From positions 1,590 to 65,589 of the forward strand of contig CAYUKQ010000002.1 in NCBI GenBank assembly GCA_964445355.1: a stretch of 64,000 bases of DNA, in the 5' to 3' direction. The notes beneath the pieces were generated by a model, which searched no databases, was not told where the DNA came from, and was given only the letters and a program-made list of their open reading frames with translations. The translations under genes and the position numbers were made by a program. Positions 1 through 64,000 of the stretch are shown here, piece after piece. Positions within the stretch are counted from its first letter, which is position 1; each line of letters starts with the position of its first letter. The DNA is from an uncultured Gammaproteobacteria bacterium. GTDB taxonomy: Bacteria; Patescibacteriota; Microgenomatia; CAYQLK01.

Positions 1-1314
1 ACTATTTTTTTTATTTTATTACTTACTTTTAGTATTTTATTTGCTATAGAAAATCCCATAACAAAAATAATTTACACCAACCATATTCCATTTTTATCTT
101 CAGCCCAGCCAAGTAGACTAATATTTATTACAATATTTTCGCTAAGCACTTTAGCTGCGGTCGGTTTAGATAACTTTTTAAAACACCGTGAGTCCAAAAA
201 AATAACAATATTCAGTTTTTTGCTTATTCTGACCTTTATCTTAGTCGTATTTGTAATTCTCAAATTTAATTTCAAAATTTATAACCCAAGTGATTTAGTT
301 AAAGATTATACGACTGCTACAAGAAATTTAATATTACCTGTTATCTTAATCATATTTTTAATTGGATTAATTTTATTTTCGTATTTTAAGTTGGCGCCCA
401 AAAAAATTGTTGCTTTATTAATTTCGATTTTGGCAATTGGAGAATTATTGTTTTACTTTTTTAGACTTATCCCGTTATCAGATACACCAATGTTTTACCC
501 TAGCACAAAAATTACTGAATTTCTAAAACATGATGAAGGCGTATTTCGAGTCGCTACTACTGACGACAGAATTTTTCCGCCAAATATATCTGGGGTCTAT
601 GGTATTCAGTCTCCAGAGGGTTACGATCCGCTTTTCCCGAAAAATTATGCTGACTTTGTAAGCATGATTGAGACCGGTAAAAACGAACAAATCAGATTTA
701 ATAGAATATTACGGCCAAAAAATATTGATTCAAATTTATATAGTCTTTTGAATGTTAAATATATTTTAAGTTTTGATTCCAAGTTACACGATCAGTCACC
801 AATTTTTTCTGAAGGGTTAACGAATGTTTTTATTAATAAGAATTACAACGAAAGAGCGTTTATTGTTTACAAAGCCATTTCTGCTACGGATGAAAATGAT
901 TCTAAAAATAAGTTATTGAACAAAAATTTCAAACCCAACCTTGAAGCGGTAGTTTTTGGACTCGAGGACAAAATCTACAATACAAATCAAGGTAATAGTA
1001 TTAAACCAAAGGTTTTGGTCGATGCTTATTCACCAAATATTATCAAGCTTAAAGTTAAAAGTTCAAGTAGTGGAATTTTAATTCTGACCGATAATTATTT
1101 TCCTGGTTGGCGCGCAAAAGTTAACGGAGTCGAATCACGAATTTTTCGAGCCAACCACACATTTCGTGGGGTTGAAGTACCAAACGGTGAAAGTCAGGTA
1201 GATTTTTATTACGAGCCCGGCTCTTTTAAGGTTGGAGTAATAATAGCATTATTTTCTTTACTAGGCATAATGATAATATTACTTAAGTACAAAAAATATG
1301 AGTCCAAAAATTAG
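1..1314 (+). CDS. YfhO-like GT-C membrane glycosyltransferase, 5'-truncated at window edge (frame 1 is open from nt 1)
   Basis: No stop in frame 1 from position 1. The protein is hydrophobic and multi-TM. The C-terminal segment '...YFPGWRAKVNGVESRIFRANHTFRGVEVPNGESQVDFYYEP...' matches the conserved YfhO C-terminal domain. Confidence 0.55.
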   Translation, partial: TIFFILLLTFSILFAIENPITKIIYTNHIPFLSSAQPSRLIFITIFSLSTLAAVGLDNFLKHRESKKITIFSFLLILTFILVVFVILKFNFKIYNPSDLVKDYTTATRNLILPVILIIFLIGLILFSYFKLAPKKIVALLISILAIGELLFYFFRLIPLSDTPMFYPSTKITEFLKHDEGVFRVATTDDRIFPPNISGVYGIQSPEGYDPLFPKNYADFVSMIETGKNEQIRFNRILRPKNIDSNLYSLLNVKYILSFDSKLHDQSPIFSEGLTNVFINKNYNERAFIVYKAISATDENDSKNKLLNKNFKPNLEAVVFGLEDKIYNTNQGNSIKPKVLVDAYSPNIIKLKVKSSSSGILILTDNYFPGWRAKVNGVESRIFRANHTFRGVEVPNGESQVDFYYEPGSFKVGVIIALFSLLGIMIILLKYKKYESKN

Positions 1315-2227
1315 CGTTGTTATTCCAAACTACAACGGAATCAGTTTATTAAAAAAAAACTTACCTGGAATTGTTAAAAACTTTCCTGACTCTCAAATAA
1401 TTGTATCTGATGATTGTTCTCACGACAAAAGTGTTGACTGGATAAAGCAAAATTTCCCGCAAGTTGACGTTACGGTTCATAGGCAAAATTTGGGATTTTC
1501 TTCGACTGCAAACGACGGAGTAAAACTTGCCAGCGGAAAGGTTATTGTTTTATTAAATACCGATGTCTCGGTTAAAAAAAATTATTCTAAAGAAATACTT
1601 CACTATTTTCACGATAAAAATTTATTTGGTATTGGATTTCAAGACCTAAGCTATGAATCCGGGAAAGTTGTGCGAAGGGGAAGAGGGGGTGGAGAATTTA
1701 AAAAAGGACTCTTAAGTCATTACAAGGGTAGTAATTCACATGGAGCAACTCTTTGGGTCTCTGGCGGAAGTTGTGCGATAAACAGGGAAAAATTTAACAG
1801 ATTGGGAGGGTTTAATACAATTTTTAACCCATTTTATTGGGAAGATATTGATTTATCTTATCGGGCACTTAAATCTGGATGGAACATTTTGTTCACGCCT
1901 GAAATTGAAGTTGATCACTACCACGATACGGGTTCGATAAGAACAAATAATTCAAAATTGCGGATTAATCAAATTGCCCAGAGAAATATGTTTATCTTTT
2001 CGGCCAAAAACGTTACAGACTTAAATATATTAATACAATTTTATATTTATATTTTTATCTTATTTATCAAATCATTAATAAAATCAGATTATTCGACAAA
2101 CAAATCCATATTGCAATTTGCACTAAAAATTTTCAAAATTATTCGCTTAAGAAATATTGAAAAAAAACGTTATAAATTGACTGATAAAGAAATAATAAAA
2201 TATTTTGGTAATGCTCAAGAAAATTAA
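1298..2227 (+). CDS. GT2-family glycosyltransferase with C-terminal hydrophobic tail
   Basis: N-terminus 'ISVVIPNYNG...IIVSDDCSHDKS...' is a GT-A/GT2 Rossmann start with a DXD-type acidic motif. Its start overlaps the preceding gene by 17 nt. Confidence 0.75.
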   Translation: MSPKISVVIPNYNGISLLKKNLPGIVKNFPDSQIIVSDDCSHDKSVDWIKQNFPQVDVTVHRQNLGFSSTANDGVKLASGKVIVLLNTDVSVKKNYSKEILHYFHDKNLFGIGFQDLSYESGKVVRRGRGGGEFKKGLLSHYKGSNSHGATLWVSGGSCAINREKFNRLGGFNTIFNPFYWEDIDLSYRALKSGWNILFTPEIEVDHYHDTGSIRTNNSKLRINQIAQRNMFIFSAKNVTDLNILIQFYIYIFILFIKSLIKSDYSTNKSILQFALKIFKIIRLRNIEKKRYKLTDKEIIKYFGNAQEN

Positions 2228-3848
2228 AAAAATATTACCTTTATTATTGATTGTTCTGTTTGGCGCGCTCATTAGGTTGAATGGATTCGGCGAAACCCCC
2301 AAATCAATGAATTGGGACGAAGTTTCCACCTCGTACAATGCTTGGTCGATTATTCAGACAGGGAGAGATGAGTATGGTGATTTGCTGCCGATGGTTTTTA
2401 GATCTTTTGATGATTACAAGGTTCCGTTGTATGTGTATTTAACAATACCGATTGTACTAATTTTTGGCCCTATTGATTACGTGGTTAGGATTCCAAATCT
2501 AATTCTAGGCACACTAAGTATATTAGGTATTTTTTTACTTAGTCGCAGATTATTTGAAAATAAGAACATTGCACTATTATCAGCACTGATTTTTGCAACC
2601 ATACCTTGGAGCATTCATTTTTCTCGTGTTGGATTTGAAGCAAACAGTCTTATTTTTTTTACTATCTTTGGGTGGTATTTTTTTGAAAAATTTCGAAAAC
2701 TTGATGGCAAATGGTTAATTCTATCAATCACCTTCTTTTTTATTAGCCTTTATTCTTACCATTCAGCCAAACTAATAATTCCTCTCTTTGTATTAATTCT
2801 GTGTATTTCTGAGGCTAAAAAAATTCTTGGTTTGAATAAAAATATTAAGATATTATTGATAGTAATATCAATTGCTATTTTATCTCCATTAGTATACTCA
2901 ACTTTTTTTTCAGGAGCTCAAAATAGGTTTGAAGCAACTACAATTTTTTCTAAAAAAAATTTAGATGAACAAGATCCTTTAAGGAGGCTTACAGATATAG
3001 AGTCAGGTGATTCGATATCCGGTAAAATTTACCACAATACTGCCTATTACCAAATTGAAAATTTAGTAAAAAACTATTTTTCTCACTACACGTCCAATTT
3101 TTTGTTATTTACTCAAGATAATCCACGGCACCACGCAACACGAACAGGGTTGTTGCTATTCGCACAAATTATTGTGTTAATTATTGGCTTATTTACCATA
3201 TATGGAAAAAGGTATAAAAATGGTAATAAAATTTCAACGCTATCGCTTTTTCTGATCAGCCCATTGGCTTCAGCAATAACAATAGAATCCCCACACGCAA
3301 TTAGATCCTCATTAATTGTGATTCCGATAACACTTTTTTGTAGTCTAGGTGTCTACCGACTTTATACATTTTCGAAGTCGTACTTGTACACCCCATTAAT
3401 CGTATTTGTGATTTTATATATTTTTAATTTCTATTTTTTTCTTCATCAATACTATGCACATTACAATTACGAATCTGCTGAGTACTGGCAATACGGTCGA
3501 AAAGAGGCGGCATTATTTACCAAAAGTATTGAAAATAATTACGATGAGGTTTGGGTATCTAACGCCATAGAGCAAGCATATATTTATTGGTTGTTTTATC
3601 AACAAATTTCTCCTGATAAATATATTTTGACCGGAGGTACAAAAGCTGGATATCAAGGATTTAATGGAAATAGCTATGGTAAATACAAATTTTTAAATAT
3701 AGATCCAAAAAAAATTCAGTCGGATAAAAAGATTCTTCTTGTAGGATTAAAAGATGAATTTCCAATAAAACCAATTAAGCAGATTAAACTACCATCTGGT
3801 TCGGTCATTATCGACATTACTGATAATACACAATATGTCCAAAATTAA
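2205..3848 (+). CDS. GT-C glycosyltransferase, PMT_2/ArnT-like (polyprenyl-phosphate-sugar dependent)
   Basis: Twelve or more TM helices. The first extracytoplasmic loop carries a 'WDEVS...RDEYGDLLP' acidic motif typical of GT39/GT83 ArnT/PMT enzymes. Size 547 aa. Confidence 0.65.
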   Translation: MVMLKKIKKILPLLLIVLFGALIRLNGFGETPKSMNWDEVSTSYNAWSIIQTGRDEYGDLLPMVFRSFDDYKVPLYVYLTIPIVLIFGPIDYVVRIPNLILGTLSILGIFLLSRRLFENKNIALLSALIFATIPWSIHFSRVGFEANSLIFFTIFGWYFFEKFRKLDGKWLILSITFFFISLYSYHSAKLIIPLFVLILCISEAKKILGLNKNIKILLIVISIAILSPLVYSTFFSGAQNRFEATTIFSKKNLDEQDPLRRLTDIESGDSISGKIYHNTAYYQIENLVKNYFSHYTSNFLLFTQDNPRHHATRTGLLLFAQIIVLIIGLFTIYGKRYKNGNKISTLSLFLISPLASAITIESPHAIRSSLIVIPITLFCSLGVYRLYTFSKSYLYTPLIVFVILYIFNFYFFLHQYYAHYNYESAEYWQYGRKEAALFTKSIENNYDEVWVSNAIEQAYIYWLFYQQISPDKYILTGGTKAGYQGFNGNSYGKYKFLNIDPKKIQSDKKILLVGLKDEFPIKPIKQIKLPSGSVIIDITDNTQYVQN

Positions 3849-5481
3849 TTACTTTTTTAAACATAAGATAATAATATCAATTGTTTTTTTAGGATTGATA
3901 TTGCGTTTGGTTAGAATTTTTGACACCCCGCCGTCCTTGTACTGGGACGAAGTTTCGATTGGTTATAATAGCTATACTTTATCGCAGACATTTCGAGACG
4001 AACATGGTCAACTATTGCCAATAGAGGCGTTTACGGCATATGGGGATTATAAAGCTCCATTGTATATTTATTTAACCGCACCAATTGTCAAACTATTCAG
4101 TCTAAATTATCTAAGTGTCAGAGCAGTTTCAATTATTTCAGGTACTTTATTAATTTTTTTGGTTTTTTTAATTTCTAAAGAACTTTTCCCTAAAAATAAA
4201 CAAATTCCAGTATTTTCGTCGATTTTTATTGCAATTTCCCCTTGGAGTATCCAAATCTCCAGAGCAGCATTTGAAGCAAATTTAGGTGTTACATTGGGTT
4301 CTGCGGCGACGCTTATTTTTCTTAAGTCGTATAAAAATCCAAAATTTTTTTTTCTGTCAACAATACTATTTGTCCTCTCGATGTATAGCTTTAACGGCAC
4401 AAGGTACTTCTTACCATTTTGGATCGTTGGATTAGTATTTTGGTCGTACTTAAAAAATAAACACAAATTTATCAAGACAAAACACTTATTTCTGTCTAGT
4501 CTTATTGGTTTTATGATGATAATCCCATTAATAAGATTCGGATTAACTAATTCGGGACAACTGCGATATAACGAGGTAAATATTTTTTCAGACCCCAAGC
4601 CTGTACTAGAGTCAAACAGGCTACAAGAGGAGAATGGGTATTCACTGCTATCAAAAGTAATTTACAATCGCAGAGTTTTTCATGCCAAGAACTACATAAA
4701 GCACTATTTTGACAACTTCTCGTATAAGTATTTATTTGTAAGTGGAGACATTAATCCAAGATTTTCTTCTCAGCTAACTGGTCAGTTGTATATTATTGAG
4801 CTGATTCTTTTACCACTGGGTGTATATTTCGTATTTAAAAAAAATAGAAAAATATTTTATTTTCTATTTTTATGGGTTGTCATTTCGCCGGTTGCTGCAA
4901 GCGTAGCCAGGGAAACACCACATGCATTAAGAACTCTTCAGATGTTGCCCGCATTATCAATATTAAGTGCAAGCGGAATTGCCTATCTGGTAAATAAACA
5001 AAATAACAAAAAATTAAGGTGGGGGGCGTTATTTATTATTTTTTCAATGCTTGGGTTTCAATTTCTATTTTTCATTTCCAACTACTTTTTTAATTACTCA
5101 GCAAAATATGCGGACGACTGGCAGGATGGATATGCTCAATTGAACACGATACTAAGTAATCGGGAGTATGAAAACAAAAAAATTCTTATTACGGATCATT
5201 ATGGAAGAGCATATGCAAATATACTCTATTATCAAAAGTTTTCGCTTGATACGTATTTATCCACAAGAGATGCGTTTTCTGAGCCTTCAGGGCTTTGGAC
5301 AGTAAAAGGCTTTGGAAATTACAGTTTTAAACCTTCTGTTTCATGTGCAGATGCGTCAATTGCAGATTACATAATTGGTACACCCGACGATTTCGCTAAT
5401 ATTAAATTACAAAATGTTATTTTCAATAGTTTTGGCAAGCCGAAGTTTGTTATCATTAATTCCAATGAGTGTAAAAAATAA
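3835..5481 (+). CDS. GT-C glycosyltransferase, PMT_2/ArnT-like; tandem paralog of the previous gene
   Basis: Same architecture and a near-identical loop motif ('YWDEVSIGYNSYTL...RDEHGQLLP'). It overlaps the upstream paralog by 14 nt. Confidence 0.65.
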   Translation: MSKINYFFKHKIIISIVFLGLILRLVRIFDTPPSLYWDEVSIGYNSYTLSQTFRDEHGQLLPIEAFTAYGDYKAPLYIYLTAPIVKLFSLNYLSVRAVSIISGTLLIFLVFLISKELFPKNKQIPVFSSIFIAISPWSIQISRAAFEANLGVTLGSAATLIFLKSYKNPKFFFLSTILFVLSMYSFNGTRYFLPFWIVGLVFWSYLKNKHKFIKTKHLFLSSLIGFMMIIPLIRFGLTNSGQLRYNEVNIFSDPKPVLESNRLQEENGYSLLSKVIYNRRVFHAKNYIKHYFDNFSYKYLFVSGDINPRFSSQLTGQLYIIELILLPLGVYFVFKKNRKIFYFLFLWVVISPVAASVARETPHALRTLQMLPALSILSASGIAYLVNKQNNKKLRWGALFIIFSMLGFQFLFFISNYFFNYSAKYADDWQDGYAQLNTILSNREYENKKILITDHYGRAYANILYYQKFSLDTYLSTRDAFSEPSGLWTVKGFGNYSFKPSVSCADASIADYIIGTPDDFANIKLQNVIFNSFGKPKFVIINSNECKK

Positions 5482-6286
5482 TCAAACAAAAATTTCAGTC
5501 GCCATAGCCACCTTTAATGAGGAAAAAAACATTCGTTTTTGCCTCGACTCAATAAAAGGTTGGGCAGATGAAATAATAATTTTTGACGGATCTTCAACTG
5601 ATAAAACTGTAGAAATTGCCCGCGGCATGGGTGCAAAAGTGTTTATTGTTGATAATCCTCCCCATTTTCATACAAATAAACAAAAAGCCATAGATAAATG
5701 CAAGAATAATTGGATTTTTCAACTTGATGCAGATGAGGAATTGACCAGCAACTTAAAGGAAGAAATTATTCAAATAATTTCTGATCCAAACAATAAATTC
5801 CACGGCTATTATGTTCCGAGGAGGAATTATTTTTTAGCACATTGGATGAAAAAAACTGCTAACTACCCTGATCCAGTAATTAGACTATTCAAAAGAGGTT
5901 TTGCGAAAGTACCCGTAAAAAACACCCATGAACAAATTGAGATAGAGGGACAGGTGGGATGGCTAAAAAACGATATGCTTCACTACGGTGATGTTAGCTT
6001 TACAAGATATTTAATAAGAGCAAACCGTTACAGTACTATGGATGCTCGATACCTAAAACAGGACAAGGTTAATATATCACTTGGATTTTCGATCAAATAT
6101 CTTTTTCTTTATCCGATAAAAACATTTTTACTTCTATACGTCAGACACCAAGGTTTTCGTGATGGTATGGCCGGGTTTGCCTTTTCTTTGTATTCATCAA
6201 TACATTTTATTAATACGTATTTAAAATATTATGAATCAGCGAATCAAAATATTGATCGATCAGAGCCGCTTGATTACTGGGCATAA
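5465..6286 (+). CDS. GT2 polyprenyl-phosphate sugar synthase-like (GtrB/Ppm1/ArnC-like)
   Basis: GT2 start 'ISVAIATFNEEKNI...' followed by C-terminal TM helices, the GtrB/DPM1 layout. The start was chosen at the internal ATG at 5465 (MSVKNN...), because the track ORF from 5375 would overlap the upstream gene by about 100 nt. Confidence 0.55.
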   Translation: MSVKNNQTKISVAIATFNEEKNIRFCLDSIKGWADEIIIFDGSSTDKTVEIARGMGAKVFIVDNPPHFHTNKQKAIDKCKNNWIFQLDADEELTSNLKEEIIQIISDPNNKFHGYYVPRRNYFLAHWMKKTANYPDPVIRLFKRGFAKVPVKNTHEQIEIEGQVGWLKNDMLHYGDVSFTRYLIRANRYSTMDARYLKQDKVNISLGFSIKYLFLYPIKTFLLLYVRHQGFRDGMAGFAFSLYSSIHFINTYLKYYESANQNIDRSEPLDYWA

Positions 6287-7250
6287 AGCAAGAGGGTCAG
6301 GTACATATATAAATAACCTGATCAATTCACTTAGTGAGAATCGTGGTATTAAGCTAGTTGAGAACTATTCATCTAATCCTGATGTTGTTCATTTCCCATA
6401 TTTTGATCCATTTTTTTTAACTTTACCTAAAAAAATTTCCCCTCCGACCGTTATCACGGTGCATGATTTAATACCGATAGATTATCCAAAAATATTTCCT
6501 AAAGGTATTAAAGGTTGGTTAAGGTGGAAGATACAAAAAAGAAATTTACAGAATGCTGATGCGATCATTACTGATAGTATTTACTGCAGGCAGCGTATTC
6601 AGGATATTACTGGTATTGATAGTAAAAAAATTCATGTAATTCCACTGGCCGCAGATCCACAATTCAAACAGCTAAAAAATCAGACCTTAGATGAAATCAA
6701 AAAAAAGTATTCCTTACCTGAAAAATTCGTTCTATATGTCGGAGATGTTAACCCAAATAAAAACGTTAAAAGGCTTATTTTGGCTTCAAAAGATTTTAAA
6801 TTTAAGTTGTATTTAGCAGGGCGGGCATTTGGAGCGGAATCTGCAGAAGTAAAAGATATTAAGGCACTCGTCGAAAACAGCAATAATTGTTCGATCATTG
6901 GTGAAATTGAATCAAGTAATGACTTAGTCGCGATTTATAATCTAGCTCATCTTACTGTGGTTCCATCTTGGGAGGAGGGTTTTGGTTTCCCAATATTAGA
7001 ATCTATGGCTTGTGGTACGCCTGTAGCAACTTCTAACAGATCATGTTTGCCTGAGGTCGGTAGAGAGGCTGCAAAATATTTTGATCCTTATTCAGTTGAT
7101 GACATTGCAAGGACAGTAAATAAAATTTGTGTACTCTCTCAAAAAAAATATTCAGAATTAAAAAACAAATCGATTAATAATAGTAAAAAATTCACTTGGA
7201 AGAAAACTGCAAAATTAACCATTGATGTATACACACAGCTTAAAGATTAA
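6231..7250 (+). CDS. GT4-family glycosyltransferase
   Basis: GT-B fold with the C-terminal 'EGFGFPILESMACGTPV' E-x7-E motif. Confidence 0.75.
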   Translation: MNQRIKILIDQSRLITGHKARGSGTYINNLINSLSENRGIKLVENYSSNPDVVHFPYFDPFFLTLPKKISPPTVITVHDLIPIDYPKIFPKGIKGWLRWKIQKRNLQNADAIITDSIYCRQRIQDITGIDSKKIHVIPLAADPQFKQLKNQTLDEIKKKYSLPEKFVLYVGDVNPNKNVKRLILASKDFKFKLYLAGRAFGAESAEVKDIKALVENSNNCSIIGEIESSNDLVAIYNLAHLTVVPSWEEGFGFPILESMACGTPVATSNRSCLPEVGREAAKYFDPYSVDDIARTVNKICVLSQKKYSELKNKSINNSKKFTWKKTAKLTIDVYTQLKD

Positions 7251-8367
7251 AAAAAATGTTGACAAATATCGCTTTGTCATTCTGACTTTTCTAGTCTGGA
7301 AAATTACTTTGTCAGTATTTGGACTAATCATTATCCAATTTGTTGATTATCACCCTACCTTTCCCTACTACGAATCGTTAAAATCAAAGTATGATTTTTT
7401 ATACCTTTTTATATGGGGAGGTTTTGATGGCGTTCACTATTTAGACATTGCGCAAGATGGTTATACTAAACAGTTTACACAAGCTTTTTTCCCTTTCTAC
7501 CCATTATTAATTAGTTTTTTTTCATTCGGTTTTATTCCAAAATTGGTTGTAGGTATTTTAATTAACAATCTTGGATTATTTGTGGGGCTAATTTTTTTAC
7601 AGAATATAATCCAAAATAATTTTAAAAAAATTGATTATCGTTTTGTTATTTTGATATTTCTAGCATATCCTTTCTCCTTTTTCTTTAACGCTGTGTACAA
7701 TGAGGGAATATTTTTCGCACTTATATTAATTTGTTTTCAGTCTTATCAGTACAGAAGGACGTTAATGATGATATTAACTGGAATATTTGCTTGCACCACA
7801 AGATTGGCTGGAATATATCTAATTCCCTCACTTGCTGTTTTTACATTATTAGATCAAAAAAGAAAAAAAACTAGTTCGTTAATGGCAATTAGCTTTATAT
7901 CTTTTGGATTGATTATCTACATGATTTATCTGGAAATTAAATTTGGTGATTACCTATATTTCATTACTTCACAAAACTATTTTGGGAACGCAAGGAGTAG
8001 TGATTTAGTGCTATTGCCACAGGTAATTTATCGGTATATAAAAATTATACTAAGTATTTCAGTTACCAGTAATGCGTTTATCATTGCAATAACAGAATTT
8101 TTTGTTGCAATCGTATTTCTTATTTTACCGATAATTTTTCACAAAAAAATTCCAATCGGATATATTATTTTTTCATTATTAGTTGTAATTGTTCCCTCGC
8201 TAACTGGCACTTTTGGATCAATGCCAAGATACGCCCTAATGTCATTTCCAGTTTTTATATTAATTGGCTTTTTAAGTCAAAAATATAAAATGTTACTGAT
8301 TACCGTATTTGTAATTTTGCAATTATACTTTCTTTCATTATTTATCTCCGGCACGTTCGTATCATAA
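7222..8367 (+). CDS. PIG-V/Gpi18-like (GT76-like) GT-C mannosyltransferase family membrane protein
   Basis: Multi-TM protein. The motif 'FDGVHYLDIAQDGY...AFFPFYPLLI' resembles the conserved PIG-V/Mannosyl_trans2 signature. It has a paralog at 52504-53565. Confidence 0.5.
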   Translation: MMYTHSLKIKKNVDKYRFVILTFLVWKITLSVFGLIIIQFVDYHPTFPYYESLKSKYDFLYLFIWGGFDGVHYLDIAQDGYTKQFTQAFFPFYPLLISFFSFGFIPKLVVGILINNLGLFVGLIFLQNIIQNNFKKIDYRFVILIFLAYPFSFFFNAVYNEGIFFALILICFQSYQYRRTLMMILTGIFACTTRLAGIYLIPSLAVFTLLDQKRKKTSSLMAISFISFGLIIYMIYLEIKFGDYLYFITSQNYFGNARSSDLVLLPQVIYRYIKIILSISVTSNAFIIAITEFFVAIVFLILPIIFHKKIPIGYIIFSLLVVIVPSLTGTFGSMPRYALMSFPVFILIGFLSQKYKMLLITVFVILQLYFLSLFISGTFVS

Positions 8368-9803
8368 TGAAAAATCATAAAAAAATAATTGCAATATTAA
8401 TTCTAGCAGCTGTAATTCGTTTGCTCGGCCTTAATCAGAGCTTGTGGCATGATGAGGCAATCGCTGCTCAAACAGTAATAAATTTTAGTATAAAAGAGTA
8501 TTTTACGAATTTTTTACCAGGTGATTTTCACCCACCGATATATTTTTTTATACAGAAAATATTTTATTTTATCTTTGGTAGCTCCGAATTTTCCTTTAGG
8601 CTTCCAGCCTTACTTTCTGGTGTGCTAACTGTCTATTTTGTTTATTTGATTTCAATAATTACCATCCAAAATAAAAAATACATTTTTTGGCCGACAATAC
8701 TTTGTGCTCTCTCTCCAATATTAATTCAATATTCGTTTGAAGCCAGACCATATTCACTTACTACACTCGTTGTCACGATTAATATTTATCTTTTGTTAAG
8801 AATAAAAAATAAATTTTCAAAATTAACATTTATTACTTACCTTACTAGTTGTGTTGTTTTAATTTATTTAAATTATTTATCATATTTTTATTTGATTATT
8901 TCTTCAGCATTTATGATAAATATTTTAATCAGACAAAAAGAAATTTTTAAAAAGTCAACTATTTTTTTTAGTCTAATAGCAATTACCATATCTAGTGGAA
9001 TTGCTCCAATCTTAAATCAGCAGCTGGCAGTAGGTTTCGGAATTTCTGACACAGCTTCTGGGTGGCAAAAAATAATTGGTAGCCAAAATATTTTTAAAAA
9101 TATCGTTCAATTTTGCATCAAAATTATTTCAGGTCACGTAGACTTTGATTACTCAAAATTGTCAATTTTTATTTCCGGCATTGGTGCAATATTACTTTTA
9201 ACTATCTTGATGCTCTCGCTAATTAAACGTGGTAAAGAGTTTTTTTTGACCGCTATTTTTTTAATGGTTCTTTTACTGATTCAAATAGTATCAATGACGA
9301 TTCCAATATATTCCTATTTTAGGTTGTTATATTTAGTGCCACTAATTTTAATTTCAATTTCTGTTGCTATTCAACATTATTCTAGGGCAAGGTACGTATT
9401 TTATTATTTTTTTATTAGTAGTTTGATTTTTAATTTTATGTATTTTTTAAATCCAGTCTTTTGGCGCGAGAATTGGAAAGGGGCTGCCGAATATACCAAA
9501 TATTTAACAGCTAATTATCAAAACAGTATTGTTGTTTTTCCAACGGCAATTCCATATGAGGCATATTCATACTATAATCATTCGCCGGCCATAGGAATAG
9601 GAAAGGACTTTATTGTTACTCAATTAACACAAGAACAAGAATTAGAATTAAAAAAATATCAATATTTAATTGTTTACGACTATTTGGCACAGCTAACCGA
9701 TCCAAAGGGAATTACAAAAAACTTTCTTAATAATAATTATAATGAGTTGACCGGATATAGTTTTAATAAAATAGGGAGCATTAGGTTATACAGTCTGAAA
9801 TGA
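8367..9803 (+). CDS. GT-C glycosyltransferase, PMT_2/ArnT-like
   Basis: Multi-TM protein of 478 aa with an N-terminal loop 'LWHDEAIAAQT' and the ArnT-like topology. Confidence 0.6.
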   Translation: MKNHKKIIAILILAAVIRLLGLNQSLWHDEAIAAQTVINFSIKEYFTNFLPGDFHPPIYFFIQKIFYFIFGSSEFSFRLPALLSGVLTVYFVYLISIITIQNKKYIFWPTILCALSPILIQYSFEARPYSLTTLVVTINIYLLLRIKNKFSKLTFITYLTSCVVLIYLNYLSYFYLIISSAFMINILIRQKEIFKKSTIFFSLIAITISSGIAPILNQQLAVGFGISDTASGWQKIIGSQNIFKNIVQFCIKIISGHVDFDYSKLSIFISGIGAILLLTILMLSLIKRGKEFFLTAIFLMVLLLIQIVSMTIPIYSYFRLLYLVPLILISISVAIQHYSRARYVFYYFFISSLIFNFMYFLNPVFWRENWKGAAEYTKYLTANYQNSIVVFPTAIPYEAYSYYNHSPAIGIGKDFIVTQLTQEQELELKKYQYLIVYDYLAQLTDPKGITKNFLNNNYNELTGYSFNKIGSIRLYSLK

Positions 9804-10894
9804 AAACAATTGCAATTGACATATCACAAGTTATTTATGGCACAGGTGTGTCTAATTTGACTATGGATTTGGTTGATGCAGTTATTAAAAATGACCCAAC
9901 TAATAAATACAAATTGTTTGGTTCAAGCCTAAGAGGTTATTTTAAACTTCGCAAATTTGCATCAAAGTATCCTAAAGCAAAGGCAATAATTCTTCCCTTT
10001 CCAATTTCATTAATCAAGATTATCTTTAATAATCTTAATATTCCCGTAGAGGGTATGTGTCCAGGCATAGACGTATTTCATTGTTCGGATTGGGTTACTC
10101 CGCGTGGAATAAAAACAAAAATATTAGTACCTGTTTACGATCTGACTACAAAAATTCAACCACAAGATCATTTGCAGAGCACAATAAGTTCGCACGATAC
10201 GCGACTTCAGAGGGCAGTCAGATATGCTGATTTTATAATTTTTCTTTCTCGATCGACTAAAGAAGATTTTAAAAGATATTACAAATTTACTTCTCAAAAA
10301 ACTTCAATCATATATCCAAGTACCAATCTGCCACAAATTAAACCAGGCAATATTTCTCAAACATTAAAAAAATACAAAATCATCAAAAAATTTATACTCA
10401 GTGTTTCTACACTTCAACCAAGGAAGAACCTAGAAGGATTGGTTAAGGCCTTTGAAAAATTTAACCAAGAAAAAAAATATCAACTTGTAATCGTTGGTCC
10501 AAAAGGATGGGGAACAATCAATATAAATCAAAGCGAAGATATAATACAAACTGGTTTTATAAGCAACTTAGAGCTGGTTAATTTGTATAGTAAGGCTGAT
10601 GTATTTGTTTACCCCTCATTTTACGAAGGGTTTGGTCTGCCGATAATTGAAGCTATGTCTTTTGGTCTGCCAGTAATTTGTTCTGATACCTCGTCAATGC
10701 CTGAGGCTGGAGGTAAGGCAGCGATATATTTCAATCCTTCCGATATAAATGAGTTAGTAGATCGTCTTATTAAAACTACGAATATGAATGTAAATGAACA
10801 GATCGCAATCAGACATGAGTCCATAGTACAGGCTAAAAAATTTTCATGGGAAAATAGTGCAAAACAATTAATATCAATTTATGAAACACTTTGA
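9800..10894 (+). CDS. GT4-family glycosyltransferase
   Basis: 'EGFGLPIIEAMSFGLPVICSD' E-x7-E motif. Overlaps its neighbor by 4 nt. Confidence 0.75.
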   Translation: MKTIAIDISQVIYGTGVSNLTMDLVDAVIKNDPTNKYKLFGSSLRGYFKLRKFASKYPKAKAIILPFPISLIKIIFNNLNIPVEGMCPGIDVFHCSDWVTPRGIKTKILVPVYDLTTKIQPQDHLQSTISSHDTRLQRAVRYADFIIFLSRSTKEDFKRYYKFTSQKTSIIYPSTNLPQIKPGNISQTLKKYKIIKKFILSVSTLQPRKNLEGLVKAFEKFNQEKKYQLVIVGPKGWGTININQSEDIIQTGFISNLELVNLYSKADVFVYPSFYEGFGLPIIEAMSFGLPVICSDTSSMPEAGGKAAIYFNPSDINELVDRLIKTTNMNVNEQIAIRHESIVQAKKFSWENSAKQLISIYETL

Positions 10895-11987
10895 TTTTTT
10901 AGCAATTGACGGAAACGAAGCAAACGTTTCTAAGCCGGTTGGAAGTAATTATTATGCCCTACAGTCAATTATTAGTTTAACTAAATATTTTCCACAAAAG
11001 AAATTTAGGATACTTCTTAAATCTAGTCCAATGTCCCACATGCCTCAAGCAAATAATATTTCATACGAAATATTTGGCCCGCAAAAGTTTTGGACTCGGT
11101 TCGCCCTACCAATCAGGCTTAAGTTTAAAAGTCCCAAAGTCAAGGTGCTATTTACACCCGGACACTACACTCCAAACATCAACAACCTCAAAAAGATTAT
11201 CGTTATATTTGATTTGGCCTATCTAAAATTTCCAGATCATTTTGCAAAAAAAGATTTAATTCAGCTCAAGAAATGGACTAACATTTCACTAAAAGCATGT
11301 GATGGGATAATTGCTATTTCTCAATCAACCAAAAACGACATAATAACTCATTATCCAGATCTAAAAAAACCAATTAAAGTTATATATCCTGGGTACAATG
11401 AAAAAGTATTTCATCCCATTACCGATCAGTCAATCAAGGCAAAAATCAAAAATAAATATCTACTCCCTGATCATTTCGTTTTATTTGTTGGAACTGTTCA
11501 ACCGAGAAAAAATATTCAAGGTATTATCGCCGCTATGAAGTTAAACAATAAAATTAACCTAGTAGTCGTTGGAAAAAAAGGCTGGCTTTCGGATCCAATA
11601 TTTGAAGATGCACAAAAAATAAAAGATCGGATAATTTTTACAGATTATGTTCCCGAGGGCGATATGCCAGTCATTATGTCTTTATCCGACTGTTTAGTCC
11701 TTCCATCTTTTTATGAAGGGTTTGGTATCCCTGTTGTTGAGGCACTCGCCTGTGGTTGTCCGGTCGTGGTTTCAAAAAATTCAAGTCTTTCTGAGGCAGC
11801 CGGAACAGCCGGAATATTTGTTGATCCATATAATCCAAATGACATCGCCGAAAAAATTGCATTGGTATCAAACGACTTACCACTAAAAAAGAAGTTAATA
11901 AAAAATTCCGCTGAACAAATTAAAAAGTTTTCATGGAAACAAAATGCGAAGGATACTTACGAGTTTATCAATAGTATTGTAGACTAG
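10881..11987 (+). CDS. GT4-family glycosyltransferase
   Basis: 'EGFGIPVVEALACGCPVVVS' motif. Confidence 0.75.
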   Translation: MKHFDFLAIDGNEANVSKPVGSNYYALQSIISLTKYFPQKKFRILLKSSPMSHMPQANNISYEIFGPQKFWTRFALPIRLKFKSPKVKVLFTPGHYTPNINNLKKIIVIFDLAYLKFPDHFAKKDLIQLKKWTNISLKACDGIIAISQSTKNDIITHYPDLKKPIKVIYPGYNEKVFHPITDQSIKAKIKNKYLLPDHFVLFVGTVQPRKNIQGIIAAMKLNNKINLVVVGKKGWLSDPIFEDAQKIKDRIIFTDYVPEGDMPVIMSLSDCLVLPSFYEGFGIPVVEALACGCPVVVSKNSSLSEAAGTAGIFVDPYNPNDIAEKIALVSNDLPLKKKLIKNSAEQIKKFSWKQNAKDTYEFINSIVD

Positions 11988-11992
11988 GGTAT

Positions 11993-12595
11993 ATGATCCA
12001 ACTTAAAGATAAGGACGGAAAGTCACTAACTTCGAGCCAGACAATTTCAAAAATTTTAAAAAGAATACAAAGTTATTTTTTAGATTTTTGGTTGATGGTC
12101 CTTATTTTTACTGGTTATATACCTTCACATTCAATTCGGAATCTTTTTTACAAGATCTCAGGTATCAAAATCGGTAAAAAATCATATATTCACTATGGGG
12201 CCAGATTTTATCTTCCAAAAAATATTATAATCGGTAGAGGTACAATAATTGGTGATCACGCCTTTATTGACGGAAGAGAGAAGGTTCTCATTGGCAACAA
12301 TGTTGATATTGCCTCAGAAGTAAGAATATATAATTCAGAACACGATATTAATAGTATGAACTTTACCGCAATAAATGCGCCTGTTGAAGTTGGTGACTAC
12401 GTGTTCATCGGGCCAAGAGTGACAATATTGCCAGGGGTTAAAATTGGGCAGGGTGCCGTTATTGCTGCAGGATCTGTTGTTGTAAAAGACGTCGAACCAA
12501 GAACACTGGTTGGTGGAATACCGGCCAAATATATAAAAGATCGCGAACTCAAGGAATACACATATAGATTAGGTCGTCCCAAACTATTTCAATAA
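11993..12595 (+). CDS. Hexapeptide-repeat (LbH) acetyltransferase with N-terminal TM segment
   Basis: Repeated [LIV]G hexapeptides ('IGRGTIIGDHAFIDG...IGNNVDIASEVRIY...IGPRVTILPGVKIGQGAVIAAGSVV'), typical of WbbJ/WcaF-like sugar O-acetyltransferases. Confidence 0.7.
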   Translation: MIQLKDKDGKSLTSSQTISKILKRIQSYFLDFWLMVLIFTGYIPSHSIRNLFYKISGIKIGKKSYIHYGARFYLPKNIIIGRGTIIGDHAFIDGREKVLIGNNVDIASEVRIYNSEHDINSMNFTAINAPVEVGDYVFIGPRVTILPGVKIGQGAVIAAGSVVVKDVEPRTLVGGIPAKYIKDRELKEYTYRLGRPKLFQ

Positions 12596-12602
12596 ATTAA
12601 GT

Positions 12603-13517
12603 ATGATCGACTTTAGTTTTGTCATAGTAAATTTTCGTACACCTAAACTAACTGTCGAGGCGGTCAAATCTATTATTTCACACGAAAGAAAAACAAAATA
12701 CGAAATCATTGTCGTTGAAAATAATTCCGGCGATAATAGTGTTTCTTATTTATCCAGATATCTGCCAAAATCAGTTAAATTGATCATATCGAATGAAAAT
12801 ATAGGATTCGGAAATGCGAATAATCTTGGTCTCACCAAGGCAAAGGGCCGATTCTTTGTCATATTTAACTCAGATGCCTACGAAGTTGAAGAAATTTTAC
12901 CAAAAATAAAAAAAACCTTTGACATAAATAAAAAAATTTCAATCCTTGGAACAAAAATTTTATATCCTAATTATGAGTTGCAACAATCACACGGCAGTTT
13001 ACCAGGAGTAATGTCTATCTTTGCATGGATGCTGTTTCTTGATGATATTCCGATATTAAAATTTTTTCTGCCATCAATACACAAAAGATCAAAATTCTTC
13101 TATAGAAAAACCCAAAAAACCGGTTGGGTAACTGGAGCGATGATGGTTTTTAAGCGTAGTGCGTATCGCAAACTTAACGGATTTAATCCTGAAATATTTC
13201 TTTATTCAGAGGATATCGATATTTGTTTACGCGCGAAAAAACAAAAACTTTTAACATATTTTTATTCCGACGTGCAGGTAATACATATTGGACATCAGAG
13301 CTCGGGCGGATTACCAGCCAGCGCCTTAATAGGTGAGATTTCCGGTTTAATTTATCTCTCCAAAAAGTATTTTAATCCCCTAAAATATTTAATAATTAAG
13401 TTGTTATTAACGCTCGGCTCATTGCTTAGGCTGACAATCTTTGGGATAATCCTAAAACGCGGTAGTGCTAAAGATATATACACAAAAATACTTACAAATA
13501 TTTGGCAAAAAAAATAA
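12603..13517 (+). CDS. GT2-family glycosyltransferase with C-terminal TM tail
   Basis: 'FSFVIVNFRTPKLT...VVENNSGDNS' GT2 N-terminus, with a hydrophobic C-terminus. Confidence 0.7.
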   Translation: MIDFSFVIVNFRTPKLTVEAVKSIISHERKTKYEIIVVENNSGDNSVSYLSRYLPKSVKLIISNENIGFGNANNLGLTKAKGRFFVIFNSDAYEVEEILPKIKKTFDINKKISILGTKILYPNYELQQSHGSLPGVMSIFAWMLFLDDIPILKFFLPSIHKRSKFFYRKTQKTGWVTGAMMVFKRSAYRKLNGFNPEIFLYSEDIDICLRAKKQKLLTYFYSDVQVIHIGHQSSGGLPASALIGEISGLIYLSKKYFNPLKYLIIKLLLTLGSLLRLTIFGIILKRGSAKDIYTKILTNIWQKK

Positions 13518-15098
13518 GTGAAAAAGATATTAACCTCGCTCGATAATCGTTTGCTTGAATTTTTAGCAATTTTTTTAATTGTTTTTATACCCATATATCC
13601 AAAGTTCCCATTATTTGATTTAATCCCTGGATACATTGTTCGCGCGCGATTAGAAGATATTCTGATACTACTTGCCTTCTTTACTTTTTGCATTTATCTG
13701 ATTCGAGGTAAAGTCAGCTTAAAGAGTAATCCTTTGACCTGGCCAATAGTTATTTATGCGGTAGTTGGATTGTTATCTTGTTTATCGGCAATATTTATCA
13801 CACAATCCGTTCCTTTAGAGGCTAACCATATTGGTAAGATGTTTTTACATTATTTCAGAAGGCTTGAGTATTTTTCACTATTTTTTATAGTTTTTTCCTC
13901 GGTTAAAACTTTGCCTCAGGTTAAACGATATATATATGCGATTTTTATCGTTATGTTGGTTGTATCGATTTACGGTTTTGCACAGAAGTATATGTATTTC
14001 CCAGCCTTTTCGACCATGAATCGTGAATTTTCAAAAGGGTGGGCACTGTACCTTACTGAACACGCCAGAGTTCTTTCAACATTCGGAGGGCATTACGATC
14101 TGGCAGCTTATTTGATGATGACCCTGACGCTTTTACTTGGTTTAATCTTAACAATCAAAGCCAGATTAATAAAAATTGGTTTGGTTCTTCTGTATGCTTT
14201 TAGTTTTTGGATATTGATTCTAACTGCTTCCAGAATCTCCTTTTTAGCATATCTCGGATCAATAAGTCTTTGTATCGCAGGTGTTTATTATTGGGACAAA
14301 AAGTTGCCCAAGGCAATTATAAGTTTTGCTGTTGTAATGTCACTCTCTCTGATAGTAATGATCTCATTTGGGGATTTATCTTCAAGATTTAGTGGTTTGA
14401 TTAAAAATGAGCAGCTTAATTCAATAATTGAGAAAGCAAAAAATCCATTTACATCAAAACCTACTCAAAAAGCTCAATTTTTGGAGAACAACCCAGAAAG
14501 CCCATTGGCGGTCTCTGACCAGCAGCCAACACCCACAAAACCTAGTGATGTAATTAATGATCAGCCAATTTATGTTGTCGCTACGAACGCTGCTGGGGAA
14601 TCAACGCTTACTGCGGTGCCACGGCAATATTCAGAGAACGCCCTTAAATATGATCTATCAACTGCTATTCGGCTAGATAAACTTTGGCCACAAGCAATCA
14701 ATGGATTTAAAGCTAACCCAATTTTTGGTTCAGGTTACTCAACCTTAACCAAATCATCAAAATATGAATTTACCGAAGCAGAATCTACAGATAATGATTA
14801 TCTTCGCGCATTAGGTGAAACAGGACTGGCTGGTTTTGCTGCATTTTTTGGAATTCTTGGTTACGTCCTGTTTGTAAGTATTCGAGCTCTAAAAAAAACA
14901 AGCGATCCGATTTTGGCTGGTACATTGATAGGTATCAGCTGCGCTGTATTAGGGTTAATGGCTAACGCTCTTTATATTGACATCTTTGAAGCATCCAAGG
15001 TTGCATTTACATTATGGGCAATGGTAGCGATATTGATTGCTACCGTTCAATTGATTGAACGTCACCATATTGCGACTAAAAAACCAAAAGATAAGTAA
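13518..15098 (+). CDS. O-antigen ligase / Wzy-type polymerase-like membrane protein
   Basis: GTG start. Ten or more TM helices, a large periplasmic loop, and the Wzy_C-type motif 'TDNDYLRALGETGLAGFAAFFGIL'. Confidence 0.65.
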   Translation: MKKILTSLDNRLLEFLAIFLIVFIPIYPKFPLFDLIPGYIVRARLEDILILLAFFTFCIYLIRGKVSLKSNPLTWPIVIYAVVGLLSCLSAIFITQSVPLEANHIGKMFLHYFRRLEYFSLFFIVFSSVKTLPQVKRYIYAIFIVMLVVSIYGFAQKYMYFPAFSTMNREFSKGWALYLTEHARVLSTFGGHYDLAAYLMMTLTLLLGLILTIKARLIKIGLVLLYAFSFWILILTASRISFLAYLGSISLCIAGVYYWDKKLPKAIISFAVVMSLSLIVMISFGDLSSRFSGLIKNEQLNSIIEKAKNPFTSKPTQKAQFLENNPESPLAVSDQQPTPTKPSDVINDQPIYVVATNAAGESTLTAVPRQYSENALKYDLSTAIRLDKLWPQAINGFKANPIFGSGYSTLTKSSKYEFTEAESTDNDYLRALGETGLAGFAAFFGILGYVLFVSIRALKKTSDPILAGTLIGISCAVLGLMANALYIDIFEASKVAFTLWAMVAILIATVQLIERHHIATKKPKDK

Positions 15099-15099
15099 A

Positions 15100-16533
15100 A
15101 TGACATCAAGTTTAACTAAAAGACTGTTACCATTGACTTTAGTTGTCATTATTTTTTTTATTACACTTATACCCAGGATTTATAAAATCGATAATTCAAT
15201 TACAGACTGGCACTCTTTTAGGCAGGCCGATACAGCGATGGTTGCTCGAAATTTTTCACAGGAGGGAATTGATTTGCTTCACCCTCGAACCGATAATATT
15301 TTAGCGATATCTGACTCAAAAATACCCAACCCCAAAGGATATACTTTCTTGGAGTTTCCAATTTATACATTAATTGTAGGATATATTTGGCAATTTACCG
15401 GCCCCCTAGAGTGGATTGGAAGGTTGGTATCTGCGATTTTTGCCTCTTTATCCAGCATATTTATCTTTTTGATTGTCAAAAAGTTTTCCTCTACAAGAAT
15501 CGCATTCATATCATCTCTCGTCTTTGCACTTACACCTTATAGTATCTATTACGGGAGAGTAATTATGCCCAACTCAACAATGATTTGTCTTGGTCTAATT
15601 TCAATCTGGTTATTTAGTAAATATTATTTCGAAAATTCTAAAATAAGCCTATTGCTCTCAGGTTTACTTTTTGCTCTATCTAGTCTGAGCTATCCATACG
15701 TAATTTTTTGGATTATTCCAATGATTTACTTAGCCATAATCAAAGATGGACTTTTCTATTATTCGATCCGATATTATATTTTTTTTCTCGTAAGTTTTTT
15801 GCCGTTATTTTTATGGCGAGCTTGGGGGGCAAATTTTCCAGAGGCCCAAATTGGATCCAATTGGTATTTCAATTATGGAGATATTAGATTTACTGGGGCA
15901 TTTTTTAGGTGGCTCATTTTTGAAAGATTATCTAAGTTAATTCTTGGTACAGGTGGATTTGTACTAATGTTTGTTGGGTTATTATCACCCAGAAAACACA
16001 AAGAAAATTATTTTTATTTTATTTGGCTGCTTTCAATGATTTTATATTTCATTATATTTGCTTCATCCAATGTTCGTCATGATTATTATCAATATATCTA
16101 TATGCCCGTATTGTCCATATATGTAGCTCTCGGTATAAATTTTATATTTAATAGCGGTCGATCTTTAGTCGAGCGAGGAATTAGTATTGGTATCGCGGCA
16201 ATCTTGATATTTATGAGCATAGCATTTGGTTATTATGAGGTTAAGGGTTATTATTCAACAAACTCCGATATTGTCGAAGCTGGGAAAAAAGCTGATGAGC
16301 TTTTAGACCCCCAAGCACGCGTTATTGCACCTTTGTCTGGAGATCTTTCATTGCTATATTATGTTAATCGTCCCGGCTGGGCTGAATTTTATGAGGAAAT
16401 TTCTGAATTCAAAAATCAGGGCGCGACCGCAATCGTTTCTCTTAAGTTCGATGAAGGCATAGAAAGATTAGCCAGAGAGAATAATGTTTTATATCGTACA
16501 AACAAGTTTATAATTATTTCACTGAATAAATGA
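15100..16533 (+). CDS. GT-C glycosyltransferase, PMT_2/ArnT-like
   Basis: 'HSFRQADTAMVARNF' loop motif and ArnT-like TM topology. The start was chosen at ATG 15100 (MTSSLTK), directly after the upstream stop. Confidence 0.65.
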   Translation: MTSSLTKRLLPLTLVVIIFFITLIPRIYKIDNSITDWHSFRQADTAMVARNFSQEGIDLLHPRTDNILAISDSKIPNPKGYTFLEFPIYTLIVGYIWQFTGPLEWIGRLVSAIFASLSSIFIFLIVKKFSSTRIAFISSLVFALTPYSIYYGRVIMPNSTMICLGLISIWLFSKYYFENSKISLLLSGLLFALSSLSYPYVIFWIIPMIYLAIIKDGLFYYSIRYYIFFLVSFLPLFLWRAWGANFPEAQIGSNWYFNYGDIRFTGAFFRWLIFERLSKLILGTGGFVLMFVGLLSPRKHKENYFYFIWLLSMILYFIIFASSNVRHDYYQYIYMPVLSIYVALGINFIFNSGRSLVERGISIGIAAILIFMSIAFGYYEVKGYYSTNSDIVEAGKKADELLDPQARVIAPLSGDLSLLYYVNRPGWAEFYEEISEFKNQGATAIVSLKFDEGIERLARENNVLYRTNKFIIISLNK

Positions 16534-17768
16534 AAGTATTATTAATTTCACCATATATTCCATACCCCCCAATCACTGGAGGGAAAGTAAGGGTTTATAA
16601 CTTTTTGAGAAAACTTAGCGAAAAACACGAAATAGTATTGATCTGTTTATTAAAAAATACGGACGAGTTTGAAGACGTCAAGGTGTTAGAAAAACAAGGT
16701 TTCAAAATATACCCTGTATTGCGTCGTAAAGCCTGGTCAATTCAAAATTTAGTTAGAACTTTATTTACCAAATACTCATTTTTAACAGTTGTTAATAATT
16801 TTTCTGCCGAAACTGAAAATTTAATTCTTGAGGTTATAAAAAAAGAAAAGCCAGACTTGATACACTTAGAGACATTTTATATGGCTCAAAGTTTACTTGC
16901 GGTCAGGGACAAGATAAAAATACCGATACTACTCGCGAAGGTCGATGTTGAAGCACAGGTTTATTTTAGAAATGCTCAACAAAAGAAAAACCCAATACTT
17001 AAATTAATGGGGTATATCGATGCAAGAAAAATGTTGAGTTATGAGGTTCAGGTCTGTAAGTATTTTGACAAAGTAACTTTTGCCAGCGAAGTGGATCGTA
17101 CCCTTCTAACCTCCTATCTTAAGAAGCGTAAAATCAATGTATCAACCGACTTGATACCCAATGGGGTAGATACAAAGCATTACGTGCCGACAAAAACTAA
17201 AAAATACTCAAAACCTACGGTTGTTTTTCTTGGAAACTTTCGCTATTTTGCCAATACTGACGCAGCATTTTATTTTGTAAGAAATATCTGGCCAATTATT
17301 ACCTCTAAAATAGATGCTCACCTTTACATTGTTGGACCTCTTTTGCCGAAAGGAATTCAACGTTTGCTTAGTAATGATGTAGCCAAGCTAAACACCGAAA
17401 ACATTACTGTTACAGGGTTTGTTGAAGAGGATGTTAAAAAAAGTATTTTATCCAAATCTTGGATTTCGGTAGCTCCGATTCGAATTGGGTCCGGCACTAA
17501 GCTAAAAATTCTTGAATCTATGGCAATTGGTACTCCGGTTATTGCTACACCGGTTGGAATTGAGGGGATTGATGCTATTGATAATAGTAGTGTGATGATC
17601 GGAGAATCACCTCAGCAAGTGGCTAACAAAATAATCAAACTACTTAAAGATCAACAATTAAGAAGAAAAATTTCAAAAAATGCACGCAAGCTTGTCGAGG
17701 ATGTTTATGAATGGGACGTTATTTGCTCTAGACTAGATCAAATATACCGCGACTTAACAAAAAAATAA
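16530..17768 (+). CDS. GT4-family glycosyltransferase
   Basis: GT-B fold, 'MKVLLISPYIPYPPITGG' N-terminus, C-terminal 'ESMAIGTPVIATPVG'. Confidence 0.75.
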   Translation: MKVLLISPYIPYPPITGGKVRVYNFLRKLSEKHEIVLICLLKNTDEFEDVKVLEKQGFKIYPVLRRKAWSIQNLVRTLFTKYSFLTVVNNFSAETENLILEVIKKEKPDLIHLETFYMAQSLLAVRDKIKIPILLAKVDVEAQVYFRNAQQKKNPILKLMGYIDARKMLSYEVQVCKYFDKVTFASEVDRTLLTSYLKKRKINVSTDLIPNGVDTKHYVPTKTKKYSKPTVVFLGNFRYFANTDAAFYFVRNIWPIITSKIDAHLYIVGPLLPKGIQRLLSNDVAKLNTENITVTGFVEEDVKKSILSKSWISVAPIRIGSGTKLKILESMAIGTPVIATPVGIEGIDAIDNSSVMIGESPQQVANKIIKLLKDQQLRRKISKNARKLVEDVYEWDVICSRLDQIYRDLTKK

Positions 17769-17769
17769 T

Positions 17770-18684
17770 ATGCAGACAAAGCCAACAGTTGATGTAATTA
17801 TTGTTAATTATAATGCTGGTACTTATTTAAAATCCTGCATTTTAAGTCTAAAAACTTGTTTGAAAAACAACTTCAAACTTAATTGCATAATAGTCGATAA
17901 TGCTTCAATCGACGACAGTATTAGCCAAGTACAGGCAGTGAAACTACCCTGGCTAAAAATAATTAAGAATTCGCAGAATGTTGGTTTTGCTGCCGGGTGC
18001 AATATTGGTATAAAACGATCTAAAGGAAGTTATGTTCTGCTACTAAACCCTGATACAAAAGTATCAAAAGACTCAATTAGTAAAATGGTTGATTTTCTAA
18101 AAATTCATCCAAAAGCTGGAATTGTTTCTGCAAAATTAGTTCTTTCTGATGGGAAAATTGACCCCGCTTCACACAGGGGGTTTCCAACTCCATGGGCATC
18201 ATTTACCTATTTCACCGGCCTGGAAAAATTTTTTCCTAAAAATCCAAAATTTAGTCAGTACCACCAGTGGTATAAGCCACTGGATAAGGTGCACGAAATA
18301 GATTCACCTTCCGGCGCATTCATGTTAATCAAAAAAGAAGTGTTCAACAAAATTGGTTTACTTGACGAAGATTTTTTTATGTACGCAGAAGATATTGATT
18401 TTTCATATCGAACTAAGCAGTCAGGTTTTCAAATCTTTTATAATCCGTCCTCGACAGTTTTACACACCAAAGGAATATCTTCTGGAATTAAAAAGCATTC
18501 TGAAAAAAAGTCAAAAGCAAGTGTTGAAACTAGAATTAGAACAACCAGACATTTTTATGAAACTATGAAGATATTTTATTTAAAACATTATTCCAATAAG
18601 TATCCTCATTTATTAAAAAATTTAGTCTTTATTTTTATCGATTTAAAAAAAACCATAAAAATAATTCGTTTAAAATATTTATAG
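17770..18684 (+). CDS. GT2-family glycosyltransferase
   Basis: 'VDVIIVNYNAGTYLKSCI...VDNASIDDS' motif set. Confidence 0.7.
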   Translation: MQTKPTVDVIIVNYNAGTYLKSCILSLKTCLKNNFKLNCIIVDNASIDDSISQVQAVKLPWLKIIKNSQNVGFAAGCNIGIKRSKGSYVLLLNPDTKVSKDSISKMVDFLKIHPKAGIVSAKLVLSDGKIDPASHRGFPTPWASFTYFTGLEKFFPKNPKFSQYHQWYKPLDKVHEIDSPSGAFMLIKKEVFNKIGLLDEDFFMYAEDIDFSYRTKQSGFQIFYNPSSTVLHTKGISSGIKKHSEKKSKASVETRIRTTRHFYETMKIFYLKHYSNKYPHLLKNLVFIFIDLKKTIKIIRLKYL

Positions 18685-18686
18685 AT

Positions 18687-19790
18687 ATGCGTATTTTTAT
18701 AGATGCGCGATTGTATGGCTCGGGCCATACAGGAATAGGGCGTTATAGTCAAAATTTAATTGACAATTTAATTGACATCAATAAAATTCACGACTTAATA
18801 TTATTGACGCATCAAAATGCATCAATCTCTTCTAAATCTAATTTGACGGTTATTAAAACATCAATCGGTCATTATGGATTTTCTGAACAGTTTAAACTAC
18901 TTAAACTAATCTCTTCTCACAACCCCGACCTTGTTCATTTTACGCATTTTAATCATCCGGTTCTTTACAATAAGCCATTTGTGGTCACAATTCATGACTT
19001 GATCAAGTCCGATTATAAAGACTACTCCTCATCAACCAGAACAAAAACCTATTACGAGATCAAACATTTTTTTTACCAAAAGGTAATTAAACATGCGGTA
19101 TTTAAATCACGCGCAATAATTACCCCATCAAACTTTTCTAAAACACGAATAATTTCTCATTTTCCAAACGTTGATAAAAAAAAGATAAACGTAATATATG
19201 AAGGTGTTGATGAATTTAAACAAATTAGTACAAAAAAAATACTCGATCAAAATAATTACTCAAAATATGGAAATTACTGCTTATACGTAGGTAATAGTTA
19301 TCCCTACAAAAATCTTAAGCTTGTTATTGAAGCAATAAAGCAAATTCCTCAACTCAATTTAGTTGTAGTCAGTAAGTCAAGCAAAGATCTCGATCTGATA
19401 AAAGCAAATACACAGCACAATAATCAATTTATTTTTCTTGAAAACGTTACGGATGCGGAACTTTCCTCGCTATATAAATATTCAAAATTTTTTATCTTTC
19501 CCTCAAAATCCGAAGGATTTGGTATCCCAGGGTTAGAAGCAATGGCCATGAGTACGCCGGTCATTTCGTCAAACGCCGGACCAATGCCTGAAATATATGG
19601 GTCTGCAGCTTTATATTTCGACCCTGATAATGTGGATGACTTAACTAAGGTAGTAAACAATTTATTACTAAACTATCAATCAGAATATATTCGACTGACT
19701 AGGCTTGGGAAATCGCAAATAAAGAAATATTCATGGTTAAGAATGGCTAAAGACACCCTTAAAATATATGAAAATTGCCTTAGTCTTTGA
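18687..19790 (+). CDS. GT4-family glycosyltransferase
   Basis: 'MRIFIDARLYGSGHTGIGRY' N-terminus and 'EGFGIPGLEAMAMSTPVISS' motif. Confidence 0.75.
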   Translation: MRIFIDARLYGSGHTGIGRYSQNLIDNLIDINKIHDLILLTHQNASISSKSNLTVIKTSIGHYGFSEQFKLLKLISSHNPDLVHFTHFNHPVLYNKPFVVTIHDLIKSDYKDYSSSTRTKTYYEIKHFFYQKVIKHAVFKSRAIITPSNFSKTRIISHFPNVDKKKINVIYEGVDEFKQISTKKILDQNNYSKYGNYCLYVGNSYPYKNLKLVIEAIKQIPQLNLVVVSKSSKDLDLIKANTQHNNQFIFLENVTDAELSSLYKYSKFFIFPSKSEGFGIPGLEAMAMSTPVISSNAGPMPEIYGSAALYFDPDNVDDLTKVVNNLLLNYQSEYIRLTRLGKSQIKKYSWLRMAKDTLKIYENCLSL

Positions 19791-20847
19791 TCCAATTACT
19801 CAAAACGGTGGAGCTGAAAAACTGTTGTGGTCCCTGGCTGATAGCTTGCCCATCGGTTCAGTTTTTACGGCCGTCGCCAATCCAGAAATTGTCCCAAAAA
19901 AATTATTACCAAGGATAATAACCTCTTGGATTCAAAATCTTCCGCTTGCCTACAAAAATCCTAAACCATACTTACCGTTTTTTCCATTAGCATACGAATC
20001 GTTTGATTTTAGTGATTTTGACTGTGTTATTTCGATTACGACTTTATTCGCGAAGGCTGTAATTACTCAGCCACACACACTTCATATTGGATATATCAAC
20101 TCCCCTCCGAGATTCCTATACTCCAAAAAAAACTTAGAGAAATACATCAACTCTCAATCTTTTGGATTAGCTCTTAATCCATTTTTTAACTGGTTAAAAA
20201 AATATGATCAAATCGCAACTAGACGTCCAGACATCTTAATAGCAAATTCCCATAACATTCAGCGTAAAATCCGCGACATTTATCATCTCGACAGTCAAGT
20301 AGTTTACCCGTTTGCTGATGATTTTTATTTTTCCTATGGATCAAAAACAGATCGATTAGATAATTTTGTGCTGGTTTCTAGACTTGAAAGATGGAAAAAC
20401 ATTGACTATGTCATCGAGGCTTTTAACCATCTGCCAGGAAAAAAATTAATTGTTGTCGGGGTTGGCAGTGATGGTAATCGTCTAAGGAAAAAAGCTGCTT
20501 CAAATATTTCCTTCACAGGCTGGATTGATTCTGCTTCTGTGGCCAAAATTGTTTCTAGTTCACAGGCCTTGATAATGCCACAGAATGAAGACTTCGGAAT
20601 TACATCAATCGAAGCACAAGCACTCCGAACGCCGGTGATCGCATTTGGTCAAGGTGGGGCAGTTGAAACGGTGATAAACAACCAGACAGGTATACTTTTT
20701 CCATCGCAAACCGTTGATTCGCTTACCCAAGCAGTTAACTCATTTACTCAAAAGAATTTCAGCGCTGACAAACTTTATCAAAATGCGCTAAAATACCGCG
20801 AGAAAGACTTTATTCAAAATATTTCAAAAATTATCTATGGGAAGTGA
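19768..20847 (+). CDS. GT4-family glycosyltransferase
   Basis: 'MKIALVFDPITQNGGAEKLL' GT4 N-terminus. Overlaps its neighbor by 23 nt. Confidence 0.7.
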   Translation: MKIALVFDPITQNGGAEKLLWSLADSLPIGSVFTAVANPEIVPKKLLPRIITSWIQNLPLAYKNPKPYLPFFPLAYESFDFSDFDCVISITTLFAKAVITQPHTLHIGYINSPPRFLYSKKNLEKYINSQSFGLALNPFFNWLKKYDQIATRRPDILIANSHNIQRKIRDIYHLDSQVVYPFADDFYFSYGSKTDRLDNFVLVSRLERWKNIDYVIEAFNHLPGKKLIVVGVGSDGNRLRKKAASNISFTGWIDSASVAKIVSSSQALIMPQNEDFGITSIEAQALRTPVIAFGQGGAVETVINNQTGILFPSQTVDSLTQAVNSFTQKNFSADKLYQNALKYREKDFIQNISKIIYGK

Positions 20848-21940
20848 TCAGTCGGTTAAAATAGCAATTTTTTGCGGGGGAAGTGGCTCAAGAATGTGGC
20901 CCGCATCTCGTTCTGACAAACCAAAACAGTTCCAGCCATTAATTGGAGGCAAAAGCACGTTTGAAAAATTAGTTGTGATTTTGGAAAAAGAGTTTGGCTC
21001 CGCAAATATTTTCCCTGTTGCCAGAAGAGAATTTGTTGGTCATATTGTTTCTCAGGCGCCTCATATTCCCCTAGAGAACATCATTATCGAGCCTGAAGGG
21101 CGAGACACAATGGCCGCCATTGGATTTGCAGCAATGGTTCTTGATACAAAATTCAATAATCCAACTGTAATTAGTCTTTGGAGTGATCATCTGATAAAAA
21201 ATGAGACAAACTTTCTTAAATCTTTGAGAAAGGCAGCAAAGGTCAGTGCAAATACATCCAAAATTGTCGAGTTGGGTGTTCGTGCAACATTTCCGAGCAC
21301 TCAGTTAGGCTATATAAAAATCGGCAAAATGCTAGAAAAGGAGGATGGTCTTGGCTTGTTCGAGTTTATTGCTCAGATTGAGAAGCCTAACCTTGAAAAG
21401 GCACAGGAATTCTTGGAATCATGGGAATATTTATGGCACCTAGGTTATTCAGTCTGGAATACGAAAACCCTGCTTGGTTATTATGAACAATTTGCTCCGA
21501 CAACTTACAAAACGCTACAAAAAATTTCTCAGCTAATTTTGAGCGGTGATAATTCAAGTAAAAGTATTAAGGATTTATTCTCTACGATCGACAAAACGTC
21601 GATTGATTATGCAATTTACGAAAAGCTAGGGGCTACCGATCGTTTAGTAATCTCTGCTGATCTGGGTTGGAGTGATGTCGGCACATGGGATGTATTAAAA
21701 GATGAGTTAAGCAAAAAACCAGAAGATAATGTCTCAACAAATAATTCAATCACTGTCGAATCAAGTGATACGCTACTATTCTCGACTAATCAGCGAAAAA
21801 TGCTGGTTGCCGTGGGAGTAAAAGGTGTAGTCGTCGTCGACACAGACGACGCTATACTTGTCGTATCCAAAGACAACAGCGGAAAAGTTAAGGACGCTGT
21901 GGTAAAACTTAAAGAAGAAGGGCATGAAGACTATCTTTAA
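20837..21940 (+). CDS. Mannose-1-phosphate guanylyltransferase-like (ManC-type NTP transferase, no PMI domain)
   Basis: 'IAIFCGGSGSRMWPASRSDKPKQF' is the nucleotidyltransferase G-loop of ManC/GMP family enzymes. At 367 aa it lacks the C-terminal cupin/PMI domain. Confidence 0.7.
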   Translation: MGSDQSVKIAIFCGGSGSRMWPASRSDKPKQFQPLIGGKSTFEKLVVILEKEFGSANIFPVARREFVGHIVSQAPHIPLENIIIEPEGRDTMAAIGFAAMVLDTKFNNPTVISLWSDHLIKNETNFLKSLRKAAKVSANTSKIVELGVRATFPSTQLGYIKIGKMLEKEDGLGLFEFIAQIEKPNLEKAQEFLESWEYLWHLGYSVWNTKTLLGYYEQFAPTTYKTLQKISQLILSGDNSSKSIKDLFSTIDKTSIDYAIYEKLGATDRLVISADLGWSDVGTWDVLKDELSKKPEDNVSTNNSITVESSDTLLFSTNQRKMLVAVGVKGVVVVDTDDAILVVSKDNSGKVKDAVVKLKEEGHEDYL

Positions 21941-21943
21941 TAA

Positions 21944-22582
21944 ATGTTATACGATTTTTTAAAACGTACTCTAGACATCATCGGCTCACTGTTCGGTATC
22001 ATAATTTTAGGTTTAATATTTCCATTTATTGCTGTAGCTGTTAAGCAATCAAGCCCTGGCCCAATTTTCGCCGATGTTCCCAAGCGAAGTGGAAAAGATG
22101 GTAAATCTTTCAAGATGTACAAATTCAGATCAATGATAAAAGATGCGCATTTGTTGTTGCAAAGCGATCCTAAGTTCAAAAAATTATACGAAGAATATAA
22201 AAAAAATTCGTACAAGCTCTCACACGATCCTCGGGTTACACCAGTTGGACATTTTATCCGGAAAACCAGTATTGATGAACTACCTCAATTCATTAATGTC
22301 CTAAAGGGTGAAATGAGTCTAGTTGGTCCGAGGGCGTATTATCCCGATGAGTTAATCAATCAACAAAAAGCTTACCCTGAGACAAAGAAATACGTCAAAA
22401 CCTTACTCACAGCCAAACCTGGACTGACTGGTCCATGGCAGGTATCAGGGCGCAGTGATATTTCTTTTGAAAAGCGAGTTAAGCTTGATGCATCCTATGC
22501 AAAAAAAAGATCAATCCTGTATGATTTAAAGATCATTATTCTCACGATTCCTGCCCTATTGTCTCAGAAAGGTGCAGTCTAG
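21944..22582 (+). CDS. Polyprenyl-phosphate sugar-1-phosphate transferase, small PglC/WbaP-C-terminal type (initiating enzyme)
   Basis: One N-terminal TM helix, then 'KMYKFRSM...' and '...IDELPQFINVLKGEMSLVGPRA', the bacterial sugar transferase signature. Confidence 0.8.
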   Translation: MLYDFLKRTLDIIGSLFGIIILGLIFPFIAVAVKQSSPGPIFADVPKRSGKDGKSFKMYKFRSMIKDAHLLLQSDPKFKKLYEEYKKNSYKLSHDPRVTPVGHFIRKTSIDELPQFINVLKGEMSLVGPRAYYPDELINQQKAYPETKKYVKTLLTAKPGLTGPWQVSGRSDISFEKRVKLDASYAKKRSILYDLKIIILTIPALLSQKGAV

Positions 22583-22628
22583 ACGCTTGTGAGTATTAAT
22601 AATATTTCAGTTCAGTAACAGGAGAAAT

Positions 22629-24518
22629 ATGCTCAAATTCAGCACGTCATATCAATCACATAATGGTTTTAGATACCGAGTAAAAAAGAAAACTTTTTCT
22701 TACAAAAAAGTAATTATTTTATTGGGTATTATTTCTGTTTTTTTACTTTATATTGCGATTCCGGGTCTAATAATTGCTTCAAACCTTAAAAATGCAAAAA
22801 ACAATCTTTCGGCCTCTGTTGCCAGTCTTCGTTCCGGGAGCTTGGCTGATACCCAATCCAAATTAATTAACGCGAAAGGTGATTTGAGAAAGGCCCAAGC
22901 GGCCTCAATGGTGTACAAACCACTAACATTTATTCCTTTAATTGGAGCTTACCCATCCGATCTTGAGCATGCTTTATCTGCCGGAGTGGAGGGTGTTGAG
23001 GCCGGGTTAATTATTACCAGTGCTATTGAGCCATACGCTGATCTGCTTGGACTGGGAAGTGGTGATTTTTTGGGTGGTACTGCCCAAGATCGAATGCAAA
23101 AAGCCATCCAAACACTTTCAAAGATCACCCCTGAGCTTGACAAGGTTGCTGGCAAGCTCGCTACAGCAAATAAAGAAATCTCCCAAATTAATGCCAATCG
23201 ATACCCTGATTTTTTGCCAGGAAAGCCAAAAACAAACATCAATTTAGCAAAGTCATATTTAATCCAAGGTGAAAAAATCCTTACCGAGACCAAGCCATTA
23301 TTAGAGGTTTTACCTAGTATTATGGGTGAAGATCGAGCAAAAAAATATATGGTTTTATTTTTGAATGACAAAGAGTTAAGACCCGGCGGAGGATTTATTA
23401 CTGCCTATGCCTACCTCAATATTGATAAAGCAGCAATAAAGGCCGAAGGGTCTGATAATATCTATGATTTGGACGATACAATAACATCAAAGCCGTCTGC
23501 GCCAGCGCCGATCATCAAATATCTTCCATTAGTTGATCAATTTAATCTTCGCGACTCTAATCTTTCTCCCGACTTCCCGACATGGCTTCAAGATTTTGAA
23601 ACACTTTACAAACTTTCACCCGGTGCACAACAGGTTGACGGGTATTTCACTGTAAATACAAGAGCGCTTTCAGAAATATTAAATGTTCTGGGTCCAATAG
23701 AGGTCGAGGGTGTCAAATACACGAATGAAATTGTTCCCGCCTGCGACTGTCCTCAGATTGTATATTCCTTGCTCGAAAGTTCTGGTCAGCCTAGAGGATT
23801 TATTGTCGAAGAGCGTAAGGCATTAATTGGCGTACTTATGAATGCCATTATGGAAAAGAGCTTAAATGCTAATAAGGACACGTTGCCAAGATTAGTTGAA
23901 CTAGGATTTGCTTTGCTTGCGCAAAAAGATGTGATGCTTAATTTTAAAGATGAAAAATCTCAATTAGCGACTGAAAAGCTAGGGTACGCTGGCAAAATTA
24001 AATCAAGTAATCATGATTATTTGTCTGTGGTCGACAGTAATTTCGCCGGTGCAAAAAGCAATTTATACATCCAACAATCAATTACCCAGGATATTAGCAT
24101 CAAAGACAATAAAATAATCAAAAAAGTATCGATTAATCTCAAAAATCCCAGGGCCGCCGATAATTGTTCTTTAGAACGAACAGAAGGATTATGTCTCAAC
24201 GGTGTTTATCGCGACTGGATTAGAATCTTCGTTCCATCCGGTTCACGGCTTATAAGTTCTAATGGGTCCGAAACTGAAATTGTGACATATGACGATTTAG
24301 GTAAGACCGTTTTTGAAGGTTTTTTCACCCTTAGACCGCTTGGAGCATCGCAAATAGATTTTGAATACGAACTTCCATTTAAGGCCGAGAACGATTTAGT
24401 AATTCTTATGCAAAAGCAATCCGGCAAGGGGCCAATTCCGCATCAAATAAACATAAACGGTAAAAAGAGGGAATCGTTTGACCTCAATAGTGATTTAGAG
24501 CTAAAGTTAAAAATATAG
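22629..24518 (+). CDS. DUF4012-like exported protein with N-terminal membrane anchor
   Basis: N-terminal TM helix, 629 aa, and the 'NDKELRPGGGFITAYAYLNI' motif, which resembles the DUF4012 signature. AGGAG Shine-Dalgarno upstream. Confidence 0.55.
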   Translation: MLKFSTSYQSHNGFRYRVKKKTFSYKKVIILLGIISVFLLYIAIPGLIIASNLKNAKNNLSASVASLRSGSLADTQSKLINAKGDLRKAQAASMVYKPLTFIPLIGAYPSDLEHALSAGVEGVEAGLIITSAIEPYADLLGLGSGDFLGGTAQDRMQKAIQTLSKITPELDKVAGKLATANKEISQINANRYPDFLPGKPKTNINLAKSYLIQGEKILTETKPLLEVLPSIMGEDRAKKYMVLFLNDKELRPGGGFITAYAYLNIDKAAIKAEGSDNIYDLDDTITSKPSAPAPIIKYLPLVDQFNLRDSNLSPDFPTWLQDFETLYKLSPGAQQVDGYFTVNTRALSEILNVLGPIEVEGVKYTNEIVPACDCPQIVYSLLESSGQPRGFIVEERKALIGVLMNAIMEKSLNANKDTLPRLVELGFALLAQKDVMLNFKDEKSQLATEKLGYAGKIKSSNHDYLSVVDSNFAGAKSNLYIQQSITQDISIKDNKIIKKVSINLKNPRAADNCSLERTEGLCLNGVYRDWIRIFVPSGSRLISSNGSETEIVTYDDLGKTVFEGFFTLRPLGASQIDFEYELPFKAENDLVILMQKQSGKGPIPHQININGKKRESFDLNSDLELKLKI

Positions 24519-24543
24519 ATTTTATATTTAGCATATAGTATAT

Positions 24544-25200
24544 ATGTCCCGACAGAGATCGTATCGAACCAGGGGAATTATTATTTCTAGAAAGCGTTTT
24601 TCAGAGTCCGACAGAATTGTCACTTTTTTTTCTCCAGACTTAGGTATTCACGAAGCAGTTGCACACGGCATTCGCAAACCAACTTCAAAGAAAACCGGTA
24701 CATTAGAATTGTTTAATTATGTCAATCTACATATCGTCAAAGGAAAGAATCTCGATTTTGTAAGCGAGGCACAAATAATCGATAGCTTTGGTCACGTAAA
24801 AAAAGATTTTAACCTAACTCATCCTGTTTTTTATATGCTGGAAATAGTGGGCAGATTATTTAATCCGGGTCAACCACAAAAAGAAATTTTCGACTTACTT
24901 CAGACTTCGATCAACCTTCTTAATACGAAAAAACTAAATCAAACCCAGATCGATTGTTTGTTGAGTCGCTTTGAAATAAAAGTATTAGAAGAGTCGGGAT
25001 TTTTTAATCTTCACGAGTCAAATTTTTCTAGCCCTCAAATTTTCAGATCAGCACTAACATTATCAAAACAAAGCTTGCCTCACTTATTAAGTTCACAGTT
25101 TAAACCTACAAAATCACTTAAGGATTCACTAAAATCCAGCCTTGAGGAGATTATTGGACGTTCGTTTGTGACCTTGTCATACAGACCGGTTTTAGCTTAA
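24544..25200 (+). CDS. recO: DNA repair protein RecO
   Basis: The N-terminal OB-fold 'RGIIISRKRFSESDRIVTFFSPDLG' matches the RecO N-terminus. 218 aa. Confidence 0.65.
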   Translation: MSRQRSYRTRGIIISRKRFSESDRIVTFFSPDLGIHEAVAHGIRKPTSKKTGTLELFNYVNLHIVKGKNLDFVSEAQIIDSFGHVKKDFNLTHPVFYMLEIVGRLFNPGQPQKEIFDLLQTSINLLNTKKLNQTQIDCLLSRFEIKVLEESGFFNLHESNFSSPQIFRSALTLSKQSLPHLLSSQFKPTKSLKDSLKSSLEEIIGRSFVTLSYRPVLA

Positions 25201-25210
25201 TATTACGCAG

Positions 25211-26038
25211 ATGAATATTTCGTCAACAGTCAAAACAATTTTTTCACATTACCGTGCGTTAAAAATCATACTTCCTATTCTGGTAAGTTTGTTGTTTTTG
25301 TTGGTAGTTTTTAGATTTGTTGGTCTTGGGAATACTGATTCAAGCAAATCTCAAGCGAGCGAAGAGACAGGTGAAATTAGAGATCTGGATTCATCAAACA
25401 GACCTTATATCGGTTTAGTCCCGCGAGCCGACGGACACGCAATTATTCTTACGGTCACTAATCATCAACAATTTTCGTCACTAGATTTTGAAATATTGTA
25501 TCAAGCAGGTAGTTTGCAACAGGGCTCGATTGGTCAGATTGATATCAGTAAGGCTGCTTACAAGACAGAAATCACACTAGGTGCTTGCTCAAAAGGGGTG
25601 TGTCGATACGATGACAACGTCAGAACCGGTAGTATAAAATTGAATGGAAGATTCAAAGGAAAGCAATATGTCGCTCAAGTGCCATTTGTTCTGGAAAAAA
25701 TTACGCCGGAAGCAAGTAATATTGTTGGACCAGAAAATACATTTGATATTTCGATTCAGTCAGGCTCTGTTTCAAGTGAATATTATGTTCTTATTGCTGA
25801 AACACTCGGCTTACCTATTAAGCTTAATAATCATAAAGGGCTTTCGGTTGCAGCATTCTCAATTGCACCTAAGTTAAATCGACCGGCAGTAATCAAGCTA
25901 AAAAATCAGAACATTGAAGGATTGAATGTTAATCGGTTTGATTTTGTCCAAAACTCATGGACAAAGATTGATAGTCAAATTGAAAATGGTAACCAATTTA
26001 GTGTTGATAATTTTGGACTATTCGCCTTTACGCAATAA
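25211..26038 (+). CDS. Hypothetical exported protein (N-terminal TM/signal anchor)
   Basis: ORF packed tightly between recO and the glycyl-tRNA synthetase gene, with a hydrophobic N-terminus and no recognizable motifs. Confidence 0.4.
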   Translation: MNISSTVKTIFSHYRALKIILPILVSLLFLLVVFRFVGLGNTDSSKSQASEETGEIRDLDSSNRPYIGLVPRADGHAIILTVTNHQQFSSLDFEILYQAGSLQQGSIGQIDISKAAYKTEITLGACSKGVCRYDDNVRTGSIKLNGRFKGKQYVAQVPFVLEKITPEASNIVGPENTFDISIQSGSVSSEYYVLIAETLGLPIKLNNHKGLSVAAFSIAPKLNRPAVIKLKNQNIEGLNVNRFDFVQNSWTKIDSQIENGNQFSVDNFGLFAFTQ

Positions 26039-26040
26039 AA

Positions 26041-27417
26041 ATGGAATTAATCGAAAAAGTTGTTGATGTCAGCAAGCGGCGGGGTTTTATTTTCCCATCT
26101 TCCGAAATATATGGCGGTATGGCTAATACCTACGACTTTGGTCCATACGGGGCAGCATTAAAAGAAAATATTCGTCGTTTATGGTGGCGTAAGTTTGTTG
26201 AAAGCAGGGAGGATATCTACGGAATCGACAGCAGTATTATTGTCAATCCAAAGGTATGGGAAGCTAGCGGTCACGTGGCTAATTTTGGAGATGTAATGGT
26301 CGAAGATGTTAAGACTCATAAACGCTATAGGGCAGACCATTTAATTGAAGATCATTTTGAAAAAAAAGGTGAAACTATTAAAGTCGATGGGAAAACAGCC
26401 GAAGAGCTCAATGAAATAATTACCAGTGAAAAAATCAAAAGTCCTGAAGGAAATAATCTAAGCAAAGCCAGAAAATTTAATCTTCTTTTTAGAACCGAGA
26501 TCGGGATTATTGAAGGTGAAGGGGCAACAGCCTATTTACGGGGAGAGATCGCTCAAGGTTTGTTTATTAACTTTAAAAATATTCTTGATTCAATTCACCC
26601 TAAACTTCCGTTCGGTATAGCTCAGACAGGTAAAGCGTTTAGAAACGAAATAACTAAGGGCCAGTTTACTTTTCGGACTTTAGAGTTCGATTTGATGGAA
26701 TTTGAATATTTTTTTGATCCGGAAGACAATGACTGGAATAAGCTATTCGATAACTTCAAAGTTCAAATGGACGAATTTGCCAGAGAAATTGGTCTTGATG
26801 GTGCAAAATTAAGATGGAGATCGCACGAAGAGTTTGAGTTATCACATTATTCCAAGCGTACAGAAGATTTGGAATATGAATTCCCCTGGGGTTTTAAGGA
26901 AATGTTTGGAATCGCTTACAGGACGAACTTCGATTTAAAAAATCACCAAGAACACTCTGGTGTAAGTCAAGAATATACATATCCAGACGGTAAAAAAATT
27001 ATTCCGCATGTCATTGAACCAACATTTGGATTGTCACGTCTTGTCACAATTGTTTTGATGAACGCCTTTAGTGAGGAAGAGGTGGGAGATGAGAAACGTA
27101 TAGTTATGAAATTCAATCCGAAGATTGCTCCAGTCAAAGTAGCTGTTCTTCCTCTGATTAAAAAAGAAGAGCTGATCACCCTAGCAAAAGAGATCCAACA
27201 ACAACTTAAACAACTTGGAGCCATATCCTATGATGAGACTGCCAGTATTGGGAAACGCTATCGAAAACAAGACGAAATTGGCACGCCTTACTGTATTACA
27301 GTTGATTTTGACTCGATAAGCGACAAAAAGGTCACTATTAGGAATAGGGACACTATGGAGCAAGAAAGAATAACTATATCTGAGCTTTTGACCTATCTCA
27401 CTCCGCACTTTAGTTAA
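26041..27417 (+). CDS. glyQS: Glycine--tRNA ligase (alpha2-type GlyRS)
   Basis: 'RRGFIFPSSEIYGGMANTYDFGPYG...WEASGHVANFGD' matches class II dimeric GlyRS. Confidence 0.85.
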   Translation: MELIEKVVDVSKRRGFIFPSSEIYGGMANTYDFGPYGAALKENIRRLWWRKFVESREDIYGIDSSIIVNPKVWEASGHVANFGDVMVEDVKTHKRYRADHLIEDHFEKKGETIKVDGKTAEELNEIITSEKIKSPEGNNLSKARKFNLLFRTEIGIIEGEGATAYLRGEIAQGLFINFKNILDSIHPKLPFGIAQTGKAFRNEITKGQFTFRTLEFDLMEFEYFFDPEDNDWNKLFDNFKVQMDEFAREIGLDGAKLRWRSHEEFELSHYSKRTEDLEYEFPWGFKEMFGIAYRTNFDLKNHQEHSGVSQEYTYPDGKKIIPHVIEPTFGLSRLVTIVLMNAFSEEEVGDEKRIVMKFNPKIAPVKVAVLPLIKKEELITLAKEIQQQLKQLGAISYDETASIGKRYRKQDEIGTPYCITVDFDSISDKKVTIRNRDTMEQERITISELLTYLTPHFS

Positions 27418-27503
27418 ATTTTCTCTTCATACACCATTATTTTTCTACCCCAAGTAATTAAGTAAAACTGAAATATTCAGGGTTTAATGGTGCTTTTTAG
27501 TTG

Positions 27504-27533
27504 TTGACAATAATTCTTTTTATGGTGAATAAT
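27504..27533 (+). promoter_or_regulatory. Putative sigma70-type promoter of the dcw operon (TTGACA-18-AATAAT)
   Basis: TTGACA at 27504-27509 and AATAAT at 27528-27533, about 45 nt upstream of the mraZ ATG. Confidence 0.4.
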
Positions 27534-27580
27534 GGTTGCAGATGGTAATAAATGGTGATTTAGGGCAACTTAGGGCAGAT
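27521..27580 (+). repeat. Array of six 10-bp-phased direct repeats (four ATGGTNN..., two TAGGGCA...) overlapping the -10 region and the mraZ start: candidate MraZ operator
   Basis: The 60 nt read as six phased 10-mers: tATGGTGAAT, aATGGTTGCA, gATGGTAATA, aATGGTGATT, TAGGGCAACT, TAGGGCAGAT. MraZ is known to bind phased direct repeats in its own promoter. Confidence 0.5.
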
Positions 27581-27983
27581 GTTCTTAGGACAATTTGAAC
27601 CACAATTTTCTTCAAATTCTAAGAGGCTTTCTATTCCGGTCAAACTCCGGTCGGGCTTAACGAAGAATAAAGTTATTCTTTCAAAAGGCTTTGATCAGTG
27701 TATCTTCGGGTATTCTACCGAAGGCTGGGAGGCACAAAGTGTCAAGCACCTTGAAAACCCAATCTCTGACCAAACAGGGCGAGATCTGCGTCGATTTATC
27801 TTTTCTGCCTCGGAAGAAGTTGATTTCGATAAACAAGGCAGAATTGTGATCCCAAAAACCTTAATTGATTACGCTGAGATTGATCAGTCTGTAACCGTCA
27901 TTGGTGCAGGTGATCATTTCGAAATTTGGTCAACCAAAAAATGGAACGAAAAAATATATGCCATTGACACTAAAAACCGTTGA
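27579..27983 (+). CDS. mraZ: Transcriptional regulator MraZ
   Basis: 134 aa, first gene of the dcw cluster, with the duplicated MraZ/AbrB-like half-domain pattern. Confidence 0.8.
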   Translation: MFLGQFEPQFSSNSKRLSIPVKLRSGLTKNKVILSKGFDQCIFGYSTEGWEAQSVKHLENPISDQTGRDLRRFIFSASEEVDFDKQGRIVIPKTLIDYAEIDQSVTVIGAGDHFEIWSTKKWNEKIYAIDTKNR

Positions 27984-28836
27984 AAAACACATTCCTGTTC
28001 TGCCGGATGAATCGTTAAATCTACTCGAGATAACGACCGGATCAAAAATAATTGATGCCACATTAGGTGACGCCGGACATGCATCGCTCTTTTTAAGTCA
28101 TGGTGCCAGAGTACTCGGTATTGATGCTGATCCCGAAAATATCAATAAAGCACAAAATCTTTCTCCAAGCCTACAAGTGGTTCATGGAAATTTTTGCAAT
28201 TTATCTGAGATTGCAAAAAGAGAGAAATTTGATTTTGTTGACGGAATTTTTTTTGATCTCGGTTATTCGTCCACGCAACTTCAGGACAGTACTAAAGGTA
28301 TCAGTTTTCTTAACGACGGACCATTGGATATGAGATTGGATCCCACATCGCAAGGTGTGACAGCTGCCGATTTATTAAAAGTATTAACTGAAAAACAATT
28401 ATATGAATTATTTATCGAATTTGGTCAAGAGAAGCGTGCTCGGCTCATTGCTGACGCTATTGTCCGCGCCCGTTTGATCAAACCAATTGAGACGACTGCT
28501 CAACTGCGCGAAATTGTTGAGCACGTTAGCCCCCGGAGGAGTAAAGATAAAATTCATCCGGCGACTAAGGTTTTTCAGTCGTTAAGAATTGCAATTAACA
28601 GCGAATTGGAAAATCTTGAATCTGCACTTTTACAGTCTGTTGAACTTCTAAAACCCGGAGGTGTTTTGGTAGTTATTTCATTTCACTCATTAGAAGATAA
28701 AATTGTCAAAAATTTTATCCGAAATAATTATTTACTCGTTAATATTACTGATAAGCCTATAGTTCCGAGTATAAACGAAGTTCAGTTAAACAGACGTGCT
28801 CGAAGTGCCAAACTTCGAGCAGCACGGAAAATTTAA
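27958..28836 (+). CDS. rsmH: 16S rRNA (cytosine1402-N4)-methyltransferase RsmH
   Basis: 'DATLGDAGHA' SAM site and 'FDLGYSSTQLQD...GISFLNDGPLDMRLD' RsmH signature. The start was chosen at ATG 27958 (MPLTLK). Confidence 0.85.
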   Translation: MPLTLKTVEKHIPVLPDESLNLLEITTGSKIIDATLGDAGHASLFLSHGARVLGIDADPENINKAQNLSPSLQVVHGNFCNLSEIAKREKFDFVDGIFFDLGYSSTQLQDSTKGISFLNDGPLDMRLDPTSQGVTAADLLKVLTEKQLYELFIEFGQEKRARLIADAIVRARLIKPIETTAQLREIVEHVSPRRSKDKIHPATKVFQSLRIAINSELENLESALLQSVELLKPGGVLVVISFHSLEDKIVKNFIRNNYLLVNITDKPIVPSINEVQLNRRARSAKLRAARKI

Positions 28837-28887
28837 AAAACTGGGCAGCAGTTTTTTGTTACAAGTACAAAAAACAAACTGCTCAAA

Positions 28888-29235
28888 ATGAATGCCGCAA
28901 CAATTCAGTCAAATATATTAATCAGTAGACAGTCTCCAGCTGCGAGAACACTGCCGCACAGTACAAAAATTATTGCGATTGTTTTTACTTTGGTATCCAT
29001 TCTGATTATTGCTAACCTTTTTATTGCTAATTCTTTGGCAACAAAAGGAAAATTAGTTAGTGATCTCAAAATTAAAAGTGAATCCCTAAAAAAAGAAAAT
29101 ATTAGTCTAAAAAGTGAAATTGCCCAGCTTGGATCACTTTCAACGATTGAACAAAAAGCCCGAGTTTTGGGGTTCGAAAAAAATATTACTAACAAAATTT
29201 ATATTAAAGATCCGTCTTTTGCGTATAATCGCTGA
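28888..29235 (+). CDS. ftsL: Cell division protein FtsL-like
   Basis: Small bitopic protein with a TM helix followed by a coiled coil, in the position between rsmH and the PBP gene. Confidence 0.5.
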   Translation: MNAATIQSNILISRQSPAARTLPHSTKIIAIVFTLVSILIIANLFIANSLATKGKLVSDLKIKSESLKKENISLKSEIAQLGSLSTIEQKARVLGFEKNITNKIYIKDPSFAYNR

Positions 29236-29278
29236 ATACTTTTTATAATAACACAATCTATTACTCATAATATTAACT

Positions 29279-31048
29279 ATGCGTGAAATCCGTTGGGTTT
29301 ACTTTGTTTGTTTAGCAGTTTTTATTCTCATCGTTATAAGGTTATTTTATTGGCAGGTGATTAGTCGGGATTCGTTGCAGGCAAAAGCTGAGAAGCAATA
29401 TCTTCGCGATATAGAATTACTTCCAAAAAGAGGCGAAATTTTAACATCTGACGGATCGCCATTAGTCACCAATCAAACGGCATACTTAATGTATGCTAAC
29501 CCTAAGGAAATTATTGATCCAATAGCTGTTGCCGAGAAAATTCAACCAGTCCTGGATTTGAGTGATGTTGCTACAATTAGTGCAGAATTATTGCCAAATT
29601 ATGAAAAAGATTCCTACCAAAAAGACCAAGAATTAAAGAGAAAGGACCGGGAACTAAAATTAGCTGAAAAAATTTCCCAAACCAATTTGGATTGGGTCCT
29701 TGTTGGGCGTAAATTATCCCCAATTCAAAAACAGCAAATCGAAAAATTAAACATCTCAGGCTTAGGATTTAACGATGAAATTGCAAGAGAATATCCAGAA
29801 GGTTCAATGTCTGCTCACTTGCTAGGGTTTGTTGGTTTAGATGATTTTGGACGTGATACCGGATATTTTGGTCTTGAAGGATTTTATAACCGGCAACTCA
29901 AGGGTCGTCTTGGTTTAACTAAAGAAGAGACCGACGCAAAAGGAAATCCAATACTATTAGGTGATTATGGGCGAATTGGAGAGAATCCTGGAAGGACATT
30001 AAAGCTAACTATCGACAGATCAGTGCAAAAGACCGTAGAGGAAGAACTGAAGTCGTCAATTGAGGCCTATCAGGCAAAAGCTGGACAAGTTTTGGTAATG
30101 GATCCTCATACTGGCGCAATTATAGCTTCAGCAGCCTATCCTGCCTACGATCCTGCCAACTACACCAAGTATCCGGATGCTAACTTCGTCAATCCGGTGG
30201 TCGCAGAAACCTACGAACCAGGTTCCACTTTTAAGGTTTTAGCAATGGCAGCAGGAGTCAATGAAAAAGTCATAGAACCTGATACGATTTGTACTATTTG
30301 TGACAAGCCTGTTGAGATTAGTGGCTACAAAATTTCGACTTGGGATAATAAATATCATCCCGGCTCAACAATGACCGAGGTTATCCAAAATTCTGATAAC
30401 ACCGGCATGGTCTTCCTGTCCCAAAAACTAGGATTTGAAAAATTTTATGAGTATCTTAAGAATTTTGGGTTCGGAGATTTGACCGGGGTCGATATTCAAG
30501 ACGAAACATACGGAGTAATTAGGTCCAAAAAGGACTGGAGAGAAATCGATCTGGCAACGGCATCGTTTGGCCAGGGAATTGGGGTTACTTCGATTCAAAT
30601 GGTACGGGCGGTTTCGGCGATTGCTAACGGCGGGACACTACCTACACCACATTTTGTAACTGAAATACTTGAATCAGACAATGCGCTCAAGATTGCTCCA
30701 GAGCAAAAGAATTTTAAAAAAATAATTAGTAAAGAGTCTGCTGACAAAGTCACTCAGATGATGGTTAAGGCCGTAACCGCAGGAGAGGCGCATTACAAAA
30801 TTCCGCAAGGCTATTCTCTGGCAGGAAAAACCGGGACGGCACAGATACCTGTAGCTGGTCACTATGACCCCACAAAAACAATAGCTAGTTTTGTTGGTTT
30901 TGGACCGCTACCTAATCCAAGGTTTGTTATGTTGGTAAGATTTACCGAGCCCAAATCCTCGCCGTACGGATCAGAAACCGCTGCCCCTACATTTTTTAGA
31001 ATTGCATCTGAAATATTTCGCTTATGGTCTATTCCTCCTAATCTTTGA
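29279..31048 (+). CDS. ftsI: Penicillin-binding protein, FtsI-type transpeptidase
   Basis: N-terminal TM helix. Active-site motifs STFK ('GSTFKVLAMAAG'), SDN ('NSDNTG') and KTGT ('AGKTGTAQ'). Confidence 0.8.
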   Translation: MREIRWVYFVCLAVFILIVIRLFYWQVISRDSLQAKAEKQYLRDIELLPKRGEILTSDGSPLVTNQTAYLMYANPKEIIDPIAVAEKIQPVLDLSDVATISAELLPNYEKDSYQKDQELKRKDRELKLAEKISQTNLDWVLVGRKLSPIQKQQIEKLNISGLGFNDEIAREYPEGSMSAHLLGFVGLDDFGRDTGYFGLEGFYNRQLKGRLGLTKEETDAKGNPILLGDYGRIGENPGRTLKLTIDRSVQKTVEEELKSSIEAYQAKAGQVLVMDPHTGAIIASAAYPAYDPANYTKYPDANFVNPVVAETYEPGSTFKVLAMAAGVNEKVIEPDTICTICDKPVEISGYKISTWDNKYHPGSTMTEVIQNSDNTGMVFLSQKLGFEKFYEYLKNFGFGDLTGVDIQDETYGVIRSKKDWREIDLATASFGQGIGVTSIQMVRAVSAIANGGTLPTPHFVTEILESDNALKIAPEQKNFKKIISKESADKVTQMMVKAVTAGEAHYKIPQGYSLAGKTGTAQIPVAGHYDPTKTIASFVGFGPLPNPRFVMLVRFTEPKSSPYGSETAAPTFFRIASEIFRLWSIPPNL

Positions 31049-31094
31049 CATGGGCCACTAATCGACTAAAATAACTCGGGTAACAACTAAAATA

Positions 31095-32288
31095 ATGCAA
31101 AAGTACAAAAACATCTGGCACTTAATCGTAGCTATTTTTGCTAATGTCTACTTTAAATTTCCAACAAAGAAATTAATTGTTATTGGAGTAACTGGTACTG
31201 ACGGCAAAACTACAGTATCGAGTGCTATTCATCATATTTTATCCAAGTCTGGACAAAAAAGCGCATTAATTTCTACAGTCGGCGCAGAAATTGACGGCAA
31301 ACTTGTTGAAACTGGGCTGCATGTGACCACACCTGGTCCAATGGATATACAAAAATTTGCTTGTTTGGCAGTTCAAAAAAAATGCAAATACTTAGTACTA
31401 GAAATCACATCTATCGGCCTGGATCAATTCAGAGATTTCGGGCTTCATTATCAAATAGGGTTGATTACTAATCTTAGTCATGAACATCTTGATTACCATA
31501 TCAATATGGAAAATTACGCTAAAGCAAAAGCCAAACTTCTAAACCGGTCTGAATACCGACTCATTAACCCTAAAGCAGAATTAGTTTATAAGTACTTGTC
31601 GGATAAAAATTCAATTGAAACTTACTCAACTAGTGGAAATACAAATTACACACAAAAATCTTATAAGCTCCCAAAAATCCCAGGAGAATATAATTCTGAG
31701 AACCTAATTGGTGCTGCAGCCGTCTGTACAACACTTGGGCTGACAAAAGTTCAGATTGAACGGGCTTTATTATCATTTTCCCTCCCTAAGGGGCGGATGC
31801 AAAAAATCATTTCGAATAATAAGACTTTTTTTATAGATTTTGGTCACACTCCTCAAGCGCTTGAGTCAACACTCAATTCGATTAAACATAGTTACCCTGA
31901 TAAAAAAATAATTGCAGTTTTTGGTTCAGCAGGTGAACGTGATCGTTCTAAACGACCGTTAATGGGTAGGGCAGCATCAAAATATTCAAACACGATTATT
32001 ATTACAAGCGAAGATCCTCGTCATGAAGATCAGAATAAAATTGCAAACGAGATCAAAGCAGGTTTGGTATCTAAGTTCAATAAAATAGGAAAATTACTGA
32101 CAATTAACGATCGCCAGTCTGCATTTAATGAGGCGGTAAAAATAACTAAAGCCGGTGATATTTGTGTTTTTTTTGGTAAAGGACATGAACAATCAATGAA
32201 CATTCAAGGTGTAGAACATCCCTGGAGTGAAGAAAACGCACTCAAAAAGGCTTTAAAGGAAAATGATCTCACAATATCAAATAAATGA
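31095..32288 (+). CDS. murE: Mur ligase, MurE-like by position (short, 397 aa)
   Basis: 'VIGVTGTDGKTT' P-loop. It starts almost at the P-loop, so the usual N-terminal domain is missing. The murE assignment rests on gene order. Confidence 0.55.
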   Translation: MQKYKNIWHLIVAIFANVYFKFPTKKLIVIGVTGTDGKTTVSSAIHHILSKSGQKSALISTVGAEIDGKLVETGLHVTTPGPMDIQKFACLAVQKKCKYLVLEITSIGLDQFRDFGLHYQIGLITNLSHEHLDYHINMENYAKAKAKLLNRSEYRLINPKAELVYKYLSDKNSIETYSTSGNTNYTQKSYKLPKIPGEYNSENLIGAAAVCTTLGLTKVQIERALLSFSLPKGRMQKIISNNKTFFIDFGHTPQALESTLNSIKHSYPDKKIIAVFGSAGERDRSKRPLMGRAASKYSNTIIITSEDPRHEDQNKIANEIKAGLVSKFNKIGKLLTINDRQSAFNEAVKITKAGDICVFFGKGHEQSMNIQGVEHPWSEENALKKALKENDLTISNK

Positions 32289-33271
32289 CAGAGCAGCAGA
32301 TAAAATCCCTGACAAATGCTCTAGGGATTGACAGGATACTTTTTGACGAGCCAGTTAAAACACACACTTTTTTTAAACAGAATGGGAGAACTAAGCTTTT
32401 TTTTGAAGCAAAAAATACGTTTGATCTAGAACAGGCGGTATCGGTAGCTATTGCGAATAATATTCCATTTGTACTTATTGGAACCGGATCTGGAACAATA
32501 CTGCCCGATAATTTTTCAGATTATCTATTGATAAAAAATTCGAGCAGGGGAATCAAGTTAAAAGGATTTCGCTCATCATCTGGTTCTCAAAAAAAAACTC
32601 CAGAAGTACTGATTCAAGTTGAGTCAGGGGTTACTCTAACAATGCTATCAAGATATTGTGCACATGAGGGTTTGGCGGGTCTAGAATTTTTGCAAACTAT
32701 GCCCGGAAGTGTCGGTGGTGGTGTAAAAAACAACGTAGGCGCCATGCCTACGGTAAAAAATCTACTCGGTAATTTTGTCTATCTTGCAGAAATAATAGAT
32801 ACCAAAACCGGAAAGAAAAAGTTAGTAAATTATGAATATTTCAATTTTGATTACGGCCGCACTACACTTCAGGGAACTAATACGGTTATTATCCAGGTGG
32901 TATTAAAACTACAAAAAGAATTAGCTGAAAATGACTCGATCGATTTTCCAAAATATGTTACAAATTTAGGCGCAAATTTATTAAGTAATCCGATTTTTAT
33001 TAATATTTCTCATAGAGATGCGGTTCGACTCTCAACAAAGCATTTTACGCTCTCGCCATCATATATAATCCGTCAGCTTCAACTAGAAAAAGATCGATTT
33101 GAAAAAGTTAGCATTTATCCTGAGGATCCGAATCGCTTTATACTTGAACCGGGCTTTGCACCTGATGATGTATCTAGGCTGATCAGATATATTAAAAAGA
33201 ATGCGAAAGAGAAATTTAAGTTAAATTTAGAGCCCCGGATTGATATTATTAAATTAAAGAACGCAAAATGA
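32285..33271 (+). CDS. murB: UDP-N-acetylenolpyruvoylglucosamine reductase MurB
   Basis: FAD-binding PCMH motifs 'NIPFVLIGTGSGTIL' and 'GLAGLEFLQTMPGSVGGGVKNNVGA'. The C-terminus 'IRYIKKNAKEKFKLNLEPRIDII' resembles the MurB C-terminus. Confidence 0.7.
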   Translation: MTEQQIKSLTNALGIDRILFDEPVKTHTFFKQNGRTKLFFEAKNTFDLEQAVSVAIANNIPFVLIGTGSGTILPDNFSDYLLIKNSSRGIKLKGFRSSSGSQKKTPEVLIQVESGVTLTMLSRYCAHEGLAGLEFLQTMPGSVGGGVKNNVGAMPTVKNLLGNFVYLAEIIDTKTGKKKLVNYEYFNFDYGRTTLQGTNTVIIQVVLKLQKELAENDSIDFPKYVTNLGANLLSNPIFINISHRDAVRLSTKHFTLSPSYIIRQLQLEKDRFEKVSIYPEDPNRFILEPGFAPDDVSRLIRYIKKNAKEKFKLNLEPRIDIIKLKNAK

Positions 33272-34383
33272 TTTATTACACAGTCCTAAAGGATATATCG
33301 TTCGCCAAAAAACCTCTGCATGTACTCAGAGCACTATTGGCAAAATATTTATTAGCCATTTCGTCTAAAACCGTTATTGGGGTAACAGGTAGTGTAGGCA
33401 AAACAACGACAACAAACACGATTCGCTGTGCACTGGCTGGACTGGCGATTTCAACTAGCAGTAATTTAGACTCAATTTTTAATATTCCAATTACAATTCT
33501 CAAGTCCTTTCGATTCCGATATCTGGTTCTCGAAATGGGGGTTCAGTATCCGCAAGATATGGAATACAACGTATCTGTAGCACCGGTTGACGTGGCTGTA
33601 TTCACAAAAATTTCTCCAGCGCATACCAAATTTTTGAAAGATACGAATGGAATATTTTTTGAAAAAACAAAAATAATTACGCCAAAAACCAAGTTAATCG
33701 TTTTCAATTTTGACGATCCTTTACAGTTGCAAAAGTTTAGAAATTCTAAAATTAAAACCATTAGTTATGGATTCTCGAAAAACGCCGATGTGAGTATTAC
33801 CATAAATCAATCAACACTTACCAACACGTCAATAACATTAATAAGCGATGGGAAAAAATATCTAGTCAGTTCTCGACTAATTGGCAAACATCAAGCATAT
33901 TCCGTTGGTGCGGCATTTGCAGTGGGAAAATATTTTAAAATTCACCCCGATCAATTAATTACTAATATTGAAAAAACCGAACCGGCAAACAATCGATTTA
34001 ATCTTGTAAAAATTAAACAATGGGATGTTATAAAAGATATCTATAATTCTTCTCCGCAAGCTCTCAGCGACGCGATTGAATTCGTTAAACGGCAAGACCA
34101 GAGACAGAAAATAATTATTATTGGCGATATGCTCGAGTTAGGTGAAATATCAACAGATCAACATTTAATAATTGCCAGGCAATTGCTTGCAGCAAACTTT
34201 GATCAGGTATTTACATATGGATCAGAATCAAAAAAAATTCACGATTACCTGTCAAAGCATCATTCCAAATCAAAATTAGTGCATCTTACTAAACCGTTTA
34301 AGTTGTCTGATCAAAAATTTGATTCAAACTCTCTAATCTTGATCAAAGGTTCGCATGGTATGCACATGGAAAATTTTCTTTAA
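33268..34383 (+). CDS. murF: Mur ligase, MurF-like by position (short, 371 aa)
   Basis: 'VIGVTGSVGKTTTTN' P-loop, positioned just before mraY. No N-terminal domain. Confidence 0.5.
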   Translation: MIYYTVLKDISFAKKPLHVLRALLAKYLLAISSKTVIGVTGSVGKTTTTNTIRCALAGLAISTSSNLDSIFNIPITILKSFRFRYLVLEMGVQYPQDMEYNVSVAPVDVAVFTKISPAHTKFLKDTNGIFFEKTKIITPKTKLIVFNFDDPLQLQKFRNSKIKTISYGFSKNADVSITINQSTLTNTSITLISDGKKYLVSSRLIGKHQAYSVGAAFAVGKYFKIHPDQLITNIEKTEPANNRFNLVKIKQWDVIKDIYNSSPQALSDAIEFVKRQDQRQKIIIIGDMLELGEISTDQHLIIARQLLAANFDQVFTYGSESKKIHDYLSKHHSKSKLVHLTKPFKLSDQKFDSNSLILIKGSHGMHMENFL

Positions 34384-34424
34384 AATATTTATATGAATTT
34401 ATTTAACTGTATAATGCAAATAGC

Positions 34425-35459
34425 ATGATAGGATTACTTAGCTTAATATTAGTATCATTTTTTACCGTTGCGGTACTATCAGTTCCGTTTATCAATCTTC
34501 TTTATAAGATTAAATTTCAGCGTCAAAATCAACAAACCAGGGATATGTTCAACAAGCGTACCCCGATTTTTGATAAATTTCATGCGCATAAGGCCGGTAC
34601 ACCTTTGGGTGGTGGTGTTTTAGTTGTTTTCAGTGTTGTTGTTCTTTTTTTGCTAGTTGGTTTAGTGAGGGAAATTTTTTCTTTTGAATCCACTTCCGTT
34701 TATCCCTACGCTCAAGAGGTATTTATCATTCTTTTCAGCGTCGTCTCATTTGCAGTATTAGGTCTCGTCGACGATGTCAGAAAAACATTTCAACTCAAAA
34801 AAACTAGTTTTTTTGGTCTTCGTTTTAGACAAAAGATCTTAATACAAATAATACTTGCACTATTTATCTCGTCATATCTGTATTTTGTTTTAAAAATCGA
34901 CATAGTAAATTTAAGATTTATTGACGTCTTTCATATTGGTCCTTTATTCATCCCCTTTGCCACTCTGGTGATAGTAAGTTTTGTGAATGCAGTGAATATT
35001 GCTGATGGTTTAGACGGCTTAGCTGGTGGGCTACTATTAATTGCACTAATTGCATTCTTAATGATTTCGTCCTCAATTCTCGACACTACATTGTCGGCGT
35101 TTTTAGGTTTATGGATCGGCGCACTAATTGCATTCCTATACTTTAATATCTATCCAGCTAGAATTTGGATGGGTGACGCTGGCGCATTGGGCTTTGGGGC
35201 GGGTTTGGCAATTACAGGATTACTATTAGGCAAAACGCCAGCACTGGCGATTATCTGCGGGATGTTTGTGGTTGAGGTTGCTTCTTCTTTGATTCAGCTT
35301 CTTTCCAAAAAGTTTTTTCACCGTAAGATATTCGAAGCAGCTCCACTCCATCTTTATTTGCAAAATAAAGGTTGGCCAGAGCCTAAAATTGTGATGAGAT
35401 TTTGGCTTGCTGGTATCCTTCTAGCGGTTATGGGTTTACTATTGGCATTTTTAGGTTAG
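34425..35459 (+). CDS. mraY: Phospho-N-acetylmuramoyl-pentapeptide transferase MraY
   Basis: 'NAVNIADGLDGLAGG' MraY/WecA signature in a ten-TM protein. Confidence 0.85.
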   Translation: MIGLLSLILVSFFTVAVLSVPFINLLYKIKFQRQNQQTRDMFNKRTPIFDKFHAHKAGTPLGGGVLVVFSVVVLFLLVGLVREIFSFESTSVYPYAQEVFIILFSVVSFAVLGLVDDVRKTFQLKKTSFFGLRFRQKILIQIILALFISSYLYFVLKIDIVNLRFIDVFHIGPLFIPFATLVIVSFVNAVNIADGLDGLAGGLLLIALIAFLMISSSILDTTLSAFLGLWIGALIAFLYFNIYPARIWMGDAGALGFGAGLAITGLLLGKTPALAIICGMFVVEVASSLIQLLSKKFFHRKIFEAAPLHLYLQNKGWPEPKIVMRFWLAGILLAVMGLLLAFLG

Positions 35460-35509
35460 GTTAAGGCTAATCTGTATTGTTCAGTTGGAAATGGTTAAAA
35501 TCTAATGAT

Positions 35510-36814
35510 ATGGATATTCCGAATTTCTCAGGTAAAAAAGTTTTGATCATGGGTTTGGGTGTGAACGGTGGTGGAGTTGAATCGGCAAAATTTTTTTTTA
35601 ATGCAGGGAGCATCGTCACCGTGACTGATCTTCAAGATGAAAATGTGCTCAAAAAATCACTTCAGGAGTTAAAAAAGTATAAAGGTATTACTTATCACCT
35701 GGGCCAACATATTGAGACAGATTTTATCGATACCGATATCATTATAAAAAATCCGGGTGTGCCGCCAACTTCTAAATTTCTGCAAATTGCACAGAAAAAT
35801 TCTAAATTAGTAACTTCCGATTTGGAAGTATTTATGCGATTAGCCATGCCTAAAAAAGTTATTGCAATCACAGGAACGAAAGGAAAAAGCACAACAGCGA
35901 CATTTATTAGTCAAATATTAGATAGTCTCAAAGTGCCTAATATATTAGTGGGCAATATTGGTAAGTCTCCGCTGAATTGTTTAGGGATTGAAAAAGATAA
36001 ATATGTAATTTTAGAGCTTTCTTCATTTCAGATCGATGATTTGGGTGGTCAAAAGCCATATTTTGACGTGGTTACAATTACTAATATTTTTCCAGATCAT
36101 CTAAATAGATACGGAAGTTTTGAAAATTATCAGAATGCAAAATTGAATTTGATTAAGTACATTAAACCTGATGGAAAAGTAATTTTGCCGAAGTTAAATA
36201 ATTTTGATCATCTGGTAAATGTTCCTAAAATTGTATTTTTTTCAGATAAATTTACTTTAAATATTTTTAATAATACATCGGAAAATGTTCTCAACTTTAA
36301 TGCCGCATTATTATCCGTATCGGAACTACTTGCAATTAATGATCCTTCTCAGATTCTCACTAAAATTAAAAAGCTCAGCCCGCCTCGCTTCAGGAATGAA
36401 GTTGTTCGCAAACTGAATAATATTTATTTTATCAACGACTCTACGGCCACAAATCCGACCGTCGCGGTGGCAACCCTAAAGAATTACCCGCCAAAAGGTA
36501 CGATTGTAATTCTTGGCGGCTCGAGTAAAGATTTGTCTAGTAATATCCTGGCAAATTACATTAACCAGCATGAGTTTCATGTAATTCTCTTACAATCGAT
36601 CGTTGGTCAAGAATTATCACAGAAAATCAAAAAATCATTAATTATTTCAAAACCAGATAATTTAAAAGATGCAGTGAACGCCGGATATAAATATCTCAGA
36701 AAAACTCAAGGGACACGTTTAATACTTACTCCAGGAGCGGCATCATTTGGTATGTTTATTAACGAATTCGATCGCGGTGAACAGTTTAATCAATTAGTCA
36801 CTAGCCTCAAATGA
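35510..36814 (+). CDS. murD: UDP-N-acetylmuramoylalanine--D-glutamate ligase MurD
   Basis: N-terminal Rossmann 'KKVLIMGLGVNGGG' plus the Mur ligase P-loop 'IAITGTKGKSTT'. The start was set at ATG 35510. Confidence 0.75.
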   Translation: MDIPNFSGKKVLIMGLGVNGGGVESAKFFFNAGSIVTVTDLQDENVLKKSLQELKKYKGITYHLGQHIETDFIDTDIIIKNPGVPPTSKFLQIAQKNSKLVTSDLEVFMRLAMPKKVIAITGTKGKSTTATFISQILDSLKVPNILVGNIGKSPLNCLGIEKDKYVILELSSFQIDDLGGQKPYFDVVTITNIFPDHLNRYGSFENYQNAKLNLIKYIKPDGKVILPKLNNFDHLVNVPKIVFFSDKFTLNIFNNTSENVLNFNAALLSVSELLAINDPSQILTKIKKLSPPRFRNEVVRKLNNIYFINDSTATNPTVAVATLKNYPPKGTIVILGGSSKDLSSNILANYINQHEFHVILLQSIVGQELSQKIKKSLIISKPDNLKDAVNAGYKYLRKTQGTRLILTPGAASFGMFINEFDRGEQFNQLVTSLK

Positions 36815-37971
36815 AATCCAGAATTTTTCAAAACCGTAACATTGTGACGTTATTTTCAACGACGTATTTACTAACAGTTATCGGATTAATTTTAATTTAT
36901 AACGCCTCAGCAGTAACAAGTCTTAGGGATTTCGGTGATCAGAGTTATTTATTAAAAAAACAGCTCGTGTCTGTTTTGTTGGGCTCAATGGCCTTAATTA
37001 TTCTTTCCTTGATTAACTATCGTGTTTTGCTAAGTTTTGCCAAGATTTTCTATATTCTTTCATTGACTTTACTCGCCTCATTATATATTCCGGGAGTTGC
37101 GGATAGTATCTACGGGGCAAAACGCTGGATAACCATTGCCGGCCAGCAGTTTCAACCATCGGAAGCGGCAAAATTATCGGTCATAATTTATTTATCACAC
37201 TGGCTTGGTGGATCAAAAATTCCCAGAAAACTTTATTTTTCTTCACAGCATGCAAATTTTGGATTGGTTATTGCACCAATATTAGGTTTGATCGTATTTG
37301 AGCCCGATCTCAAATCAACTGTAATTATTGCTGCGACCGCGATCGTCGTATATTTTGTTTCGGGAGCAATAACATTAAGGTTGCTAACCACACTTATTCC
37401 ATTATTTCTAGTTTCGGTCATAATTTTAATTTTTACCCAAAGTTATCGAATCGATCGGCTTAAAACATTTATCGATCCTACTTCGGACACCCAGAATACT
37501 TCATATCATATTAATCAAATACTTATAGCACTAGGTAATGGCGGTTGGTTTGGGGTAGGGTTAGGTCAGTCACGCCAAAAATTTGAATTTATTCCTGAGA
37601 TTACAACAGATAGTATTTTTGCAATTGCTGCTGAGGAACTGGGTTTTTTTGGAGCAATCACGATTATTGGATCACTTTGGTTTTTGCTTGCACACTGCTT
37701 TAATATAGCTATGTCCACGAAGGATCCGATGGCTCGACTACTAGCTACAGGAATTAGTACATCGCTCGCACTTCAGGTCATAATTAATCTTGCATCGATG
37801 GTATCACTGCTTCCATTAACAGGCATACCTCTACCGTTTCTATCTTATGGTGGAACCTCTTTAATTATGGCAATGTCATCGATCGGTATATTAATTAATA
37901 TTGCAAAAAATGATAATCAGCAACAATCTTCCAGAATATATAAAATCCAAAAGAAAAGATGGAAAAGATAA
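36811..37971 (+). CDS. ftsW: SEDS-family peptidoglycan glycosyltransferase, FtsW by context
   Basis: Ten-TM FtsW/RodA/SpoVE family protein between murD and murG. Confidence 0.75.
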   Translation: MKSRIFQNRNIVTLFSTTYLLTVIGLILIYNASAVTSLRDFGDQSYLLKKQLVSVLLGSMALIILSLINYRVLLSFAKIFYILSLTLLASLYIPGVADSIYGAKRWITIAGQQFQPSEAAKLSVIIYLSHWLGGSKIPRKLYFSSQHANFGLVIAPILGLIVFEPDLKSTVIIAATAIVVYFVSGAITLRLLTTLIPLFLVSVIILIFTQSYRIDRLKTFIDPTSDTQNTSYHINQILIALGNGGWFGVGLGQSRQKFEFIPEITTDSIFAIAAEELGFFGAITIIGSLWFLLAHCFNIAMSTKDPMARLLATGISTSLALQVIINLASMVSLLPLTGIPLPFLSYGGTSLIMAMSSIGILINIAKNDNQQQSSRIYKIQKKRWKR

Positions 37972-39092
37972 AAAAAGTCGTTATCATTGGTGGCCACGCC
38001 ACTCCGGCAATCGCATTAATTGATGCGTTAGAAAAAAAATCCAACTTACATATTTATTTTTTTGGCCGAAAATACTCTACTGAAGGGGATGAAGCGCCGT
38101 CGATAGAATTTAAATTTCTAAGCGATCGTAAAAATGTCATTTTTGTCCCAATAACTTCCGGCAGATTACAGCGTTCGTTTACAGTACACACAATACCTTC
38201 TTTAGCCAAGATTCCAATTGGTTTTTTACAGTCGTTTTTCTACTTAGTTCGAATCCGCCCCAGTGTTGTCGTTGGGTTTGGCGGCTATCTTTCCGTTCCG
38301 ATCATCATTAGCGCTGCAATTCTTAAAATTCCTATTTTTGTTCACGAACAGACTTCCATTCCCGGACTTTCTATCAAAATAACCGCAAAATTTGCATCTA
38401 AAATTTTTATTTCATTTAAAAAATCCCAAAAATATTTTGATCCAAAAAAAACAGTATTTAGCGGAAATCTTCTCAGAAAAGAGATTTTTTCCTCAACTCC
38501 AATAGCTGACCAGGAATTAAATGATTTCTTGTCCAAAAAGTCTGCCAAAATCATATATATTACAGGCGGTGGTCAGGGATCAAGAATACTTAATAATTTT
38601 GTTATTGATAATTTTGATAATCTTTTAAAAACTCAATTTCGTTTTATTATTCAAACAGGAAGTTTGGATAATCAACAGAGTTTTAATATTTTATCAGCAA
38701 AGATCTCAAATCATTCAGAGGCTCGTAGTCGGTTTTTGGTCCGGCAACATTTTTCGTCAGAGCAAGTTGCTGGAATTTTTCAAAAGAACCCAATTGTTTT
38801 TGGAAGATCTGGTGCGAACACCGTTTGTGAGATTGTATTTTTTAAATTAAAGGCAATTTTTGTACCATTAGATATTGCTGCCGGATCAGAACAAATGATC
38901 AATGCAAAACTTTTAGCTGATCATGATTTTGCCAAAATTATCCCAGCAGCAGAGCTAAATATTGAAACTTTTCTTACAGTTCTAAATTCACACAATGCGG
39001 TTATTTCTCAGTCAAATATCGAACTTGTCAAGCAAGAGATCCGCATCGATTCTGAGGGAGCTTTATCTGCTGCCATAATTACTGCTGTATAG
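37959..39092 (+). CDS. murG: Undecaprenyldiphospho-muramoylpentapeptide beta-N-acetylglucosaminyltransferase MurG
   Basis: GT28-like; 'VVIIGGHATPAIALIDAL' N-terminus; position after ftsW. Confidence 0.65.
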   Translation: MEKIKKVVIIGGHATPAIALIDALEKKSNLHIYFFGRKYSTEGDEAPSIEFKFLSDRKNVIFVPITSGRLQRSFTVHTIPSLAKIPIGFLQSFFYLVRIRPSVVVGFGGYLSVPIIISAAILKIPIFVHEQTSIPGLSIKITAKFASKIFISFKKSQKYFDPKKTVFSGNLLRKEIFSSTPIADQELNDFLSKKSAKIIYITGGGQGSRILNNFVIDNFDNLLKTQFRFIIQTGSLDNQQSFNILSAKISNHSEARSRFLVRQHFSSEQVAGIFQKNPIVFGRSGANTVCEIVFFKLKAIFVPLDIAAGSEQMINAKLLADHDFAKIIPAAELNIETFLTVLNSHNAVISQSNIELVKQEIRIDSEGALSAAIITAV

Positions 39093-39103
39093 CTTATACT
39101 ATC

Positions 39104-39961
39104 ATGAAGTATTCCTCCCGGCATCATCGCATTAAACGACCGCGCCAGCCGTTTAAAATTTCTAAAAAAAAGCTAATCACTGTTACTCTAATTTTCTTTG
39201 TTACCCCGTTTATTTACTGGTTAGTCTTTCACAGTGCATTATTCAAAATTCAAAAAACCGAATTTGCAACTCCAGCTAATTTTAATTGCTTAAATACTTC
39301 CCAGCTATCTCAATTCGACCGCACGGGTAAGTCGATATTCTTCTTCAACACTTCTCAACTTGAGGAAGAGCTTAAGCAAAATAGTTGTATCGAAGAAGTA
39401 TTTGTAGAATTAAATCCCAAGAGAGTACTTAAAATCTCTTTCACATTAGCTCGTCCAATGGCAGAGATTTACGTTAATCCAAAACTCCAGGATGTATATA
39501 AGGTTGCAACATCGAGTATTGACCTTCGGTCATCGACTGTTTCCGCAATCCTAAAACCCACATCATTAATCGATACAAATAAAAACCTCAATTCGAGATC
39601 ACTTACTCAGGTTAGGGTTGCGTCCGATAGCTCGCTACCAAAACTTTTTTTAGGTGAGGATCAAAAAAGTAATCAGGATTTTAGCAAGTTTCAAATAATA
39701 CCAGTCCTTAATTGTCTAAGTGAAAACCTAATTCAATCAATTTATTTTACCGTAATCAACCAGCGTCTTGTTGTCTACAATCTTAATGTAAACAACGGAT
39801 TTACAACACTTGATGCAAAATTGCTTGTCAATCCAGAAATGCTTCCTCAAAACTTTTGTCTAACTTTGCAAGAAATAATTCAAAAAAGTACAATAGATGG
39901 TATCAAACTAGATTCAATTGACCTTAGGTTTAAAGATCCTGTTGTAAACATATTAAAATAA
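39104..39961 (+). CDS. ftsQ: Cell division protein FtsQ/DivIB-like
   Basis: Bitopic: a basic N-terminus, one TM helix, then an extracytoplasmic domain. It lies immediately upstream of ftsA. Confidence 0.45.
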   Translation: MKYSSRHHRIKRPRQPFKISKKKLITVTLIFFVTPFIYWLVFHSALFKIQKTEFATPANFNCLNTSQLSQFDRTGKSIFFFNTSQLEEELKQNSCIEEVFVELNPKRVLKISFTLARPMAEIYVNPKLQDVYKVATSSIDLRSSTVSAILKPTSLIDTNKNLNSRSLTQVRVASDSSLPKLFLGEDQKSNQDFSKFQIIPVLNCLSENLIQSIYFTVINQRLVVYNLNVNNGFTTLDAKLLVNPEMLPQNFCLTLQEIIQKSTIDGIKLDSIDLRFKDPVVNILK

Positions 39962-39977
39962 ATTTAACCTAGTATTT

Positions 39978-41255
39978 ATGGCTAAAGATAGAGTAATTGT
40001 CGGAATAGATATTGGCTCCTCCAAAGTGTGTACAATTATTGCTACTATCGACGAAGATTTAACGCCGCACATTATTGGTGTATCAGCAACCCCTTCAAAA
40101 GGAATTAGAAAAGGGCAAATTATTGATATAGAAGAATCTGTTGGTGCGGTGACCAAATCCATTGAAGCAGCTGAAAGAATGGCGGGATTTTCCGCGGGGA
40201 ACGCCTTTGTTTTGATTGGTGGTACGCATATCGAGTGTCAAAATTCCAAAGGAGTCGTAGCGATCAGTAGTACTAGTAGTGAGGTAGATCACGCAGATAT
40301 TAATCGGGTCATTGAAGCGGCCAGAGCCGTGTCACTACCATCTTCGCGAGAGGTGCTGCATGTAATACCAAGGCATTTTTCAATCGACTCCCAGACTGGC
40401 ATTAAAGATCCTGTTGGTATGACTGGTGTTCGTCTCGAGGTAGAAACACACCTTATCACTGGCGCTACCACGGCAATTCGTAATCTTGGCAAGTGTGTTC
40501 AGACCGTTGGTGTCGGTGTTGAATCAATGGTTTTTTCAGGTCTGGCAGCAGCTGAAGCTGTACTTTCAGATACTGAAAAGGAGTTAGGTGTAGTAGTTGT
40601 CGATATTGGTGGTGGTACGACAGACGTCGTAATCTATGTTGACGGCGCTGTTGCTCATTCTGCAGTCTTGCCTGTTGGGGCAAAAAACATTACTAACGAT
40701 ATTGCGATTGGGCAAAGAATTAGTTTGGAGTCTGCCGAAAAAATAAAACTTCATCTCTCCAAACCAAACTCCTTGAAGTTTCTCAAGCCGCAATCTGAAA
40801 AACCGACTCACAAAAAAGACGATTATTTGGATCTTTCAAGTCTTAATTTGGACGAATCGGTTGAAAAAGCTTCATTTAAAATGCTTACCGATGGTTTTAT
40901 CAAGCCGAGAGTTAATGAGATTCTTAAGATGGTTAAAGATGAAATAAAAAAATCCGGATTTGGTTCACTTACACCCGCTGGAGTAGTTTTAACTGGCGGA
41001 GGGGCACAAACAATAGGTATTGTAGAGCACGCGAAACGAGAATTAGGTATGCCGGTCAGATTGGGTAAGCCGCAATATGCGAAAGGCTTAATTGACGAAA
41101 TTTCAACACCTGAATACTCAGCCTCACTTGGTTTGATTCTGTTTGCACTAAAAACAGACACCTACGAAGACTCTCGTCTCCCCATTGTTGGTAGAGTAGA
41201 AATCAAAGAGAGTGTTACGAAAGCAGTTAATTGGGTAAAGTCTTTACTCCCCTAA
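39978..41255 (+). CDS. ftsA: Cell division protein FtsA
   Basis: Actin-fold motifs 'VGIDIGSSKV' and 'VVVDIGGGTTDV', with ftsZ downstream. Confidence 0.85.
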   Translation: MAKDRVIVGIDIGSSKVCTIIATIDEDLTPHIIGVSATPSKGIRKGQIIDIEESVGAVTKSIEAAERMAGFSAGNAFVLIGGTHIECQNSKGVVAISSTSSEVDHADINRVIEAARAVSLPSSREVLHVIPRHFSIDSQTGIKDPVGMTGVRLEVETHLITGATTAIRNLGKCVQTVGVGVESMVFSGLAAAEAVLSDTEKELGVVVVDIGGGTTDVVIYVDGAVAHSAVLPVGAKNITNDIAIGQRISLESAEKIKLHLSKPNSLKFLKPQSEKPTHKKDDYLDLSSLNLDESVEKASFKMLTDGFIKPRVNEILKMVKDEIKKSGFGSLTPAGVVLTGGGAQTIGIVEHAKRELGMPVRLGKPQYAKGLIDEISTPEYSASLGLILFALKTDTYEDSRLPIVGRVEIKESVTKAVNWVKSLLP

Positions 41256-41403
41256 TAATATCCATCAAAATCACTTGAATAAAGTTATATAATTTGTTAG
41301 AGTTCGACTAGACAATTTAGTCCAAATTCTTTCCCTGCCTATAAAACCATTACACGACTAAATTGTGAAAAATGATTAAAAAAAGTGTTCAATTAGTCAC
41401 AAA

Positions 41404-42615
41404 ATGCTTGTAAAACCAGAGGTAACAAATTTCGCAAAAATTAAAGTAATTGGTGTTGGTGGTGGCGGTGGAAACGCAATTAATTCTATGATCGCCGGAA
41501 ATACCATACACGATGTCGATTTTGTTGCAATAAACACGGATGCACAGCAATTATTATCTTCATTAGCGCCTGTTAAAGTTCAATTAGGTGACCAATTAAC
41601 CAAAGGTCTTGGTGCTGGTGCCGATCCTGAAATAGGCAGGCAGGCTGCAGAGGAATCGATAGACAAAATTCAGGAAGTTCTAGAAGGATCAGACATGGTA
41701 TTCGTGACATATGGTGGTGGCGGTGGTACCGGGACCGGAGCCGGACCAGTTGTAGCATCAGTTGCCAAAAAATTAGGCATTTTGACAGTTGCAGTAGTGA
41801 CAAAACCATTTGCTTTTGAAGGAACACGTCGTATGCTGATTGCCGAAGAGGGTATTGCTAATCTCAGAGACAATGTTGATACGCTTATTGTTATTCCTAA
41901 TCAAAGACTAATTGAAGTAGTAGATAAGAAGGTTTCGCTAATCGACGCGTTTAAGCTTTCTGATACTATTTTAACCAACGGCGTTCAGGGTATTTCAGAT
42001 TTGATAACTGTATCCGGGAATATTAATGTTGACTTTGCGGACGTTAAAGCAGTAATGAAAGATTCTGGTTCTGCACTAATGGGTATGGGTATTGCTTCAG
42101 GTGATAATCGGGCAATTAACGCCGCTCGGCAAGCGGTGGTTTCGCCACTATTGGACGTATCAATTGAAGGAGCAAAAGGTCTGCTTTTTAATATTACGGG
42201 TGGTCCGGATCTTTCTCTTTCAGAAGTTGACGAAGCAGCACAGGTAATCACAAAACCAGCCGATCCTGACGCTCAAATAATATATGGCTATACAATAGAT
42301 GAAAATATGGTCGATCAGATAAAGATCACTGTCGTTGCTACGGGTTTTGATGACGAAATAAAATTAGGCGGCGGTTATGCTTCGCCGTCGACGTACGCAC
42401 AACGTCCGGTTTATGAAGAAGATGACACAAAAAACCGTAGGGATGATGACTACGATGAAGATCGAAATAATTTTTCCAAGTCGCCCGCTTCTTCAAATCA
42501 CTCTGAGTCAAATCTCTCTTCTGTCCATGAAGAGGCAAAATCTATTGAAGAAAAAGAAGAGTTTGTTGAAGAAGATGAGTGGGATGTTCCTGCCTTCCTT
42601 CGTCAGCGAAATTAA
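41404..42615 (+). CDS. ftsZ: Cell division GTPase FtsZ
   Basis: '[15 protein letters not shown]' and '[10 protein letters not shown]' tubulin signature, followed by an acidic C-terminal tail. Confidence 0.9.
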
Positions 42616-42661
42616 GCTAACATAATAGGATAAATAGAAAATTAAAAACCTTTAATACTTC

Positions 42662-44290
42662 GTGGTTAAAAAACCTAGAAAATACATTTTTGTATCTGGT
42701 GGTGTAATTTCCGGAGTCGGAAAAGGTATAACGACCGCTTCAATCAGTCTTCTGCTCAAAAGTCACGGCTTTAAGGTTTCCCCTTTTAAATGCGATCCAT
42801 ATATAAACGTCGACGCAGGAACAATGAACCCTACCGAGCACGGTGAAGTGTTCGTTACTGACGATGGTGCAGAAACTGATCAAGACTTAGGTAATTATGA
42901 AAGGTTTCTAAATGAAAATCTTTCAAAATTTAATTTCACAACAACTGGAAAAGTTTATTCTGAGATAATCGATCGAGAGCGACGATTGGAGTTTGGTGGG
43001 CGATGTGTTGAGGTTGTTCCTGACGTCCCCAACGAAATTATCAGACAAATCAATCTTCTGGCTGACAAATCTCGATCTGATATCGTTGTGATCGAGATCG
43101 GCGGAACCGTTGGCGAGTACCAAAATACGCTTTTTCTCGAAGCTAATAGATTGCTTAAATTACATAATCCCAACGATGTTGTACACATACACGTAGGGTA
43201 TTTGCCAACTCCAAAATCTATCGGTGAAATGAAGTCGAAACCAATACAAATGTCTGTTCGCATGCTTAACTCATTCGGTTTGCAGCCAGACTTTTTAATT
43301 TGTCGGTCAGAAGTCCCTATGGATCAAAAACGCAAAGACAAACTATCACTCTTTTGCAATATCTTGCCTCAGAATATTATTTCCAATCCAGATGTAGATT
43401 CAATTTATGATATTCCGCTTATTTTAAATTCGCAAAAATTTTGCCAGCGAATTTTAAAAAAACTACATTTGAATCCTAAAAAAGTCAAATTATCTTCCTG
43501 GGAAAGATTTGTTCAAAAATCAAAATCAACAAAAAAAGAAATAAAAATTGCTATTGTGGGTAAATATTTCAACACTGGTGATTTTAATCTTTCAGACTCA
43601 TACATATCTGTTATCGAAGCAGTCAAACATGCAGCTATTGCAAACAACGTTTCAGTTCAGCTCTCTTGGGTCGATTCACAATTATTAACTAGTGACAAAA
43701 CAGCCAAGGAAATTTTATCGCAATATAAAGGCATAGTTGTTCCAGGCGGTTTTGGTGTCAGAGGGGTCGAAGGAATTCTGCGAGCAATCAAGTATTCAAG
43801 AATGGAGAATATTCCTTACTTGGGCTTGTGTTACGGGCTACACTTGGCTGTTGTTGAATTTTGCAGAAATGTAATTGGACTTAATGATGCTGACACCACC
43901 GAAATATCCCCCAAGACTCCAAACCCTGTTATTGATATTATGGAAAGTCAAAAAGCAAAACTTGCCAATATGCAGATGGGCAACTCTATGCGGTTAGGTT
44001 TATATAAATGTAAGATTTCCAACGGAACCTTAGCCAAGAAGATCTTTGGCAAAAGTATGATTTCAGAACGGCATCGTCATCGTTGGGAGGTGAATAATGC
44101 GTACTTACCAAAACTAATCAAAAGTGGAATGGTCATTAGTGGGGTAAATCCGCAATCTAATTTAGTTGAAATTATTGAGCTACCACAACATAAATTTTTC
44201 ATCGCCAGTCAGTTTCATCCCGAGTTGATGTCACGTCCACTCGCCCCACATCCAATGTTCGTTTCGTTCATAAAATCAACAATAAAATAA
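42662..44290 (+). CDS. pyrG: CTP synthase PyrG
   Basis: GTG start. 'YIFVSGGVISGVGKG' synthase N-terminus and a C-terminal glutamine amidotransferase domain (GLCYG). Confidence 0.85.
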   Translation: MVKKPRKYIFVSGGVISGVGKGITTASISLLLKSHGFKVSPFKCDPYINVDAGTMNPTEHGEVFVTDDGAETDQDLGNYERFLNENLSKFNFTTTGKVYSEIIDRERRLEFGGRCVEVVPDVPNEIIRQINLLADKSRSDIVVIEIGGTVGEYQNTLFLEANRLLKLHNPNDVVHIHVGYLPTPKSIGEMKSKPIQMSVRMLNSFGLQPDFLICRSEVPMDQKRKDKLSLFCNILPQNIISNPDVDSIYDIPLILNSQKFCQRILKKLHLNPKKVKLSSWERFVQKSKSTKKEIKIAIVGKYFNTGDFNLSDSYISVIEAVKHAAIANNVSVQLSWVDSQLLTSDKTAKEILSQYKGIVVPGGFGVRGVEGILRAIKYSRMENIPYLGLCYGLHLAVVEFCRNVIGLNDADTTEISPKTPNPVIDIMESQKAKLANMQMGNSMRLGLYKCKISNGTLAKKIFGKSMISERHRHRWEVNNAYLPKLIKSGMVISGVNPQSNLVEIIELPQHKFFIASQFHPELMSRPLAPHPMFVSFIKSTIK

Positions 44291-44317
44291 AATCCATTGT
44301 TGTTTATGGTTTTTTTT
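44291..44317 (+). terminator. Weak intrinsic terminator after pyrG (imperfect AT-rich stem plus T8)
   Basis: aatccat-tgttgttt-atgg followed by tttttttt. Confidence 0.35.
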
Positions 44318-44352
44318 GGCATAATCAGCCACACACTTTCATTTAATTCGTA

Positions 44353-47163
44353 ATGATTAAGAAAAAATTAGCATCTAATCAAAATTTTATAGAACTTGAA
44401 AAAGAAGTACTGGATTTTTGGTATAAGGAAAAAATTGTTGATCAATATCTTCAAAAAAACAAAAATTCTAAGACGACCTTTTCGTTCATCGATGGACCAA
44501 TTACCGCCAATAACAAAATGGGCGTTCATCACGGCTGGGGTAGAACATACAAAGATATTTTTCAAAGGTATCATACTCTCCTTGGAGATGCGCAAAGATA
44601 TCAGAACGGTTTTGATTGTCAAGGGTTATGGGTTGAAGTCGAGGTTGAAAAAGAGCTCGGGTTCAAGACGAAAAAAGACATTGAATCTTACGGGATAGAC
44701 CTTTTTGTCGAAAAATGTAAAGAAAGAGTAGTTAAATACGCGCATACAATTACCGAGCAAAGCAAAAGACTTGGCTATCTTATGGATTGGGAAAATTCAT
44801 ATTTCACCATGTCTGAAGAAAATAATTATGCAATTTGGAACTTTCTTAAACAATGTCACGAAAAGGGCTGGATATACAAAGGTCGTGACGCTGTACCCTG
44901 GTGCCCTCGTTGTGGAACAGCGATCTCTCAACATGAGATATTATCTGAAGAATATCAAAATATTACTCACAAATCGATATATTTTGCACTACCTATCATC
45001 AATGACGATCGTAAACTCTTGGTTTGGACAACAACACCTTGGACAATTCCGGGTAACGTAGCTGTGGCGGTAAATCCTGAACTGGATTACGTTCAGATTA
45101 AATCAGGTCATGATCAGTTTATACTTGCGAAAAAAATGGCCAACAAGATTATTCCCAATGCCACAATTATTAAAGAACTCAAAGGCAAAGAAATACTCGA
45201 TTTAGAATACTCTGGACCTTTTGACGACCTCAGTCTATTAACTAATATTAATCATCGGGTTGTTTCCGCACCCGAATTAGTTACAGAATCCGAAGGAACC
45301 GGTCTTGTGCATATTGCTCCAGGAGCAGGTATGGAGGATTTTGCATTAAGCAAAGAGTACGACCTTGCCGTGATCAATCTAATTGGTGAAGACGCGGTCT
45401 ATAATCAAGATCTTGATTATCTGAGTGGCAAAAACGCCAAAGATAATCCGGAGATGATCATCGAACTTCTAAAAGAGCGGGGATTTTTATTTAAAACACT
45501 TGACTATACTCATCGCTACCCTAACTGTTGGCGGTGTAAGACAGAATTAGTTTTTAGAGTAGTTGATGAATGGTATATCTCGATGGATACACCTGATCAA
45601 ACCGGTAAAACTTTTCGGGAGCAAATTATTCAGAGTGCCAACATGGCCAACTGGATGCCGCAGTGGGGTTTATACCGAGAACTTGATTGGTTGAAAAACA
45701 TGCATGATTGGTTGATTTCCAAAAAAAGATACTGGGGTTTGGCTCTACCGATTTATGAATGTCAATCATGCTCTAGTTTTCAAGTTATCGGCTCAAAGGG
45801 TGAACTTAAAGAAAAGGCGGTTATCGGTTGGCAAGATTTCGAAGGCAATACTCCACACAGGCCATACATCGATCACGTCGAAATAAATTGTGACAAATGT
45901 AATCAACCAACCAAACGCATACTAGATGTGGGCAATCCATGGCTTGATGCTGGAATTGTCCCGGAGGCAACACTGAAATATGGAGTTGATCAAGCATATT
46001 TTGACAAATGGTTTCCGGCTGACTTCGTCGTAGAGGGGTTTCCCGGGCAATTTAAAAACTGGTTTTATTCTTTACTTGCAATGTCAACAGTTCTTACGGG
46101 ACAGTCTCCATTCAAGAATCTATTAGGACATGGCAATGTTTTGGATGAAAACGGTAAAGAAATGCATAAAAGCACCGGAAATGCGATCTGGTTCGACGAC
46201 GCCGCAGAAGAAATGGGCTCCGATATTATGCGCATCATGTATGCCCTGGCTAATCCAGAGCTCAATCTCAAATTTGGATACAAGACAGCATCTGACATTA
46301 AGCGACGATTCTATTTGATTTTCTGGAATTCATTTTTGTTTTATTACAACAACGAGAACAAACACTCATTCACTACGGAGTCAAAACATGTCCTTGATCT
46401 TTGGATCCTGGATGCGCTCGGTGAGTTAATTGCTGATTGTCAAAAATCACTTGAAAATTTTGACGCTTCAAGCGCAATGAGGGCGATCGAAAGATTTATC
46501 GTTAATGATCTGTCTGGTTGGTATATTAGACTTTCGAGGAAGAGAGCTGAAGATCCGCAAACATCCGATCAGGTATTGGTCACATTAAGGAAGGTCTTTA
46601 CGGATCTGTCAATCATTTTATCCCCATTCGCTCCTTTTATTTCCGAAAAAATTTACACGCTTACTACCGGCAATAAGTCAGTACTATTAGAAAATTGGCC
46701 AAAAATTTCCCCTGCGGATAAATCGCTGACTACAATTACTGAAAATATTAGACTTACAAGAGAGCTGGCTGAACTTGGCCATTCCACTCGTAAATCACTT
46801 GGAATAAAAGTCCGACAAACTATCGATGCTAACTACACTTCACCAGAAAGATTAGACAATATTTATGAAGAAATGCTTTGTATTGAGCTAAATATTCGTA
46901 ACCTTACACATGCTAAAGGTGAAAATAAAAAAATTACAATTAATGACAACTACAAAACAGACAAAGAATTGATTAATTTGGGTATCACACGTGATTTAAT
47001 TAGAGAGATTCAAACTTTAAGGAAAAATCAGCGGCTAAATAAATCTCAAAAAATAAAAATCTATTTACCTTCCTGGCCGGAAGAAATGACAGAAGCAATT
47101 TTAAATGCCACCTCTGCTACAGAAATAATCAAAGACCCAGAACTTAAAATTGAACTAGTATAA
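44353..47163 (+). CDS. ileS: Isoleucine--tRNA ligase (type 2 / eukaryote-like)
   Basis: Class I HIGH region 'DGPITANNKMGVHHGWGRTYKDIFQRY', KMSKS variant 'EMHKSTGN', and several CxxC zinc knuckles. At 936 aa and placed after the dcw cluster, it matches the usual position of ileS. Confidence 0.7.
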   Translation: MIKKKLASNQNFIELEKEVLDFWYKEKIVDQYLQKNKNSKTTFSFIDGPITANNKMGVHHGWGRTYKDIFQRYHTLLGDAQRYQNGFDCQGLWVEVEVEKELGFKTKKDIESYGIDLFVEKCKERVVKYAHTITEQSKRLGYLMDWENSYFTMSEENNYAIWNFLKQCHEKGWIYKGRDAVPWCPRCGTAISQHEILSEEYQNITHKSIYFALPIINDDRKLLVWTTTPWTIPGNVAVAVNPELDYVQIKSGHDQFILAKKMANKIIPNATIIKELKGKEILDLEYSGPFDDLSLLTNINHRVVSAPELVTESEGTGLVHIAPGAGMEDFALSKEYDLAVINLIGEDAVYNQDLDYLSGKNAKDNPEMIIELLKERGFLFKTLDYTHRYPNCWRCKTELVFRVVDEWYISMDTPDQTGKTFREQIIQSANMANWMPQWGLYRELDWLKNMHDWLISKKRYWGLALPIYECQSCSSFQVIGSKGELKEKAVIGWQDFEGNTPHRPYIDHVEINCDKCNQPTKRILDVGNPWLDAGIVPEATLKYGVDQAYFDKWFPADFVVEGFPGQFKNWFYSLLAMSTVLTGQSPFKNLLGHGNVLDENGKEMHKSTGNAIWFDDAAEEMGSDIMRIMYALANPELNLKFGYKTASDIKRRFYLIFWNSFLFYYNNENKHSFTTESKHVLDLWILDALGELIADCQKSLENFDASSAMRAIERFIVNDLSGWYIRLSRKRAEDPQTSDQVLVTLRKVFTDLSIILSPFAPFISEKIYTLTTGNKSVLLENWPKISPADKSLTTITENIRLTRELAELGHSTRKSLGIKVRQTIDANYTSPERLDNIYEEMLCIELNIRNLTHAKGENKKITINDNYKTDKELINLGITRDLIREIQTLRKNQRLNKSQKIKIYLPSWPEEMTEAILNATSATEIIKDPELKIELV

Positions 47164-47173
47164 TCTAAGCGAA

Positions 47174-48235
47174 ATGTTTTCGATTAGATATATATTCTGG
47201 ACCCTGCTTCCATTTGTTGCGATTTTACTTTTTGGCGCACTCGGTGTCGCGAGTACCGAAATATCATTACTACCTAATCAGCTTACTTATTATGCGCTAG
47301 GCATAATCATTATCGCGATCTTTACGTTCCTTGATACGAGCCTGATTCAAAAATTTTCTATATATTTTTTTATCTTCGTCATTCTGTCACTGATAGCTGT
47401 GTTAATCTTTGGCGAAAATATTCGTGGTTCTGTGCGTTGGTTTGATTTTGGATCCTTCAGGTTTCAGCCGTCTGAGTTAGCAAAATCAGCAACGATTTTT
47501 TTCCTCGCATCACTGATTTCATTTACTGAAGGTCTTGGTCGGCGTATTCAAATTTTTTCTAGTCTGGCAGTAGCATGTATTCCTTTTATACTAATTTTTA
47601 TTCAGCCTGATTTAGGTTCTGCGATGCCAATTTTGTTGATCTGGTTTTCTATGATATTTATCAAAGGATTACAAACGCGATACATTCTATTCCTGGTGAT
47701 ATTTTTTATTATTTCGCTACCGATTAGTTGGACACTGCTCGCCCCATACCAAAAAGAGCGCGTTAATACTTTTTTTAACCCAACCCAAGACCCGTTAGGT
47801 GCAGGTTATGCAGTTATTCAATCCCAGATTTCAGTCGGCTCAGGAGAGTTTTTTGGCAAGGGTCTAAGTCGCGGAACACAGAGCCAGTTGAATTTTTTAC
47901 CAGAAAAACATACTGATTTTGTTTTTGCTTCTGTAGCTGAAGAAGTTGGATTTTTAGGGTCATTCGTGATCTTACTTTCATTCTCAACTCTTGTCTCATC
48001 AATCTTCTATTACGCTTCACGTATTCAAAATAGTTTTGCAACGTTGGTACTTATTTCAGCCGGAACACTCGTATTGTTTCAGTTTTTTGTAGCCATAGGA
48101 ATGAATTTAGGCTTATTACCGGTTACTGGTATCACTCTGCCTTTTATTTCTTATGGTGGTTCATCTATTCTCAGTTTATCGCTGATCCTTGGGGTAGTTA
48201 ATGGAATCATAGTACAGAACCGATTGTCTAAGTAG
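47174..48235 (+). CDS. Second SEDS-family (RodA/FtsW-type) peptidoglycan glycosyltransferase
   Basis: Ten-TM protein with an FtsW/RodA family C-terminus 'LPVTGITLPFISYGGSS'. Confidence 0.65.
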   Translation: MFSIRYIFWTLLPFVAILLFGALGVASTEISLLPNQLTYYALGIIIIAIFTFLDTSLIQKFSIYFFIFVILSLIAVLIFGENIRGSVRWFDFGSFRFQPSELAKSATIFFLASLISFTEGLGRRIQIFSSLAVACIPFILIFIQPDLGSAMPILLIWFSMIFIKGLQTRYILFLVIFFIISLPISWTLLAPYQKERVNTFFNPTQDPLGAGYAVIQSQISVGSGEFFGKGLSRGTQSQLNFLPEKHTDFVFASVAEEVGFLGSFVILLSFSTLVSSIFYYASRIQNSFATLVLISAGTLVLFQFFVAIGMNLGLLPVTGITLPFISYGGSSILSLSLILGVVNGIIVQNRLSK

Positions 48236-48256
48236 CATTTCTGCCTTTATACAACC

Positions 48257-48286
48257 TTGACATGCTTATAGTGTCTACACTAAAAT
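48257..48286 (+). promoter_or_regulatory. Putative promoter for rplU-rpmA (TTGACA-18-TAAAAT)
   Basis: Consensus -35 at 48257-48262 and -10 at 48281-48286, 22 nt before the rplU ATG. Confidence 0.4.
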
Positions 48287-48307
48287 ACCCACTCGTTACT
48301 AAACATT

Positions 48308-48616
48308 ATGCAAAAAGCAGTCATACTAACCGGCGGTAAACAATTTTTGGTCTCAGTTGGTGATACGATCAAGGCTGAAAAGATCAAAACTGACGCAAAG
48401 ACCATCAAACTTGAAGAAGTCTTGGCGATAACAGATGGTAAAAAATACACATTTGGCAAACCATTCATTAAAGAAGCGATCGTTGAGGCTGAAATAATTA
48501 AAAATTTCAAAGAGGACAAAGTGCAGGTATTAAAATTCCGTTCAAAATCACGATATCGTCGTCGCAATGGTCATCGTCAGTCAAAAACATTATTAAAAAT
48601 TACTAAAATTTCATAA
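48308..48616 (+). CDS. rplU: 50S ribosomal protein L21
   Basis: 'AVILTGGKQFLVSVGDTI' L21 N-terminus. Confidence 0.85.
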   Translation: MQKAVILTGGKQFLVSVGDTIKAEKIKTDAKTIKLEEVLAITDGKKYTFGKPFIKEAIVEAEIIKNFKEDKVQVLKFRSKSRYRRRNGHRQSKTLLKITKIS

Positions 48617-48625
48617 TTTTCACAC

Positions 48626-48655
48626 TTGACTTAAGGCGTGAAAAAAATCTAAAAT
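48626..48655 (+). promoter_or_regulatory. Possible internal promoter before rpmA (TTGACT-18-TAAAAT)
   Basis: Hexamers at 48626-48631 and 48650-48655. Confidence 0.3.
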
Positions 48656-48667
48656 CTCAATCATCAT

Positions 48668-48937
48668 ATGGCACACAAAAAAGGCGGAGGCGCAACCAGA
48701 GGTAATAAAGACAGTATCTCCAAGCGACTTGGTGTAAAAAAATACGGTGGTCAGCAAGTTTTGGCTGGAAATATCATTGTTAGACAAAAAGGAACCAAAT
48801 TTCATCCAGGTGCGAATGTTGGAGTTGGTAATGATTTTACTCTTTTTGCTCTAACCTCAGGTGTGGTTAACTTTTCTGTCAGACGCGGACGCAAACTGGT
48901 CAGTGTTTTTGAAAAAGCCGTGGTCAAAAATAGTTAA
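48668..48937 (+). CDS. rpmA: 50S ribosomal protein L27
   Basis: '[16 protein letters not shown]' L27 N-terminus. Confidence 0.9.
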
Positions 48938-48939
48938 CT

Positions 48940-49776
48940 ATGGCAGAGTCGACACAGACCGAGCTTGACATCAACCTACTTCAACCTAATCCTCTACAAC
49001 CACGCGGCATTATCACCCCAGAATCTTTGGTCGAACTTGTCGACTCTATCCGTGAGCACGGCGTTTTAGAACCAATCATTGTTGCTCAAACTCCCGCTGG
49101 TTATCAGATTATTGCCGGCGAGAGGCGCTGGAGGGCATCGAAAATTGCCGGTCTTGCCAGAGTTCCCGTTAGTATCAAAATAACCACCCCACAAGGCATG
49201 TTGGAGATGGCAATAGTCGAAAACGTGCAGCGAATCGATCTTAATCCGCTTGAGCGCTCCAAGGCATATATGCGATTAATGGAAGAGTTCAATCTTAGTA
49301 ATCAAGAAATTGCAAAAAGGGTCGGAAAATCACCTTCTTATATCAGTAACACAATTCGACTTTTAAGCCTTCCAGACGCCCTCAAAGACGCTTTAGCTAG
49401 CGGGGCAACTACCGAAGGGCATGCCAGAGCCCTAGCCTCACTTGAAGACTCGCATTTAATTGTCGAAGCATACCGTCAAGTGCTAGCCAAGAACCTTTCC
49501 GTTCGAGCGACAGAGGAATTGGCACGCAAGATGAAAGCCAATAATAATATTGAGCCCAAAACCCGTGCTTCGATCGCAGCCCGACATTCTGATGAAATTG
49601 AAACGATACAGACCAATCTTACCGACAAGCTTTCTAATTTAAGCAGTTCCAAAGCTAAAGTTAAGCTTACCCAAAGCAGGGTCGAAGCAAGAATTCAGAT
49701 CGTTATTAAAGGAAAAACGGATTTGACGACTGATATGCTTAATCGGATTTCTGAAGCGATTTTAAAAATTTCCTGA
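48940..49776 (+). CDS. parB: ParB/Spo0J-family partition protein
   Basis: 'LEPIIVAQTPAGYQIIAGERRWRASKIAGLARVPV' ParB box plus an HTH segment. Confidence 0.75.
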   Translation: MAESTQTELDINLLQPNPLQPRGIITPESLVELVDSIREHGVLEPIIVAQTPAGYQIIAGERRWRASKIAGLARVPVSIKITTPQGMLEMAIVENVQRIDLNPLERSKAYMRLMEEFNLSNQEIAKRVGKSPSYISNTIRLLSLPDALKDALASGATTEGHARALASLEDSHLIVEAYRQVLAKNLSVRATEELARKMKANNNIEPKTRASIAARHSDEIETIQTNLTDKLSNLSSSKAKVKLTQSRVEARIQIVIKGKTDLTTDMLNRISEAILKIS

Positions 49777-49780
49777 AGTT

Positions 49781-50353
49781 TTATTTAACTAGCCGTATTC
49801 CGCCAAATGTGTCCGTCTTAAAAATCGGCCAATAGACCACCCAAGCTTTCCCAGTTATTTCGTCCTCTTTAACTGTTCCCCAGTCACGCGAATCAGAACT
49901 ATGATCCCTATTATCTCCCATCACAAAATATTCACCATCAGGCACAACAAATTCCTTATCCTCGACCACATAACCTTGTTTGAGCGCAAGCGCAGGTTTA
50001 TCGGTGAACCTCGTCAAATCAATTTCATTATCGTTAATATAGACCTTACCTTGGCTAAATAGCATTTTATCGCCGGGCATCCCAACAATACGTTTAATAA
50101 AGTCAAATTTTGGTGCTTTTGGTGCCTTAAATACCACCACATCTCCGAATTCAGGCTTACCGAACAAATACGAGATTTTTTGCGTTAGTATGAGCTCACC
50201 ATCGTGAAAATTCGGCTCCATCGATGCCCCTTTAATGCGATGAGGTTGAATGATGAATAGATTAAGTATAAAAAATATCACAATTGCGATCACAACTGTT
50301 TCGATAATGTCTCGCAAAAAACCAAGCATTGTGTTAAGTGCAGTTTGATTCAT
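49781..50353 (-). CDS. lepB: Signal peptidase I
   Basis: 'GASMEPNFHDGE' Ser box, 'KRIVGMPGD' Lys box and 'GDNRDHSSDSRDWG' box E. Confidence 0.8.
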   Translation of the reverse strand: MNQTALNTMLGFLRDIIETVVIAIVIFFILNLFIIQPHRIKGASMEPNFHDGELILTQKISYLFGKPEFGDVVVFKAPKAPKFDFIKRIVGMPGDKMLFSQGKVYINDNEIDLTRFTDKPALALKQGYVVEDKEFVVPDGEYFVMGDNRDHSSDSRDWGTVKEDEITGKAWVVYWPIFKTDTFGGIRLVK

Positions 50354-50470
50354 ACCTTATAGATTCTAACAAAAATCAGTACTCATCTTTTGGTTAATTT
50401 CAATCGATTTCAATCAAATCTAACTAATTTCTCAGTTTTGAGTAAGGAAAAATGTTTATAATCACACACA

Positions 50471-51346
50471 ATGATTAACACGCTTTCATTTTTACTCGTT
50501 ACCTACAACAACCCCAAAGATACACTTAAGTGTATTGAATCGATTCGTCAGCAGTCACAAAAAATCAGATCGATAAAAGTCGAGATATTTGTTTATGATA
50601 ATTCAATCGTTTTAACTAAGTATCCTCAAAATGTTACCGTCTTTAGTTCTGGAAAAAATATCGGATTTGCAGCCGCGTGTAATTATCTAGCCCAAAAAGC
50701 ATCAAAATATTCAGATATTTTCGTATTTATTAATAATGACACCAAGCTCATGCCAAACTTTATAAGTAATCTAATAAAACTTGTCCCTGAAATATTACAA
50801 AATACTGCAGTCTGTCCTCAAATCTTCAACCCGGATGGGTCGGTCTGGTTCTCTCAGGGTACTGTTAAAAAACTTATTACACGGCCCGAAACCAGTCAGA
50901 AAAAAATCACCTCACCCATCACAAGTCAGTTTTTGACTGGTTGTTGTATTATCATTTCCAAAAAAAACTGGATCGATTCTGGGGGTTTTGATGAAAAATA
51001 CTTCCTTTACTATGAAGATGTCGATTGGTCGCTGAGGGTAAGCAATATACTCAATCTTGTCGTCCATCCCAAGCTTGAGCTGATTCATTATCCGCACTCT
51101 TCTTCCGGTGGTCCAAATGGGGCCACTCAAAGCTATTTTCAGACAAGGAATAATCTTTATTTGGCCAAAAAACAAGGTCAGCTTGGTTTTAGCATTTTTT
51201 ACGTTGCATTACTTTCTGTTAAGCGAATCATTAATCTTTTGTTCCGGCCATACCCAGACAAAAAAAAGGTGATTAAGATGATATTGTTTGCTTGGAAAGA
51301 TTTTATTTTTTCTAATTATGAACAAGGAAGTTTTATTAAAAAATAA
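50471..51346 (+). CDS. GT2-family glycosyltransferase
   Basis: 'LSFLLVTYNNPKDTLKCIESI' GT2 N-terminus, with a C-terminal hydrophobic tail. Confidence 0.7.
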   Translation: MINTLSFLLVTYNNPKDTLKCIESIRQQSQKIRSIKVEIFVYDNSIVLTKYPQNVTVFSSGKNIGFAAACNYLAQKASKYSDIFVFINNDTKLMPNFISNLIKLVPEILQNTAVCPQIFNPDGSVWFSQGTVKKLITRPETSQKKITSPITSQFLTGCCIIISKKNWIDSGGFDEKYFLYYEDVDWSLRVSNILNLVVHPKLELIHYPHSSSGGPNGATQSYFQTRNNLYLAKKQGQLGFSIFYVALLSVKRIINLLFRPYPDKKKVIKMILFAWKDFIFSNYEQGSFIKK

Positions 51347-52517
51347 CATTGTTTTGCTTAATAATTTTTTCTTAATATTTAGTTTGAGCCTGCTCATTTT
51401 GGGTGAATTACCAAGACTGTCTGTTCCTGGGTTTGGAAGCTTCAGAATGATTGACCTGACAATCCTTGTGTCTGTAATTTCCAGCTTGATTATTTCTCCA
51501 AAGAATTTTTTTTCATCAATATTTGTTCGACTAATACTCTGCTTCAGCGCATTCAACACCCTACTTTTATTTTTTAATTATTTCCGCTTTGGCATCGAAG
51601 AATTAGTTGGTATTACGCACTTTCTTCGGTTAGTAATGTTTCTCTTGCTTTACCCAAGTATCGTTCTGTTTATTAATCGATATTCCAAGAAAAAATTATT
51701 AAATTTTTTAGTCGTGGTTTCTGCAATTACTGCCTCGATTGGTTTGGTTCAATTAGTTGTGGTTCCGGATATCGGATTTTTATCACAGTACGGATGGGAT
51801 CCGCACCGCAACCGGGTTGTGTCAACCTGGCTTGATCCCAACTTTTTATCTTCATTCTTAATTATCCCTCTAGCTATTGTGATCAGTTCATTAGATAAAA
51901 ACATCAGATCCAGCAGTAAAAAACTCGGACAGCTAGGTATGCTTGCAATAATTACCATAGCAGCATTATTAACCTTGTCCAGATCCGGACTAATGATATT
52001 TGGAGTATTTTTTGTTCTTATTGGCGTGAGGTATTATCAAAAATTAATGATTTTATTATTTATATCGTTAGCTGTCGTCATTATGCTTTACACTCCTGCC
52101 AGACAGAGAATTACTGGCATTATCAATCCTGACATTACTGCCAGTGCGAGACTAATCTCTTGGTCCGAGTCATTAACAATCGGTATCGAAAACACCCTTA
52201 AGCCTATTGGATATAATAATTACTCGATTTATAAAAATAATTCAATCTATATTGAACAAAAAAATTCATCATTCGGGGCAGATTCATCTATTCTATTAAT
52301 CTTTTCAACAACGGGAATTATTGGTACGATATTGTTTATTGCACCATTTTTTTACTCAATAATTAGATCCTTGAGATCAAAAAGGAAAGAGTATTGTATT
52401 TTATCTGCGAGCCTAGCTTCGTTGATAATTGGTTCCAATTTTAATAATTTATTGCTATATTCACTCATTATTCCTGCCTATTTGATAATTATGGCGGCAA
52501 TTAATGAAGAAAATTAA
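51318..52517 (+). CDS. O-antigen ligase/Wzy-like membrane protein
   Basis: Ten or more TM helices and a periplasmic loop with 'RLISWSESL...GYNNYS'. The start was chosen at ATG 51318. Confidence 0.5.
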   Translation: MNKEVLLKNNIVLLNNFFLIFSLSLLILGELPRLSVPGFGSFRMIDLTILVSVISSLIISPKNFFSSIFVRLILCFSAFNTLLLFFNYFRFGIEELVGITHFLRLVMFLLLYPSIVLFINRYSKKKLLNFLVVVSAITASIGLVQLVVVPDIGFLSQYGWDPHRNRVVSTWLDPNFLSSFLIIPLAIVISSLDKNIRSSSKKLGQLGMLAIITIAALLTLSRSGLMIFGVFFVLIGVRYYQKLMILLFISLAVVIMLYTPARQRITGIINPDITASARLISWSESLTIGIENTLKPIGYNNYSIYKNNSIYIEQKNSSFGADSSILLIFSTTGIIGTILFIAPFFYSIIRSLRSKRKEYCILSASLASLIIGSNFNNLLLYSLIIPAYLIIMAAINEEN

Positions 52518-53565
52518 TCACATTTTTTTTATCTGGCTACTGTCGCTGTACCTGGTCGGGATATTGGTTTATTTATTCTTCGAATTCAATCGCAACGGGG
52601 GAGTTTTTTTTGAGTTTGCCCAAGAGCCTTCACTAACCAAATACTTTTCCATATTCGCTCAATGGGACGGAGGCAATTATTTATCGATTAGCAAGTATGG
52701 GTATATTCACCAGTATTTTTTTGCCTACTTTCCTCTATATCCGGCCATTATTGGCTTATTTGGATTTGTAATTTCACCAATAATTGCAGGGATTACAACC
52801 AGTATTTTTTGTACAGTGTTTTTTATTCAATTCTGGATTCAATACTGCAAAAATATTTACCGTCTCGATCAGATCGACAATCTGATTTTGGCAATAATTC
52901 TTTTTCCCTCAAGCTTTATTCTTGTTTGTGTTTACCCCGAAAGTCTGTTTTTACTGTTAAGTGTTGTTTCTTCATATCTTTTTTTTGTTAAAAAACAATA
53001 TTTTCCTGCGGTAATTTTTGCTTCACTGGCATCAATTACAAGGGTGCATGGATTAATTTTCCTTTTCTTATTAAATTGCAACCTAATGCTTAAAAAAGAG
53101 CTTAATCGGGTTCAAAAAGTATTATTAGTTAGTATTTCCGTAATTCCATTTTCGATTTGGATGCAATCTCAATTCGTTTATACAGGAAACCCATTTAACT
53201 TTCTTTCCTCACAAACTCATTGGCAAAGATTTAATTTACCAAAATTAACCATTCAATTTGACTACATTGGAATTATTACTTTAATCAATAGCACTCTGAT
53301 CCTTGTTGTTTTTTTTCTGATAGCAAAGCATATCAGTAAGCTTAAAAAATTCGATCGATTGTATTTGATCCTATCGATTGCAATGCCAATTTTGACAGGG
53401 AGTTTAGATAGTGTGCCAAGATATTTACTTTCCAGCTATCCGATCTATCTAATTTTATTTTACTCAATGCAAAAGTCTAAATTACGGAACTTAATAATGG
53501 GTGGATTTATTTTGCTTCAATCGTTTTACTTAAGCTTATTTCTGGCAGGATACTGGACTTTCTAA
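52504..53565 (+). CDS. PIG-V/Gpi18-like GT-C membrane protein (paralog of 7222-8367)
   Basis: 'WDGGNYLSISKYGYIHQYFFAYFPLYPAII' matches the motif of the first paralog. The C-terminus 'PRYLLSSYPIYL' parallels 'PRYALMSFPVFI'. Confidence 0.5.
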   Translation: MKKINHIFFIWLLSLYLVGILVYLFFEFNRNGGVFFEFAQEPSLTKYFSIFAQWDGGNYLSISKYGYIHQYFFAYFPLYPAIIGLFGFVISPIIAGITTSIFCTVFFIQFWIQYCKNIYRLDQIDNLILAIILFPSSFILVCVYPESLFLLLSVVSSYLFFVKKQYFPAVIFASLASITRVHGLIFLFLLNCNLMLKKELNRVQKVLLVSISVIPFSIWMQSQFVYTGNPFNFLSSQTHWQRFNLPKLTIQFDYIGIITLINSTLILVVFFLIAKHISKLKKFDRLYLILSIAMPILTGSLDSVPRYLLSSYPIYLILFYSMQKSKLRNLIMGGFILLQSFYLSLFLAGYWTF

Positions 53566-53585
53566 AGACTGCTTGCACAGAAAAA

Positions 53586-54308
53586 TTATTTTCGATAATT
53601 AATCTTGAGCATTTTTTCTGTCTTATTGCCCGCTTGATCTTCTACAGATATTTTAATCTCGTTATCACCATCTTTGAGAGGATAATTATAAGTAAACTCG
53701 CCATTGTCATCCACTGACGTCCGCAGATTATTGAGCTTGACACTGGTAATTTCATCGGTCTTACCCTTAATTTCAGTTTTTGCTTCACCACCGGTAATTT
53801 GTTTTTCTGGTGAATCCGGCGAAATTATCTCAAGCTTGGGTGGTTTTGTATCAAGTAGGACCGTGATCGATTTTTCGTTTGATTTGTTGTTTGCGCCATC
53901 TTTTGCATATCCGACAATACTATTCTTGCCTTCCAATATCCTAAAATCACTAAACTCAAAACTGCCGTCAGAATCGGTCAATTTCTCGGTTTCTTTGCCA
54001 TTGAGCGTCAATATTACTGTACTTCCAGGCTCGGCATTTCCGGTGACATCCAATAGGGCTGAATTAGTTGCCCCGCCAATATAATCGAACGATGGGGAAC
54101 TTGGTGCGATAATATCGGTTTTGTTTGAAGCAGTGTCGATTGAGTTGCTGTTTCCGTTTATCAAACTGGCCAATTTGGCCAAAATTGGAACACCAAACAT
54201 TACCAGTACCACCAAAATAATCACTGATGCGGTAATTGTAAGAAAGAACTTACGATAAATCGCCCTTTCCTGGGCGTTTGATACCCTTCTGGTTTTATAG
54301 CGTTTCAT
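53586..54308 (-). CDS. Type II membrane protein with two bacterial Ig-like domains
   Basis: Basic N-terminus and one TM helix. Two repeats with 'GxxNxxS...DGxFxF...' Big-domain character. Confidence 0.5.
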   Translation of the reverse strand: MKRYKTRRVSNAQERAIYRKFFLTITASVIILVVLVMFGVPILAKLASLINGNSNSIDTASNKTDIIAPSSPSFDYIGGATNSALLDVTGNAEPGSTVILTLNGKETEKLTDSDGSFEFSDFRILEGKNSIVGYAKDGANNKSNEKSITVLLDTKPPKLEIISPDSPEKQITGGEAKTEIKGKTDEITSVKLNNLRTSVDDNGEFTYNYPLKDGDNEIKISVEDQAGNKTEKMLKINYRK

Positions 54309-54374
54309 CTATCAAAAATTATACCTTATTTTTTGCTATAAGCTCTTTATGTATCCTTCAAACTATTCATGGTT

Positions 54375-54446
54375 AGATAATCTGAGCCGAAGGTGGGAAT
54401 CGAACCCACGACCTACTGTTTACGAAACAGCCGCTCTACCACTGAG
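54375..54446 (-). tRNA. tRNA-Thr (anticodon CGU)
   Basis: The reverse complement folds as a cloverleaf: acceptor GCCGAAG/CTTCGGC, D-arm GCTC-AGTGGTA-GAGC, anticodon arm GCTGT-TTCGTAA-ACAGT, T-arm GTGGG-TTCGATT-CCCAC. CCA is not encoded. Confidence 0.8.
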
Positions 54447-54546
54447 CCACTTCGGCACTCCAATTTTAAATTCTGGCCTCAATATAAGGCAGAACCACCC
54501 CTTAGCTAGCTACCGCCAAATAATCCTCTCAGGGGCTAGATTATAA

Positions 54547-55272
54547 CTATTTAATGCCTTCCACCCAAGTACCTTTGTAGTTCGATATTTTTGCCAAATC
54601 GCCAGCTCTGATTTCATATTTTGGTAACAGTCCTATTTTAAGGTCATAATCTGGGTCAATAATATAGAATCGATCCAAATCGGCATCATAATCGCTGACT
54701 ACGATCAGATGACTTGCTTGCCGGGCAATTAATTCTGTTTTTGTTAATAATTGTCTCCTAGGAGCTACGGATAGTATCAAAATTTCACCCCTCTTAAGTC
54801 TGTTTTTGATATCGCTAATTTGTACATTTTCAAAAAAACCCGCTTTCAGTCCAAATTGGGAGAATAAATATTGCGAAATTCGGTGGTCATATCCACGGAT
54901 CAGGCTAAATGCCGGCTGGTATTTACTATCAGACTCGAACTCGCGTTGATTTTTTGCGAAATGGATTTCTTCCACAGTTCCGACTGTAATCCAGCGAGGT
55001 TCACCATCAAGAATGAACTTTTGTTTAACACTTGGTGATCCGTTTTTATGTAACAAATTGATTATATTAATCAGCCATTCGATATTCTGAATCTTTTTAT
55101 TAGTCGGATATTTACCAAAGTAATTAAGAATCATAGCAATACACGCAGGGCCGCAAACCACACGCCCTAAAACGCTTCTGTTTTGTAGGTCAACACTCAG
55201 GTCTTGTGAAATTGGGAAGAATTTTAGTGATTTTAATTCCAAAAGCCTGGGCCTGTCTGTTGTTTTGTTCAT
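54547..55272 (-). CDS. Peptidase C39-like (papain-fold) domain protein, standalone
   Basis: 'RVVCGPACIAMILNYFG' is a C39_2-type Cys motif and 'HLIVVSDYD...FYIIDP' a His motif. No TM segment and no fused ABC domain. Confidence 0.5.
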   Translation of the reverse strand: MNKTTDRPRLLELKSLKFFPISQDLSVDLQNRSVLGRVVCGPACIAMILNYFGKYPTNKKIQNIEWLINIINLLHKNGSPSVKQKFILDGEPRWITVGTVEEIHFAKNQREFESDSKYQPAFSLIRGYDHRISQYLFSQFGLKAGFFENVQISDIKNRLKRGEILILSVAPRRQLLTKTELIARQASHLIVVSDYDADLDRFYIIDPDYDLKIGLLPKYEIRAGDLAKISNYKGTWVEGIK

Positions 55273-55301
55273 CTAGTAATCGCTGTGTATATCCAAAAAA
55301 T

Positions 55302-55375
55302 TGGAGCGGGTAAGGGGAGTCGAACCCCTGTCTCAGCCTTGGGAAGGCCGCGTGCTACCGCTGTACCATACCCGC
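55302..55375 (-). tRNA. tRNA-Gly (anticodon CCC), CCA encoded
   Basis: Reverse complement GCGGGTA...CGGCC-TTCCCAA-GGCTG...AGGGG-TTCGACT-CCCCT-TACCCGC-T-CCA. Confidence 0.85.
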
Positions 55376-55380
55376 ATTGA

Positions 55381-55416
55381 TAAACAAAAAGCTAACTTAT
55401 TTAAGGTTAGCTTTTT
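55381..55416 (-). terminator. Bidirectional intrinsic terminator hairpin after the LysM gene
   Basis: The + strand reads aaaaa-AGCTAAC-ttatttaag-GTTAGCT-tttt. On the minus strand the stem is followed by TTTTTGTTT and ends 6 nt before the tRNA-Gly 5' end. Confidence 0.5.
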
Positions 55417-55460
55417 ACATTATCGTTTGAATTATTCTATCAAACTACCATCAACAAGCC

Positions 55461-56108
55461 TTACGGTAGCTTGATGGTGCTGCCACTATAAATAAGTGGG
55501 TTACCGAGTGAATTATTCTTGACGTTGTTTAGCTTTGCAATTTCGACCCATCGAGTCGGATCTCCATATTTGCTTTGAGCAATTTCCCAAAGCGTATCGC
55601 CTTCAACAACGGTATACTCTCCATTAACTGACTCCGGCTTAGCGACGACCTTATCTGTTGTCGATCTCATCGTGGCTGGTGTAAGAGTCGCTGCTGGTTT
55701 GCTTACCGTAGCGGTTGGTGTTGACGATTCAGGGATCTTGAGTGTCTGTCCAACTTCGACAGTTGTCGATTTAAGCTGATTTTCTTCGACCAGTAACGGC
55801 CAGAGATTAGCGTCGCCAAGTTCGCGTTTAGCAATTGACGACAGTGATTCTCCAGACTCGACCGTAACCACCTTGCCGGCTTGTTCCACATTGCTGACAT
55901 CTGTTTTGATGTCTGAAACAGTGTTTGTGCTTTTTACAAAATAATTAGCCACCAGAATTCCAATTGCGACCAAAATTATTGCGCCGAGAATAAACCCAGC
56001 ATAGTTTTCCTTCCAAACGAACCGATTCTGAACCTTTTCTGATTTTTTTGCCTCAGTCTTCAAACTGGACATCTTTGATCTATTAGTGGATTTTTTTGGC
56101 CTTGCCAT
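55461..56108 (-). CDS. Type II membrane protein with two LysM peptidoglycan-binding domains
   Basis: Lys-rich N-terminus and one TM helix. LysM signatures 'VVTVESGESLSSIA...GQTLKIP' and 'YTVVEGDTLWEIAQSKYGDP...GSTIKLP'. Confidence 0.75.
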   Translation of the reverse strand: MARPKKSTNRSKMSSLKTEAKKSEKVQNRFVWKENYAGFILGAIILVAIGILVANYFVKSTNTVSDIKTDVSNVEQAGKVVTVESGESLSSIAKRELGDANLWPLLVEENQLKSTTVEVGQTLKIPESSTPTATVSKPAATLTPATMRSTTDKVVAKPESVNGEYTVVEGDTLWEIAQSKYGDPTRWVEIAKLNNVKNNSLGNPLIYSGSTIKLP

Positions 56109-56201
56109 AAACTCCTATTGCTTCCTTTCTCAGCTCGTAACAATTGCGAGCTAATATTATTCTTTTAAGTTTTGGGCAGGAGGATTATTAAAATATTTGT
56201 G

Positions 56202-56276
56202 CGGACCCGAACGGATTCGAACCGTCGATCTCTTCCGTGACAGGGAAGCGTGTTAGGCCGGCTACACCACGGGTCC
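56202..56276 (-). tRNA. tRNA-Asp (anticodon GUC)
   Basis: Reverse complement GGACCCG-TG-GTGT...ACAC-G-CTTCC-CTGTCAC-GGAAG-AGATC-GACGG-TTCGAAT-CCGTC-CGGGTCC-G. Confidence 0.85.
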
Positions 56277-56371
56277 TTTCCGGAGTTAATAAACACGTAC
56301 CCGAGACTCACGTTGTCGAAGCTAAGTCCAAGCACTCTTACTAACCTAAAAAGTATAGCAACTTACTCCAA

Positions 56372-56417
56372 GTTGTCAATCCCGACCATTGACAACCCAT
56401 AATATATCAACTATAAC
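56372..56417 (+). promoter_or_regulatory. Perfect 8-bp inverted repeat operator (TTGTCAAT-N7-ATTGACAA) whose right arm forms the -35 of a TTGACA-16-TATAAC promoter
   Basis: Palindrome arms at 56372-56379 and 56387-56394. The -35 is at 56389-56394 and the -10 at 56411-56416. AAGGAG at 56445-56450 lies before the ATG at 56463. Confidence 0.45.
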
Positions 56418-56462
56418 GCTTCCCCAGGTACATTAACCATTTCCCAAGGAGTCACCAATAAC

Positions 56463-57023
56463 ATGGTTGCAATCAGTACCGAAGAGTTTTTTCGCAAACG
56501 GCAAGCTGAGTCCGTCAACCTCGTCCTGATGTTTGCCGATGTTCTGCATCAGTACTACGGCTTTATTCTACACCCCAAGATCGTCTGCCATGTGAGCTGT
56601 CACTGGAAGGATAGTTTCAGAATCAGCCTCGAACAGAGCGATGTCTCTGCAGGTGTCACACCACACCAGCTCGGACAGTTCAGTCTTGATTTCCCGTTCC
56701 AAAATGGTATCCGGGTTATGAGATGGCTTCGAGACTCGATTATTGGGCAGGGTCTGGGCATCGAGCTTCAGCGTCACAGTGCCGGAATCAAAAACTTCAG
56801 CTTTCTTTTAGCTGGCGATCCGCATAAGGTTGTCCAGGCAGTTCAGCTCATCAATATCGCCATGTTCGCGCTCGACCCGTGCGTTACGACCGATAAACGC
56901 TGTCCGCACTGCCCTCAGTCTTACGGCGACCCTTCATATCTCTACGATGATGGTGAGGTTCTGACTTGCGCCAGGTGCGATATGACCTTCGGTCGGCACC
57001 TTCTTGAGACGGAAACAGTCTAA
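56463..57023 (+). CDS. Hypothetical protein with C-terminal CxxC...CxxC zinc-ribbon; GC-rich relative to neighbors
   Basis: 186-aa ORF with its own promoter and operator, an AAGGAG Shine-Dalgarno, and a strong terminator immediately downstream. 'CPHCPQ...(17)...CARCD' zinc ribbon. Confidence 0.5.
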   Translation: MVAISTEEFFRKRQAESVNLVLMFADVLHQYYGFILHPKIVCHVSCHWKDSFRISLEQSDVSAGVTPHQLGQFSLDFPFQNGIRVMRWLRDSIIGQGLGIELQRHSAGIKNFSFLLAGDPHKVVQAVQLINIAMFALDPCVTTDKRCPHCPQSYGDPSYLYDDGEVLTCARCDMTFGRHLLETETV

Positions 57024-57047
57024 AAGCCTCCATTTGCCGTTCGCCAA

Positions 57048-57080
57048 GCCCAGACCATAACAAGTCTGGGCTTTTTCATT
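57048..57080 (+). terminator. Rho-independent terminator
   Basis: GCCCAGAC-cataacaa-GTCTGGGC followed by TTTTTCATTT. Confidence 0.7.
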
Positions 57081-57093
57081 TAAAATAGATTTG

Positions 57094-58839
57094 ATGAACG
57101 AGAATCGCCAAATTGCTCAGATTTTGCGTAACATTGCCTCAGTCTACGAAATTATAGGCAAGAGTTTTTTTGAGGTAGCGGCTTACAAAAGGGCGGCTGA
57201 TTCCGTCGAGCAGTCAACCAGTGATCTGAGGCAGCTCTGGAAAGCAGGCGAACTCGATACAGTTCCTGGATTAGGCAAAGCCCTAATCGGCTACATGAAT
57301 GAATACTTCGAAACAGGAAAAATTAAGCATTTCGAGTCAGTTTATAAAAAAGCCCCAAAAGGATTCTTTGAGCTGCTTACCGTACCAGGCATTGGCCCAA
57401 AAAAGGCTTACGAATTATGCACTAAGCTCAATATTAGCTCGATCGGCGATCTCGAGCGCGCAATTAAGTCGAACAGTATTTCAGCACTGCCTAGGTTTGG
57501 ACATAAGAGTCAGGAGCAAATAGCTAATAATCTCAGCAGAGTAGTCGCCAAATCACACAGAACACCTCTTTGGGTTGCCGATGCGGTGGTAAACGAAGTG
57601 ACTCAATGGATGCAGGCTGATCCAAAAATTCTCGATTTTGCCGCCCTTGGCAGTTTCAGAAGAAGGCTGAATAGTGTTGGTGATTTGGATTTTGCCGCCT
57701 CTAGTCACAACACTCAGGATGCGGTTGACAGATTTTTATCCTATCCGGCAATAGGTTCAATTGTTGAAAAAGGTCCAGCTTCGGCAACAATAACTCTTAA
57801 TGATACGGAATTTCAGCTGGATTTACTTGTGTCTGAACCGGATAGTTATGGAAGTCTTCTGCAGCATTTTACGGGTTCGCGGGAGCATAATATTGCTCTG
57901 CGCACCTTAGCGGTCAAAAAAAACCTGTCTCTATCTGAAAAAGGGATCAAATTAGCAAGTAATACGCTTAAAAAATTCGCAACAGAAAAAGAATTTTATA
58001 ATTTTCTTGGATTAGATTACATTCCGCCTGAATTGCGGGAAAATACTGGCGAAATCGAGCTTGCTCAGAAGCACAGTATCCCGCGACTGGTTAAAATAGA
58101 AGATATCAAGGGTGATTTTCACACCCACTCAAATTTTTTCACGACTTCTATGCACGACTTTGGTGCATCTTCAATCACGGATTTAGTATCGAAGGCCAAG
58201 GAGAAAAAATATCAATATTTAGGAATATCTGACCATCCTCCGTCAGAAAAAAGTTGGCAGGATCCTAAAATTATCAAACAAATAAAAAGCCATAGAACAA
58301 TAATTAATAGACTTAATGAACAAAAAAACTCTATAAGAGTAATTAATTTACTCGAAGTTGACATAGGTATCAATGGATCAATCAAGTTTCCTGATCAATA
58401 TGTTCAATATTATGACGCCTTCATTGCAGGAGTTCACTCTAATTTTTCACAGCCTCGAGAACAGATGACTCAGCGCATTCTGAATGGACTAACTTGTTCT
58501 AAAGTATTTGGGCTTTCTCATCCGACCGGTAGGCTAATAGACAAGCGTGAAGGATACGACGCTGATTGGGATCAGATCTTTGACTATTGCAGCAAAAATA
58601 ATAAGGTCTTAGAAATCAATGCTTCAGTCGATAGGCTTGATTTGACTGAAACCTTGGTCCGCCGTGCAAGTGCCAAAGGTTGTTTGTTTATGATTAATAC
58701 CGACACCCATGACCTGCCAAGTATGGATCTGATGAGTTACGGGGTGGACGTCGCCAGGCGAGGGGGATTGACTGCCGAGTCGATCATCAATACCTGGCCA
58801 AAAGATCGATTAATTAAATTCATCTTAAGGACTATATAA
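57094..58839 (+). CDS. Family X DNA polymerase (Pol beta-like) with C-terminal PHP phosphoesterase domain
   Basis: HhH motifs 'LPGIGKK'-like ('VPGLGKALIGY', 'VPGIGPKKAYEL'), nucleotidyltransferase core 'GSFRRRLNSVGDLDF', and PHP 'GDFHTHSNF...'. Confidence 0.8.
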   Translation: MNENRQIAQILRNIASVYEIIGKSFFEVAAYKRAADSVEQSTSDLRQLWKAGELDTVPGLGKALIGYMNEYFETGKIKHFESVYKKAPKGFFELLTVPGIGPKKAYELCTKLNISSIGDLERAIKSNSISALPRFGHKSQEQIANNLSRVVAKSHRTPLWVADAVVNEVTQWMQADPKILDFAALGSFRRRLNSVGDLDFAASSHNTQDAVDRFLSYPAIGSIVEKGPASATITLNDTEFQLDLLVSEPDSYGSLLQHFTGSREHNIALRTLAVKKNLSLSEKGIKLASNTLKKFATEKEFYNFLGLDYIPPELRENTGEIELAQKHSIPRLVKIEDIKGDFHTHSNFFTTSMHDFGASSITDLVSKAKEKKYQYLGISDHPPSEKSWQDPKIIKQIKSHRTIINRLNEQKNSIRVINLLEVDIGINGSIKFPDQYVQYYDAFIAGVHSNFSQPREQMTQRILNGLTCSKVFGLSHPTGRLIDKREGYDADWDQIFDYCSKNNKVLEINASVDRLDLTETLVRRASAKGCLFMINTDTHDLPSMDLMSYGVDVARRGGLTAESIINTWPKDRLIKFILRTI

Positions 58840-58887
58840 AATTTTGTTCAAAATTATTTATAAAAGACAGTCTGTTATAATCAGGTT

Positions 58888-59457
58888 ATGAATATCTTTA
58901 GTTCCGTACTTACTCTTCCGTTAATTGTCGTTGGAGCGATATTTCTATTTTTGTTGTTTTTGTACAACAGTCTGGTTAGACTGAGGATTAGAGTTAAAGA
59001 AGCGTGGTCTGGAATCGATGTTCAGCTCAAAAGACGTGCTGATCTTATTCCTAACCTAGTCGAAACAGTCAAAGGATACGCTAAACACGAAAAGTCAGTT
59101 TTTGAAAATGTCACCAAGGCCCGCGCTGCAATGTTGGCAGCCGAAGGCCCACAAGCCAAGGCTCAAGCAGAAAATATGCTGAGCAACACACTTAAATCTC
59201 TGTTTGCTGTTGCAGAAGCTTATCCAAAACTTCAAGCATCTGAGAATTTCAAACAACTCCAGGATGAGCTATCGGACACCGAATCCAAAATTGCATATGC
59301 AAGGCAGTTCTATAATGCTAACGTTCGTGACTACAACACCAAAATCGCTACTTTCCCAAACGTACTTTTAGCAGGGATGTTTGGTTTCAAGGAAGAAGAA
59401 TTTTTTGAGGCTATTGGTGATGATCGTGAGCCGGTCAAAGTAGATTTTGAGAAATAA
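58888..59457 (+). CDS. lemA: LemA-family protein
   Basis: One N-terminal TM helix and LemA signature '[20 protein letters not shown]...[20 protein letters not shown]'. Confidence 0.85.
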
Positions 59458-59600
59458 TCTTCTTTCTTCTTGCAATTGGTGTATCAAAATATCCCCTAGT
59501 ATTTGCATTTTTTCCTAATCAAGCTTAGAATCTGCATCAAATGAGCTCTGTAGTGATATCTCATAGAGCACGTTAACAACACTTACCGTGGAGTTCGTAA

Positions 59601-61364
59601 TTGTACAAGTTGCTAGGCAGTCTTGCCCTGAGTTTAGTCATCCTCATTTTGCCATCTCCATCATCAAACCAAGAGCGCTCCGGATCATCTTCTTTGATTT
59701 TTCTCGCCACTGACCAGGGACTTTTTAGTGCACACGAAAAAGATCAGAGTTTTAGCCGAATACCAAAATTCCAAAACATCAGTTTTCTGGAATCCAATCT
59801 GGAAAACCAGGCAGTCTTTCTGATCCATCAACCCGTGCCCGGCAGTATCGCTAATATTGCCGAGATCACCTACGATTTCGGAAAGAATTGGCTAACCGTC
59901 GACCCTGCCAAAACCGGGCTAACCAAGCCTGACGGGGCAAAAGTAACCAGTTTTGGTTACTTTACTGTTACCGACTCCAAAACATATGTTGCCGGAATCG
60001 GCTACGGACGCGTCGCTATCAAACTCACTTCCGAAAAAAACTGGAGACTACTCGATCTACAAGCCAACTCTGACAACTACCAAGTGATCGGAGAATGGCT
60101 CTATCTGCTTTCGCCAAAAGGTTACGAGAACCAGCTGGTTCGCTGTTCGCTCGTCACATTCCAATTGGAGGTTTTAACCAATCCCGAAAGCCCGAACTCT
60201 CGATTCGCAGGATTCGAGCTTGTCGGTGTGGTCGATCACCAGTTGCTGTTAAGTACTTCAGGATCCGATGGTCTCAGGTTATTTGATCCCGAAAACCAAA
60301 TCTTTTCAGCACGCCTTAGTGGTAATTTCGACCGGATTTATGCGTCTGCAAAGGGGGTTGCTACCCAAAATACTCAAAACTACGAAGTTGCTGTCTGGGG
60401 AAGCTCGCTGGAAAAAGTTGCTAGCTATCTAGCCGAAAGCAACGAGGTGCTTGGTTACAGTCTGCAAAACGACTGTTTATACCAATTAAGCCTCGATCTG
60501 CTGAGATGCTTACCTGCCGGTCGTTCAATCTCTTTGCCGATCTCGCTCACACGTTCCGAATTTGCCTTCGCCGGCCTTGCTGTGGTCTACCCACCGCACG
60601 CAGTGGATCACCAAGGGGCAGAACCGGTTTTGTTTGTCTCCGGACTGGGTGGAGGAGCGCTTGGTGACCTTTACTGGGAAGGCAAGCACAAGGATTTGAT
60701 ACCACTGACAACCGTTTCAGGTCATAACTTTATGCTAAGCCGATCCACCTGGACCACGGGGCAGTTGGGGTACTTCTTGACTTTCGACTTCGTGCTCAGT
60801 CACGATATCTGTTCAATCGCCGAAGTGGTTGGACGGTCAGTTGACTACATCAGACTTAGGTCTGGTGTAGAAAAAATCGATTTGATCGGCTATTCGATGG
60901 GAGGTCTACTGGCTCGTTGTTTTGTGGAGGATTTGGTTCCTTTGTACAGATACGACGACTCGGTTGATGATCTCCTGCTTATCGCCACTCCGAACAACGG
61001 TTCCTTTGCGGCCGGCTTGGCTGGACCTCTGCTCGGCTTCATCGACCTTTATAAGGGTTTGCAGGCCAGCTGGCTAACTCCATATAGTCCGCAGATCCAC
61101 CACATCAACTCAAAGCCAATTCCGTTTGGTGTTTCAGTCACGGTAATCTATGGCACCGGTTTCTGGTTGCCACTCTATGAGGGAAACGACGGACTAGTGT
61201 CTTACTTCGATGCGAGACTTGACCCGTCGGTCAAGGCCTCTGTTCGATACATAGAACTGCCTGAAGCGGTTCATTCTCGATCACACGACCATCTGGAGAA
61301 GCATTATCCGATCCTGGAGGATAAACTATTCTTGTTTGATCAAATCAAACTAATGGGGAAGTGA
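59601..61364 (+). CDS. Secreted two-domain protein: N-terminal domain of unknown fold plus C-terminal alpha/beta-hydrolase (lipase/esterase-like)
   Basis: TTG start 7 nt after GGAG. Signal peptide. C-terminal 'VLFVSGLGGG' oxyanion region and 'GYSMGG' GXSXG nucleophile elbow. About 52% GC. Confidence 0.6.
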   Translation: MYKLLGSLALSLVILILPSPSSNQERSGSSSLIFLATDQGLFSAHEKDQSFSRIPKFQNISFLESNLENQAVFLIHQPVPGSIANIAEITYDFGKNWLTVDPAKTGLTKPDGAKVTSFGYFTVTDSKTYVAGIGYGRVAIKLTSEKNWRLLDLQANSDNYQVIGEWLYLLSPKGYENQLVRCSLVTFQLEVLTNPESPNSRFAGFELVGVVDHQLLLSTSGSDGLRLFDPENQIFSARLSGNFDRIYASAKGVATQNTQNYEVAVWGSSLEKVASYLAESNEVLGYSLQNDCLYQLSLDLLRCLPAGRSISLPISLTRSEFAFAGLAVVYPPHAVDHQGAEPVLFVSGLGGGALGDLYWEGKHKDLIPLTTVSGHNFMLSRSTWTTGQLGYFLTFDFVLSHDICSIAEVVGRSVDYIRLRSGVEKIDLIGYSMGGLLARCFVEDLVPLYRYDDSVDDLLLIATPNNGSFAAGLAGPLLGFIDLYKGLQASWLTPYSPQIHHINSKPIPFGVSVTVIYGTGFWLPLYEGNDGLVSYFDARLDPSVKASVRYIELPEAVHSRSHDHLEKHYPILEDKLFLFDQIKLMGK

Positions 61365-61386
61365 AATCACTACCAAAAGCTCTTTA

Positions 61387-61417
61387 GCCCCGCATACTTA
61401 CTTGCGGGGCATTTTTT
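61387..61417 (+). terminator. Rho-independent terminator
   Basis: GCCCCGCA-tacttact-TGCGGGGC followed by ATTTTTT. Confidence 0.7.
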
Positions 61418-61451
61418 AATTTAAAATGTCGTCTATAAAAGACTTATAGTA

Positions 61452-61480
61452 TTTACATATATCATAAAAAATGATAAAAT
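61452..61480 (+). promoter_or_regulatory. Near-consensus sigma70 promoter (TTTACA-17-TAAAAT)
   Basis: Hexamers at 61452-61457 and 61475-61480, sitting in an AT-rich stretch upstream of a GC-rich small ORF. Confidence 0.45.
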
Positions 61481-61599
61481 TGCTGGTAACAGGTTACAGC
61501 TTCTTCTATCCGTTCAGGCTGGAGACCTTAAGTCAAGTGGCACCTTAACCACTCTCAGAACCAACAACCCTAATCACTTAGAAAAAGCGAGGAGACATT

Positions 61600-61758
61600 T
61601 TGACCCCCGAGCGCAAGAAAGCCCTCAAACGCGGATCGATCAAGTACGGCAAGAAATACGCCCGCCAGTCATGGCGAACCTCAGGACTGCTTACCCAGCT
61701 GATCCAACGGATCGCCTACGCCCTGGCCGGATTCGGCCGCTCGACCCCTCCGCAGTAA
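61600..61758 (+). CDS. Candidate 52-aa basic small protein (TTG start, not in ORF track)
   Basis: GAGGAG lies 5 nt upstream of TTG. The product is (M)TPERKKALKRGSIKYGKKYARQSWRTSGLLTQLIQRIAYALAGFGRSTPPQ. Codons are strongly GC3-biased, unlike host genes. Confidence 0.35.
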   Translation: MTPERKKALKRGSIKYGKKYARQSWRTSGLLTQLIQRIAYALAGFGRSTPPQ

Positions 61759-61792
61759 TGCGGGAATTATTTCACGGAGTGTTTTCACAACC

Positions 61793-63187
61793 ATGTTCAG
61801 CTTCGCTGATGGGTGGCAAAACCACCTTAAAAGACTTCTGATCTTTGGAGTAATGCTGCTGGCAGCATTTATGCCGCTAACAGCCAATGCTCAAAGCCCA
61901 ACAGTCGATCCGTCTGTGTGGCGCTTTGTCACACATCAGGAGCGTCTGTATATCGCCTCAGGCAGTCAGGAGTTCGTTACGGAAGTCGACACTAGTCAAC
62001 TTCCGTCCAAACTCTTTCTCCGGCCTCAGCTGGATGAAAAAGGCAACATTTACCTTCTGTCTGCCTCGTCGTCAAGTTCTGCGCTCTCGCTATACTACAG
62101 CCGGACCGAAAACGGCAAAAGTCGCTGGTACGAACTAAGTGCCAAGAGTCTCGGACTCTCGTCCGGCTCCGGCATTTACGACTACTCTGTCAGCAAGCAG
62201 GGCACACTCACGATTCTGGGGCAGACTGGTGAAGTCATAACCGGCCAGGCTGGTGTCGACCAATCATATAAGCTTCAGCAGTCGGATCTACCGCCACGGG
62301 TCAGCTTCACCAAGTTCGTCAGCAACGTTGGTCAGACAGCAATTGCTACTACGCAAGGGCTGGTCAGTCTGTTTGGTGACAACGGCAAGCTGAACAAGTC
62401 CAGCTACTTAAAGGCTGGAATCGGGGAGCATGAATCAATTTCGGCACTTGGTCCTGCGCTGTATGTGTACCCCGGGCCACGCAATCCGCAAGCCGAAGAT
62501 CGCAAAGCAGTTACCTACGTCCACCAGTTCGCCGACAATAGTCTGTCGAAGATCACACTCGACAGTCCGATCGTCGACATGATGCTCGTCGGTGATTATG
62601 ATTACCATCTCGTCTTGACTGAGCAAAAGGTCTGGATGTTTTCGAGGTCAACCTCTCAGGCATTCGGTCAGCTGGTCGACGTTACTGCCAAATTCGGGCA
62701 ACCGCCCGTTAAGGCGATCACGAGCTATAACAGAGGCAAGGATAACGTTTTTTACGTATCTGCCGGTGACAAAGTCAGCAGGTATGTGATCAACAGTCCC
62801 ACCGACATTACCTCCACCGCGCTCAAGCTACTTGCTCCGACCTACAAGATCGCCTCATCAGTCTCTGGTGTGGGCACTAGCGGGGCACTTGCGCCTACGC
62901 CGCAGAACCCGAATGAGGTTGTCCCTTCTCAGCCGGGACAGTCTCAAGGTGTATCTACCAATCAGTCGGGTACAATCATCCAAACAACGGTGGTTGAACA
63001 GCCAGTAGCAGGGGATCAATCAAATAAGTCGTTTTGGTCGCCGGCGGTGATCATCTCGATCGTTGTGATCGTCCTCGCGCTGGTTTTGTTTATCGTTCTT
63101 GCTCGTTTGATCTTTTCTCGGGCAAAGAATCGCTTCCCGCCAGCCGGCACGACGATGCATCCGCCACACGGTCGTCGTCTGCCGTAG
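61793..63187 (+). CDS. Cell-surface protein: signal peptide, about 400-aa ectodomain, C-terminal TM anchor with short basic tail
   Basis: '...LLAAFMPLTANA/QSP' signal peptide; C-terminal 'AVIISIVVIVLALVLFIVLARLIF' helix. About 52% GC. Confidence 0.5.
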   Translation: MFSFADGWQNHLKRLLIFGVMLLAAFMPLTANAQSPTVDPSVWRFVTHQERLYIASGSQEFVTEVDTSQLPSKLFLRPQLDEKGNIYLLSASSSSSALSLYYSRTENGKSRWYELSAKSLGLSSGSGIYDYSVSKQGTLTILGQTGEVITGQAGVDQSYKLQQSDLPPRVSFTKFVSNVGQTAIATTQGLVSLFGDNGKLNKSSYLKAGIGEHESISALGPALYVYPGPRNPQAEDRKAVTYVHQFADNSLSKITLDSPIVDMMLVGDYDYHLVLTEQKVWMFSRSTSQAFGQLVDVTAKFGQPPVKAITSYNRGKDNVFYVSAGDKVSRYVINSPTDITSTALKLLAPTYKIASSVSGVGTSGALAPTPQNPNEVVPSQPGQSQGVSTNQSGTIIQTTVVEQPVAGDQSNKSFWSPAVIISIVVIVLALVLFIVLARLIFSRAKNRFPPAGTTMHPPHGRRLP

Positions 63188-63212
63188 AAAAGTGTCACGT
63201 TTCATATCTCTC

Positions 63213-63247
63213 GACCCAGTCTTTCTTTTAAGACTGGGTCTTTTTTA
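63213..63247 (+). terminator. Rho-independent terminator (10-bp perfect stem)
   Basis: GACCCAGTCT-ttctttta-AGACTGGGTC followed by TTTTTT. Confidence 0.75.
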
Positions 63248-63267
63248 ATTTTTACCCGACACGAACT

Positions 63268-63276
63268 TGGTATAAT
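63268..63276 (+). promoter_or_regulatory. Extended -10 promoter element (TGgTATAAT) upstream of htpX
   Basis: TG at 63268-63269 and TATAAT at 63271-63276. The ATG is at 63305. Confidence 0.35.
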
Positions 63277-63304
63277 CAAAGCCCTGTAAATAAAAACATT
63301 GAAC

Positions 63305-64000
63305 ATGAAATTCGAGAGCGAAAGAACAATCTATTCCCAAATTGGCATCAACCGCCTCAAAACAGCGGTATTAATGATACTTTTTACCGTGTTTATTACG
63401 ATCATGGTATATATTTTCACTCAAGCACTTGGTTATCAGTCGTCATCCGGTCTGTTGTTTGTTGGTGTCGCTTTGATTATCACAGGGGTTATGAACTATT
63501 TGGCTTACTTTAACTCCGACAAGATGGTGATGAAGATCGCCGGAGCACAAATTGTTGACGCAAAATCTCACCCTCAATTATTCAAATTAGTTGAAAACCT
63601 GTCTATTGGTTCAGGATTACCAATGCCAAAAACTTATCTCATTCCGGACGATGCTCCCAACGCCTTCGCGACCGGACGTGATCCCAAACATGCTTCAATA
63701 GCCGTAACAACCGGCCTGCTGGATATTATGAGTAAAACAGAGCTGGAAGGTGTGCTTGCACACGAACTTAGTCATATTGGTAACTACGACACTAGATTAA
63801 TGACGGTTGTGGTCATTTTGGTAGGTGTTGTGGCTATGCTGGCGGACTTTTTCAGTCATTTTATGTTCTTTGGTGGTAGTAATAATGATGATCGCGAATC
63901 TCGTAATGGATTATTTTTGATCCTGGGTATCCTTGCTGCCATTCTTGCTCCGATTGCAGCCCAGCTGATTCAATTGGCTGTTTCACGCAAGCGAGAATAT
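63305..64000 (+). CDS. htpX: M48 zinc metalloprotease HtpX (3'-truncated at window end)
   Basis: Two N-terminal TM helices and the 'VLAHELSHIGNYD' HExxH motif. The ORF is still open at position 64000. Confidence 0.8.
   Translation, partial: MKFESERTIYSQIGINRLKTAVLMILFTVFITIMVYIFTQALGYQSSSGLLFVGVALIITGVMNYLAYFNSDKMVMKIAGAQIVDAKSHPQLFKLVENLSIGSGLPMPKTYLIPDDAPNAFATGRDPKHASIAVTTGLLDIMSKTELEGVLAHELSHIGNYDTRLMTVVVILVGVVAMLADFFSHFMFFGGSNNDDRESRNGLFLILGILAAILAPIAAQLIQLAVSRKREY

What the first reader, a model, noticed from the sequence alone, without database searches (positions are those of the whole stretch)
27521..27580. Six phased 10-bp direct repeats spanning the -10 region and the mraZ start codon
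The repeat units are tATGGTGAAT, aATGGTTGCA, gATGGTAATA, aATGGTGATT, TAGGGCAACT and TAGGGCAGAT. They run in perfect helical phase from the putative -10 hexamer to the ATG. MraZ is known to autoregulate the dcw operon by binding phased direct repeats. This is a clear candidate operator, with two distinct repeat flavors (ATGGT and TAGGGCA).
Basis: partly seen in the sequence, partly recalled or inferred. Interest (0 to 1): 0.55.

Follow-up and report, generated by a model that had tools for sequence, protein, structure and literature searches.

The report
Four-box MraZ operator plus leader repeats
Four evenly spaced ATGG boxes sitting on the promoter of the cell-division gene cluster are the expected docking sites of the repressor MraZ and are conserved across a whole group of uncultured ultra-small bacteria. 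The two adjacent TAGGGCA repeats are a separate, strongly conserved but clade-specific element whose role is unresolved.

Summary
ATGGT occurs at 27522, 27532, 27542 and 27552, the only four-fold 10-bp-phased 5-mer in the window (0 of 300 simulations). TAGGGCA occurs at 27561 and 27571, ending at the mraZ ATG (27579).

The four ATGG boxes are a canonical MraZ operator:
- They lie at the head of a complete dcw cluster.
- They overlap a TTGACA-18-AATAAT promoter; the last two -10 bases are the first two of box 2.
- 71 of 86 distinct orthologous Patescibacteria (Microgenomates) promoters have four NTGG boxes at exactly 10 bp. Box 1 starts 17-18 nt after the start of TTGAC, while the distance to the ATG ranges from 44 to 246 nt.
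- This matches the published GTG(G/T)+6 architecture in E. coli, B. subtilis, Burkholderia and the Mycoplasma cryoEM four-box complex.

The TAGGGCA pair is not a canonical box. It lacks the invariant T, scores negative on the box matrix, and is absent outside one genus-level clade. Within that clade, 56 of 57 positions from box 1 to the ATG are invariant although four-fold sites are near saturation, so the pair is functional. It duplicates codons 3-5 of mraZ. The options are a translation-initiation element, weak in-phase MraZ contacts, another factor's site, or part of a leaderless upstream ORF.

Verdict: new member of a known kind, with modest interest.

The parts
27504..27509 (+). -35 hexamer TTGACA of the dcw (mraZ) promoter
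   Evidence: Promoter scan scores 11 of 12 matches. TTGAC lies 17-18 nt upstream of box 1 in 68 of 71 distinct orthologous promoters.
27528..27533 (+). -10 hexamer AATAAT. Its last two bases (A27532, T27533) are the first two bases of box 2.
   Evidence: Identified by the promoter scan. Box 2 begins with AT in almost all lineages (information 1.8 and 2.0 bits), while boxes 1, 3 and 4 tolerate A, G or T at the first position. The TSS inferred at about 27540 is not mapped.
27522..27531 (+). MraZ box 1 (ATGGTGAATA), inside the -35/-10 spacer and the -10
   Evidence: matrix score +11.5, top 0.01% of window 10-mers.
27532..27541 (+). MraZ box 2 (ATGGTTGCAG), covering the end of the -10 up to the inferred TSS. 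G27538 is the only position that differs from the other clade members, which have A.
   Evidence: (score +6.2).
27542..27551 (+). MraZ box 3 (ATGGTAATAA). Its ATG lies 8 nt after the -10.
   Evidence: score +11.4. The geometry relative to the -10 is compared with other genes.
27552..27560 (+). MraZ box 4 (ATGGTGATT)
   Evidence: score +10.0.
27560..27568 (+). Leader repeat copy 1, TTAGGGCAA. It is in 10-bp register with the boxes but reads AGGG where they read ATGG.
   Evidence: score -5.3. Invariant in 8 lineages. Absent outside the clade.
27570..27578 (+). Leader repeat copy 2, TTAGGGCAG, abutting the start codon
   Evidence: (score -2.9). The identical 9-mer forms codons 3-5 of mraZ in outgroup L088.
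27585..27593 (+). Third, near-identical copy TTAGGACAA, forming mraZ codons 3-5 (Leu-Gly-Gln), 15 nt after copy 2
   Evidence: Synonymous sites here are invariant in the clade.
27579..27983 (+). mraZ (134 aa), the cognate repressor gene
   Evidence: Pfam PF02381 at E=2e-26. Aligns to the solved M. pneumoniae and M. genitalium MraZ structures at E about 1e-16 to 1e-17, with R16 and R88 equivalent to the base-contacting R15 and R86.
27958..42615 (+). Rest of the dcw cluster: rsmH, ftsL-like, ftsI, three Mur ligases (Mur_ligase_M/C; one with a MurD-like N domain), murB, mraY, ftsW, murG, one unassigned ORF, ftsA, ftsZ
   Evidence: Pfam scans.
27542..27598 (+). Hypothetical 18-codon upstream ORF (MVINGDLGQLRADVLRTI*). 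It starts at the box-3 ATG and overlaps the mraZ start by 20 nt. Speculative.
   Evidence: ORF identified. The distance from the -10 to this ATG (8 nt) equals the genome's leaderless-type geometry. There is no direct evidence of translation.

Best explanation
Positions 27522-27560 are a four-box MraZ operator built into the core promoter of the dcw operon of a Patescibacteria (Microgenomates-related) bacterium.

Inferred mechanism, by analogy with the M. genitalium cryoEM complex:
- An MraZ oligomer opens, and four neighbouring subunits each insert their cradle motif (here R16 and R88) into one major groove.
- Each subunit reads a T-G-G core. The cores repeat every 10 bp on one face of the helix.
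- The boxes occupy the -35/-10 spacer, the -10 itself and the transcription start. Bound MraZ therefore excludes RNA polymerase and represses mraZ and at least the promoter-proximal dcw genes (negative autoregulation).

The two TAGGGCA units (27560-27578) are not part of the canonical operator. They are transcribed leader sequence, sense duplicates of mraZ codons 3-5, and are kept invariant in one genus-level clade. My best guess, by a small margin, is that they act at the mRNA level in translation initiation of mraZ rather than as MraZ boxes.

Shown here: the anatomy, the conservation, and the anchoring of the array to the promoter. Inferred: binding, repression, the TSS, and the role of the TAGGGCA pair.
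For: 1. Gene context. mraZ heads a complete dcw cluster.

2. Non-random array. It is the only 4x phased TGG array in 64 kb; 0 of 300 simulations produce one.

3. Promoter overlap. TTGACA-18-AATAAT, with the -10 sharing AT with box 2.

4. Comparative evidence.
- 71 of 86 distinct promoters upstream of MraZ orthologues (35-96% identity) have four NTGG boxes at exactly 10 bp.
- Control coding regions never exceed 2 phased TGG.
- Box 1 starts 17-18 nt after the start of TTGAC in 68 of 71, while the distance to the start codon ranges from 44 to 246 nt.
- Box 2 is nearly always ATGG, as the shared -10 requires.

5. Published systems.
- GTG(G/T) boxes with 6-nt spacers. Four boxes are bound by four subunits; K13, R15 and R86 read T-G-(T/G); the TSS lies inside box 1 (PMC12957436).
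- Three GTGG[A/T]G repeats are required for repression in B. subtilis (bioRxiv 10.1101/2022.02.09.479790).
- Four 7+3-nt repeats lie downstream of the -10 and overlap the TSS in B. cenocepacia, 'as in E. coli' (PMC7761207).
- E. coli Pmra read directly: TTGACA-18-TAAACT, then GTGGG x3 at 10 bp.

6. The protein keeps both arginines (R16, R88), which are invariant in 48 homologues.

7. The TAGGGCA pair is a separate element.
- Negative matrix scores; units 5 and 6 carry no information in other lineages.
- In long-leader lineages a G-rich motif (GTAAGGG) stays 3-5 nt from the ATG. GGG lies within 12 nt of the start in 14 of 24, but only 1 of 24 has GG in box register after box 4.
- Synonymous-site constraint continues into codons 1-25 (13/21 against 15/71, p=7e-4).
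- Sister lineages carry an RNA element acting on the same codons.
Against: - There are no binding, footprint, TSS or expression data for this uncultured organism.
- The first box position is A, not the G of GTGG.
- The residue equivalent to base-contacting Lys13 is Ser14 (Lys15 is adjacent), and the first DXXXR motif reads SNSKR.
- Complete invariance of the box spacers in the clade is more than MraZ binding alone should require.

For the mRNA-level reading of the TAGGGCA pair:
- The genome is poor in Shine-Dalgarno sequences.
- AGGG lies only 3 nt from the AUG, too close for a canonical SD.
- No stable or covarying RNA structure was found.
- L083/L084 carry extra TTAGGGCAA and TTAGGAC copies upstream of the -35, and L004/L005 have TTAGG(G) abutting it. 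That region is presumably untranscribed, which points to DNA-level recognition.
- The GG of both units is in exact register with the GG of the boxes. E. coli also has a T-to-G degenerate unit (GGGGT) in phase after its third box.
- Some relatives have AGGG, AAGG or GAGG as their terminal box.
Confidence: 0.8

Rival explanations
1. One reading: all six units form one extended MraZ operator. Four high-affinity ATGG boxes nucleate binding. Two further subunits of the oligomer then dock on weaker AGGG units in the next two helical turns, extending occupancy to the start codon.
For: - The units are in exact 10-bp register, with the GG of both TAGGGCA units aligned to the GG contacted by the two arginines.
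- E. coli has GGGGT in phase after its three GTGGG boxes, close to the ATG.
- Relatives L078, L048, L077 and L066 have AGGG, AAGG or GAGG as a degenerate terminal box.
- 15 of 39 short-leader loci have GG in register in unit 5.
- MraZ forms octamers or dodecamers and fibre-like assemblies on DNA.
- The pair is invariant in the clade.
Against: - The T of the T-G-G core is invariant in the selected arrays and base-contacted in the cryoEM structure.
- Matrix scores are -5.3 and -2.9. The units also lack the TGA that follows the core in this lineage's boxes.
- No unit 5 or 6 signal appears in long-leader lineages, 1 of 24.
- In short-leader lineages, register and proximity to the ATG are confounded.
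- A 10-bp tandem duplicate keeps phase automatically, and a GGG run aligns its GG with the boxes in about 2 of 10 possible offsets, so the register is weak evidence.
Confidence: 0.27
2. The TTAGGRCAR repeats are DNA sites for a second regulator, for example a direct-repeat-binding response regulator. The repeats lie at 27560, 27570 and 27585, with additional copies upstream of the -35 in some relatives. Such a factor would act together with MraZ at the dcw promoter.
For: - L083/L084 have TTAGGAC and TTAGGGCAA 14 nt apart just upstream of the -35. L004 and L005 have TTAGGG or TTAGG abutting the -35.
- That makes 4 TTAGG on the + strand in about 700 nt of otherwise unrelated upstream sequence, against about 0.6 expected from the window frequency.
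- The three downstream copies are invariant, including at synonymous sites.
- The spacings of 10 and 14-15 nt are typical of direct-repeat binders (general knowledge).
Against: - There is no other exact copy in the 64-kb window, and one-mismatch copies are at the chance level, 25 against 26 expected.
- The upstream copies are absent or degenerate in the window itself and in L001, L002, L089 and L095.
- No candidate regulator was identified.
Confidence: 0.13
3. The box-3 ATG (27542) is the 5'-terminal start codon of a leaderless 18-codon upstream ORF (27542-27598). The ORF reads through the TAGGGCA repeats and overlaps the mraZ start by 20 nt. MraZ synthesis would then be coupled to, or throttled by, translation of this ORF.
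For: - The -10 ends 8 nt before this ATG. -10-like hexamers ending 6-10 nt before the start codon occur at 12 of 54 genes in the window, against about 1 per distance bin elsewhere. This suggests widespread leaderless or near-leaderless mRNAs.
- Gene overlaps of 14-26 nt are common in this genome.
- In all 31 distinct Gottesmanbacteria-type promoters, the frame from the box-3 ATG or GTG runs 9 codons and ends in the TGA of an ATGA at the mraZ start.
Against: - Any ATGG box provides an ATG, so the ORF may be a by-product of the operator.
- The peptide is not conserved across lineages, and in long-leader lineages the ORF ends far upstream of mraZ.
- Box 3 is GTG in many lineages, a poor leaderless start.
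- Invariance at all three codon positions is not a coding signature.
- The TSS is unmapped.
Confidence: 0.1
4. The repeats are neutral products of replication slippage or chance, without function.
For: 7-mer pairs at 10-bp spacing occur by chance about 7.5 times per 64 kb, so the TAGGGCA pair alone is not unusual. Tandem Repeats Finder finds nothing.
Against: - 0 of 300 simulations give a 4x phased 5-mer.
- The boxes are conserved in 71 of 86 distinct promoters across a phylum-level group.
- 56 of 57 positions from box 1 to the ATG are invariant in 8 lineages. In those lineages four-fold sites are only 41-60% identical between the main lineages (up to 0.90 between the closest pairs), and only 8 of 35 are invariant.
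Confidence: 0.01

Closest known systems
M. genitalium dcw promoter: four GTG(T/G) boxes bound by four MraZ subunits (cryoEM, PMC12957436)
   Same: Four direct boxes with a 10-bp period and a T-G-(G/T) core, overlapping the transcription start and lying immediately upstream of mraZ. The cognate protein has equivalents of the two base-contacting arginines.
   Different: - The first box position is A rather than G.
- The Lys13 equivalent is Ser, and the first DXXXR motif reads SNSKR.
- Box 1 lies in the -35/-10 spacer and box 2 shares two bases with the -10.
- Two extra in-phase AGGG units follow the array.
E. coli Pmra (mraZ1p) with three GTGGG direct repeats (Eraso et al. 2014, cited; sequence read)
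   Same: A TTGACA-18-(-10) promoter followed by boxes with 10-bp period and a short leader. A degenerate T-to-G unit (GGGGT) lies in phase between the last good box and the ATG.
   Different: E. coli has three boxes, starting 7 nt after the -10 (downstream of it) rather than inside the spacer and -10. Its core is GTGGG. It has no duplicated copy of the first codons in the leader.
B. subtilis MraZ-binding repeats (three GTGG[A/T]G with 4-nt spacers; bioRxiv 10.1101/2022.02.09.479790)
   Same: A 6+4 = 10-bp period. The repeats are required for repression of the mra operon, and a triple repeat is unique to this promoter in the genome. The window likewise has no other phased array.
   Different: Three boxes against four, and GTGG against ATGG.
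B. cenocepacia PmraBc: four repeats of 7 nt with 3-nt spacers (PMC7761207)
   Same: Four 7+3-nt repeats located at the -10/TSS, with EMSA-verified binding of MraZ to the fragment. The 7-nt unit here is ATGGTGA.
   Different: The Burkholderia leader is 100 nt long, so the repeats are far from the ATG.

Membership tests
MraZ operator (MraZ-binding repeats of the dcw promoter): boxes 1-4, 27522-27560 | Lies directly upstream of mraZ at the head of the dcw cluster | tested here: met
   mraZ matches Pfam at E=2e-26. It is followed by rsmH, ftsL-like, ftsI, mur genes, mraY, ftsW, murG, ftsA and ftsZ.
MraZ operator (MraZ-binding repeats of the dcw promoter): boxes 1-4, 27522-27560 | Three or four direct repeats with a 10-bp period (4+6, 6+4 or 7+3) | tested here: met
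   ATGGT starts at 27522, 27532, 27542 and 27552. The array is unique in the window, and 0 of 300 simulations reproduce it.
MraZ operator (MraZ-binding repeats of the dcw promoter): boxes 1-4, 27522-27560 | Core GTG(G/T), with a base-contacted T-G-(T/G) signature | tested here: met
   All four boxes have T-G-G. The first position is A instead of G, a variation shared by most Microgenomates boxes ([A/G/T]TGG).
MraZ operator (MraZ-binding repeats of the dcw promoter): boxes 1-4, 27522-27560 | Overlaps the -10 and/or the transcription start | tested here: inconclusive
   The array overlaps the predicted TTGACA-18-AATAAT promoter. The offset to the -35 is fixed at 17-18 nt in 68 of 71 orthologous promoters. 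The TSS is not mapped.
MraZ operator (MraZ-binding repeats of the dcw promoter): boxes 1-4, 27522-27560 | Conserved in orthologous mraZ promoters | tested here: met
   71 of 86 distinct promoters have 4 of 4 phased NTGG. Control coding regions reach 2 at most.
MraZ operator (MraZ-binding repeats of the dcw promoter): boxes 1-4, 27522-27560 | The cognate MraZ carries the DNA-contact residues (two DXXXR motifs; K13, R15 and R86 in M. genitalium) | tested here: inconclusive
   R16 and R88 are present and invariant, and the second motif (DKQGR) is intact. The first motif is SNSKR, and the Lys13 equivalent is Ser14 with Lys15 adjacent.
MraZ operator (MraZ-binding repeats of the dcw promoter): boxes 1-4, 27522-27560 | MraZ physically binds the repeats and represses the promoter | not testable with these tools
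   Requires EMSA, footprinting or a reporter assay.
MraZ box: TAGGGCA units, 27560-27578 | T-G-(G/T) core | tested here: not met
   In register the units read A-G-G-G, so the T is replaced by G. Matrix log-odds are -5.3 and -2.9.
MraZ box: TAGGGCA units, 27560-27578 | 10-bp register with the neighbouring boxes | tested here: met
   Starts at 27562 and 27572 continue the series 27522 to 27552. This is weak evidence, because a 10-bp tandem duplicate keeps phase automatically.
MraZ box: TAGGGCA units, 27560-27578 | Conserved in orthologous promoters beyond close relatives | tested here: not met
   Present only in the clade with at least 79% MraZ identity. Absent in the outgroups L087 and L088 and in all other lineages, where units 5 and 6 carry about 0 bits.
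Shine-Dalgarno element: TAGGG at 27571-27575 | Complementary to the 16S 3' end and 5-10 nt from the start codon; used genome-wide | tested here: inconclusive
   AGGG can form only about 4 pairs with a standard CCUCC anti-SD (general knowledge) and lies 3 nt from the AUG. Most genes in the window lack an SD. The 16S rRNA is not in the window.

The most novel reading that the evidence does not exclude
The operator boxes double as translation signals. Transcription starts about 2 nt before the box-3 ATG (27542), giving a leaderless mRNA. Its first ORF (18 codons, 27542-27598) runs through the TAGGGCA repeats and overlaps the mraZ start by 20 nt. MraZ would then be made only by coupling to this mini-ORF. 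One 57-bp segment would thus be operator, promoter, upstream ORF and initiation region at once, which would explain why every base is invariant. A less radical variant of a second, clade-specific regulatory layer is that the TAGGGCA units are second-flavour docking sites that extend the MraZ assembly to six subunits.
Probability: 0.12. Interest if true: 0.6.

Novelty: new member of a known kind. Interest (0 to 1): 0.3.

Why it matters
MraZ autoregulation through phased boxes is established in Proteobacteria, Firmicutes and Mollicutes. This result shows the same design in Patescibacteria (CPR), which have very few regulators and no genetics. There it takes a strict form: four boxes, fused to the -10.

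It gives a clean sequence rule for annotating dcw promoters in these genomes: TTGACA, 11-12 nt, then four [A/G/T]TGG boxes at 10-bp spacing. No paper in the searched library mentions MraZ together with Patescibacteria.

The invariant TAGGGCA leader, and the anti-initiation-region helix in sister lineages, suggest that mraZ is also controlled after transcription in this group. That second layer would be a new aspect of dcw regulation if confirmed.

Tried and rejected
- **Stable RNA structure in the leader.** The fold of 27540-27640 has z=+0.84. RNAalifold on 8 clade members shows no compensatory pair.
- **A downstream anti-initiation element.** I tested whether UUCUAAGAG (27618-27626) pairs with the start region or the leader copies. 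Duplex energies are no better than shuffles in any clade member, p=0.45-0.98. Rejected.
- **The leader element of sister lineages in the window's clade.** The leader element complementary to codons 2-7 was sought there. It is absent, p=0.16-0.6.
- **Known RNA families.** Only three tRNAs are found in the window, and nothing at the mraZ leader.
- **A TTAGGGCAR regulon.** There are no further exact copies, and one-mismatch copies are at the chance level.
- **Other MraZ targets in the window.** There is no other triple or quadruple phased TGG array.
- **Extra ATGGTG copies.** Copies at 27487 (+) and 27432-27439 (-) were considered as outlying boxes. They are out of phase and not conserved even in the 96%-identical relative L089. 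Probably chance.
- **Shine-Dalgarno reading of TAGGG.** Not supported by genome-wide usage or by spacing, but not excluded.
- **Tandem Repeats Finder.** Finds nothing, because the units are too divergent outside the core.
- **Eraso et al. 2014 (PMC4010979).** Not held in the library. The E. coli sequence was read directly instead.
- **Caveat on the box matrix.** The matrix was built from arrays selected for TGG, so its TGG columns are circular. The flanking columns and the unit 5-6 result are not.
Full report
**What is there.** The window encodes a complete division and cell-wall cluster on the + strand. It runs mraZ (27579-27983; Pfam MraZ E=2e-26), rsmH, an FtsL/DivIC-like gene, ftsI, three Mur ligases, murB, mraY, ftsW, murG, one unassigned ORF, ftsA and ftsZ (to 42615). 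A glycyl-tRNA synthetase gene ends at 27417. The 161-bp gap before mraZ holds a near-consensus promoter: TTGACA (27504-09), 18 nt, AATAAT (27528-33). MraZ homologues and related contigs place the organism in Patescibacteria, near the Microgenomates lineages (Curtiss-, Gottesman-, Davies-, Shapiro- and Woesebacteria).

**Check of the observation.**
- ATGGT starts at 27522, 27532, 27542 and 27552. No other 5-mer occurs four times in phase at any period from 7 to 13 in the window.
- It is the only 4x TGG array with 10-bp spacing on either strand. Simulations expect 0.01, and 0 of 300 produced any 5-mer four times at period 10.
- TAGGGCA starts at 27561 and 27571. A third near-copy (TTAGGACA) forms mraZ codons 3-5 at 27585-27593.
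- A 7-mer pair at 10-bp spacing is not unusual by itself; about 7.5 positions are expected per 64 kb.

**Comparative test.** I collected 94 related mraZ loci from species-representative genomes, metagenomes and assemblies.
- Of 86 distinct promoter sequences, 71 carry four NTGG boxes at exactly 10-bp spacing. Control stretches inside coding sequence never exceed two.
- In 68 of those 71, box 1 begins 17 or 18 nt after the start of a TTGAC(A) -35 element. The distance from box 1 to the start codon ranges from 44 to 246 nt. The array is therefore tied to the promoter, not to the ATG.
- The -10 hexamer is made of the box-1 spacer plus the AT of box 2. This explains why box 2 is almost invariably ATGG, while boxes 1, 3 and 4 accept A, G or T at the first position.
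- Typical arrays are ATGGTGAAAA ATGGTAATAG ATGGTGAGAA ATGGTGA (Curtissbacteria type) and ATGGGTAACT ATGGATATTA GTGGGAAGAA GTGGTAG (Gottesmanbacteria type).

**Comparison with what is known.**
- MraZ boxes are described as GTG(G/T) cores with six spacer nucleotides. Most bacteria have three and some mycoplasmas four.
- CryoEM of the M. genitalium complex shows four subunits of an opened octamer, each reading T-G-(T/G) in one major groove through Lys13, Arg15 and Arg86. The TSS lies inside box 1 (PMC12957436).
- In B. subtilis, three GTGG[A/T]G repeats with 4-nt spacers are required for repression (bioRxiv 10.1101/2022.02.09.479790).
- In B. cenocepacia, four 7-nt repeats with 3-nt spacers lie after the -10 and over the TSS, 'as in E. 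coli' (PMC7761207).
- The E. coli K-12 sequence reads TTGACA-18-TAAACT-cctttca-GTGGGaaattGTGGGgcaaaGTGGGaataaGGGGTgaggctggcATG.
- The window's MraZ aligns to the solved mycoplasma proteins. R16 and R88 sit at the Arg15 and Arg86 positions, but Ser14 replaces Lys13 and the first DXXXR motif reads SNSKR.

On every feature I could test, boxes 1-4 qualify as an MraZ operator. Binding itself cannot be tested here.

**Mechanism (inferred).** MraZ would occupy four consecutive major grooves on one face, from the -35/-10 spacer through the -10 to about +20. That would exclude RNA polymerase and give negative autoregulation of mraZ and the promoter-proximal dcw genes. Several downstream genes (ftsI, mraY, murD) have their own -10-like hexamers just before the start codon, so control may not reach the whole cluster.

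**The TAGGGCA pair.** It is not a canonical box.
- In register it reads AGGG where the boxes read ATGG. It keeps the two G bases that the arginines would contact but loses the T.
- On a matrix built from 64 arrays of other lineages, boxes 1-4 score +6.2 to +11.5 and the two units score -5.3 and -2.9. In other lineages units 5 and 6 carry no information.
- The pair is confined to a clade of at least eight lineages with 79-96% MraZ identity. The nearest outgroups (59% and 52%) have four boxes (TTGGC ATGGT ATGGT TTGGC) and unrelated leaders.

Within that clade the conservation is extreme.
- 56 of 57 positions from box 1 to the ATG are identical in all eight lineages. The only difference is the window's own G27538.
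- By contrast, four-fold degenerate sites are 41-60% identical between the main lineages, and only 8 of 35 are invariant. The 12 nt between the -35 and box 1 vary, and everything upstream of the -35 is unrelated.
- Synonymous sites of codons 1-25 are also over-conserved: 13 of 21 against 15 of 71, p=7e-4.

The pair is therefore functional, but the invariance prevents separating its role from that of its neighbours.

**Arguments on what the pair does.**

For an mRNA-level role at the initiation region:
- The repeats fill the rest of the predicted 39-nt leader.
- They are sense copies of codons 3-5. In outgroup L088 those codons read TTAGGGCAG, identical to copy 2.
- In long-leader lineages a G-rich motif (GTAAGGG) stays 3-5 nt from the ATG, while nothing box-like follows box 4.
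- In 26 of 44 related loci the leader carries an element complementary to codons 2-7. Here the initiation region is clearly a regulatory target.

Against an mRNA-level role:
- The genome hardly uses Shine-Dalgarno sequences.
- AGGG is only 3 nt from the AUG.
- No RNA structure is supported.

For weak MraZ contacts:
- The register is exact.
- E. coli has a GGGGT unit in phase after its third box.
- Some relatives have degenerate terminal boxes, AGGG, AAGG or GAGG.

For another DNA-binding factor:
- L083/L084 have extra TTAGGAC and TTAGGGCAA copies upstream of the -35, and L004/L005 have TTAGG(G) abutting it.

A further possibility is a leaderless upstream ORF.
- The box-3 ATG lies 8 nt after the -10. 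That is the geometry of the many leaderless-type genes in this genome: -10-like hexamers end 6-10 nt before the ATG at 12 of 54 genes.
- This ATG opens an 18-codon ORF overlapping the mraZ start by 20 nt.
- In all 31 distinct Gottesmanbacteria-type promoters the equivalent frame ends in the TGA of an ATGA at the mraZ start.

I rank the options as follows: initiation-region element about 0.35, auxiliary MraZ units about 0.27, other factor about 0.13, upstream ORF about 0.1.

**Verdict.** The 'two flavours' reading is not supported as stated. The finding is a new member of a known kind: a well-understood operator type in a phylum where it had not been described in the library searched. Interest is modest. 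The unexplained part is the invariant TAGGGCA leader and the evidence for post-transcriptional control of mraZ in this group.

Noticed in passing
L007, L010, L013, L016, L018, L019, L022, L025, L026, L030, L031, L033, L041, L043, L048, L050, L052, L055, L057, L063, L066, L070, L071, L075, L077, L078 (leaders upstream of mraZ; not in the window): A leader element is complementary over 9-17 nt to mraZ codons 2-7 (-13 to -25 kcal/mol; p<=0.005-0.04 per locus against shuffles), at 3-109 nt from the ATG. It changes together with the coding sequence: GCUGCCCGGGAG pairs with UUUCUGGGCAGC, AUAUUCUGCCCAGAAAG with UUUUUGGGCGAAUAU, and UGAUAUCUGCCCAGAAAA with UUUUUGGGUAAAUAUCA. This looks like a conserved helix enclosing the ribosome-binding region and AUG of mraZ. 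I know of no described family for it. Only the window, which lacks the element, was scanned against Rfam.
   Followed up: partly
window, start regions of 54 genes (for example 34425, 47174, 50471, 54308(-), 58888): -10-like hexamers (at least 5 of 6 matches to TATAAT) end 6-10 nt before the ATG at 12 of 54 genes, against about one per distance bin elsewhere. Most genes have no Shine-Dalgarno sequence. The genome appears to use many leaderless or near-leaderless mRNAs.
   Followed up: partly
31 distinct Gottesmanbacteria-type loci (for example L017, L034, L051, L053): The distance from box 1 to the ATG is fixed at 46 nt with no indels. The frame opened by the box-3 ATG or GTG runs 9 codons and always ends in the TGA of an ATGA overlapping the mraZ start. 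The second mraZ codon always begins with A.
   Followed up: partly
L007, L010, L013, L018, L026, L071 and other Curtissbacteria-type loci, just after box 4: Box 4 is followed by an inverted copy (ATGGTGAatcACCAT). This forms a palindrome in the DNA, or a 5'-proximal hairpin in the transcript.
   Followed up: no
L083/L084 at -105 and -91 relative to the ATG; L004 and L005 at -83: Extra copies of the leader repeat lie upstream of the -35: TTAGGAC and TTAGGGCAA in L083/L084, TTAGGG or TTAGG in L004/L005. The surrounding sequence is otherwise unrelated. In the window this position has decayed to TTTTTAG (27496-27502).
   Followed up: partly
window 27486-27496 (+) and 27432-27439 (-): Two more ATGGTG copies lie upstream of the -35: AATGGTGCTTT on the + strand, and CACCATTA (TAATGGTG on the - strand). 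They are out of 10-bp phase with the array and absent in the closest relative L089.
   Followed up: yes
Gottesmanbacteria-type loci, around the -35: A CGTGAAA(T/A) motif recurs about 6 nt upstream of the -35 and again between the -35 and box 1 (for example cgtgaaataccccTTGACAaaccgtgaaaaATGGG). It may be an additional degenerate box or an UP-like element.
   Followed up: no
L022, L026, L031, L050 (just upstream of the mraZ ATG): Hairpins of the form CCCTCCTTC...GGAGGG lie immediately before the start codon. They could sequester a GGAGG ribosome-binding site.
   Followed up: no
window 27612-27650 (mraZ codons 14-20): TCT AAG AGG CTT TCT ATT CCG is almost invariant at synonymous sites in the clade. 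This is part of the excess constraint on codons 1-25 (13/21 against 15/71, p=7e-4). A pairing model with the start region was tested and rejected.
   Followed up: yes
window, many adjacent gene pairs (for example 1298/1314, 2211/2227, 7225/7250, 27958/27983): Neighbouring genes often overlap by 14-68 nt, including mraZ and rsmH (26 nt). This suggests frequent translational coupling.
   Followed up: no
L001, L002, L003, L005 and many others (record titles): Many TPA metagenome-assembled genomes titled 'uncultured Gammaproteobacteria' or 'Candidatus Saccharibacteria' carry Microgenomates-type mraZ loci. One (L014) is titled Bathyarchaeia. The record names look like placeholder or wrong taxonomy.
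   Followed up: no

What the first reader, a model, noticed from the sequence alone, without database searches (positions are those of the whole stretch)
56372..57080. Self-contained GC-rich cassette: palindromic operator, promoter, Zn-ribbon ORF of unknown function, strong terminator
A perfect inverted repeat TTGTCAAT-N7-ATTGACAA embeds the -35 hexamer TTGACA of a TTGACA-16-TATAAC promoter. An AAGGAG Shine-Dalgarno, a 186-aa ORF with a C-terminal CxxC-N17-CxxC ribbon and an 8-bp GC-rich terminator follow. The unit is about 50% GC in a lower-GC neighborhood and lies between a tRNA and polX. It looks like an autonomously regulated, horizontally acquired module. I could not assign the ORF to any family by eye.
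Basis: seen in the sequence. Interest (0 to 1): 0.6.

Follow-up and report, generated by a model that had tools for sequence, protein, structure and literature searches.

The report
Orphan zinc-ribbon gene beside tRNA-Asp
This is a real but ordinary single-gene unit for a small zinc-binding protein found in only one narrow group of uncultured bacteria, and its "palindromic operator" is best read as two promoters placed back to back, one for the gene and one for the neighbouring tRNA.

Summary
All the described features are present, with small corrections. The promoter spacer is 17 nt, the cysteine pairs are 18 residues apart, and the palindrome arms are 9 bp. The 186-aa ORF is a genuine gene. 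Seven orthologs are all 186 aa with no indels, dN/dS is 0.07-0.16, and only this frame stays open. It is an orphan: an exhaustive HMMER search of 1.84 billion representatives finds only its own cluster. Pfam, NCBIfam, PADLOC, PDB, phage and plasmid searches find nothing. The N-terminal domain model (pLDDT 81) has no PDB fold match. That arm is invariant in all 7 lineages. The right arm, the ORF's -35, varies, so the palindrome is perfect in only 2 of 7. No second copy occurs in the window. All close relatives (polX at least 66% identical) carry the gene at this junction. Three outgroup lineages (polX 44-46%) have tRNA-Asp directly next to polX without it. It is therefore an old, clade-specific insertion with raised GC3, not a recent mobile cassette. 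The protein's function remains unknown.

The parts
56201..56276 (-). tRNA-Asp (GTC), the divergent neighbour of the ORF
   Evidence: ARAGORN; Rfam tRNA, 63 bits. Present in the same position in all relatives and outgroups.
56352..56360 (-). Extended -10 element (TGc TATACT on the minus strand) of the tRNA-Asp promoter
   Evidence: Promoter scan: 11/12 match with TG. The block TAACCTAAAAAGTATA is conserved in 7/7 lineages apart from one base in L010.
56374..56379 (-). -35 hexamer TTGACA of the tRNA-Asp promoter; this is the left arm of the palindrome
   Evidence: TTGTCAATCCC is invariant in 7/7 lineages.
56372..56396 (.). Inverted repeat GTTGTCAAT-N7-ATTGACAAC, made of the two back-to-back -35 boxes
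   Evidence: Perfect only in the window and L011. No other copy in the window with up to 3 mismatches.
56389..56394 (+). -35 hexamer TTGACA of the ORF promoter (right arm)
   Evidence: In relatives it reads TTGACA, TCGACA or TAGACA; T and GACA are invariant.
56396..56405 (+). Conserved CCYATAATAT block inside the promoter spacer. It holds a second -10-like hexamer (CATAAT here, TATAAT in 4 relatives). Its role is unknown.
   Evidence: Conserved in 7/7 lineages. No matching -35 at 16-18 nt (read from the sequence).
56412..56417 (+). -10 hexamer TATAAC of the ORF promoter, 17 nt after the -35
   Evidence: Invariant in 7/7 with a 17-nt spacing (18 in L005). The simple scan does not list it because the last base is C, not T.
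56446..56451 (+). Shine-Dalgarno AAGGAG, 11 nt before the ATG
   Evidence: A purine-rich GGAGG/GAGGGG element sits at the same place in all relatives, although the rest of the 5' UTR varies.
56463..57023 (+). CDS of the 186-aa orphan protein (about 21 kDa, pI 6.1, 7 invariant Cys)
   Evidence: dN/dS is 0.07-0.16, there are no indels, and variable columns by codon position are 71/55/156.
56463..56885 (+). N-terminal alpha/beta domain (residues 1-141; helix, 3 strands, helix, 2 strands, helix) with invariant H29, C42, C46, H68, C140
   Evidence: AF2 pLDDT 81, pTM 0.77. No PDB fold match. No Pfam hit in any ortholog.
56895..56996 (+). C-terminal zinc-ribbon region (residues 145-178; C147, C150, C169, C172), the most conserved segment
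   Evidence: Pfam Zn_ribbon_4 matches only below threshold (15.3 bits against a 30.3 cut-off). AF2 confidence is below 50.
57046..57078 (+). Intrinsic terminator of the ORF
   Evidence: -17.4 kcal/mol, z -4.95. A hairpin of -16.6 to -21.2 kcal/mol is kept in all six lineages folded; L010 carries the same stem by sequence but was not folded.
57081..57086 (+). -10-like TAAAAT, 7 nt before the polX ATG (57094). It marks polX as a separate, possibly leaderless, unit.
   Evidence: A TAAAAT/TACAAT hexamer lies 6-8 nt before the ATG, with no SD, in the six clade members examined there.

Best explanation
Region 56372-57078 is an ordinary monocistronic gene. It was added to an ancestral tRNA-Asp|polX junction in the common ancestor of one narrow clade of Microgenomates-like Patescibacteria, and has been inherited vertically under purifying selection since.

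The 'palindrome' is what two sigma-70-type promoters look like when placed back to back. The left arm is the -35 box of a near-consensus, extended -10 promoter that fires leftward into tRNA-Asp. The right arm is the -35 box of a weaker promoter (TTGACA-17-TATAAC) that fires rightward into the ORF. Two TTGACA boxes on opposite strands are necessarily an inverted repeat. With the two hexamers 9 bp apart and the predicted start sites about 80 bp apart, ORF expression is probably coupled to tRNA promoter activity, through shared upstream DNA and the negative supercoiling generated behind the polymerase. No dedicated repressor is needed to explain the repeat.

The transcript carries an SD and ends at a conserved hairpin terminator. 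polX has its own -10 just downstream.

The product is a soluble, mildly acidic, roughly 21-kDa protein with two domains. The N-terminal alpha/beta domain has no detectable relatives and carries invariant Cys/His residues (C42, C46, C140, H29, H68) that may form a second metal or redox site. The C-terminal four-cysteine zinc ribbon is acidic (pI about 4.7), so it more likely docks on a protein or RNA-protein partner than on DNA.

Shown: gene reality, clade restriction, insertion relative to outgroups, the asymmetric conservation of the two arms, and terminator conservation.

Inferred: the start sites, the promoter coupling, zinc binding and the partner-docking role.
For: - Coding: there are 7 orthologs, all 186 aa without indels. 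dN/dS is 0.07-0.16 with synonymous sites near saturation. Only the sense frame is open in all 7, and variable columns by codon position are 71/55/156.
- Orphan status: only 4 clusters among 5.8e9 proteins, and one representative among 1.84e9 by exhaustive HMMER. Nothing in Pfam, NCBIfam, PHROGs or PADLOC, in PDB sequences, in viral or JGI contigs, or in phages and plasmids.
- Synteny: LysM, tRNA-Asp(-), ORF, polX, LemA in every close relative.
- Outgroups: at polX 44-46% identity, tRNA-Asp(-) sits 83-225 bp from polX and there is no ORF.
- tRNA promoter: TTGACA-16-TATACT with TG, 11/12, is one of the two best promoter matches in 44-64 kb.
- Footprint: the promoter block is conserved while the tRNA leader and the ORF 5' UTR vary with indels. 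The left arm is invariant in 7/7; the right arm is perfect in 2/7.
- Terminator: conserved at -16.6 to -21.2 kcal/mol.
- Protein: acidic overall and in the ribbon. The N-domain model has pLDDT 81.
- Precedent: back-to-back promoter coupling through supercoiling is documented for ilvY/ilvC in E. coli (PMC4469952).
Against: - The -10 of the ORF promoter ends in C (TATAAC), which would be a poor -10 in E. coli.
- The spacer holds a conserved CCYATAATAT block that the two-promoter model does not explain. It could be a second -10 or a binding site.
- In the window and in L011 the palindrome extends 3-4 bp beyond the hexamers, more than two -35 boxes require.
- No transcript data were available, so no start site has been mapped.
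- The protein's role rests on composition and conserved residues only. The zinc-ribbon part of the model has pLDDT below 50.
- GC3 of 0.55-0.65 persists in all lineages without an identified cause.
Confidence: 0.72

Rival explanations
1. The inverted repeat is an operator for a dimeric regulator, possibly the ORF product itself. The regulator would sit on the -35 box, making the cassette autoregulated, and would incidentally control the tRNA-Asp promoter as well.
For: - The repeat is perfect, with arms of 9 bp in the window and 10 bp in L011. That is beyond what two hexamers need.
- It overlaps both -35 boxes.
- In the other lineages the right arm still matches 5-7 of 8 positions, which is within the range of real operators.
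- A conserved block in the spacer is unexplained.
Against: - Conservation is asymmetric: the left arm is invariant while the right arm varies at 3 of 8 positions.
- The half-site centres are 15 bp apart, about 1.4 helical turns. This puts them on different faces of the helix, which is unusual for simple dimeric helix-turn-helix regulators (established knowledge).
- No other copy occurs in 64 kb with up to 3 mismatches.
- Perfect 8-bp inverted repeats are common in this window.
- The ORF product has no detectable DNA-binding domain and an acidic ribbon.
Confidence: 0.12
2. The ORF is an accessory factor of PolX, for example a repair nuclease or adaptor. It would be functionally linked to polX by adjacency and by partial read-through of the terminator.
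For: - The ORF lies immediately upstream of polX, on the same strand, in all 7 lineages.
- The terminator ends 15-20 nt before the polX ATG.
- Low-probability fold hits include RNase-H-like proteins such as RuvC and the UvrC C-terminal half.
Against: - All 7 lineages are close relatives with the whole neighbourhood syntenic, so adjacency carries no independent weight.
- PolX works without the ORF in every other Microgenomates genome.
- A strong conserved terminator separates the two genes, and polX has its own -10-like element.
- The fold hits have probability of 0.33 or less and TM of 0.31 or less.
- No acidic catalytic residue is conserved in the first strand (residues 40-46), where RNase-H-like nucleases carry one.
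Confidence: 0.1
3. It is a recently acquired mobile cassette, such as a phage or island remnant, integrated at the tRNA gene.
For: - GC3 is 0.58 against about 0.3 in core genes.
- It lies next to a tRNA.
- It is absent from the outgroups.
- There is a net GC-to-AT flux at third positions on young branches, 31 against 15.
Against: - It is present at the same site in every clade member, across saturated synonymous divergence.
- It sits on the 5' side of the tRNA.
- There is no integrase, no duplicated tRNA fragment and no flanking repeat.
- There are no phage, plasmid or viral-contig relatives.
Confidence: 0.04
4. The ORF is not a gene: either a chance open frame in GC-rich DNA, or the real gene lies on the other strand (a public gene call on L011/L012 chose the antisense 201-aa ORF).
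For: There are no homologs outside the clade. An antisense ORF of 201 aa is open in L011.
Against: - dN/dS is 0.07-0.16, the length is an identical 186 aa in 7 lineages, and variation is dominated by third positions.
- Antisense frames are broken in the other lineages, with the longest stretches running from 79 to 180 aa.
- SD and start codon are conserved.
- The AF2 domain model is confident.
Confidence: 0.02

Closest known systems
Back-to-back divergent sigma-70 promoters (for example ilvY/ilvC of E. coli)
   Same: Two promoters lie on opposite strands with adjacent upstream regions. Activity of one can influence the other through shared DNA and transcription-generated supercoiling (PMC4469952).
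   Different: One partner here is a tRNA gene. The two -35 hexamers are only 9 bp apart, so together they read as a palindrome. No regulator site is known, and no start site has been mapped.
MJ0042-type zinc ribbon (Pfam PF13717, Zn_ribbon_4)
   Same: The CPxC...CxxC pattern with two cysteine knuckles. It is the best Pfam match.
   Different: The score is 15.3 bits against a cut-off of 30.3, and only 2 of 7 orthologs hit it at all. The ribbon is C-terminal and acidic. The structure model of this part is not confident.
DksA/TraR-type C4 zinc-finger proteins
   Same: A small cytoplasmic protein with a long N-terminal helix and a C-terminal CxxC-N17/18-CxxC motif.
   Different: There is no match to the DksA/TraR zinc-finger family in Pfam at E up to 10. 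The spacing is 18 residues. The body of the protein is an alpha/beta domain rather than a coiled coil.
tRNA-associated genomic islands
   Same: Extra DNA of deviating GC content next to a tRNA gene, absent from more distant relatives.
   Different: It lies on the 5' side of the tRNA. There is no integrase and no att repeat. It is a single gene, fixed in the whole clade.
Palindromic operators that overlap the -35 box of autoregulated repressor genes
   Same: An inverted repeat covers the -35 box of the gene's own promoter.
   Different: Only one arm is conserved. No DNA-binding domain is detectable in the product. There is no second site in the window.

Membership tests
Sigma-70-type promoter (ORF, + strand) | A -35 hexamer close to TTGACA | tested here: met
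   TTGACA at 56389-56394. Relatives read TTGACA, TCGACA or TAGACA.
Sigma-70-type promoter (ORF, + strand) | A -10 hexamer close to TATAAT, with A at position 2 and T at position 6, 16-18 nt downstream | tested here: inconclusive
   TATAAC at 17 nt is invariant in 7/7. Position 6 is C, so it fails the scan's rule.
Sigma-70-type promoter (ORF, + strand) | A mapped transcription start | not testable with these tools
   No transcript data were available.
Sigma-70-type promoter (tRNA-Asp, - strand) | -35 and -10 hexamers at 16-18 nt, upstream of and pointing at the gene | tested here: met
   TTGACA-16-TATACT with TG, 11/12, at 56379..56352. Both hexamers are invariant in 7 lineages. An equivalent TTGACC-17-TAAACT can be read in the outgroup L014 sequence.
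Intrinsic (Rho-independent) terminator | A GC-rich hairpin followed by a T-run, directly after the stop codon | tested here: met
   Hairpin at 57046-57073 plus T-run, -17.4 kcal/mol, z -4.95. A hairpin is kept in all six lineages folded.
Palindromic operator of a dimeric regulator | Both half-sites conserved among relatives | tested here: not met
   The left arm is conserved in 7/7. The right arm is perfect in 2/7, with 1-3 mismatches in 5/7.
Palindromic operator of a dimeric regulator | The site recurs at other promoters (a regulon) | tested here: not met
   It is the only match in 64 kb with up to 3 mismatches. Chance expectation is 1.2. The whole genome was not available.
Palindromic operator of a dimeric regulator | A cognate DNA-binding protein | tested here: not met
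   The ORF product has no helix-turn-helix or other DNA-binding family hit. Its pI is 6.1 and the ribbon's is 4.7. A trans-acting regulator encoded elsewhere cannot be excluded.
Zinc ribbon (Pfam Zn_ribbon_4, PF13717) | Two CxxC knuckles about 15-20 residues apart | tested here: met
   C147/C150 and C169/C172 are invariant in 7/7.
Zinc ribbon (Pfam Zn_ribbon_4, PF13717) | Score above the family's gathering threshold | tested here: not met
   15.3 bits against 30.3. Only 2 of 7 orthologs match even at E up to 10.
Zinc ribbon (Pfam Zn_ribbon_4, PF13717) | A ribbon fold with bound zinc | tested here: inconclusive
   The AF2 model of residues 142-186 has pLDDT below 50. Metal content cannot be tested here.
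tRNA-targeted integrative island | An integrase, and a direct repeat of the tRNA 3' end at the far border | tested here: not met
   There is no integrase between LysM and LemA. No tRNA fragment is repeated elsewhere in the window and there is no flanking repeat. The insert lies on the tRNA 5' side.
tRNA-targeted integrative island | The junction is empty in related genomes | tested here: met
   It is empty in three outgroup lineages. It is occupied in all 7 clade members.
DksA/TraR C4 zinc-finger family | A match to the family profile | tested here: not met
   No hit at E up to 10 in any ortholog.
RNase-H-like fold (a lead from low-probability fold hits) | A significant structural superposition and conserved acidic catalytic residues | tested here: not met
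   Best Foldseek E is 0.08, probability 0.33 or less, TM 0.31 or less. No invariant Asp or Glu lies in the first strand.

The most novel reading that the evidence does not exclude
The N-terminal 140-residue domain may be a protein fold or family not seen before. It would carry its own Cys/His metal or redox centre (C42, C46, C140, H29, H68) and be joined to an acidic zinc ribbon. The gene was captured once by a small Microgenomates clade and wired back to back to the tRNA-Asp promoter. In this reading it performs a clade-specific job tied to tRNA-Asp or PolX, such as tRNA or DNA-end processing, and the extended palindrome seen in two lineages is a true shared control site for both promoters.
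Probability: 0.1. Interest if true: 0.45.

Novelty: new member of a known kind. Interest (0 to 1): 0.2.

Why it matters
The result matters mainly as a correction. A perfect palindrome over a -35 box between divergent genes need not be an operator, because two consensus -35 boxes on opposite strands produce one automatically. Comparing relatives, where one arm is invariant and the other drifts, tells the two readings apart. The gene adds one more clade-restricted, cysteine-rich orphan protein to the large unknown fraction of Patescibacteria proteomes. Here the insertion point is cleanly dated, with the junction occupied in the clade and empty in three outgroups. If the N-terminal domain proved to be a new metal-binding fold it would be of modest structural interest. 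Nothing found here bears on a long-standing open question.

Tried and rejected
**Remote homology of the ORF.**
- The word-seeded search of 5.8e9 proteins found only 4 clusters at 70% identity or more.
- The exhaustive HMMER profile search of 1.84e9 representatives found only the family itself.
- Pfam, NCBIfam, PHROGs and PADLOC found nothing above threshold. Pfam run on all 7 orthologs gave only weak zinc-ribbon hits.
- PDB sequence profiles gave 0 hits at E up to 10.
- Viral contigs, JGI metagenome contigs, phage records and plasmid records gave nothing.

**Fold comparison.**
- The full-length model (pLDDT 67.5) was searched against PDB and BFVD. The N-domain model (pLDDT 81) was searched against PDB.
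- No match reached E of 1e-3 or better.
- Scattered RNase-H-like hits were rejected as insignificant.

**Mobile-element signatures.** There is no paralog in the window, no repeated tRNA fragment and no flanking direct repeat.

**Regulon search.** No second palindrome occurs in the window.

**Antisense-gene idea.** This was raised by a public gene call on L011 and rejected, because the antisense frames are broken in other lineages.

**High GC3 as codon adaptation of a highly expressed gene.** This is considered unlikely because FtsZ has GC3 of about 0.30 and other core genes such as CTP synthase and the class I aminoacyl-tRNA synthetase about 0.33-0.35.

**High GC3 as proof of recent transfer.** This is rejected because all 7 lineages keep it across saturated synonymous divergence. 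Polarised substitutions hint at slow decay, 31 GC-to-AT against 15 AT-to-GC, p = 0.026. Parsimony bias makes this weak.

**Not spent.** I ran no further search on the neighbouring high-GC3 genes, because the answer would not change the verdict.
Full report
**1. Observation**

- The inverted repeat is TTGTCAAT (56373-56380), a 7-nt spacer CCCGACC, and ATTGACAA (56388-56395). It extends by one pair to 9-bp arms at 56372-56396.
- TTGACA is at 56389-56394 and TATAAC at 56412-56417. The spacer is 17 nt, not 16.
- AAGGAG is at 56446-56451, 11 nt before the ATG at 56463.
- The ORF is 56463-57023, 186 aa.
- The cysteine pairs are CPHC at residues 147-150 and CARC at 169-172, 18 residues apart, not 17.
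- The terminator hairpin at 57046-57073 plus its T-run folds at -17.4 kcal/mol, z = -4.95.
- The ORF has 51.3% GC and GC3 of 0.58. The window has 37.2% GC, and most genes have GC3 of 0.24-0.42.
- tRNA-Asp(GTC) is at 56201-56276 on the minus strand. A PolX gene with HHH_8, thumb and PHP domains follows at 57094-58839.

Two cautions apply.

- A perfect 8-bp inverted repeat is not rare here. The window holds 63 with spacers of 0-12, against 25 +/- 6 in simulated sequence.
- Two other nearby genes are equally GC3-rich: 59601-61364 at 0.52 and 61793-63187 at 0.59.

**2. The ORF is a real gene and an orphan**

The protein search found only four clusters, at 100, 81, 71 and 70% identity. With genome and contig look-ups I collected seven orthologous lineages: the window, L001, L003, L005, L008, L010 and L011.

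- All seven are exactly 186 aa, with no indels.
- Pairwise dN/dS is 0.07-0.16, and synonymous differences are near saturation between most pairs (pS 0.6-0.8).
- Variable alignment columns fall 71/55/156 on codon positions 1/2/3. Only the sense frame is open in all seven.
- In L011/L012 a public gene call took an antisense 201-aa ORF instead. That frame is broken elsewhere.

Beyond these orthologs nothing was found.

- An exhaustive HMMER profile search of 1.84 billion representatives returned one protein, the family itself.
- Pfam gave only a sub-threshold Zn_ribbon_4 match, 15.3 bits against a cut-off of 30.3. NCBIfam and PADLOC gave nothing, and PHROGs only weak ribbon hits.
- PDB sequence profiles gave no hit at E up to 10.
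- Viral contigs, JGI metagenomes, phage records and plasmid records gave nothing.

**3. The protein**

The full-length AlphaFold2 model has pLDDT 67.5, with the ribbon part below 50. The N-terminal 141 residues alone give pLDDT 81 and pTM 0.77. Their topology is helix, three strands, helix, two strands, helix.

In total 105 of 186 residues are invariant. These include seven cysteines (C42, C46, C140, C147, C150, C169, C172) plus H29 and H68. The most conserved stretch is the ribbon region, DP.YLYDDGE.LTCARCDMTFGR.

The protein is mildly acidic, with pI 6.0-6.4, and the ribbon part has pI about 4.7. This argues against a DNA-binding role.

My working inference is a soluble zinc protein. Its ribbon would dock on a protein or RNA-protein partner. 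Three cysteines and two histidines in the N-domain could form a second metal or redox site. None of this has been shown.

**4. The palindrome is two promoters back to back**

It is TTGACA (56379..56374), a 16-nt spacer, and TATACT (56357..56352) preceded by TG. It matches 11 of 12 positions and points at tRNA-Asp. It is one of the two best promoter matches in the last 20 kb of the window. Its -35 hexamer is the left arm of the palindrome. The right arm is the -35 hexamer of the rightward ORF promoter. Two TTGACA boxes on opposite strands are an inverted repeat by construction.

Comparison of the seven lineages supports this reading.

- The block from AAGTCCAAGCA through TATAAC is strongly conserved. 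The tRNA leader and the ORF 5' UTR vary with indels.
- Within that block the left arm, TTGTCAATCCC, is invariant in 7/7.
- The right arm is ATTGACAA in the window and L011, ATCGACAT in L001, L008 and L010, ATCGACAA in L003, and CTAGACAC in L005.
- A symmetric dimeric regulator would constrain both arms. What is observed is one arm fixed by a strong tRNA promoter and the other drifting around a -35 consensus.

Three further points count against an operator.

- No other copy of the repeat occurs in 64 kb, even with three mismatches.
- The half-site centres are 15 bp apart, about 1.4 helical turns.
- The ORF product has no DNA-binding domain.

Three things remain open.

- The -10 TATAAC ends in C.
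- A conserved CCYATAATAT block lies in the spacer. It contains TATAAT in four relatives and CATAAT in the window, L003 and L011.
- The palindrome extends beyond the hexamers in the window and L011.

The predicted start sites are about 80 bp apart. For such back-to-back pairs, coupling through transcription-generated supercoiling is documented for ilvY/ilvC (PMC4469952). Coupling here is an inference.

**5. The terminator and polX**

The hairpin is kept in all six lineages folded, at -16.6 to -21.2 kcal/mol, with changes that preserve or lengthen the stem. The seventh, L010, carries the same stem by sequence. polX has no Shine-Dalgarno sequence. A -10-like hexamer (TAAAAT, TACAAT or TGTAAAAT) ends 6-8 nt before its conserved ATG in the six clade members examined. 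polX therefore looks like a separate unit, possibly with a leaderless transcript.

**6. Origin**

The window also carries FtsA, FtsZ, a PBP, FtsW, CTP synthase, a class I aminoacyl-tRNA synthetase and ParB, so this is core chromosome.

PolX relatives fall into two groups. One is close, at 66-99% identity. After a gap, the other sits at 46% and below, and its named members are Levybacteria, Curtissbacteria, Daviesbacteria and other Microgenomates/Patescibacteria. The GTDB records for two clade members are titled 'uncultured Gammaproteobacteria', which does not fit.

Every close relative examined has the order LysM, tRNA-Asp(-), ORF, polX, LemA. Three outgroup lineages keep LysM, tRNA-Asp(-), polX and LemA, but with only 225, 195 and 83 bp between the tRNA and polX. 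They have no ORF and no tblastn trace of it. The gene was therefore gained once, in the ancestor of the clade.

There are no mobility marks.

- The gene lies on the 5' side of the tRNA.
- There is no integrase.
- There is no repeated tRNA fragment, no flanking repeat and no paralog.

GC3 stays at 0.55-0.65 in all lineages, while polX next door is 0.34-0.45. Polarised third-position changes on the young L003/L008/L010 branches run 31 GC-to-AT against 15 AT-to-GC, p = 0.026. This fits slow decay of a once GC-richer foreign gene. The counts are small and parsimony is biased, so I treat it as a hint. No donor can be named.

The two other GC3-rich genes downstream of LemA are also missing from the outgroups. 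Each, like the ORF, ends in one of the three best terminators of the region.

**7. Verdict**

This is a real, self-contained, monocistronic gene for a clade-restricted orphan zinc-ribbon protein. It was inserted long ago between the tRNA-Asp promoter and polX. The 'operator' is most simply the pair of back-to-back -35 boxes. I give the structural and regulatory account a confidence of about 0.7. The role of the protein is much less certain. Interest is low (0.2), because orphan cysteine-rich proteins with standard expression signals are common in Patescibacteria. The only notable residue is a confidently modelled domain without relatives.

Noticed in passing
window 57046-57096: polX has no Shine-Dalgarno sequence. 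A -10-like TAAAAT (57081-57086) ends 7 nt before its ATG (57094). The six clade members examined keep a TAAAAT/TACAAT/TGTAAAAT hexamer 6-8 nt before the ATG. This suggests a leaderless polX mRNA whose -35 region lies inside the ORF's terminator hairpin.
   Followed up: partly
window 59601-61364 and 61793-63187: Two more clade-specific genes have raised GC3 (0.52 and 0.59). One is a 587-aa protein with a weak alpha/beta-hydrolase (PGAP1/DUF7379-like) C-terminal part. The other is a 464-aa protein with a signal peptide and a C-terminal membrane anchor and no Pfam hit. Each ends in a strong terminator (61387-61410, 63213-63240). Both are absent from the outgroups, where LemA is followed by PRPP synthase or an M48 peptidase.
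   Followed up: partly
L011 3353-3958 and L012 1310-1915 (minus strand): The public gene call on these contigs chose a 201-aa antisense ORF instead of the conserved 186-aa plus-strand gene. As a result this lineage's protein is missing from the protein databases.
   Followed up: yes
L008, L009 (GTDB records CAYOLO010000003.1, CAYROP010000001.1): The record titles say 'uncultured Gammaproteobacteria bacterium'. The best named PolX relatives are Microgenomates/Patescibacteria, so the label looks wrong. L009 also has a run of N inside the ORF.
   Followed up: partly
window 56396-56405: The block CCYATAATAT inside the spacer of the ORF promoter is conserved in all 7 lineages. It contains a consensus TATAAT in four of them but has no matching -35 at 16-18 nt. 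Its role is unexplained: it could be a second -10 or a binding site.
   Followed up: partly
L014 3955-3995 (also L013 320-360): In the outgroup, a direct repeat CTTGGTACTCGTG occurs twice just upstream of the polX start codon. It may be a regulator site that the window's clade lacks.
   Followed up: no
L001 6640-6740 / L002 equivalent: About 100 bp of extra sequence lies between the ORF terminator and polX in this lineage only. Its nature was not examined.
   Followed up: no
window 56277-56345: The first ~20 nt of the predicted tRNA-Asp leader (plus-strand AAGTCCAAGCAC) and the 13 nt next to the tRNA 5' end (TTCCGGAGTTAAT) are conserved, while the middle of the leader varies with indels. These may be processing signals.
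   Followed up: no
window 1-48235: Almost all genes lie on the plus strand in one long run. It includes a cell-division/wall cluster (PBP 29279-31048, FtsA 39978-41255, FtsZ 41404-42615, FtsW 47174-48235), CTP synthase and a class I aminoacyl-tRNA synthetase. GC3 rises gradually from about 0.26 at the left end to about 0.35 here.
   Followed up: partly
window 28798-28875: Three perfect 8-bp inverted repeats with 7-nt spacers cluster at the end of gene 27901-28836. The window as a whole has about 2.5 times more short perfect inverted repeats than simulated sequence (63 against 25).
   Followed up: no

What the first reader, a model, noticed from the sequence alone, without database searches (positions are those of the whole stretch)
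59470..63250. GC-rich (about 50-55%) island of secreted and surface proteins splitting a lemA-htpX pair
lemA (58888-59457) and htpX (63305 onward) are usually adjacent partners in bacterial genomes. Here they are separated by 3.8 kb of markedly higher GC with GC3-rich codons. The insert encodes a lipase-like exported protein, a mini-protein and a membrane-anchored surface protein. Two strong terminators (61387-61417, 63213-63247) and a consensus promoter bracket the units. The composition and position suggest horizontal acquisition from a higher-GC donor into an otherwise conserved locus.
Basis: partly seen in the sequence, partly recalled or inferred. Interest (0 to 1): 0.65.

Follow-up and report, generated by a model that had tools for sequence, protein, structure and literature searches.

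The report
Old GC-rich surface-protein insert, not recent transfer
A 3.8-kb GC-rich stretch really does split the normally adjacent lemA and htpX genes of this candidate-phyla-radiation bacterium. It is an old, vertically inherited, lineage-specific pair of cell-surface gene units, not a recent import from a GC-rich donor.

Summary
Bases 59470-63250 are 49.3% GC against 36.4% for the rest of the window (z=4.5), and GC3 is 0.52-0.76 against a background of 0.32±0.045. The segment lies between LemA and an M48/HtpX gene. In 75 of 80 related LemA loci, HtpX follows LemA on the same strand, and 51 of those have a gap of 150 bp or less.

The insert holds two transcription units, each with a conserved promoter and terminator:
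- an exported beta-propeller plus lipase-like alpha/beta-hydrolase with a Ser432-Asp530-His558 triad;
- a conserved 52-aa basic mini-protein, followed by a signal-peptide, beta-propeller, stalk and C-terminal membrane-anchor protein.

Every relative found, down to 31-40% identity in the insert proteins, carries the same genes at the same place with the same GC3 excess. The insert proteins co-diverge with the flanking genes (rho 0.85-0.98). Four-fold sites are saturated between lineages. No homologues were found outside this small clade; for the surface protein, an exhaustive profile search of 1.84 billion proteins gave only 3 clusters. No mobility genes or flanking repeats are present.

So the high GC is a gene-specific equilibrium, not a donor signature. 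The lemA|htpX junction is a recurrent insertion point in Microgenomates-type genomes. Interest is moderate to low.

The parts
58888..59457 (+). lemA (189 aa), upstream flank of the insert
   Evidence: Pfam LemA E=5.4e-64. It is 82-98% identical in the close clade.
59497..59531 (+). Promoter of unit 1: TAGTAT upstream element, -35 TTTGCA (59502-59507), 18-nt spacer, -10 TAGAAT (59526-59531)
   Evidence: Found by the scan and conserved in relatives (alignment A6). It shares the 12-mer TAGTATTTRCAT with the unit 2 promoter.
59601..61364 (+). Unit 1 gene (587 aa). N-terminal signal or anchor helix (aa 2-16), beta-propeller (about aa 30-330), alpha/beta-hydrolase (about aa 343-587). Motifs: GYSMGG (Ser432, codon 60894-60896), Asp530, His558.
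   Evidence: Pfam Abhydrolase_1 scores 26.5 bits against a cutoff of 25.8. DUF7379, PGAP1, Palm_thioest, LCAT and Lipase_2 score below threshold but appear in 9-11 of 11 members. The triad columns are invariant. The AF2 model has pLDDT 71.7, and its top PDB matches are S9 propeller-hydrolases.
61387..61417 (+). Intrinsic terminator of unit 1 (8-bp stem with 7 GC pairs, then a T-run)
   Evidence: Found by the scan. Conserved, with compensatory stem changes in relatives.
61447..61480 (+). Promoter of unit 2: TAGTAT element, -35 TTTACA (61452-61457), 17-nt spacer, TG-extended -10 TAAAAT (61475-61480)
   Evidence: Matches 10 of 12 consensus positions and has the TG. Conserved in all relatives.
61600..61758 (+). 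Mini-ORF: 52 aa, 12 K+R against 1 D+E, TTG start with a GAGGAG Shine-Dalgarno sequence upstream
   Evidence: Conserved in frame as a peptide (46-88% identity), and its indels are multiples of 3. It is present wherever the 464-aa gene is present.
61749..61764 (+). Small hairpin (CCGCA gtaa TGCGG) spanning the mini-ORF stop, 29 nt before the ORFC start
   Evidence: Flagged as terminator-like. Its sequence is conserved in the alignment. Its function was not tested.
61793..63187 (+). Unit 2 main gene (464 aa). Sec signal peptide (...ANA|QSP), beta-propeller ectodomain (aa 44-351), disordered Pro/Gln-rich stalk (aa 352-416), TM helix (aa 417-447), basic cytoplasmic tail.
   Evidence: Alignments A4 and A5. 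The AF2 model has pLDDT 71.6 and gives generic WD40/YVTN propeller matches. No Pfam, NCBIfam or PDB sequence hit.
63213..63247 (+). Intrinsic terminator of unit 2 (11-bp stem, then a T-run)
   Evidence: Found by the scan. Conserved, with compensatory changes.
63267..63276 (+). Extended -10 (TTGGTATAAT) of htpX's own promoter
   Evidence: Invariant in all six aligned lineages.
63305..64000 (+). htpX (M48 peptidase), cut by the window end; downstream flank
   Evidence: Pfam Peptidase_M48 E=3e-20. In other assemblies it is a full 307-aa gene followed by gatCAB.
56463..57023 (+). 186-aa ORF outside the insert with the same conserved GC3 excess (0.583). It is clade-specific and has a C-terminal CxxC...CxxC motif.
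   Evidence: GC3 is 0.583 in the window and 0.59-0.65 in relatives. It has no family hit and is absent from outgroup loci.

Best explanation
The segment is a clade-specific cell-envelope module that entered the lemA|htpX junction in an ancestor of this small Patescibacteria (Microgenomates-like) clade. It has been inherited vertically since then.

It consists of two separately transcribed units.
- Unit 1 makes a Sec-exported enzyme. An N-terminal beta-propeller is fused to a small lipase/acyl-esterase-like alpha/beta-hydrolase with a Ser432-Asp530-His558 triad. The likely role is as an extracellular ester or lipid hydrolase whose substrate access or targeting is set by the propeller.
- Unit 2 is a two-gene operon. 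A very basic 52-aa protein is followed 34 nt later by a type-I membrane protein that displays a beta-propeller on a Pro/Gln-rich stalk. The likely role is as an adhesin or receptor.

Shown here: the anatomy, the conservation, the vertical inheritance and the restriction to the clade.
Inferred: a surface, host-contact or lipid-scavenging function.

The high GC is not a foreign signature. It is a gene-specific equilibrium at synonymous sites that has persisted while the background GC3 of the lineages moved between about 0.33 and 0.50. Selection on synonymous sites is the more likely cause for the 464-aa gene. GC-biased gene conversion is the alternative.
For: Same genes, place and order in relatives:
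- L009/L010 (hydrolase 72% identical), L011, L012/L019 and L017/L018 (47-48%) all show LysM-186aa-PolX-LemA-hydrolase-mini-464aa-HtpX-GatCAB.
- In L013/L014 (39%) unit 1 is inverted and an extra 168-aa gene is present. In L015/L016 (44%) unit 1 follows LemA without unit 2.

Conserved GC3 excess: the 464-aa gene is 0.535-0.645 in every lineage and the hydrolase 0.40-0.55. Flanking genes are 0.33-0.45 in most lineages, and up to about 0.53 in L013, whose whole background is higher and where only the 464-aa gene clearly exceeds it.

Saturation: third-position identity at four-fold sites is about at chance between the window and the distant lineages in the flanks and in the hydrolase. GC4 of the 464-aa gene nevertheless stays at 0.54-0.68.

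Co-divergence with PolX, LemA and HtpX: Spearman 0.85-0.98.

Family size: 11 proteins for the hydrolase, even with a profile query. For the 464-aa protein, 3 clusters with E<1e-10 among 1.84e9 representatives. No relatives in viral contigs.

Derived state: 14 of 22 PolX-LemA..HtpX loci have LemA and HtpX 133 bp or less apart. The other 8 carry inserts; the seven outside the focal clade lack the hydrolase and 464-aa genes and the five examined carry unrelated genes.

Protein anatomy. Promoters and terminators conserved.
Against: - How the genes first arrived is unknown. An ancient transfer from an unsampled donor cannot be excluded.
- The cause of the GC3 excess is not established. There is no Akashi-type enrichment of GC3 at conserved residues, and ribosomal protein L21 and FtsZ are not GC3-rich. 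Ordinary translational selection is therefore not indicated.
- Excess synonymous conservation in the 464-aa and 186-aa genes is only mild (0.31-0.45 against 0.27 expected).
- The hydrolase domain has only marginal Pfam support, and its AF2 confidence is low over aa 463-587.
- All functions are inferred from sequence and models. No expression or activity data exist.
- Pairwise identities in the co-divergence test are not independent.
Confidence: 0.75

Rival explanations
1. One reading: a recent horizontal acquisition from a higher-GC donor, with the GC and codon usage being the un-ameliorated signature of that donor.
For: Strong compositional contrast. The position interrupts a conserved gene pair. 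The units carry their own promoters and terminators.
Against: - Present at the same site, with the same GC3 excess, in all relatives down to 31-40% protein identity.
- Synonymous sites are saturated between those lineages.
- Co-divergence with the flanks.
- No homologue outside the clade.
- No integrase, transposase, flanking repeats or adjacent tRNA.
- Intergenic parts are not GC-rich.
Confidence: 0.03
2. An ancient horizontal acquisition at the base of the clade from an unsampled GC-rich donor. The present GC richness is then kept by a secondary force, or by very slow amelioration.
For: - The insertion is derived relative to the widespread LemA-HtpX adjacency.
- The junction has taken up other cargo in neighbouring lineages, in one case next to a TraG/VirD4-like ATPase.
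- Both genes are orphans without detectable paralogues in the window.
Against: - No donor or outside homologue was found in 5.8e9 and 1.84e9 protein collections.
- Slow amelioration is incompatible with saturated four-fold sites.
- A 186-aa gene outside the insert, and an 85-89-aa gene after gatB in relatives, show the same GC3 excess. The trait is therefore not tied to this insertion event.
Confidence: 0.15
3. GC-biased gene conversion: the insert is a local recombination hot spot, as expected for fast-evolving surface genes, and this drives GC3 up without selection on codons.
For: - Both C- and G-ending codons are enriched (ATC, AAC, TAC, but also AAG, CTG, CCG).
- The GC3 excess is even along the genes and shows no Akashi effect.
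- The insert proteins evolve 2-3 times faster than the flanks.
- The link between recombination and GC3 in bacteria is described in PMC4450053.
Against: - Intergenic DNA inside the segment is barely richer than elsewhere (0.369 against 0.330).
- The insert proteins' divergence tracks the flanks', with no sign of exchange.
- The cytoplasmic-looking 186-aa gene shows the same excess.
- No population data were available to measure recombination.
Confidence: 0.2
4. An assembly or binning chimera: a GC-rich fragment from another organism joined into this contig.
For: The source appears to be an assembly from uncultured material; the protein turns up only in metagenome-derived records. There is an abrupt change of composition.
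Against: - The LemA-hydrolase junction is reproduced in five other assemblies from different samples. The hydrolase-ORFC and ORFC-HtpX junctions are each reproduced in one.
- The same architecture is seen in at least five diverged lineages.
Confidence: 0.01

Closest known systems
S9 serine peptidases (acylaminoacyl peptidase of Aeropyrum pernix, prolyl oligopeptidase)
   Same: Two-domain architecture: an N-terminal beta-propeller followed by a C-terminal alpha/beta-hydrolase with Ser-Asp-His in that order and a GxSxGG elbow. These are the top Foldseek matches over the full length (E about 1e-13).
   Different: About 11% identity and TM-score about 0.3. No Peptidase_S9 Pfam hit in any of 11 members, even at E<=0.1. 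The hydrolase domain's sub-threshold hits are all lipid-acting families. The protein is exported, whereas the matched S9 enzymes are, to my knowledge, mostly soluble intracellular or periplasmic (not checked here).
Small lipid-acting alpha/beta-hydrolases: class 2 lipases (PF01674), PGAP1-like (PF07819), LCAT, palmitoyl thioesterase, DUF7379
   Same: Nucleophile elbow region, the overall small size of the hydrolase domain, and an exported location. These are consistent sub-threshold matches in 9-11 of 11 family members. The weak PDB sequence hits are secreted lipases.
   Different: All scores fall below the curated cutoffs except the generic Abhydrolase_1 model (26.5 against 25.8 bits). The fusion to a beta-propeller is, as far as I know, not typical of these families (not checked here). 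Activity is untested.
Surface-displayed beta-propellers such as the YVTN propeller of the Methanosarcina surface-layer protein (PDB 1l0q)
   Same: A beta-propeller exposed outside the cell. It is among the Foldseek matches for both proteins.
   Different: The similarity is at the generic fold level only (9-12% identity). Here the propeller sits on a disordered stalk with a single C-terminal TM anchor.
Classical genomic islands (horizontally acquired, compositionally atypical inserts)
   Same: Atypical composition, insertion into a conserved gene pair, and self-contained transcription units.
   Different: No patchy distribution, mobility genes, flanking repeats, outside homologues or phylogenetic conflict. 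It is richer, not poorer, in GC than the genome.
lemA-htpX gene pair (for example SPD_1139/SPD_1138 in Streptococcus pneumoniae D39)
   Same: The flanking genes are this pair. They are adjacent in 51 of 80 related loci (gap of 150 bp or less). In pneumococcus they are adjacent and change together in one RNase-mutant transcriptome comparison (PMC8546594).
   Different: Here the pair is separated by 3.8 kb, and htpX has its own conserved extended -10 promoter.

Membership tests
Recently acquired genomic island (HGT) | Composition atypical for the host genome | tested here: met
   GC 0.493 against 0.364, with GC3 z-scores of 4.4-9.7.
Recently acquired genomic island (HGT) | Patchy presence: absent from the same site in close relatives | tested here: not met
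   All six diverged lineages recovered carry the hydrolase next to LemA. Five of them carry both units between LemA and HtpX.
Recently acquired genomic island (HGT) | Mobility signatures (integrase or transposase, flanking direct repeats, tRNA target) | tested here: not met
   No such genes are present. Only trivial repeats were found. The nearest tRNA is 3.2 kb upstream of the insert, beyond PolX and LemA.
Recently acquired genomic island (HGT) | Homologues in a plausible donor lineage, or gene tree in conflict with species tree | tested here: not met
   No homologue was found outside the clade. Pairwise identities track those of the flanks, rho 0.85-0.98.
Recently acquired genomic island (HGT) | Composition still drifting toward the host's (amelioration incomplete) | tested here: not met
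   Four-fold sites are saturated between lineages, yet GC4 remains high in each of them.
Alpha/beta-hydrolase superfamily | GxSxG nucleophile elbow and a Ser-Asp-His triad in canonical order, conserved | tested here: met
   GYSMGG (S432), D530 and H558 are invariant in 11 sequences. Abhydrolase_1 scores 26.5 against a cutoff of 25.8 bits.
Class 2 lipase / PGAP1-like / DUF7379 families | Score above the family's curated Pfam threshold | tested here: not met
   In the window protein, DUF7379 scores 22.9 against 33, PGAP1 21.9 against 24.3, and Lipase_2 is absent even at E<=0.1. Over the 11 members the best E-values are only 5e-6 to 6e-4, though the hits are consistent across 9-11 members.
Class 2 lipase / PGAP1-like / DUF7379 families | Ester or lipid hydrolase activity | not testable with these tools
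   Needs an enzyme assay.
S9 prolyl oligopeptidase family | N-terminal beta-propeller plus C-terminal alpha/beta-hydrolase architecture | tested here: met
   AF2 model and Foldseek top hits.
S9 prolyl oligopeptidase family | Sequence membership (Peptidase_S9 profile) | tested here: not met
   No hit at E<=0.1 in any of 11 members.
Conserved lemA-htpX gene pair | htpX immediately downstream of lemA on the same strand in related genomes | tested here: met
   75 of 80 loci have it downstream on the same strand, and 51 have a gap of 150 bp or less. The sample is the best LemA matches only, drawn from Patescibacteria and Chloroflexota.
Leaderless class IId bacteriocins (aureocin A53-like), considered for the mini-protein | Significant sequence similarity to the family | tested here: not met
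   PDB 2n8o gives E=0.37-0.56 over 22 residues. Pfam Bacteriocin_IIi gives E=0.12 in 1 of 6 members.
Leaderless class IId bacteriocins (aureocin A53-like), considered for the mini-protein | About 50 aa, strongly cationic, no leader peptide | tested here: met
   52 aa with 12 K+R against 1 D+E.
Leaderless class IId bacteriocins (aureocin A53-like), considered for the mini-protein | Neighbouring exporter or immunity genes | tested here: not met
   No ABC transporter was found in the insert or in the flanks that were annotated, window 53586-64000.

The most novel reading that the evidence does not exclude
A small set of clade-specific genes is held at GC3 0.48-0.76 by selection on synonymous sites, while the rest of each genome drifts between about 0.33 and 0.50. 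The set comprises the 464-aa surface propeller, its 52-aa partner, the 186-aa zinc-ribbon-like protein upstream of PolX, and an 85-89-aa protein after gatB. This would mean a codon-usage-defined expression class in a reduced CPR genome, for example genes translated efficiently only in a particular state such as host attachment. A secondary, weaker possibility is that the 52-aa cationic protein is a leaderless-bacteriocin-like membrane-active peptide.
Probability: 0.15. Interest if true: 0.6.

Novelty: new member of a known kind. Interest (0 to 1): 0.3.

Why it matters
As proposed (a fresh import from a GC-rich donor), the finding would have been a routine genomic island, and that reading does not hold.

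What remains is modest but useful.
- It is a worked example that a strong compositional anomaly can be old and gene-specific. GC or GC3 alone should not be used to call horizontal transfer in CPR genomes.
These are reasonable candidates for host contact or lipid scavenging in organisms that, from general knowledge of CPR bacteria, lack lipid synthesis.
- It shows that the lemA|htpX junction is a recurrent insertion point in Microgenomates-type genomes.

The persistence of high GC3 against a shifting background is the only part a specialist might find curious.

Tried and rejected
- **Paralogy between the two propellers.** hhalign gave 20% probability, so it was rejected.
- **Defence-system or phage origin.** There were no PADLOC or PHROG hits and no relatives in IMG/VR.
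- **Known RNA elements.** Rfam at gathering threshold found only three tRNAs upstream.
- **Mobile-element boundaries.** Only short chance repeats were found, plus the similar T-tails of the two terminators.
- **Translational-selection signature.** The Akashi-type contrast of conserved against variable residues was negative. L21 and FtsZ are not GC3-rich.
- **Shared promoter motif as a regulon marker.** TAGTATTTRCAT occurs exactly at the two insert promoters, but the count is not significant against shuffles.
- **5' leader hairpin before the hydrolase.** RNAalifold support was weak, and my coordinates for two relatives were off because their gene starts were called differently. I left this as a passing note.
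- **Source assembly.** The look-up via P0001 failed.
- **Literature.** A search for Patescibacteria lipase or lipid scavenging returned nothing relevant.
- **Mini-protein.** Its only hits are an insignificant aureocin A53-like motif and a Tad2-like one.

Full report
**Observation.** The segment 59470-63250 is 49.3% GC against 36.4% for the rest of the 64-kb window. It is the richest of all 3.8-kb windows, with z=4.5; 500-bp windows inside it reach 0.48-0.54. Per gene, GC3 is 0.517 for the 587-aa ORF (59601-61364), 0.755 for the 52-aa ORF (61600-61758) and 0.591 for the 464-aa ORF (61793-63187). The mean for 53 other ORFs of the window is 0.318 (sd 0.045). Both C-ending and G-ending codons are enriched: ATC 0.72 against 0.21, AAC 0.68 against 0.29, AAG 0.58 against 0.24, CTG 0.27 against 0.09. 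The excess is confined to coding sequence, since the intergenic stretches of the segment are 0.369 GC against 0.330 elsewhere.

**Flanks and signals.** The flanks are LemA (58888-59457, Pfam E=5e-64) and an M48/HtpX peptidase starting at 63305 and cut by the window end.

**Not an artefact.** The LemA-hydrolase junction is reproduced, at 99-100% protein identity, in five other assemblies from different samples. The hydrolase-ORFC junction is reproduced in one and the ORFC-HtpX-GatCA junction in one.

**Is lemA-htpX a conserved pair?** A scan of one genome per species (GTDB r232) with an alignment of this clade's LemA returned 80 loci. These came from Patescibacteria (named Curtiss-, Woese-, Gottesman-, Levy- and Roizmanbacteria, WWE3, Microgenomates) and from Chloroflexota/Dehalococcoidia.
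- In 75 of the 80, an HtpX homologue lies downstream on the same strand. In 51 the gap is 150 bp or less.
- Among the 22 loci that share the PolX-LemA...HtpX arrangement of this window, 14 have the two genes 133 bp or less apart and 8 have an insert of 0.85-4.1 kb.
- One of those 8 (L019) belongs to the focal clade. The other seven lack the hydrolase and 464-aa genes, and the five whose genes were examined carry unrelated cargo: prs-pyrF-pyrE-pyrD-UPF0047 in a Curtissbacteria locus (L026, with a colinear set of ORFs in L027 and L043); a phosphoribosyltransferase plus a TraG/VirD4-like ATPase in L021; a phosphoribosyltransferase in L022; and BacA in L032.
- In Streptococcus pneumoniae D39 the genes are also neighbours (SPD_1138/1139) and change together in one RNase-mutant transcriptome comparison (PMC8546594).

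Adjacency is the common state, the junction is a recurrent insertion point, and the arrangement here is derived.

**Is it a horizontal import from a GC-rich donor?** The evidence says no, at least not in any sense that the composition could reveal.
- Homologues of the 587-aa and 464-aa proteins are very few: 11 and 9 clusters in a 5.8-billion-protein collection. A profile query for the first adds only one marginal hit. An exhaustive HMM search of 1.84 billion representatives with the second finds only three clusters at E<1e-10. Viral contigs hold none.
- Every homologue whose context could be fetched lies at the same place. L009/L010 (72% identity), L011, L012 and L017/L018 (47-48%) all show LysM - 186-aa ORF - PolX - LemA - hydrolase - mini-ORF - 464-aa ORF - HtpX - GatCAB - FKBP - DnaE.
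- In L013/L014 (39%) the hydrolase unit is inverted and carries an extra 168-aa secreted ORF, but it still sits between LemA and mini-ORF-ORFC-HtpX. In L015/L016 (44%) LemA is followed by the hydrolase, a 154-aa homologue of that extra ORF, and then sortase-RuvX, with no HtpX nearby.
- The GC3 excess is present in each lineage. The 464-aa gene is 0.535-0.645 and the hydrolase 0.40-0.55. PolX, LemA, HtpX and Gat are 0.33-0.45 in most lineages and about 0.50 in L013, whose whole background is higher.
That is what is found.

**Age of the composition.** At four-fold degenerate sites under identical amino acids, third-position identity was compared between the window and the L011/L012/L017/L015/L013 lineages. 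It is at or near the value expected from base composition alone, both in the flanking genes (0.20-0.39 against 0.24-0.32) and in the hydrolase (0.25-0.30 against 0.25). Synonymous sites have therefore been fully turned over. Under the standard amelioration argument (Lawrence and Ochman 1997, from my own knowledge), any donor signature would be gone. Yet GC4 of the 464-aa gene is 0.54-0.68 in every lineage.

The high GC is therefore a gene-specific equilibrium.
- As the background GC3 varies from about 0.34 (L011) to about 0.50 (L013), the 464-aa gene and the 186-aa ORF upstream of PolX stay at 0.54-0.65. The hydrolase partly follows the background.
- Those two genes also show a mild excess of synonymous conservation (0.31-0.45 against 0.27 expected).
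- Pairwise protein identities of the insert genes track those of PolX, LemA and HtpX (Spearman 0.85-0.98; the pairs are not independent) while being much lower in absolute terms. This fits vertical descent with 2-3-fold faster protein evolution.
- No integrase, transposase or significant flanking repeats are present. The three tRNAs lie 3-5 kb upstream, beyond PolX.

**Unit 1.**
- Its promoter is at 59497-59531 (TAGTAT-TTTGCA-18-TAGAAT). It is conserved in relatives, where the -35 is TTGACA in several.
- The 587-aa product has an N-terminal hydrophobic helix (aa 2-16) and a confidently modelled beta-propeller (aa about 30-330, pLDDT 80-90). One blade resembles NHL-type designed propellers.
- Its C-terminal alpha/beta-hydrolase is modelled with lower confidence. 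GYSMGG (Ser432), NDGLVS (Asp530) and AVHS (His558) are invariant in all 11 sequences.
- Only the generic Abhydrolase_1 model passes its Pfam threshold (26.5 against 25.8 bits). The sub-threshold hits are the same in 9-11 of 11 members and are all lipid-acting: DUF7379, PGAP1, palmitoyl thioesterase, LCAT, class 2 lipase, DUF676. Peptidase_S9 never appears.
- By fold, the whole protein matches S9 acylaminoacyl and prolyl oligopeptidases, which have the same propeller-then-hydrolase architecture (E about 1e-13, but TM about 0.3 and 11% identity).
- I therefore read it as an exported propeller-coupled serine ester/lipid hydrolase. It is analogous in architecture to S9 enzymes but is not a sequence member of that family.
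- A terminator follows at 61387-61417, with compensatory stem changes between lineages.

**Unit 2.**
- The promoter at 61447-61480 (TAGTAT-TTTACA-17-TG-TAAAAT) is conserved in all relatives.
- After a leader of about 110 nt comes the 52-aa ORF (TTG start, GAGGAG Shine-Dalgarno). It is conserved as a peptide (46-88% identity; invariant T2 P3 R5 L9 K15 Y16 W25 S28 G29 ... G46 R47), and its indels are multiples of three. It is present wherever the 464-aa gene is present. It has 12 K+R against 1 D+E.
- In L013/L014 the homologous first codon is CTA, without a Shine-Dalgarno sequence, so the start there is unclear.
- Its stop lies in a small conserved hairpin, and the 464-aa ORF starts 34 nt later behind a GGAG. 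The two genes are thus one operon.
- The 464-aa protein has a Sec signal peptide with invariant A33-Q34 at the predicted cleavage site. It continues with a beta-propeller ectodomain (aa 44-351), a disordered Pro/Gln-rich stalk (352-416), one TM helix (417-447) and a basic tail. Structural matches are generic WD40/YVTN propellers. No sequence family matches. It is not detectably related to the hydrolase's propeller.
- A second conserved terminator (63213-63247) closes the unit. htpX then has its own invariant extended -10 (TTGGTATAAT, 63267-63276).

**Likely function.**
- Shown: export and anchoring signals, propeller folds, an intact catalytic triad, conserved transcription signals and fast protein evolution.
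- Inferred: both products act at the cell surface. For a CPR bacterium this most plausibly means contact with a host cell or scavenging of lipid-derived material. That CPR bacteria generally lack lipid synthesis is my own knowledge, not tested here.
- The role of the mini-protein is unknown. Its only database echoes are insignificant: a 22-residue match to the leaderless bacteriocin aureocin A53 (E 0.37-0.56), and one member at E=0.12 to the corresponding Pfam family. No exporter or immunity genes lie nearby.

**Cause of the GC3 excess.** This is unresolved.
- Ordinary translational selection is not indicated. Conserved and variable residues have the same GC3, and ribosomal protein L21 and FtsZ have GC3 of 0.31 and 0.30.
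- GC-biased gene conversion (PMC4450053) would fit the even, C+G-wide shift and the fast evolution. It is weakened by the ordinary GC of the intergenic parts and by the lack of any sign of exchange.
- Selection on synonymous sites of another kind is favoured for the 464-aa and 186-aa genes, because their GC3 is stable against a moving background and their synonymous sites are mildly conserved.

**Verdict.** What is there is an old, vertically inherited, clade-restricted pair of envelope gene units. In kind it is ordinary, because lineage-specific surface genes occupy a recurrent insertion point. Interest is 0.3, and the novelty class is a new member of a known kind.

Noticed in passing
window 56463-57023 (+): A 186-aa ORF with no family hit and a C-terminal CxxC...CxxC motif. 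Its GC3 is 0.583 (z=5.9). It is conserved (69-80% aa) with GC3 0.59-0.65 in all close relatives, and tblastn does not find it in outgroup loci that keep PolX-LemA. It shows the same 'GC-locked' behaviour as the 464-aa gene although it lies outside the insert.
   Followed up: partly
L009 17831-18088, L011 17928-18197, L012 17863-18132, L017 14253-14510 (beyond the window end, after gatB): A conserved 85-89-aa acidic ORF with GC3 0.48-0.52, again above its flanks (0.33-0.45).
   Followed up: no
L021 2546-4714 (-), L026 8476-12328, L032 2549-5400: The lemA|htpX junction holds different cargo in neighbouring Microgenomates-type lineages: prs-pyrF-pyrE-pyrD-UPF0047 in Curtissbacteria, a phosphoribosyltransferase plus a TraG/VirD4-like coupling ATPase in L021, and BacA in L032. 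The junction is a recurrent insertion or rearrangement point.
   Followed up: partly
window 59497-59508 and 61447-61458: Both insert promoters carry the same 12-mer TAGTATTTRCAT spanning the -35. Those are its only exact occurrences in the window, and it is conserved in relatives. By count it is not significant against shuffles.
   Followed up: partly
window about 59552-59578 (5' leader of the hydrolase gene): A conserved stem-loop (GCTCTGT...ATAGAGC here, GCCCTAT...ATAGGGC in other subclades) with at least one C-G to U-A compensatory change. RNAalifold support was weak, and my coordinates for two relatives were off.
   Followed up: partly
L013 9641-9799 (-) and L014 2099-2242 (-): In the most distant lineage the mini-ORF is conserved in frame, but the codon homologous to the TTG start is CTA, with no Shine-Dalgarno sequence and no canonical start upstream in the open frame. 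The start, or translation itself, is unclear there.
   Followed up: no
L013 11824-12330 (+), L015 11773-12237 (+): An extra 154-168-aa ORF with an N-terminal hydrophobic segment overlaps the stop of the hydrolase gene in the two more distant lineages. The two copies are 41% identical to each other. The ORF is absent from the window's subclade, where a terminator follows the hydrolase directly.
   Followed up: partly
window 1-20000: The first 20 kb is markedly AT-rich (GC 0.285-0.34, GC3 0.24-0.31), below the 0.36-0.41 of the 27-48 kb region. I annotated 10 ORFs in 27-50 kb; they include MraZ, a PBP, FtsA, FtsZ, CTP synthase, a class I tRNA synthetase, FtsW and L21. The composition of this genome is therefore heterogeneous in both directions. 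The low-GC block was not annotated.
   Followed up: no
window 54385-54456, 55305-55375, 56202-56276 (-): Three tRNA genes are interleaved one by one with genes for a Big-domain protein, a C39-like peptidase and a LysM protein.
   Followed up: no
L003 1650-3227, L004 1650-3227: In two assemblies of the same organism PolX is called as 525 aa, with a gap of about 175 bp before LemA instead of 48 bp. This could be a frameshift or a strain variant.
   Followed up: no
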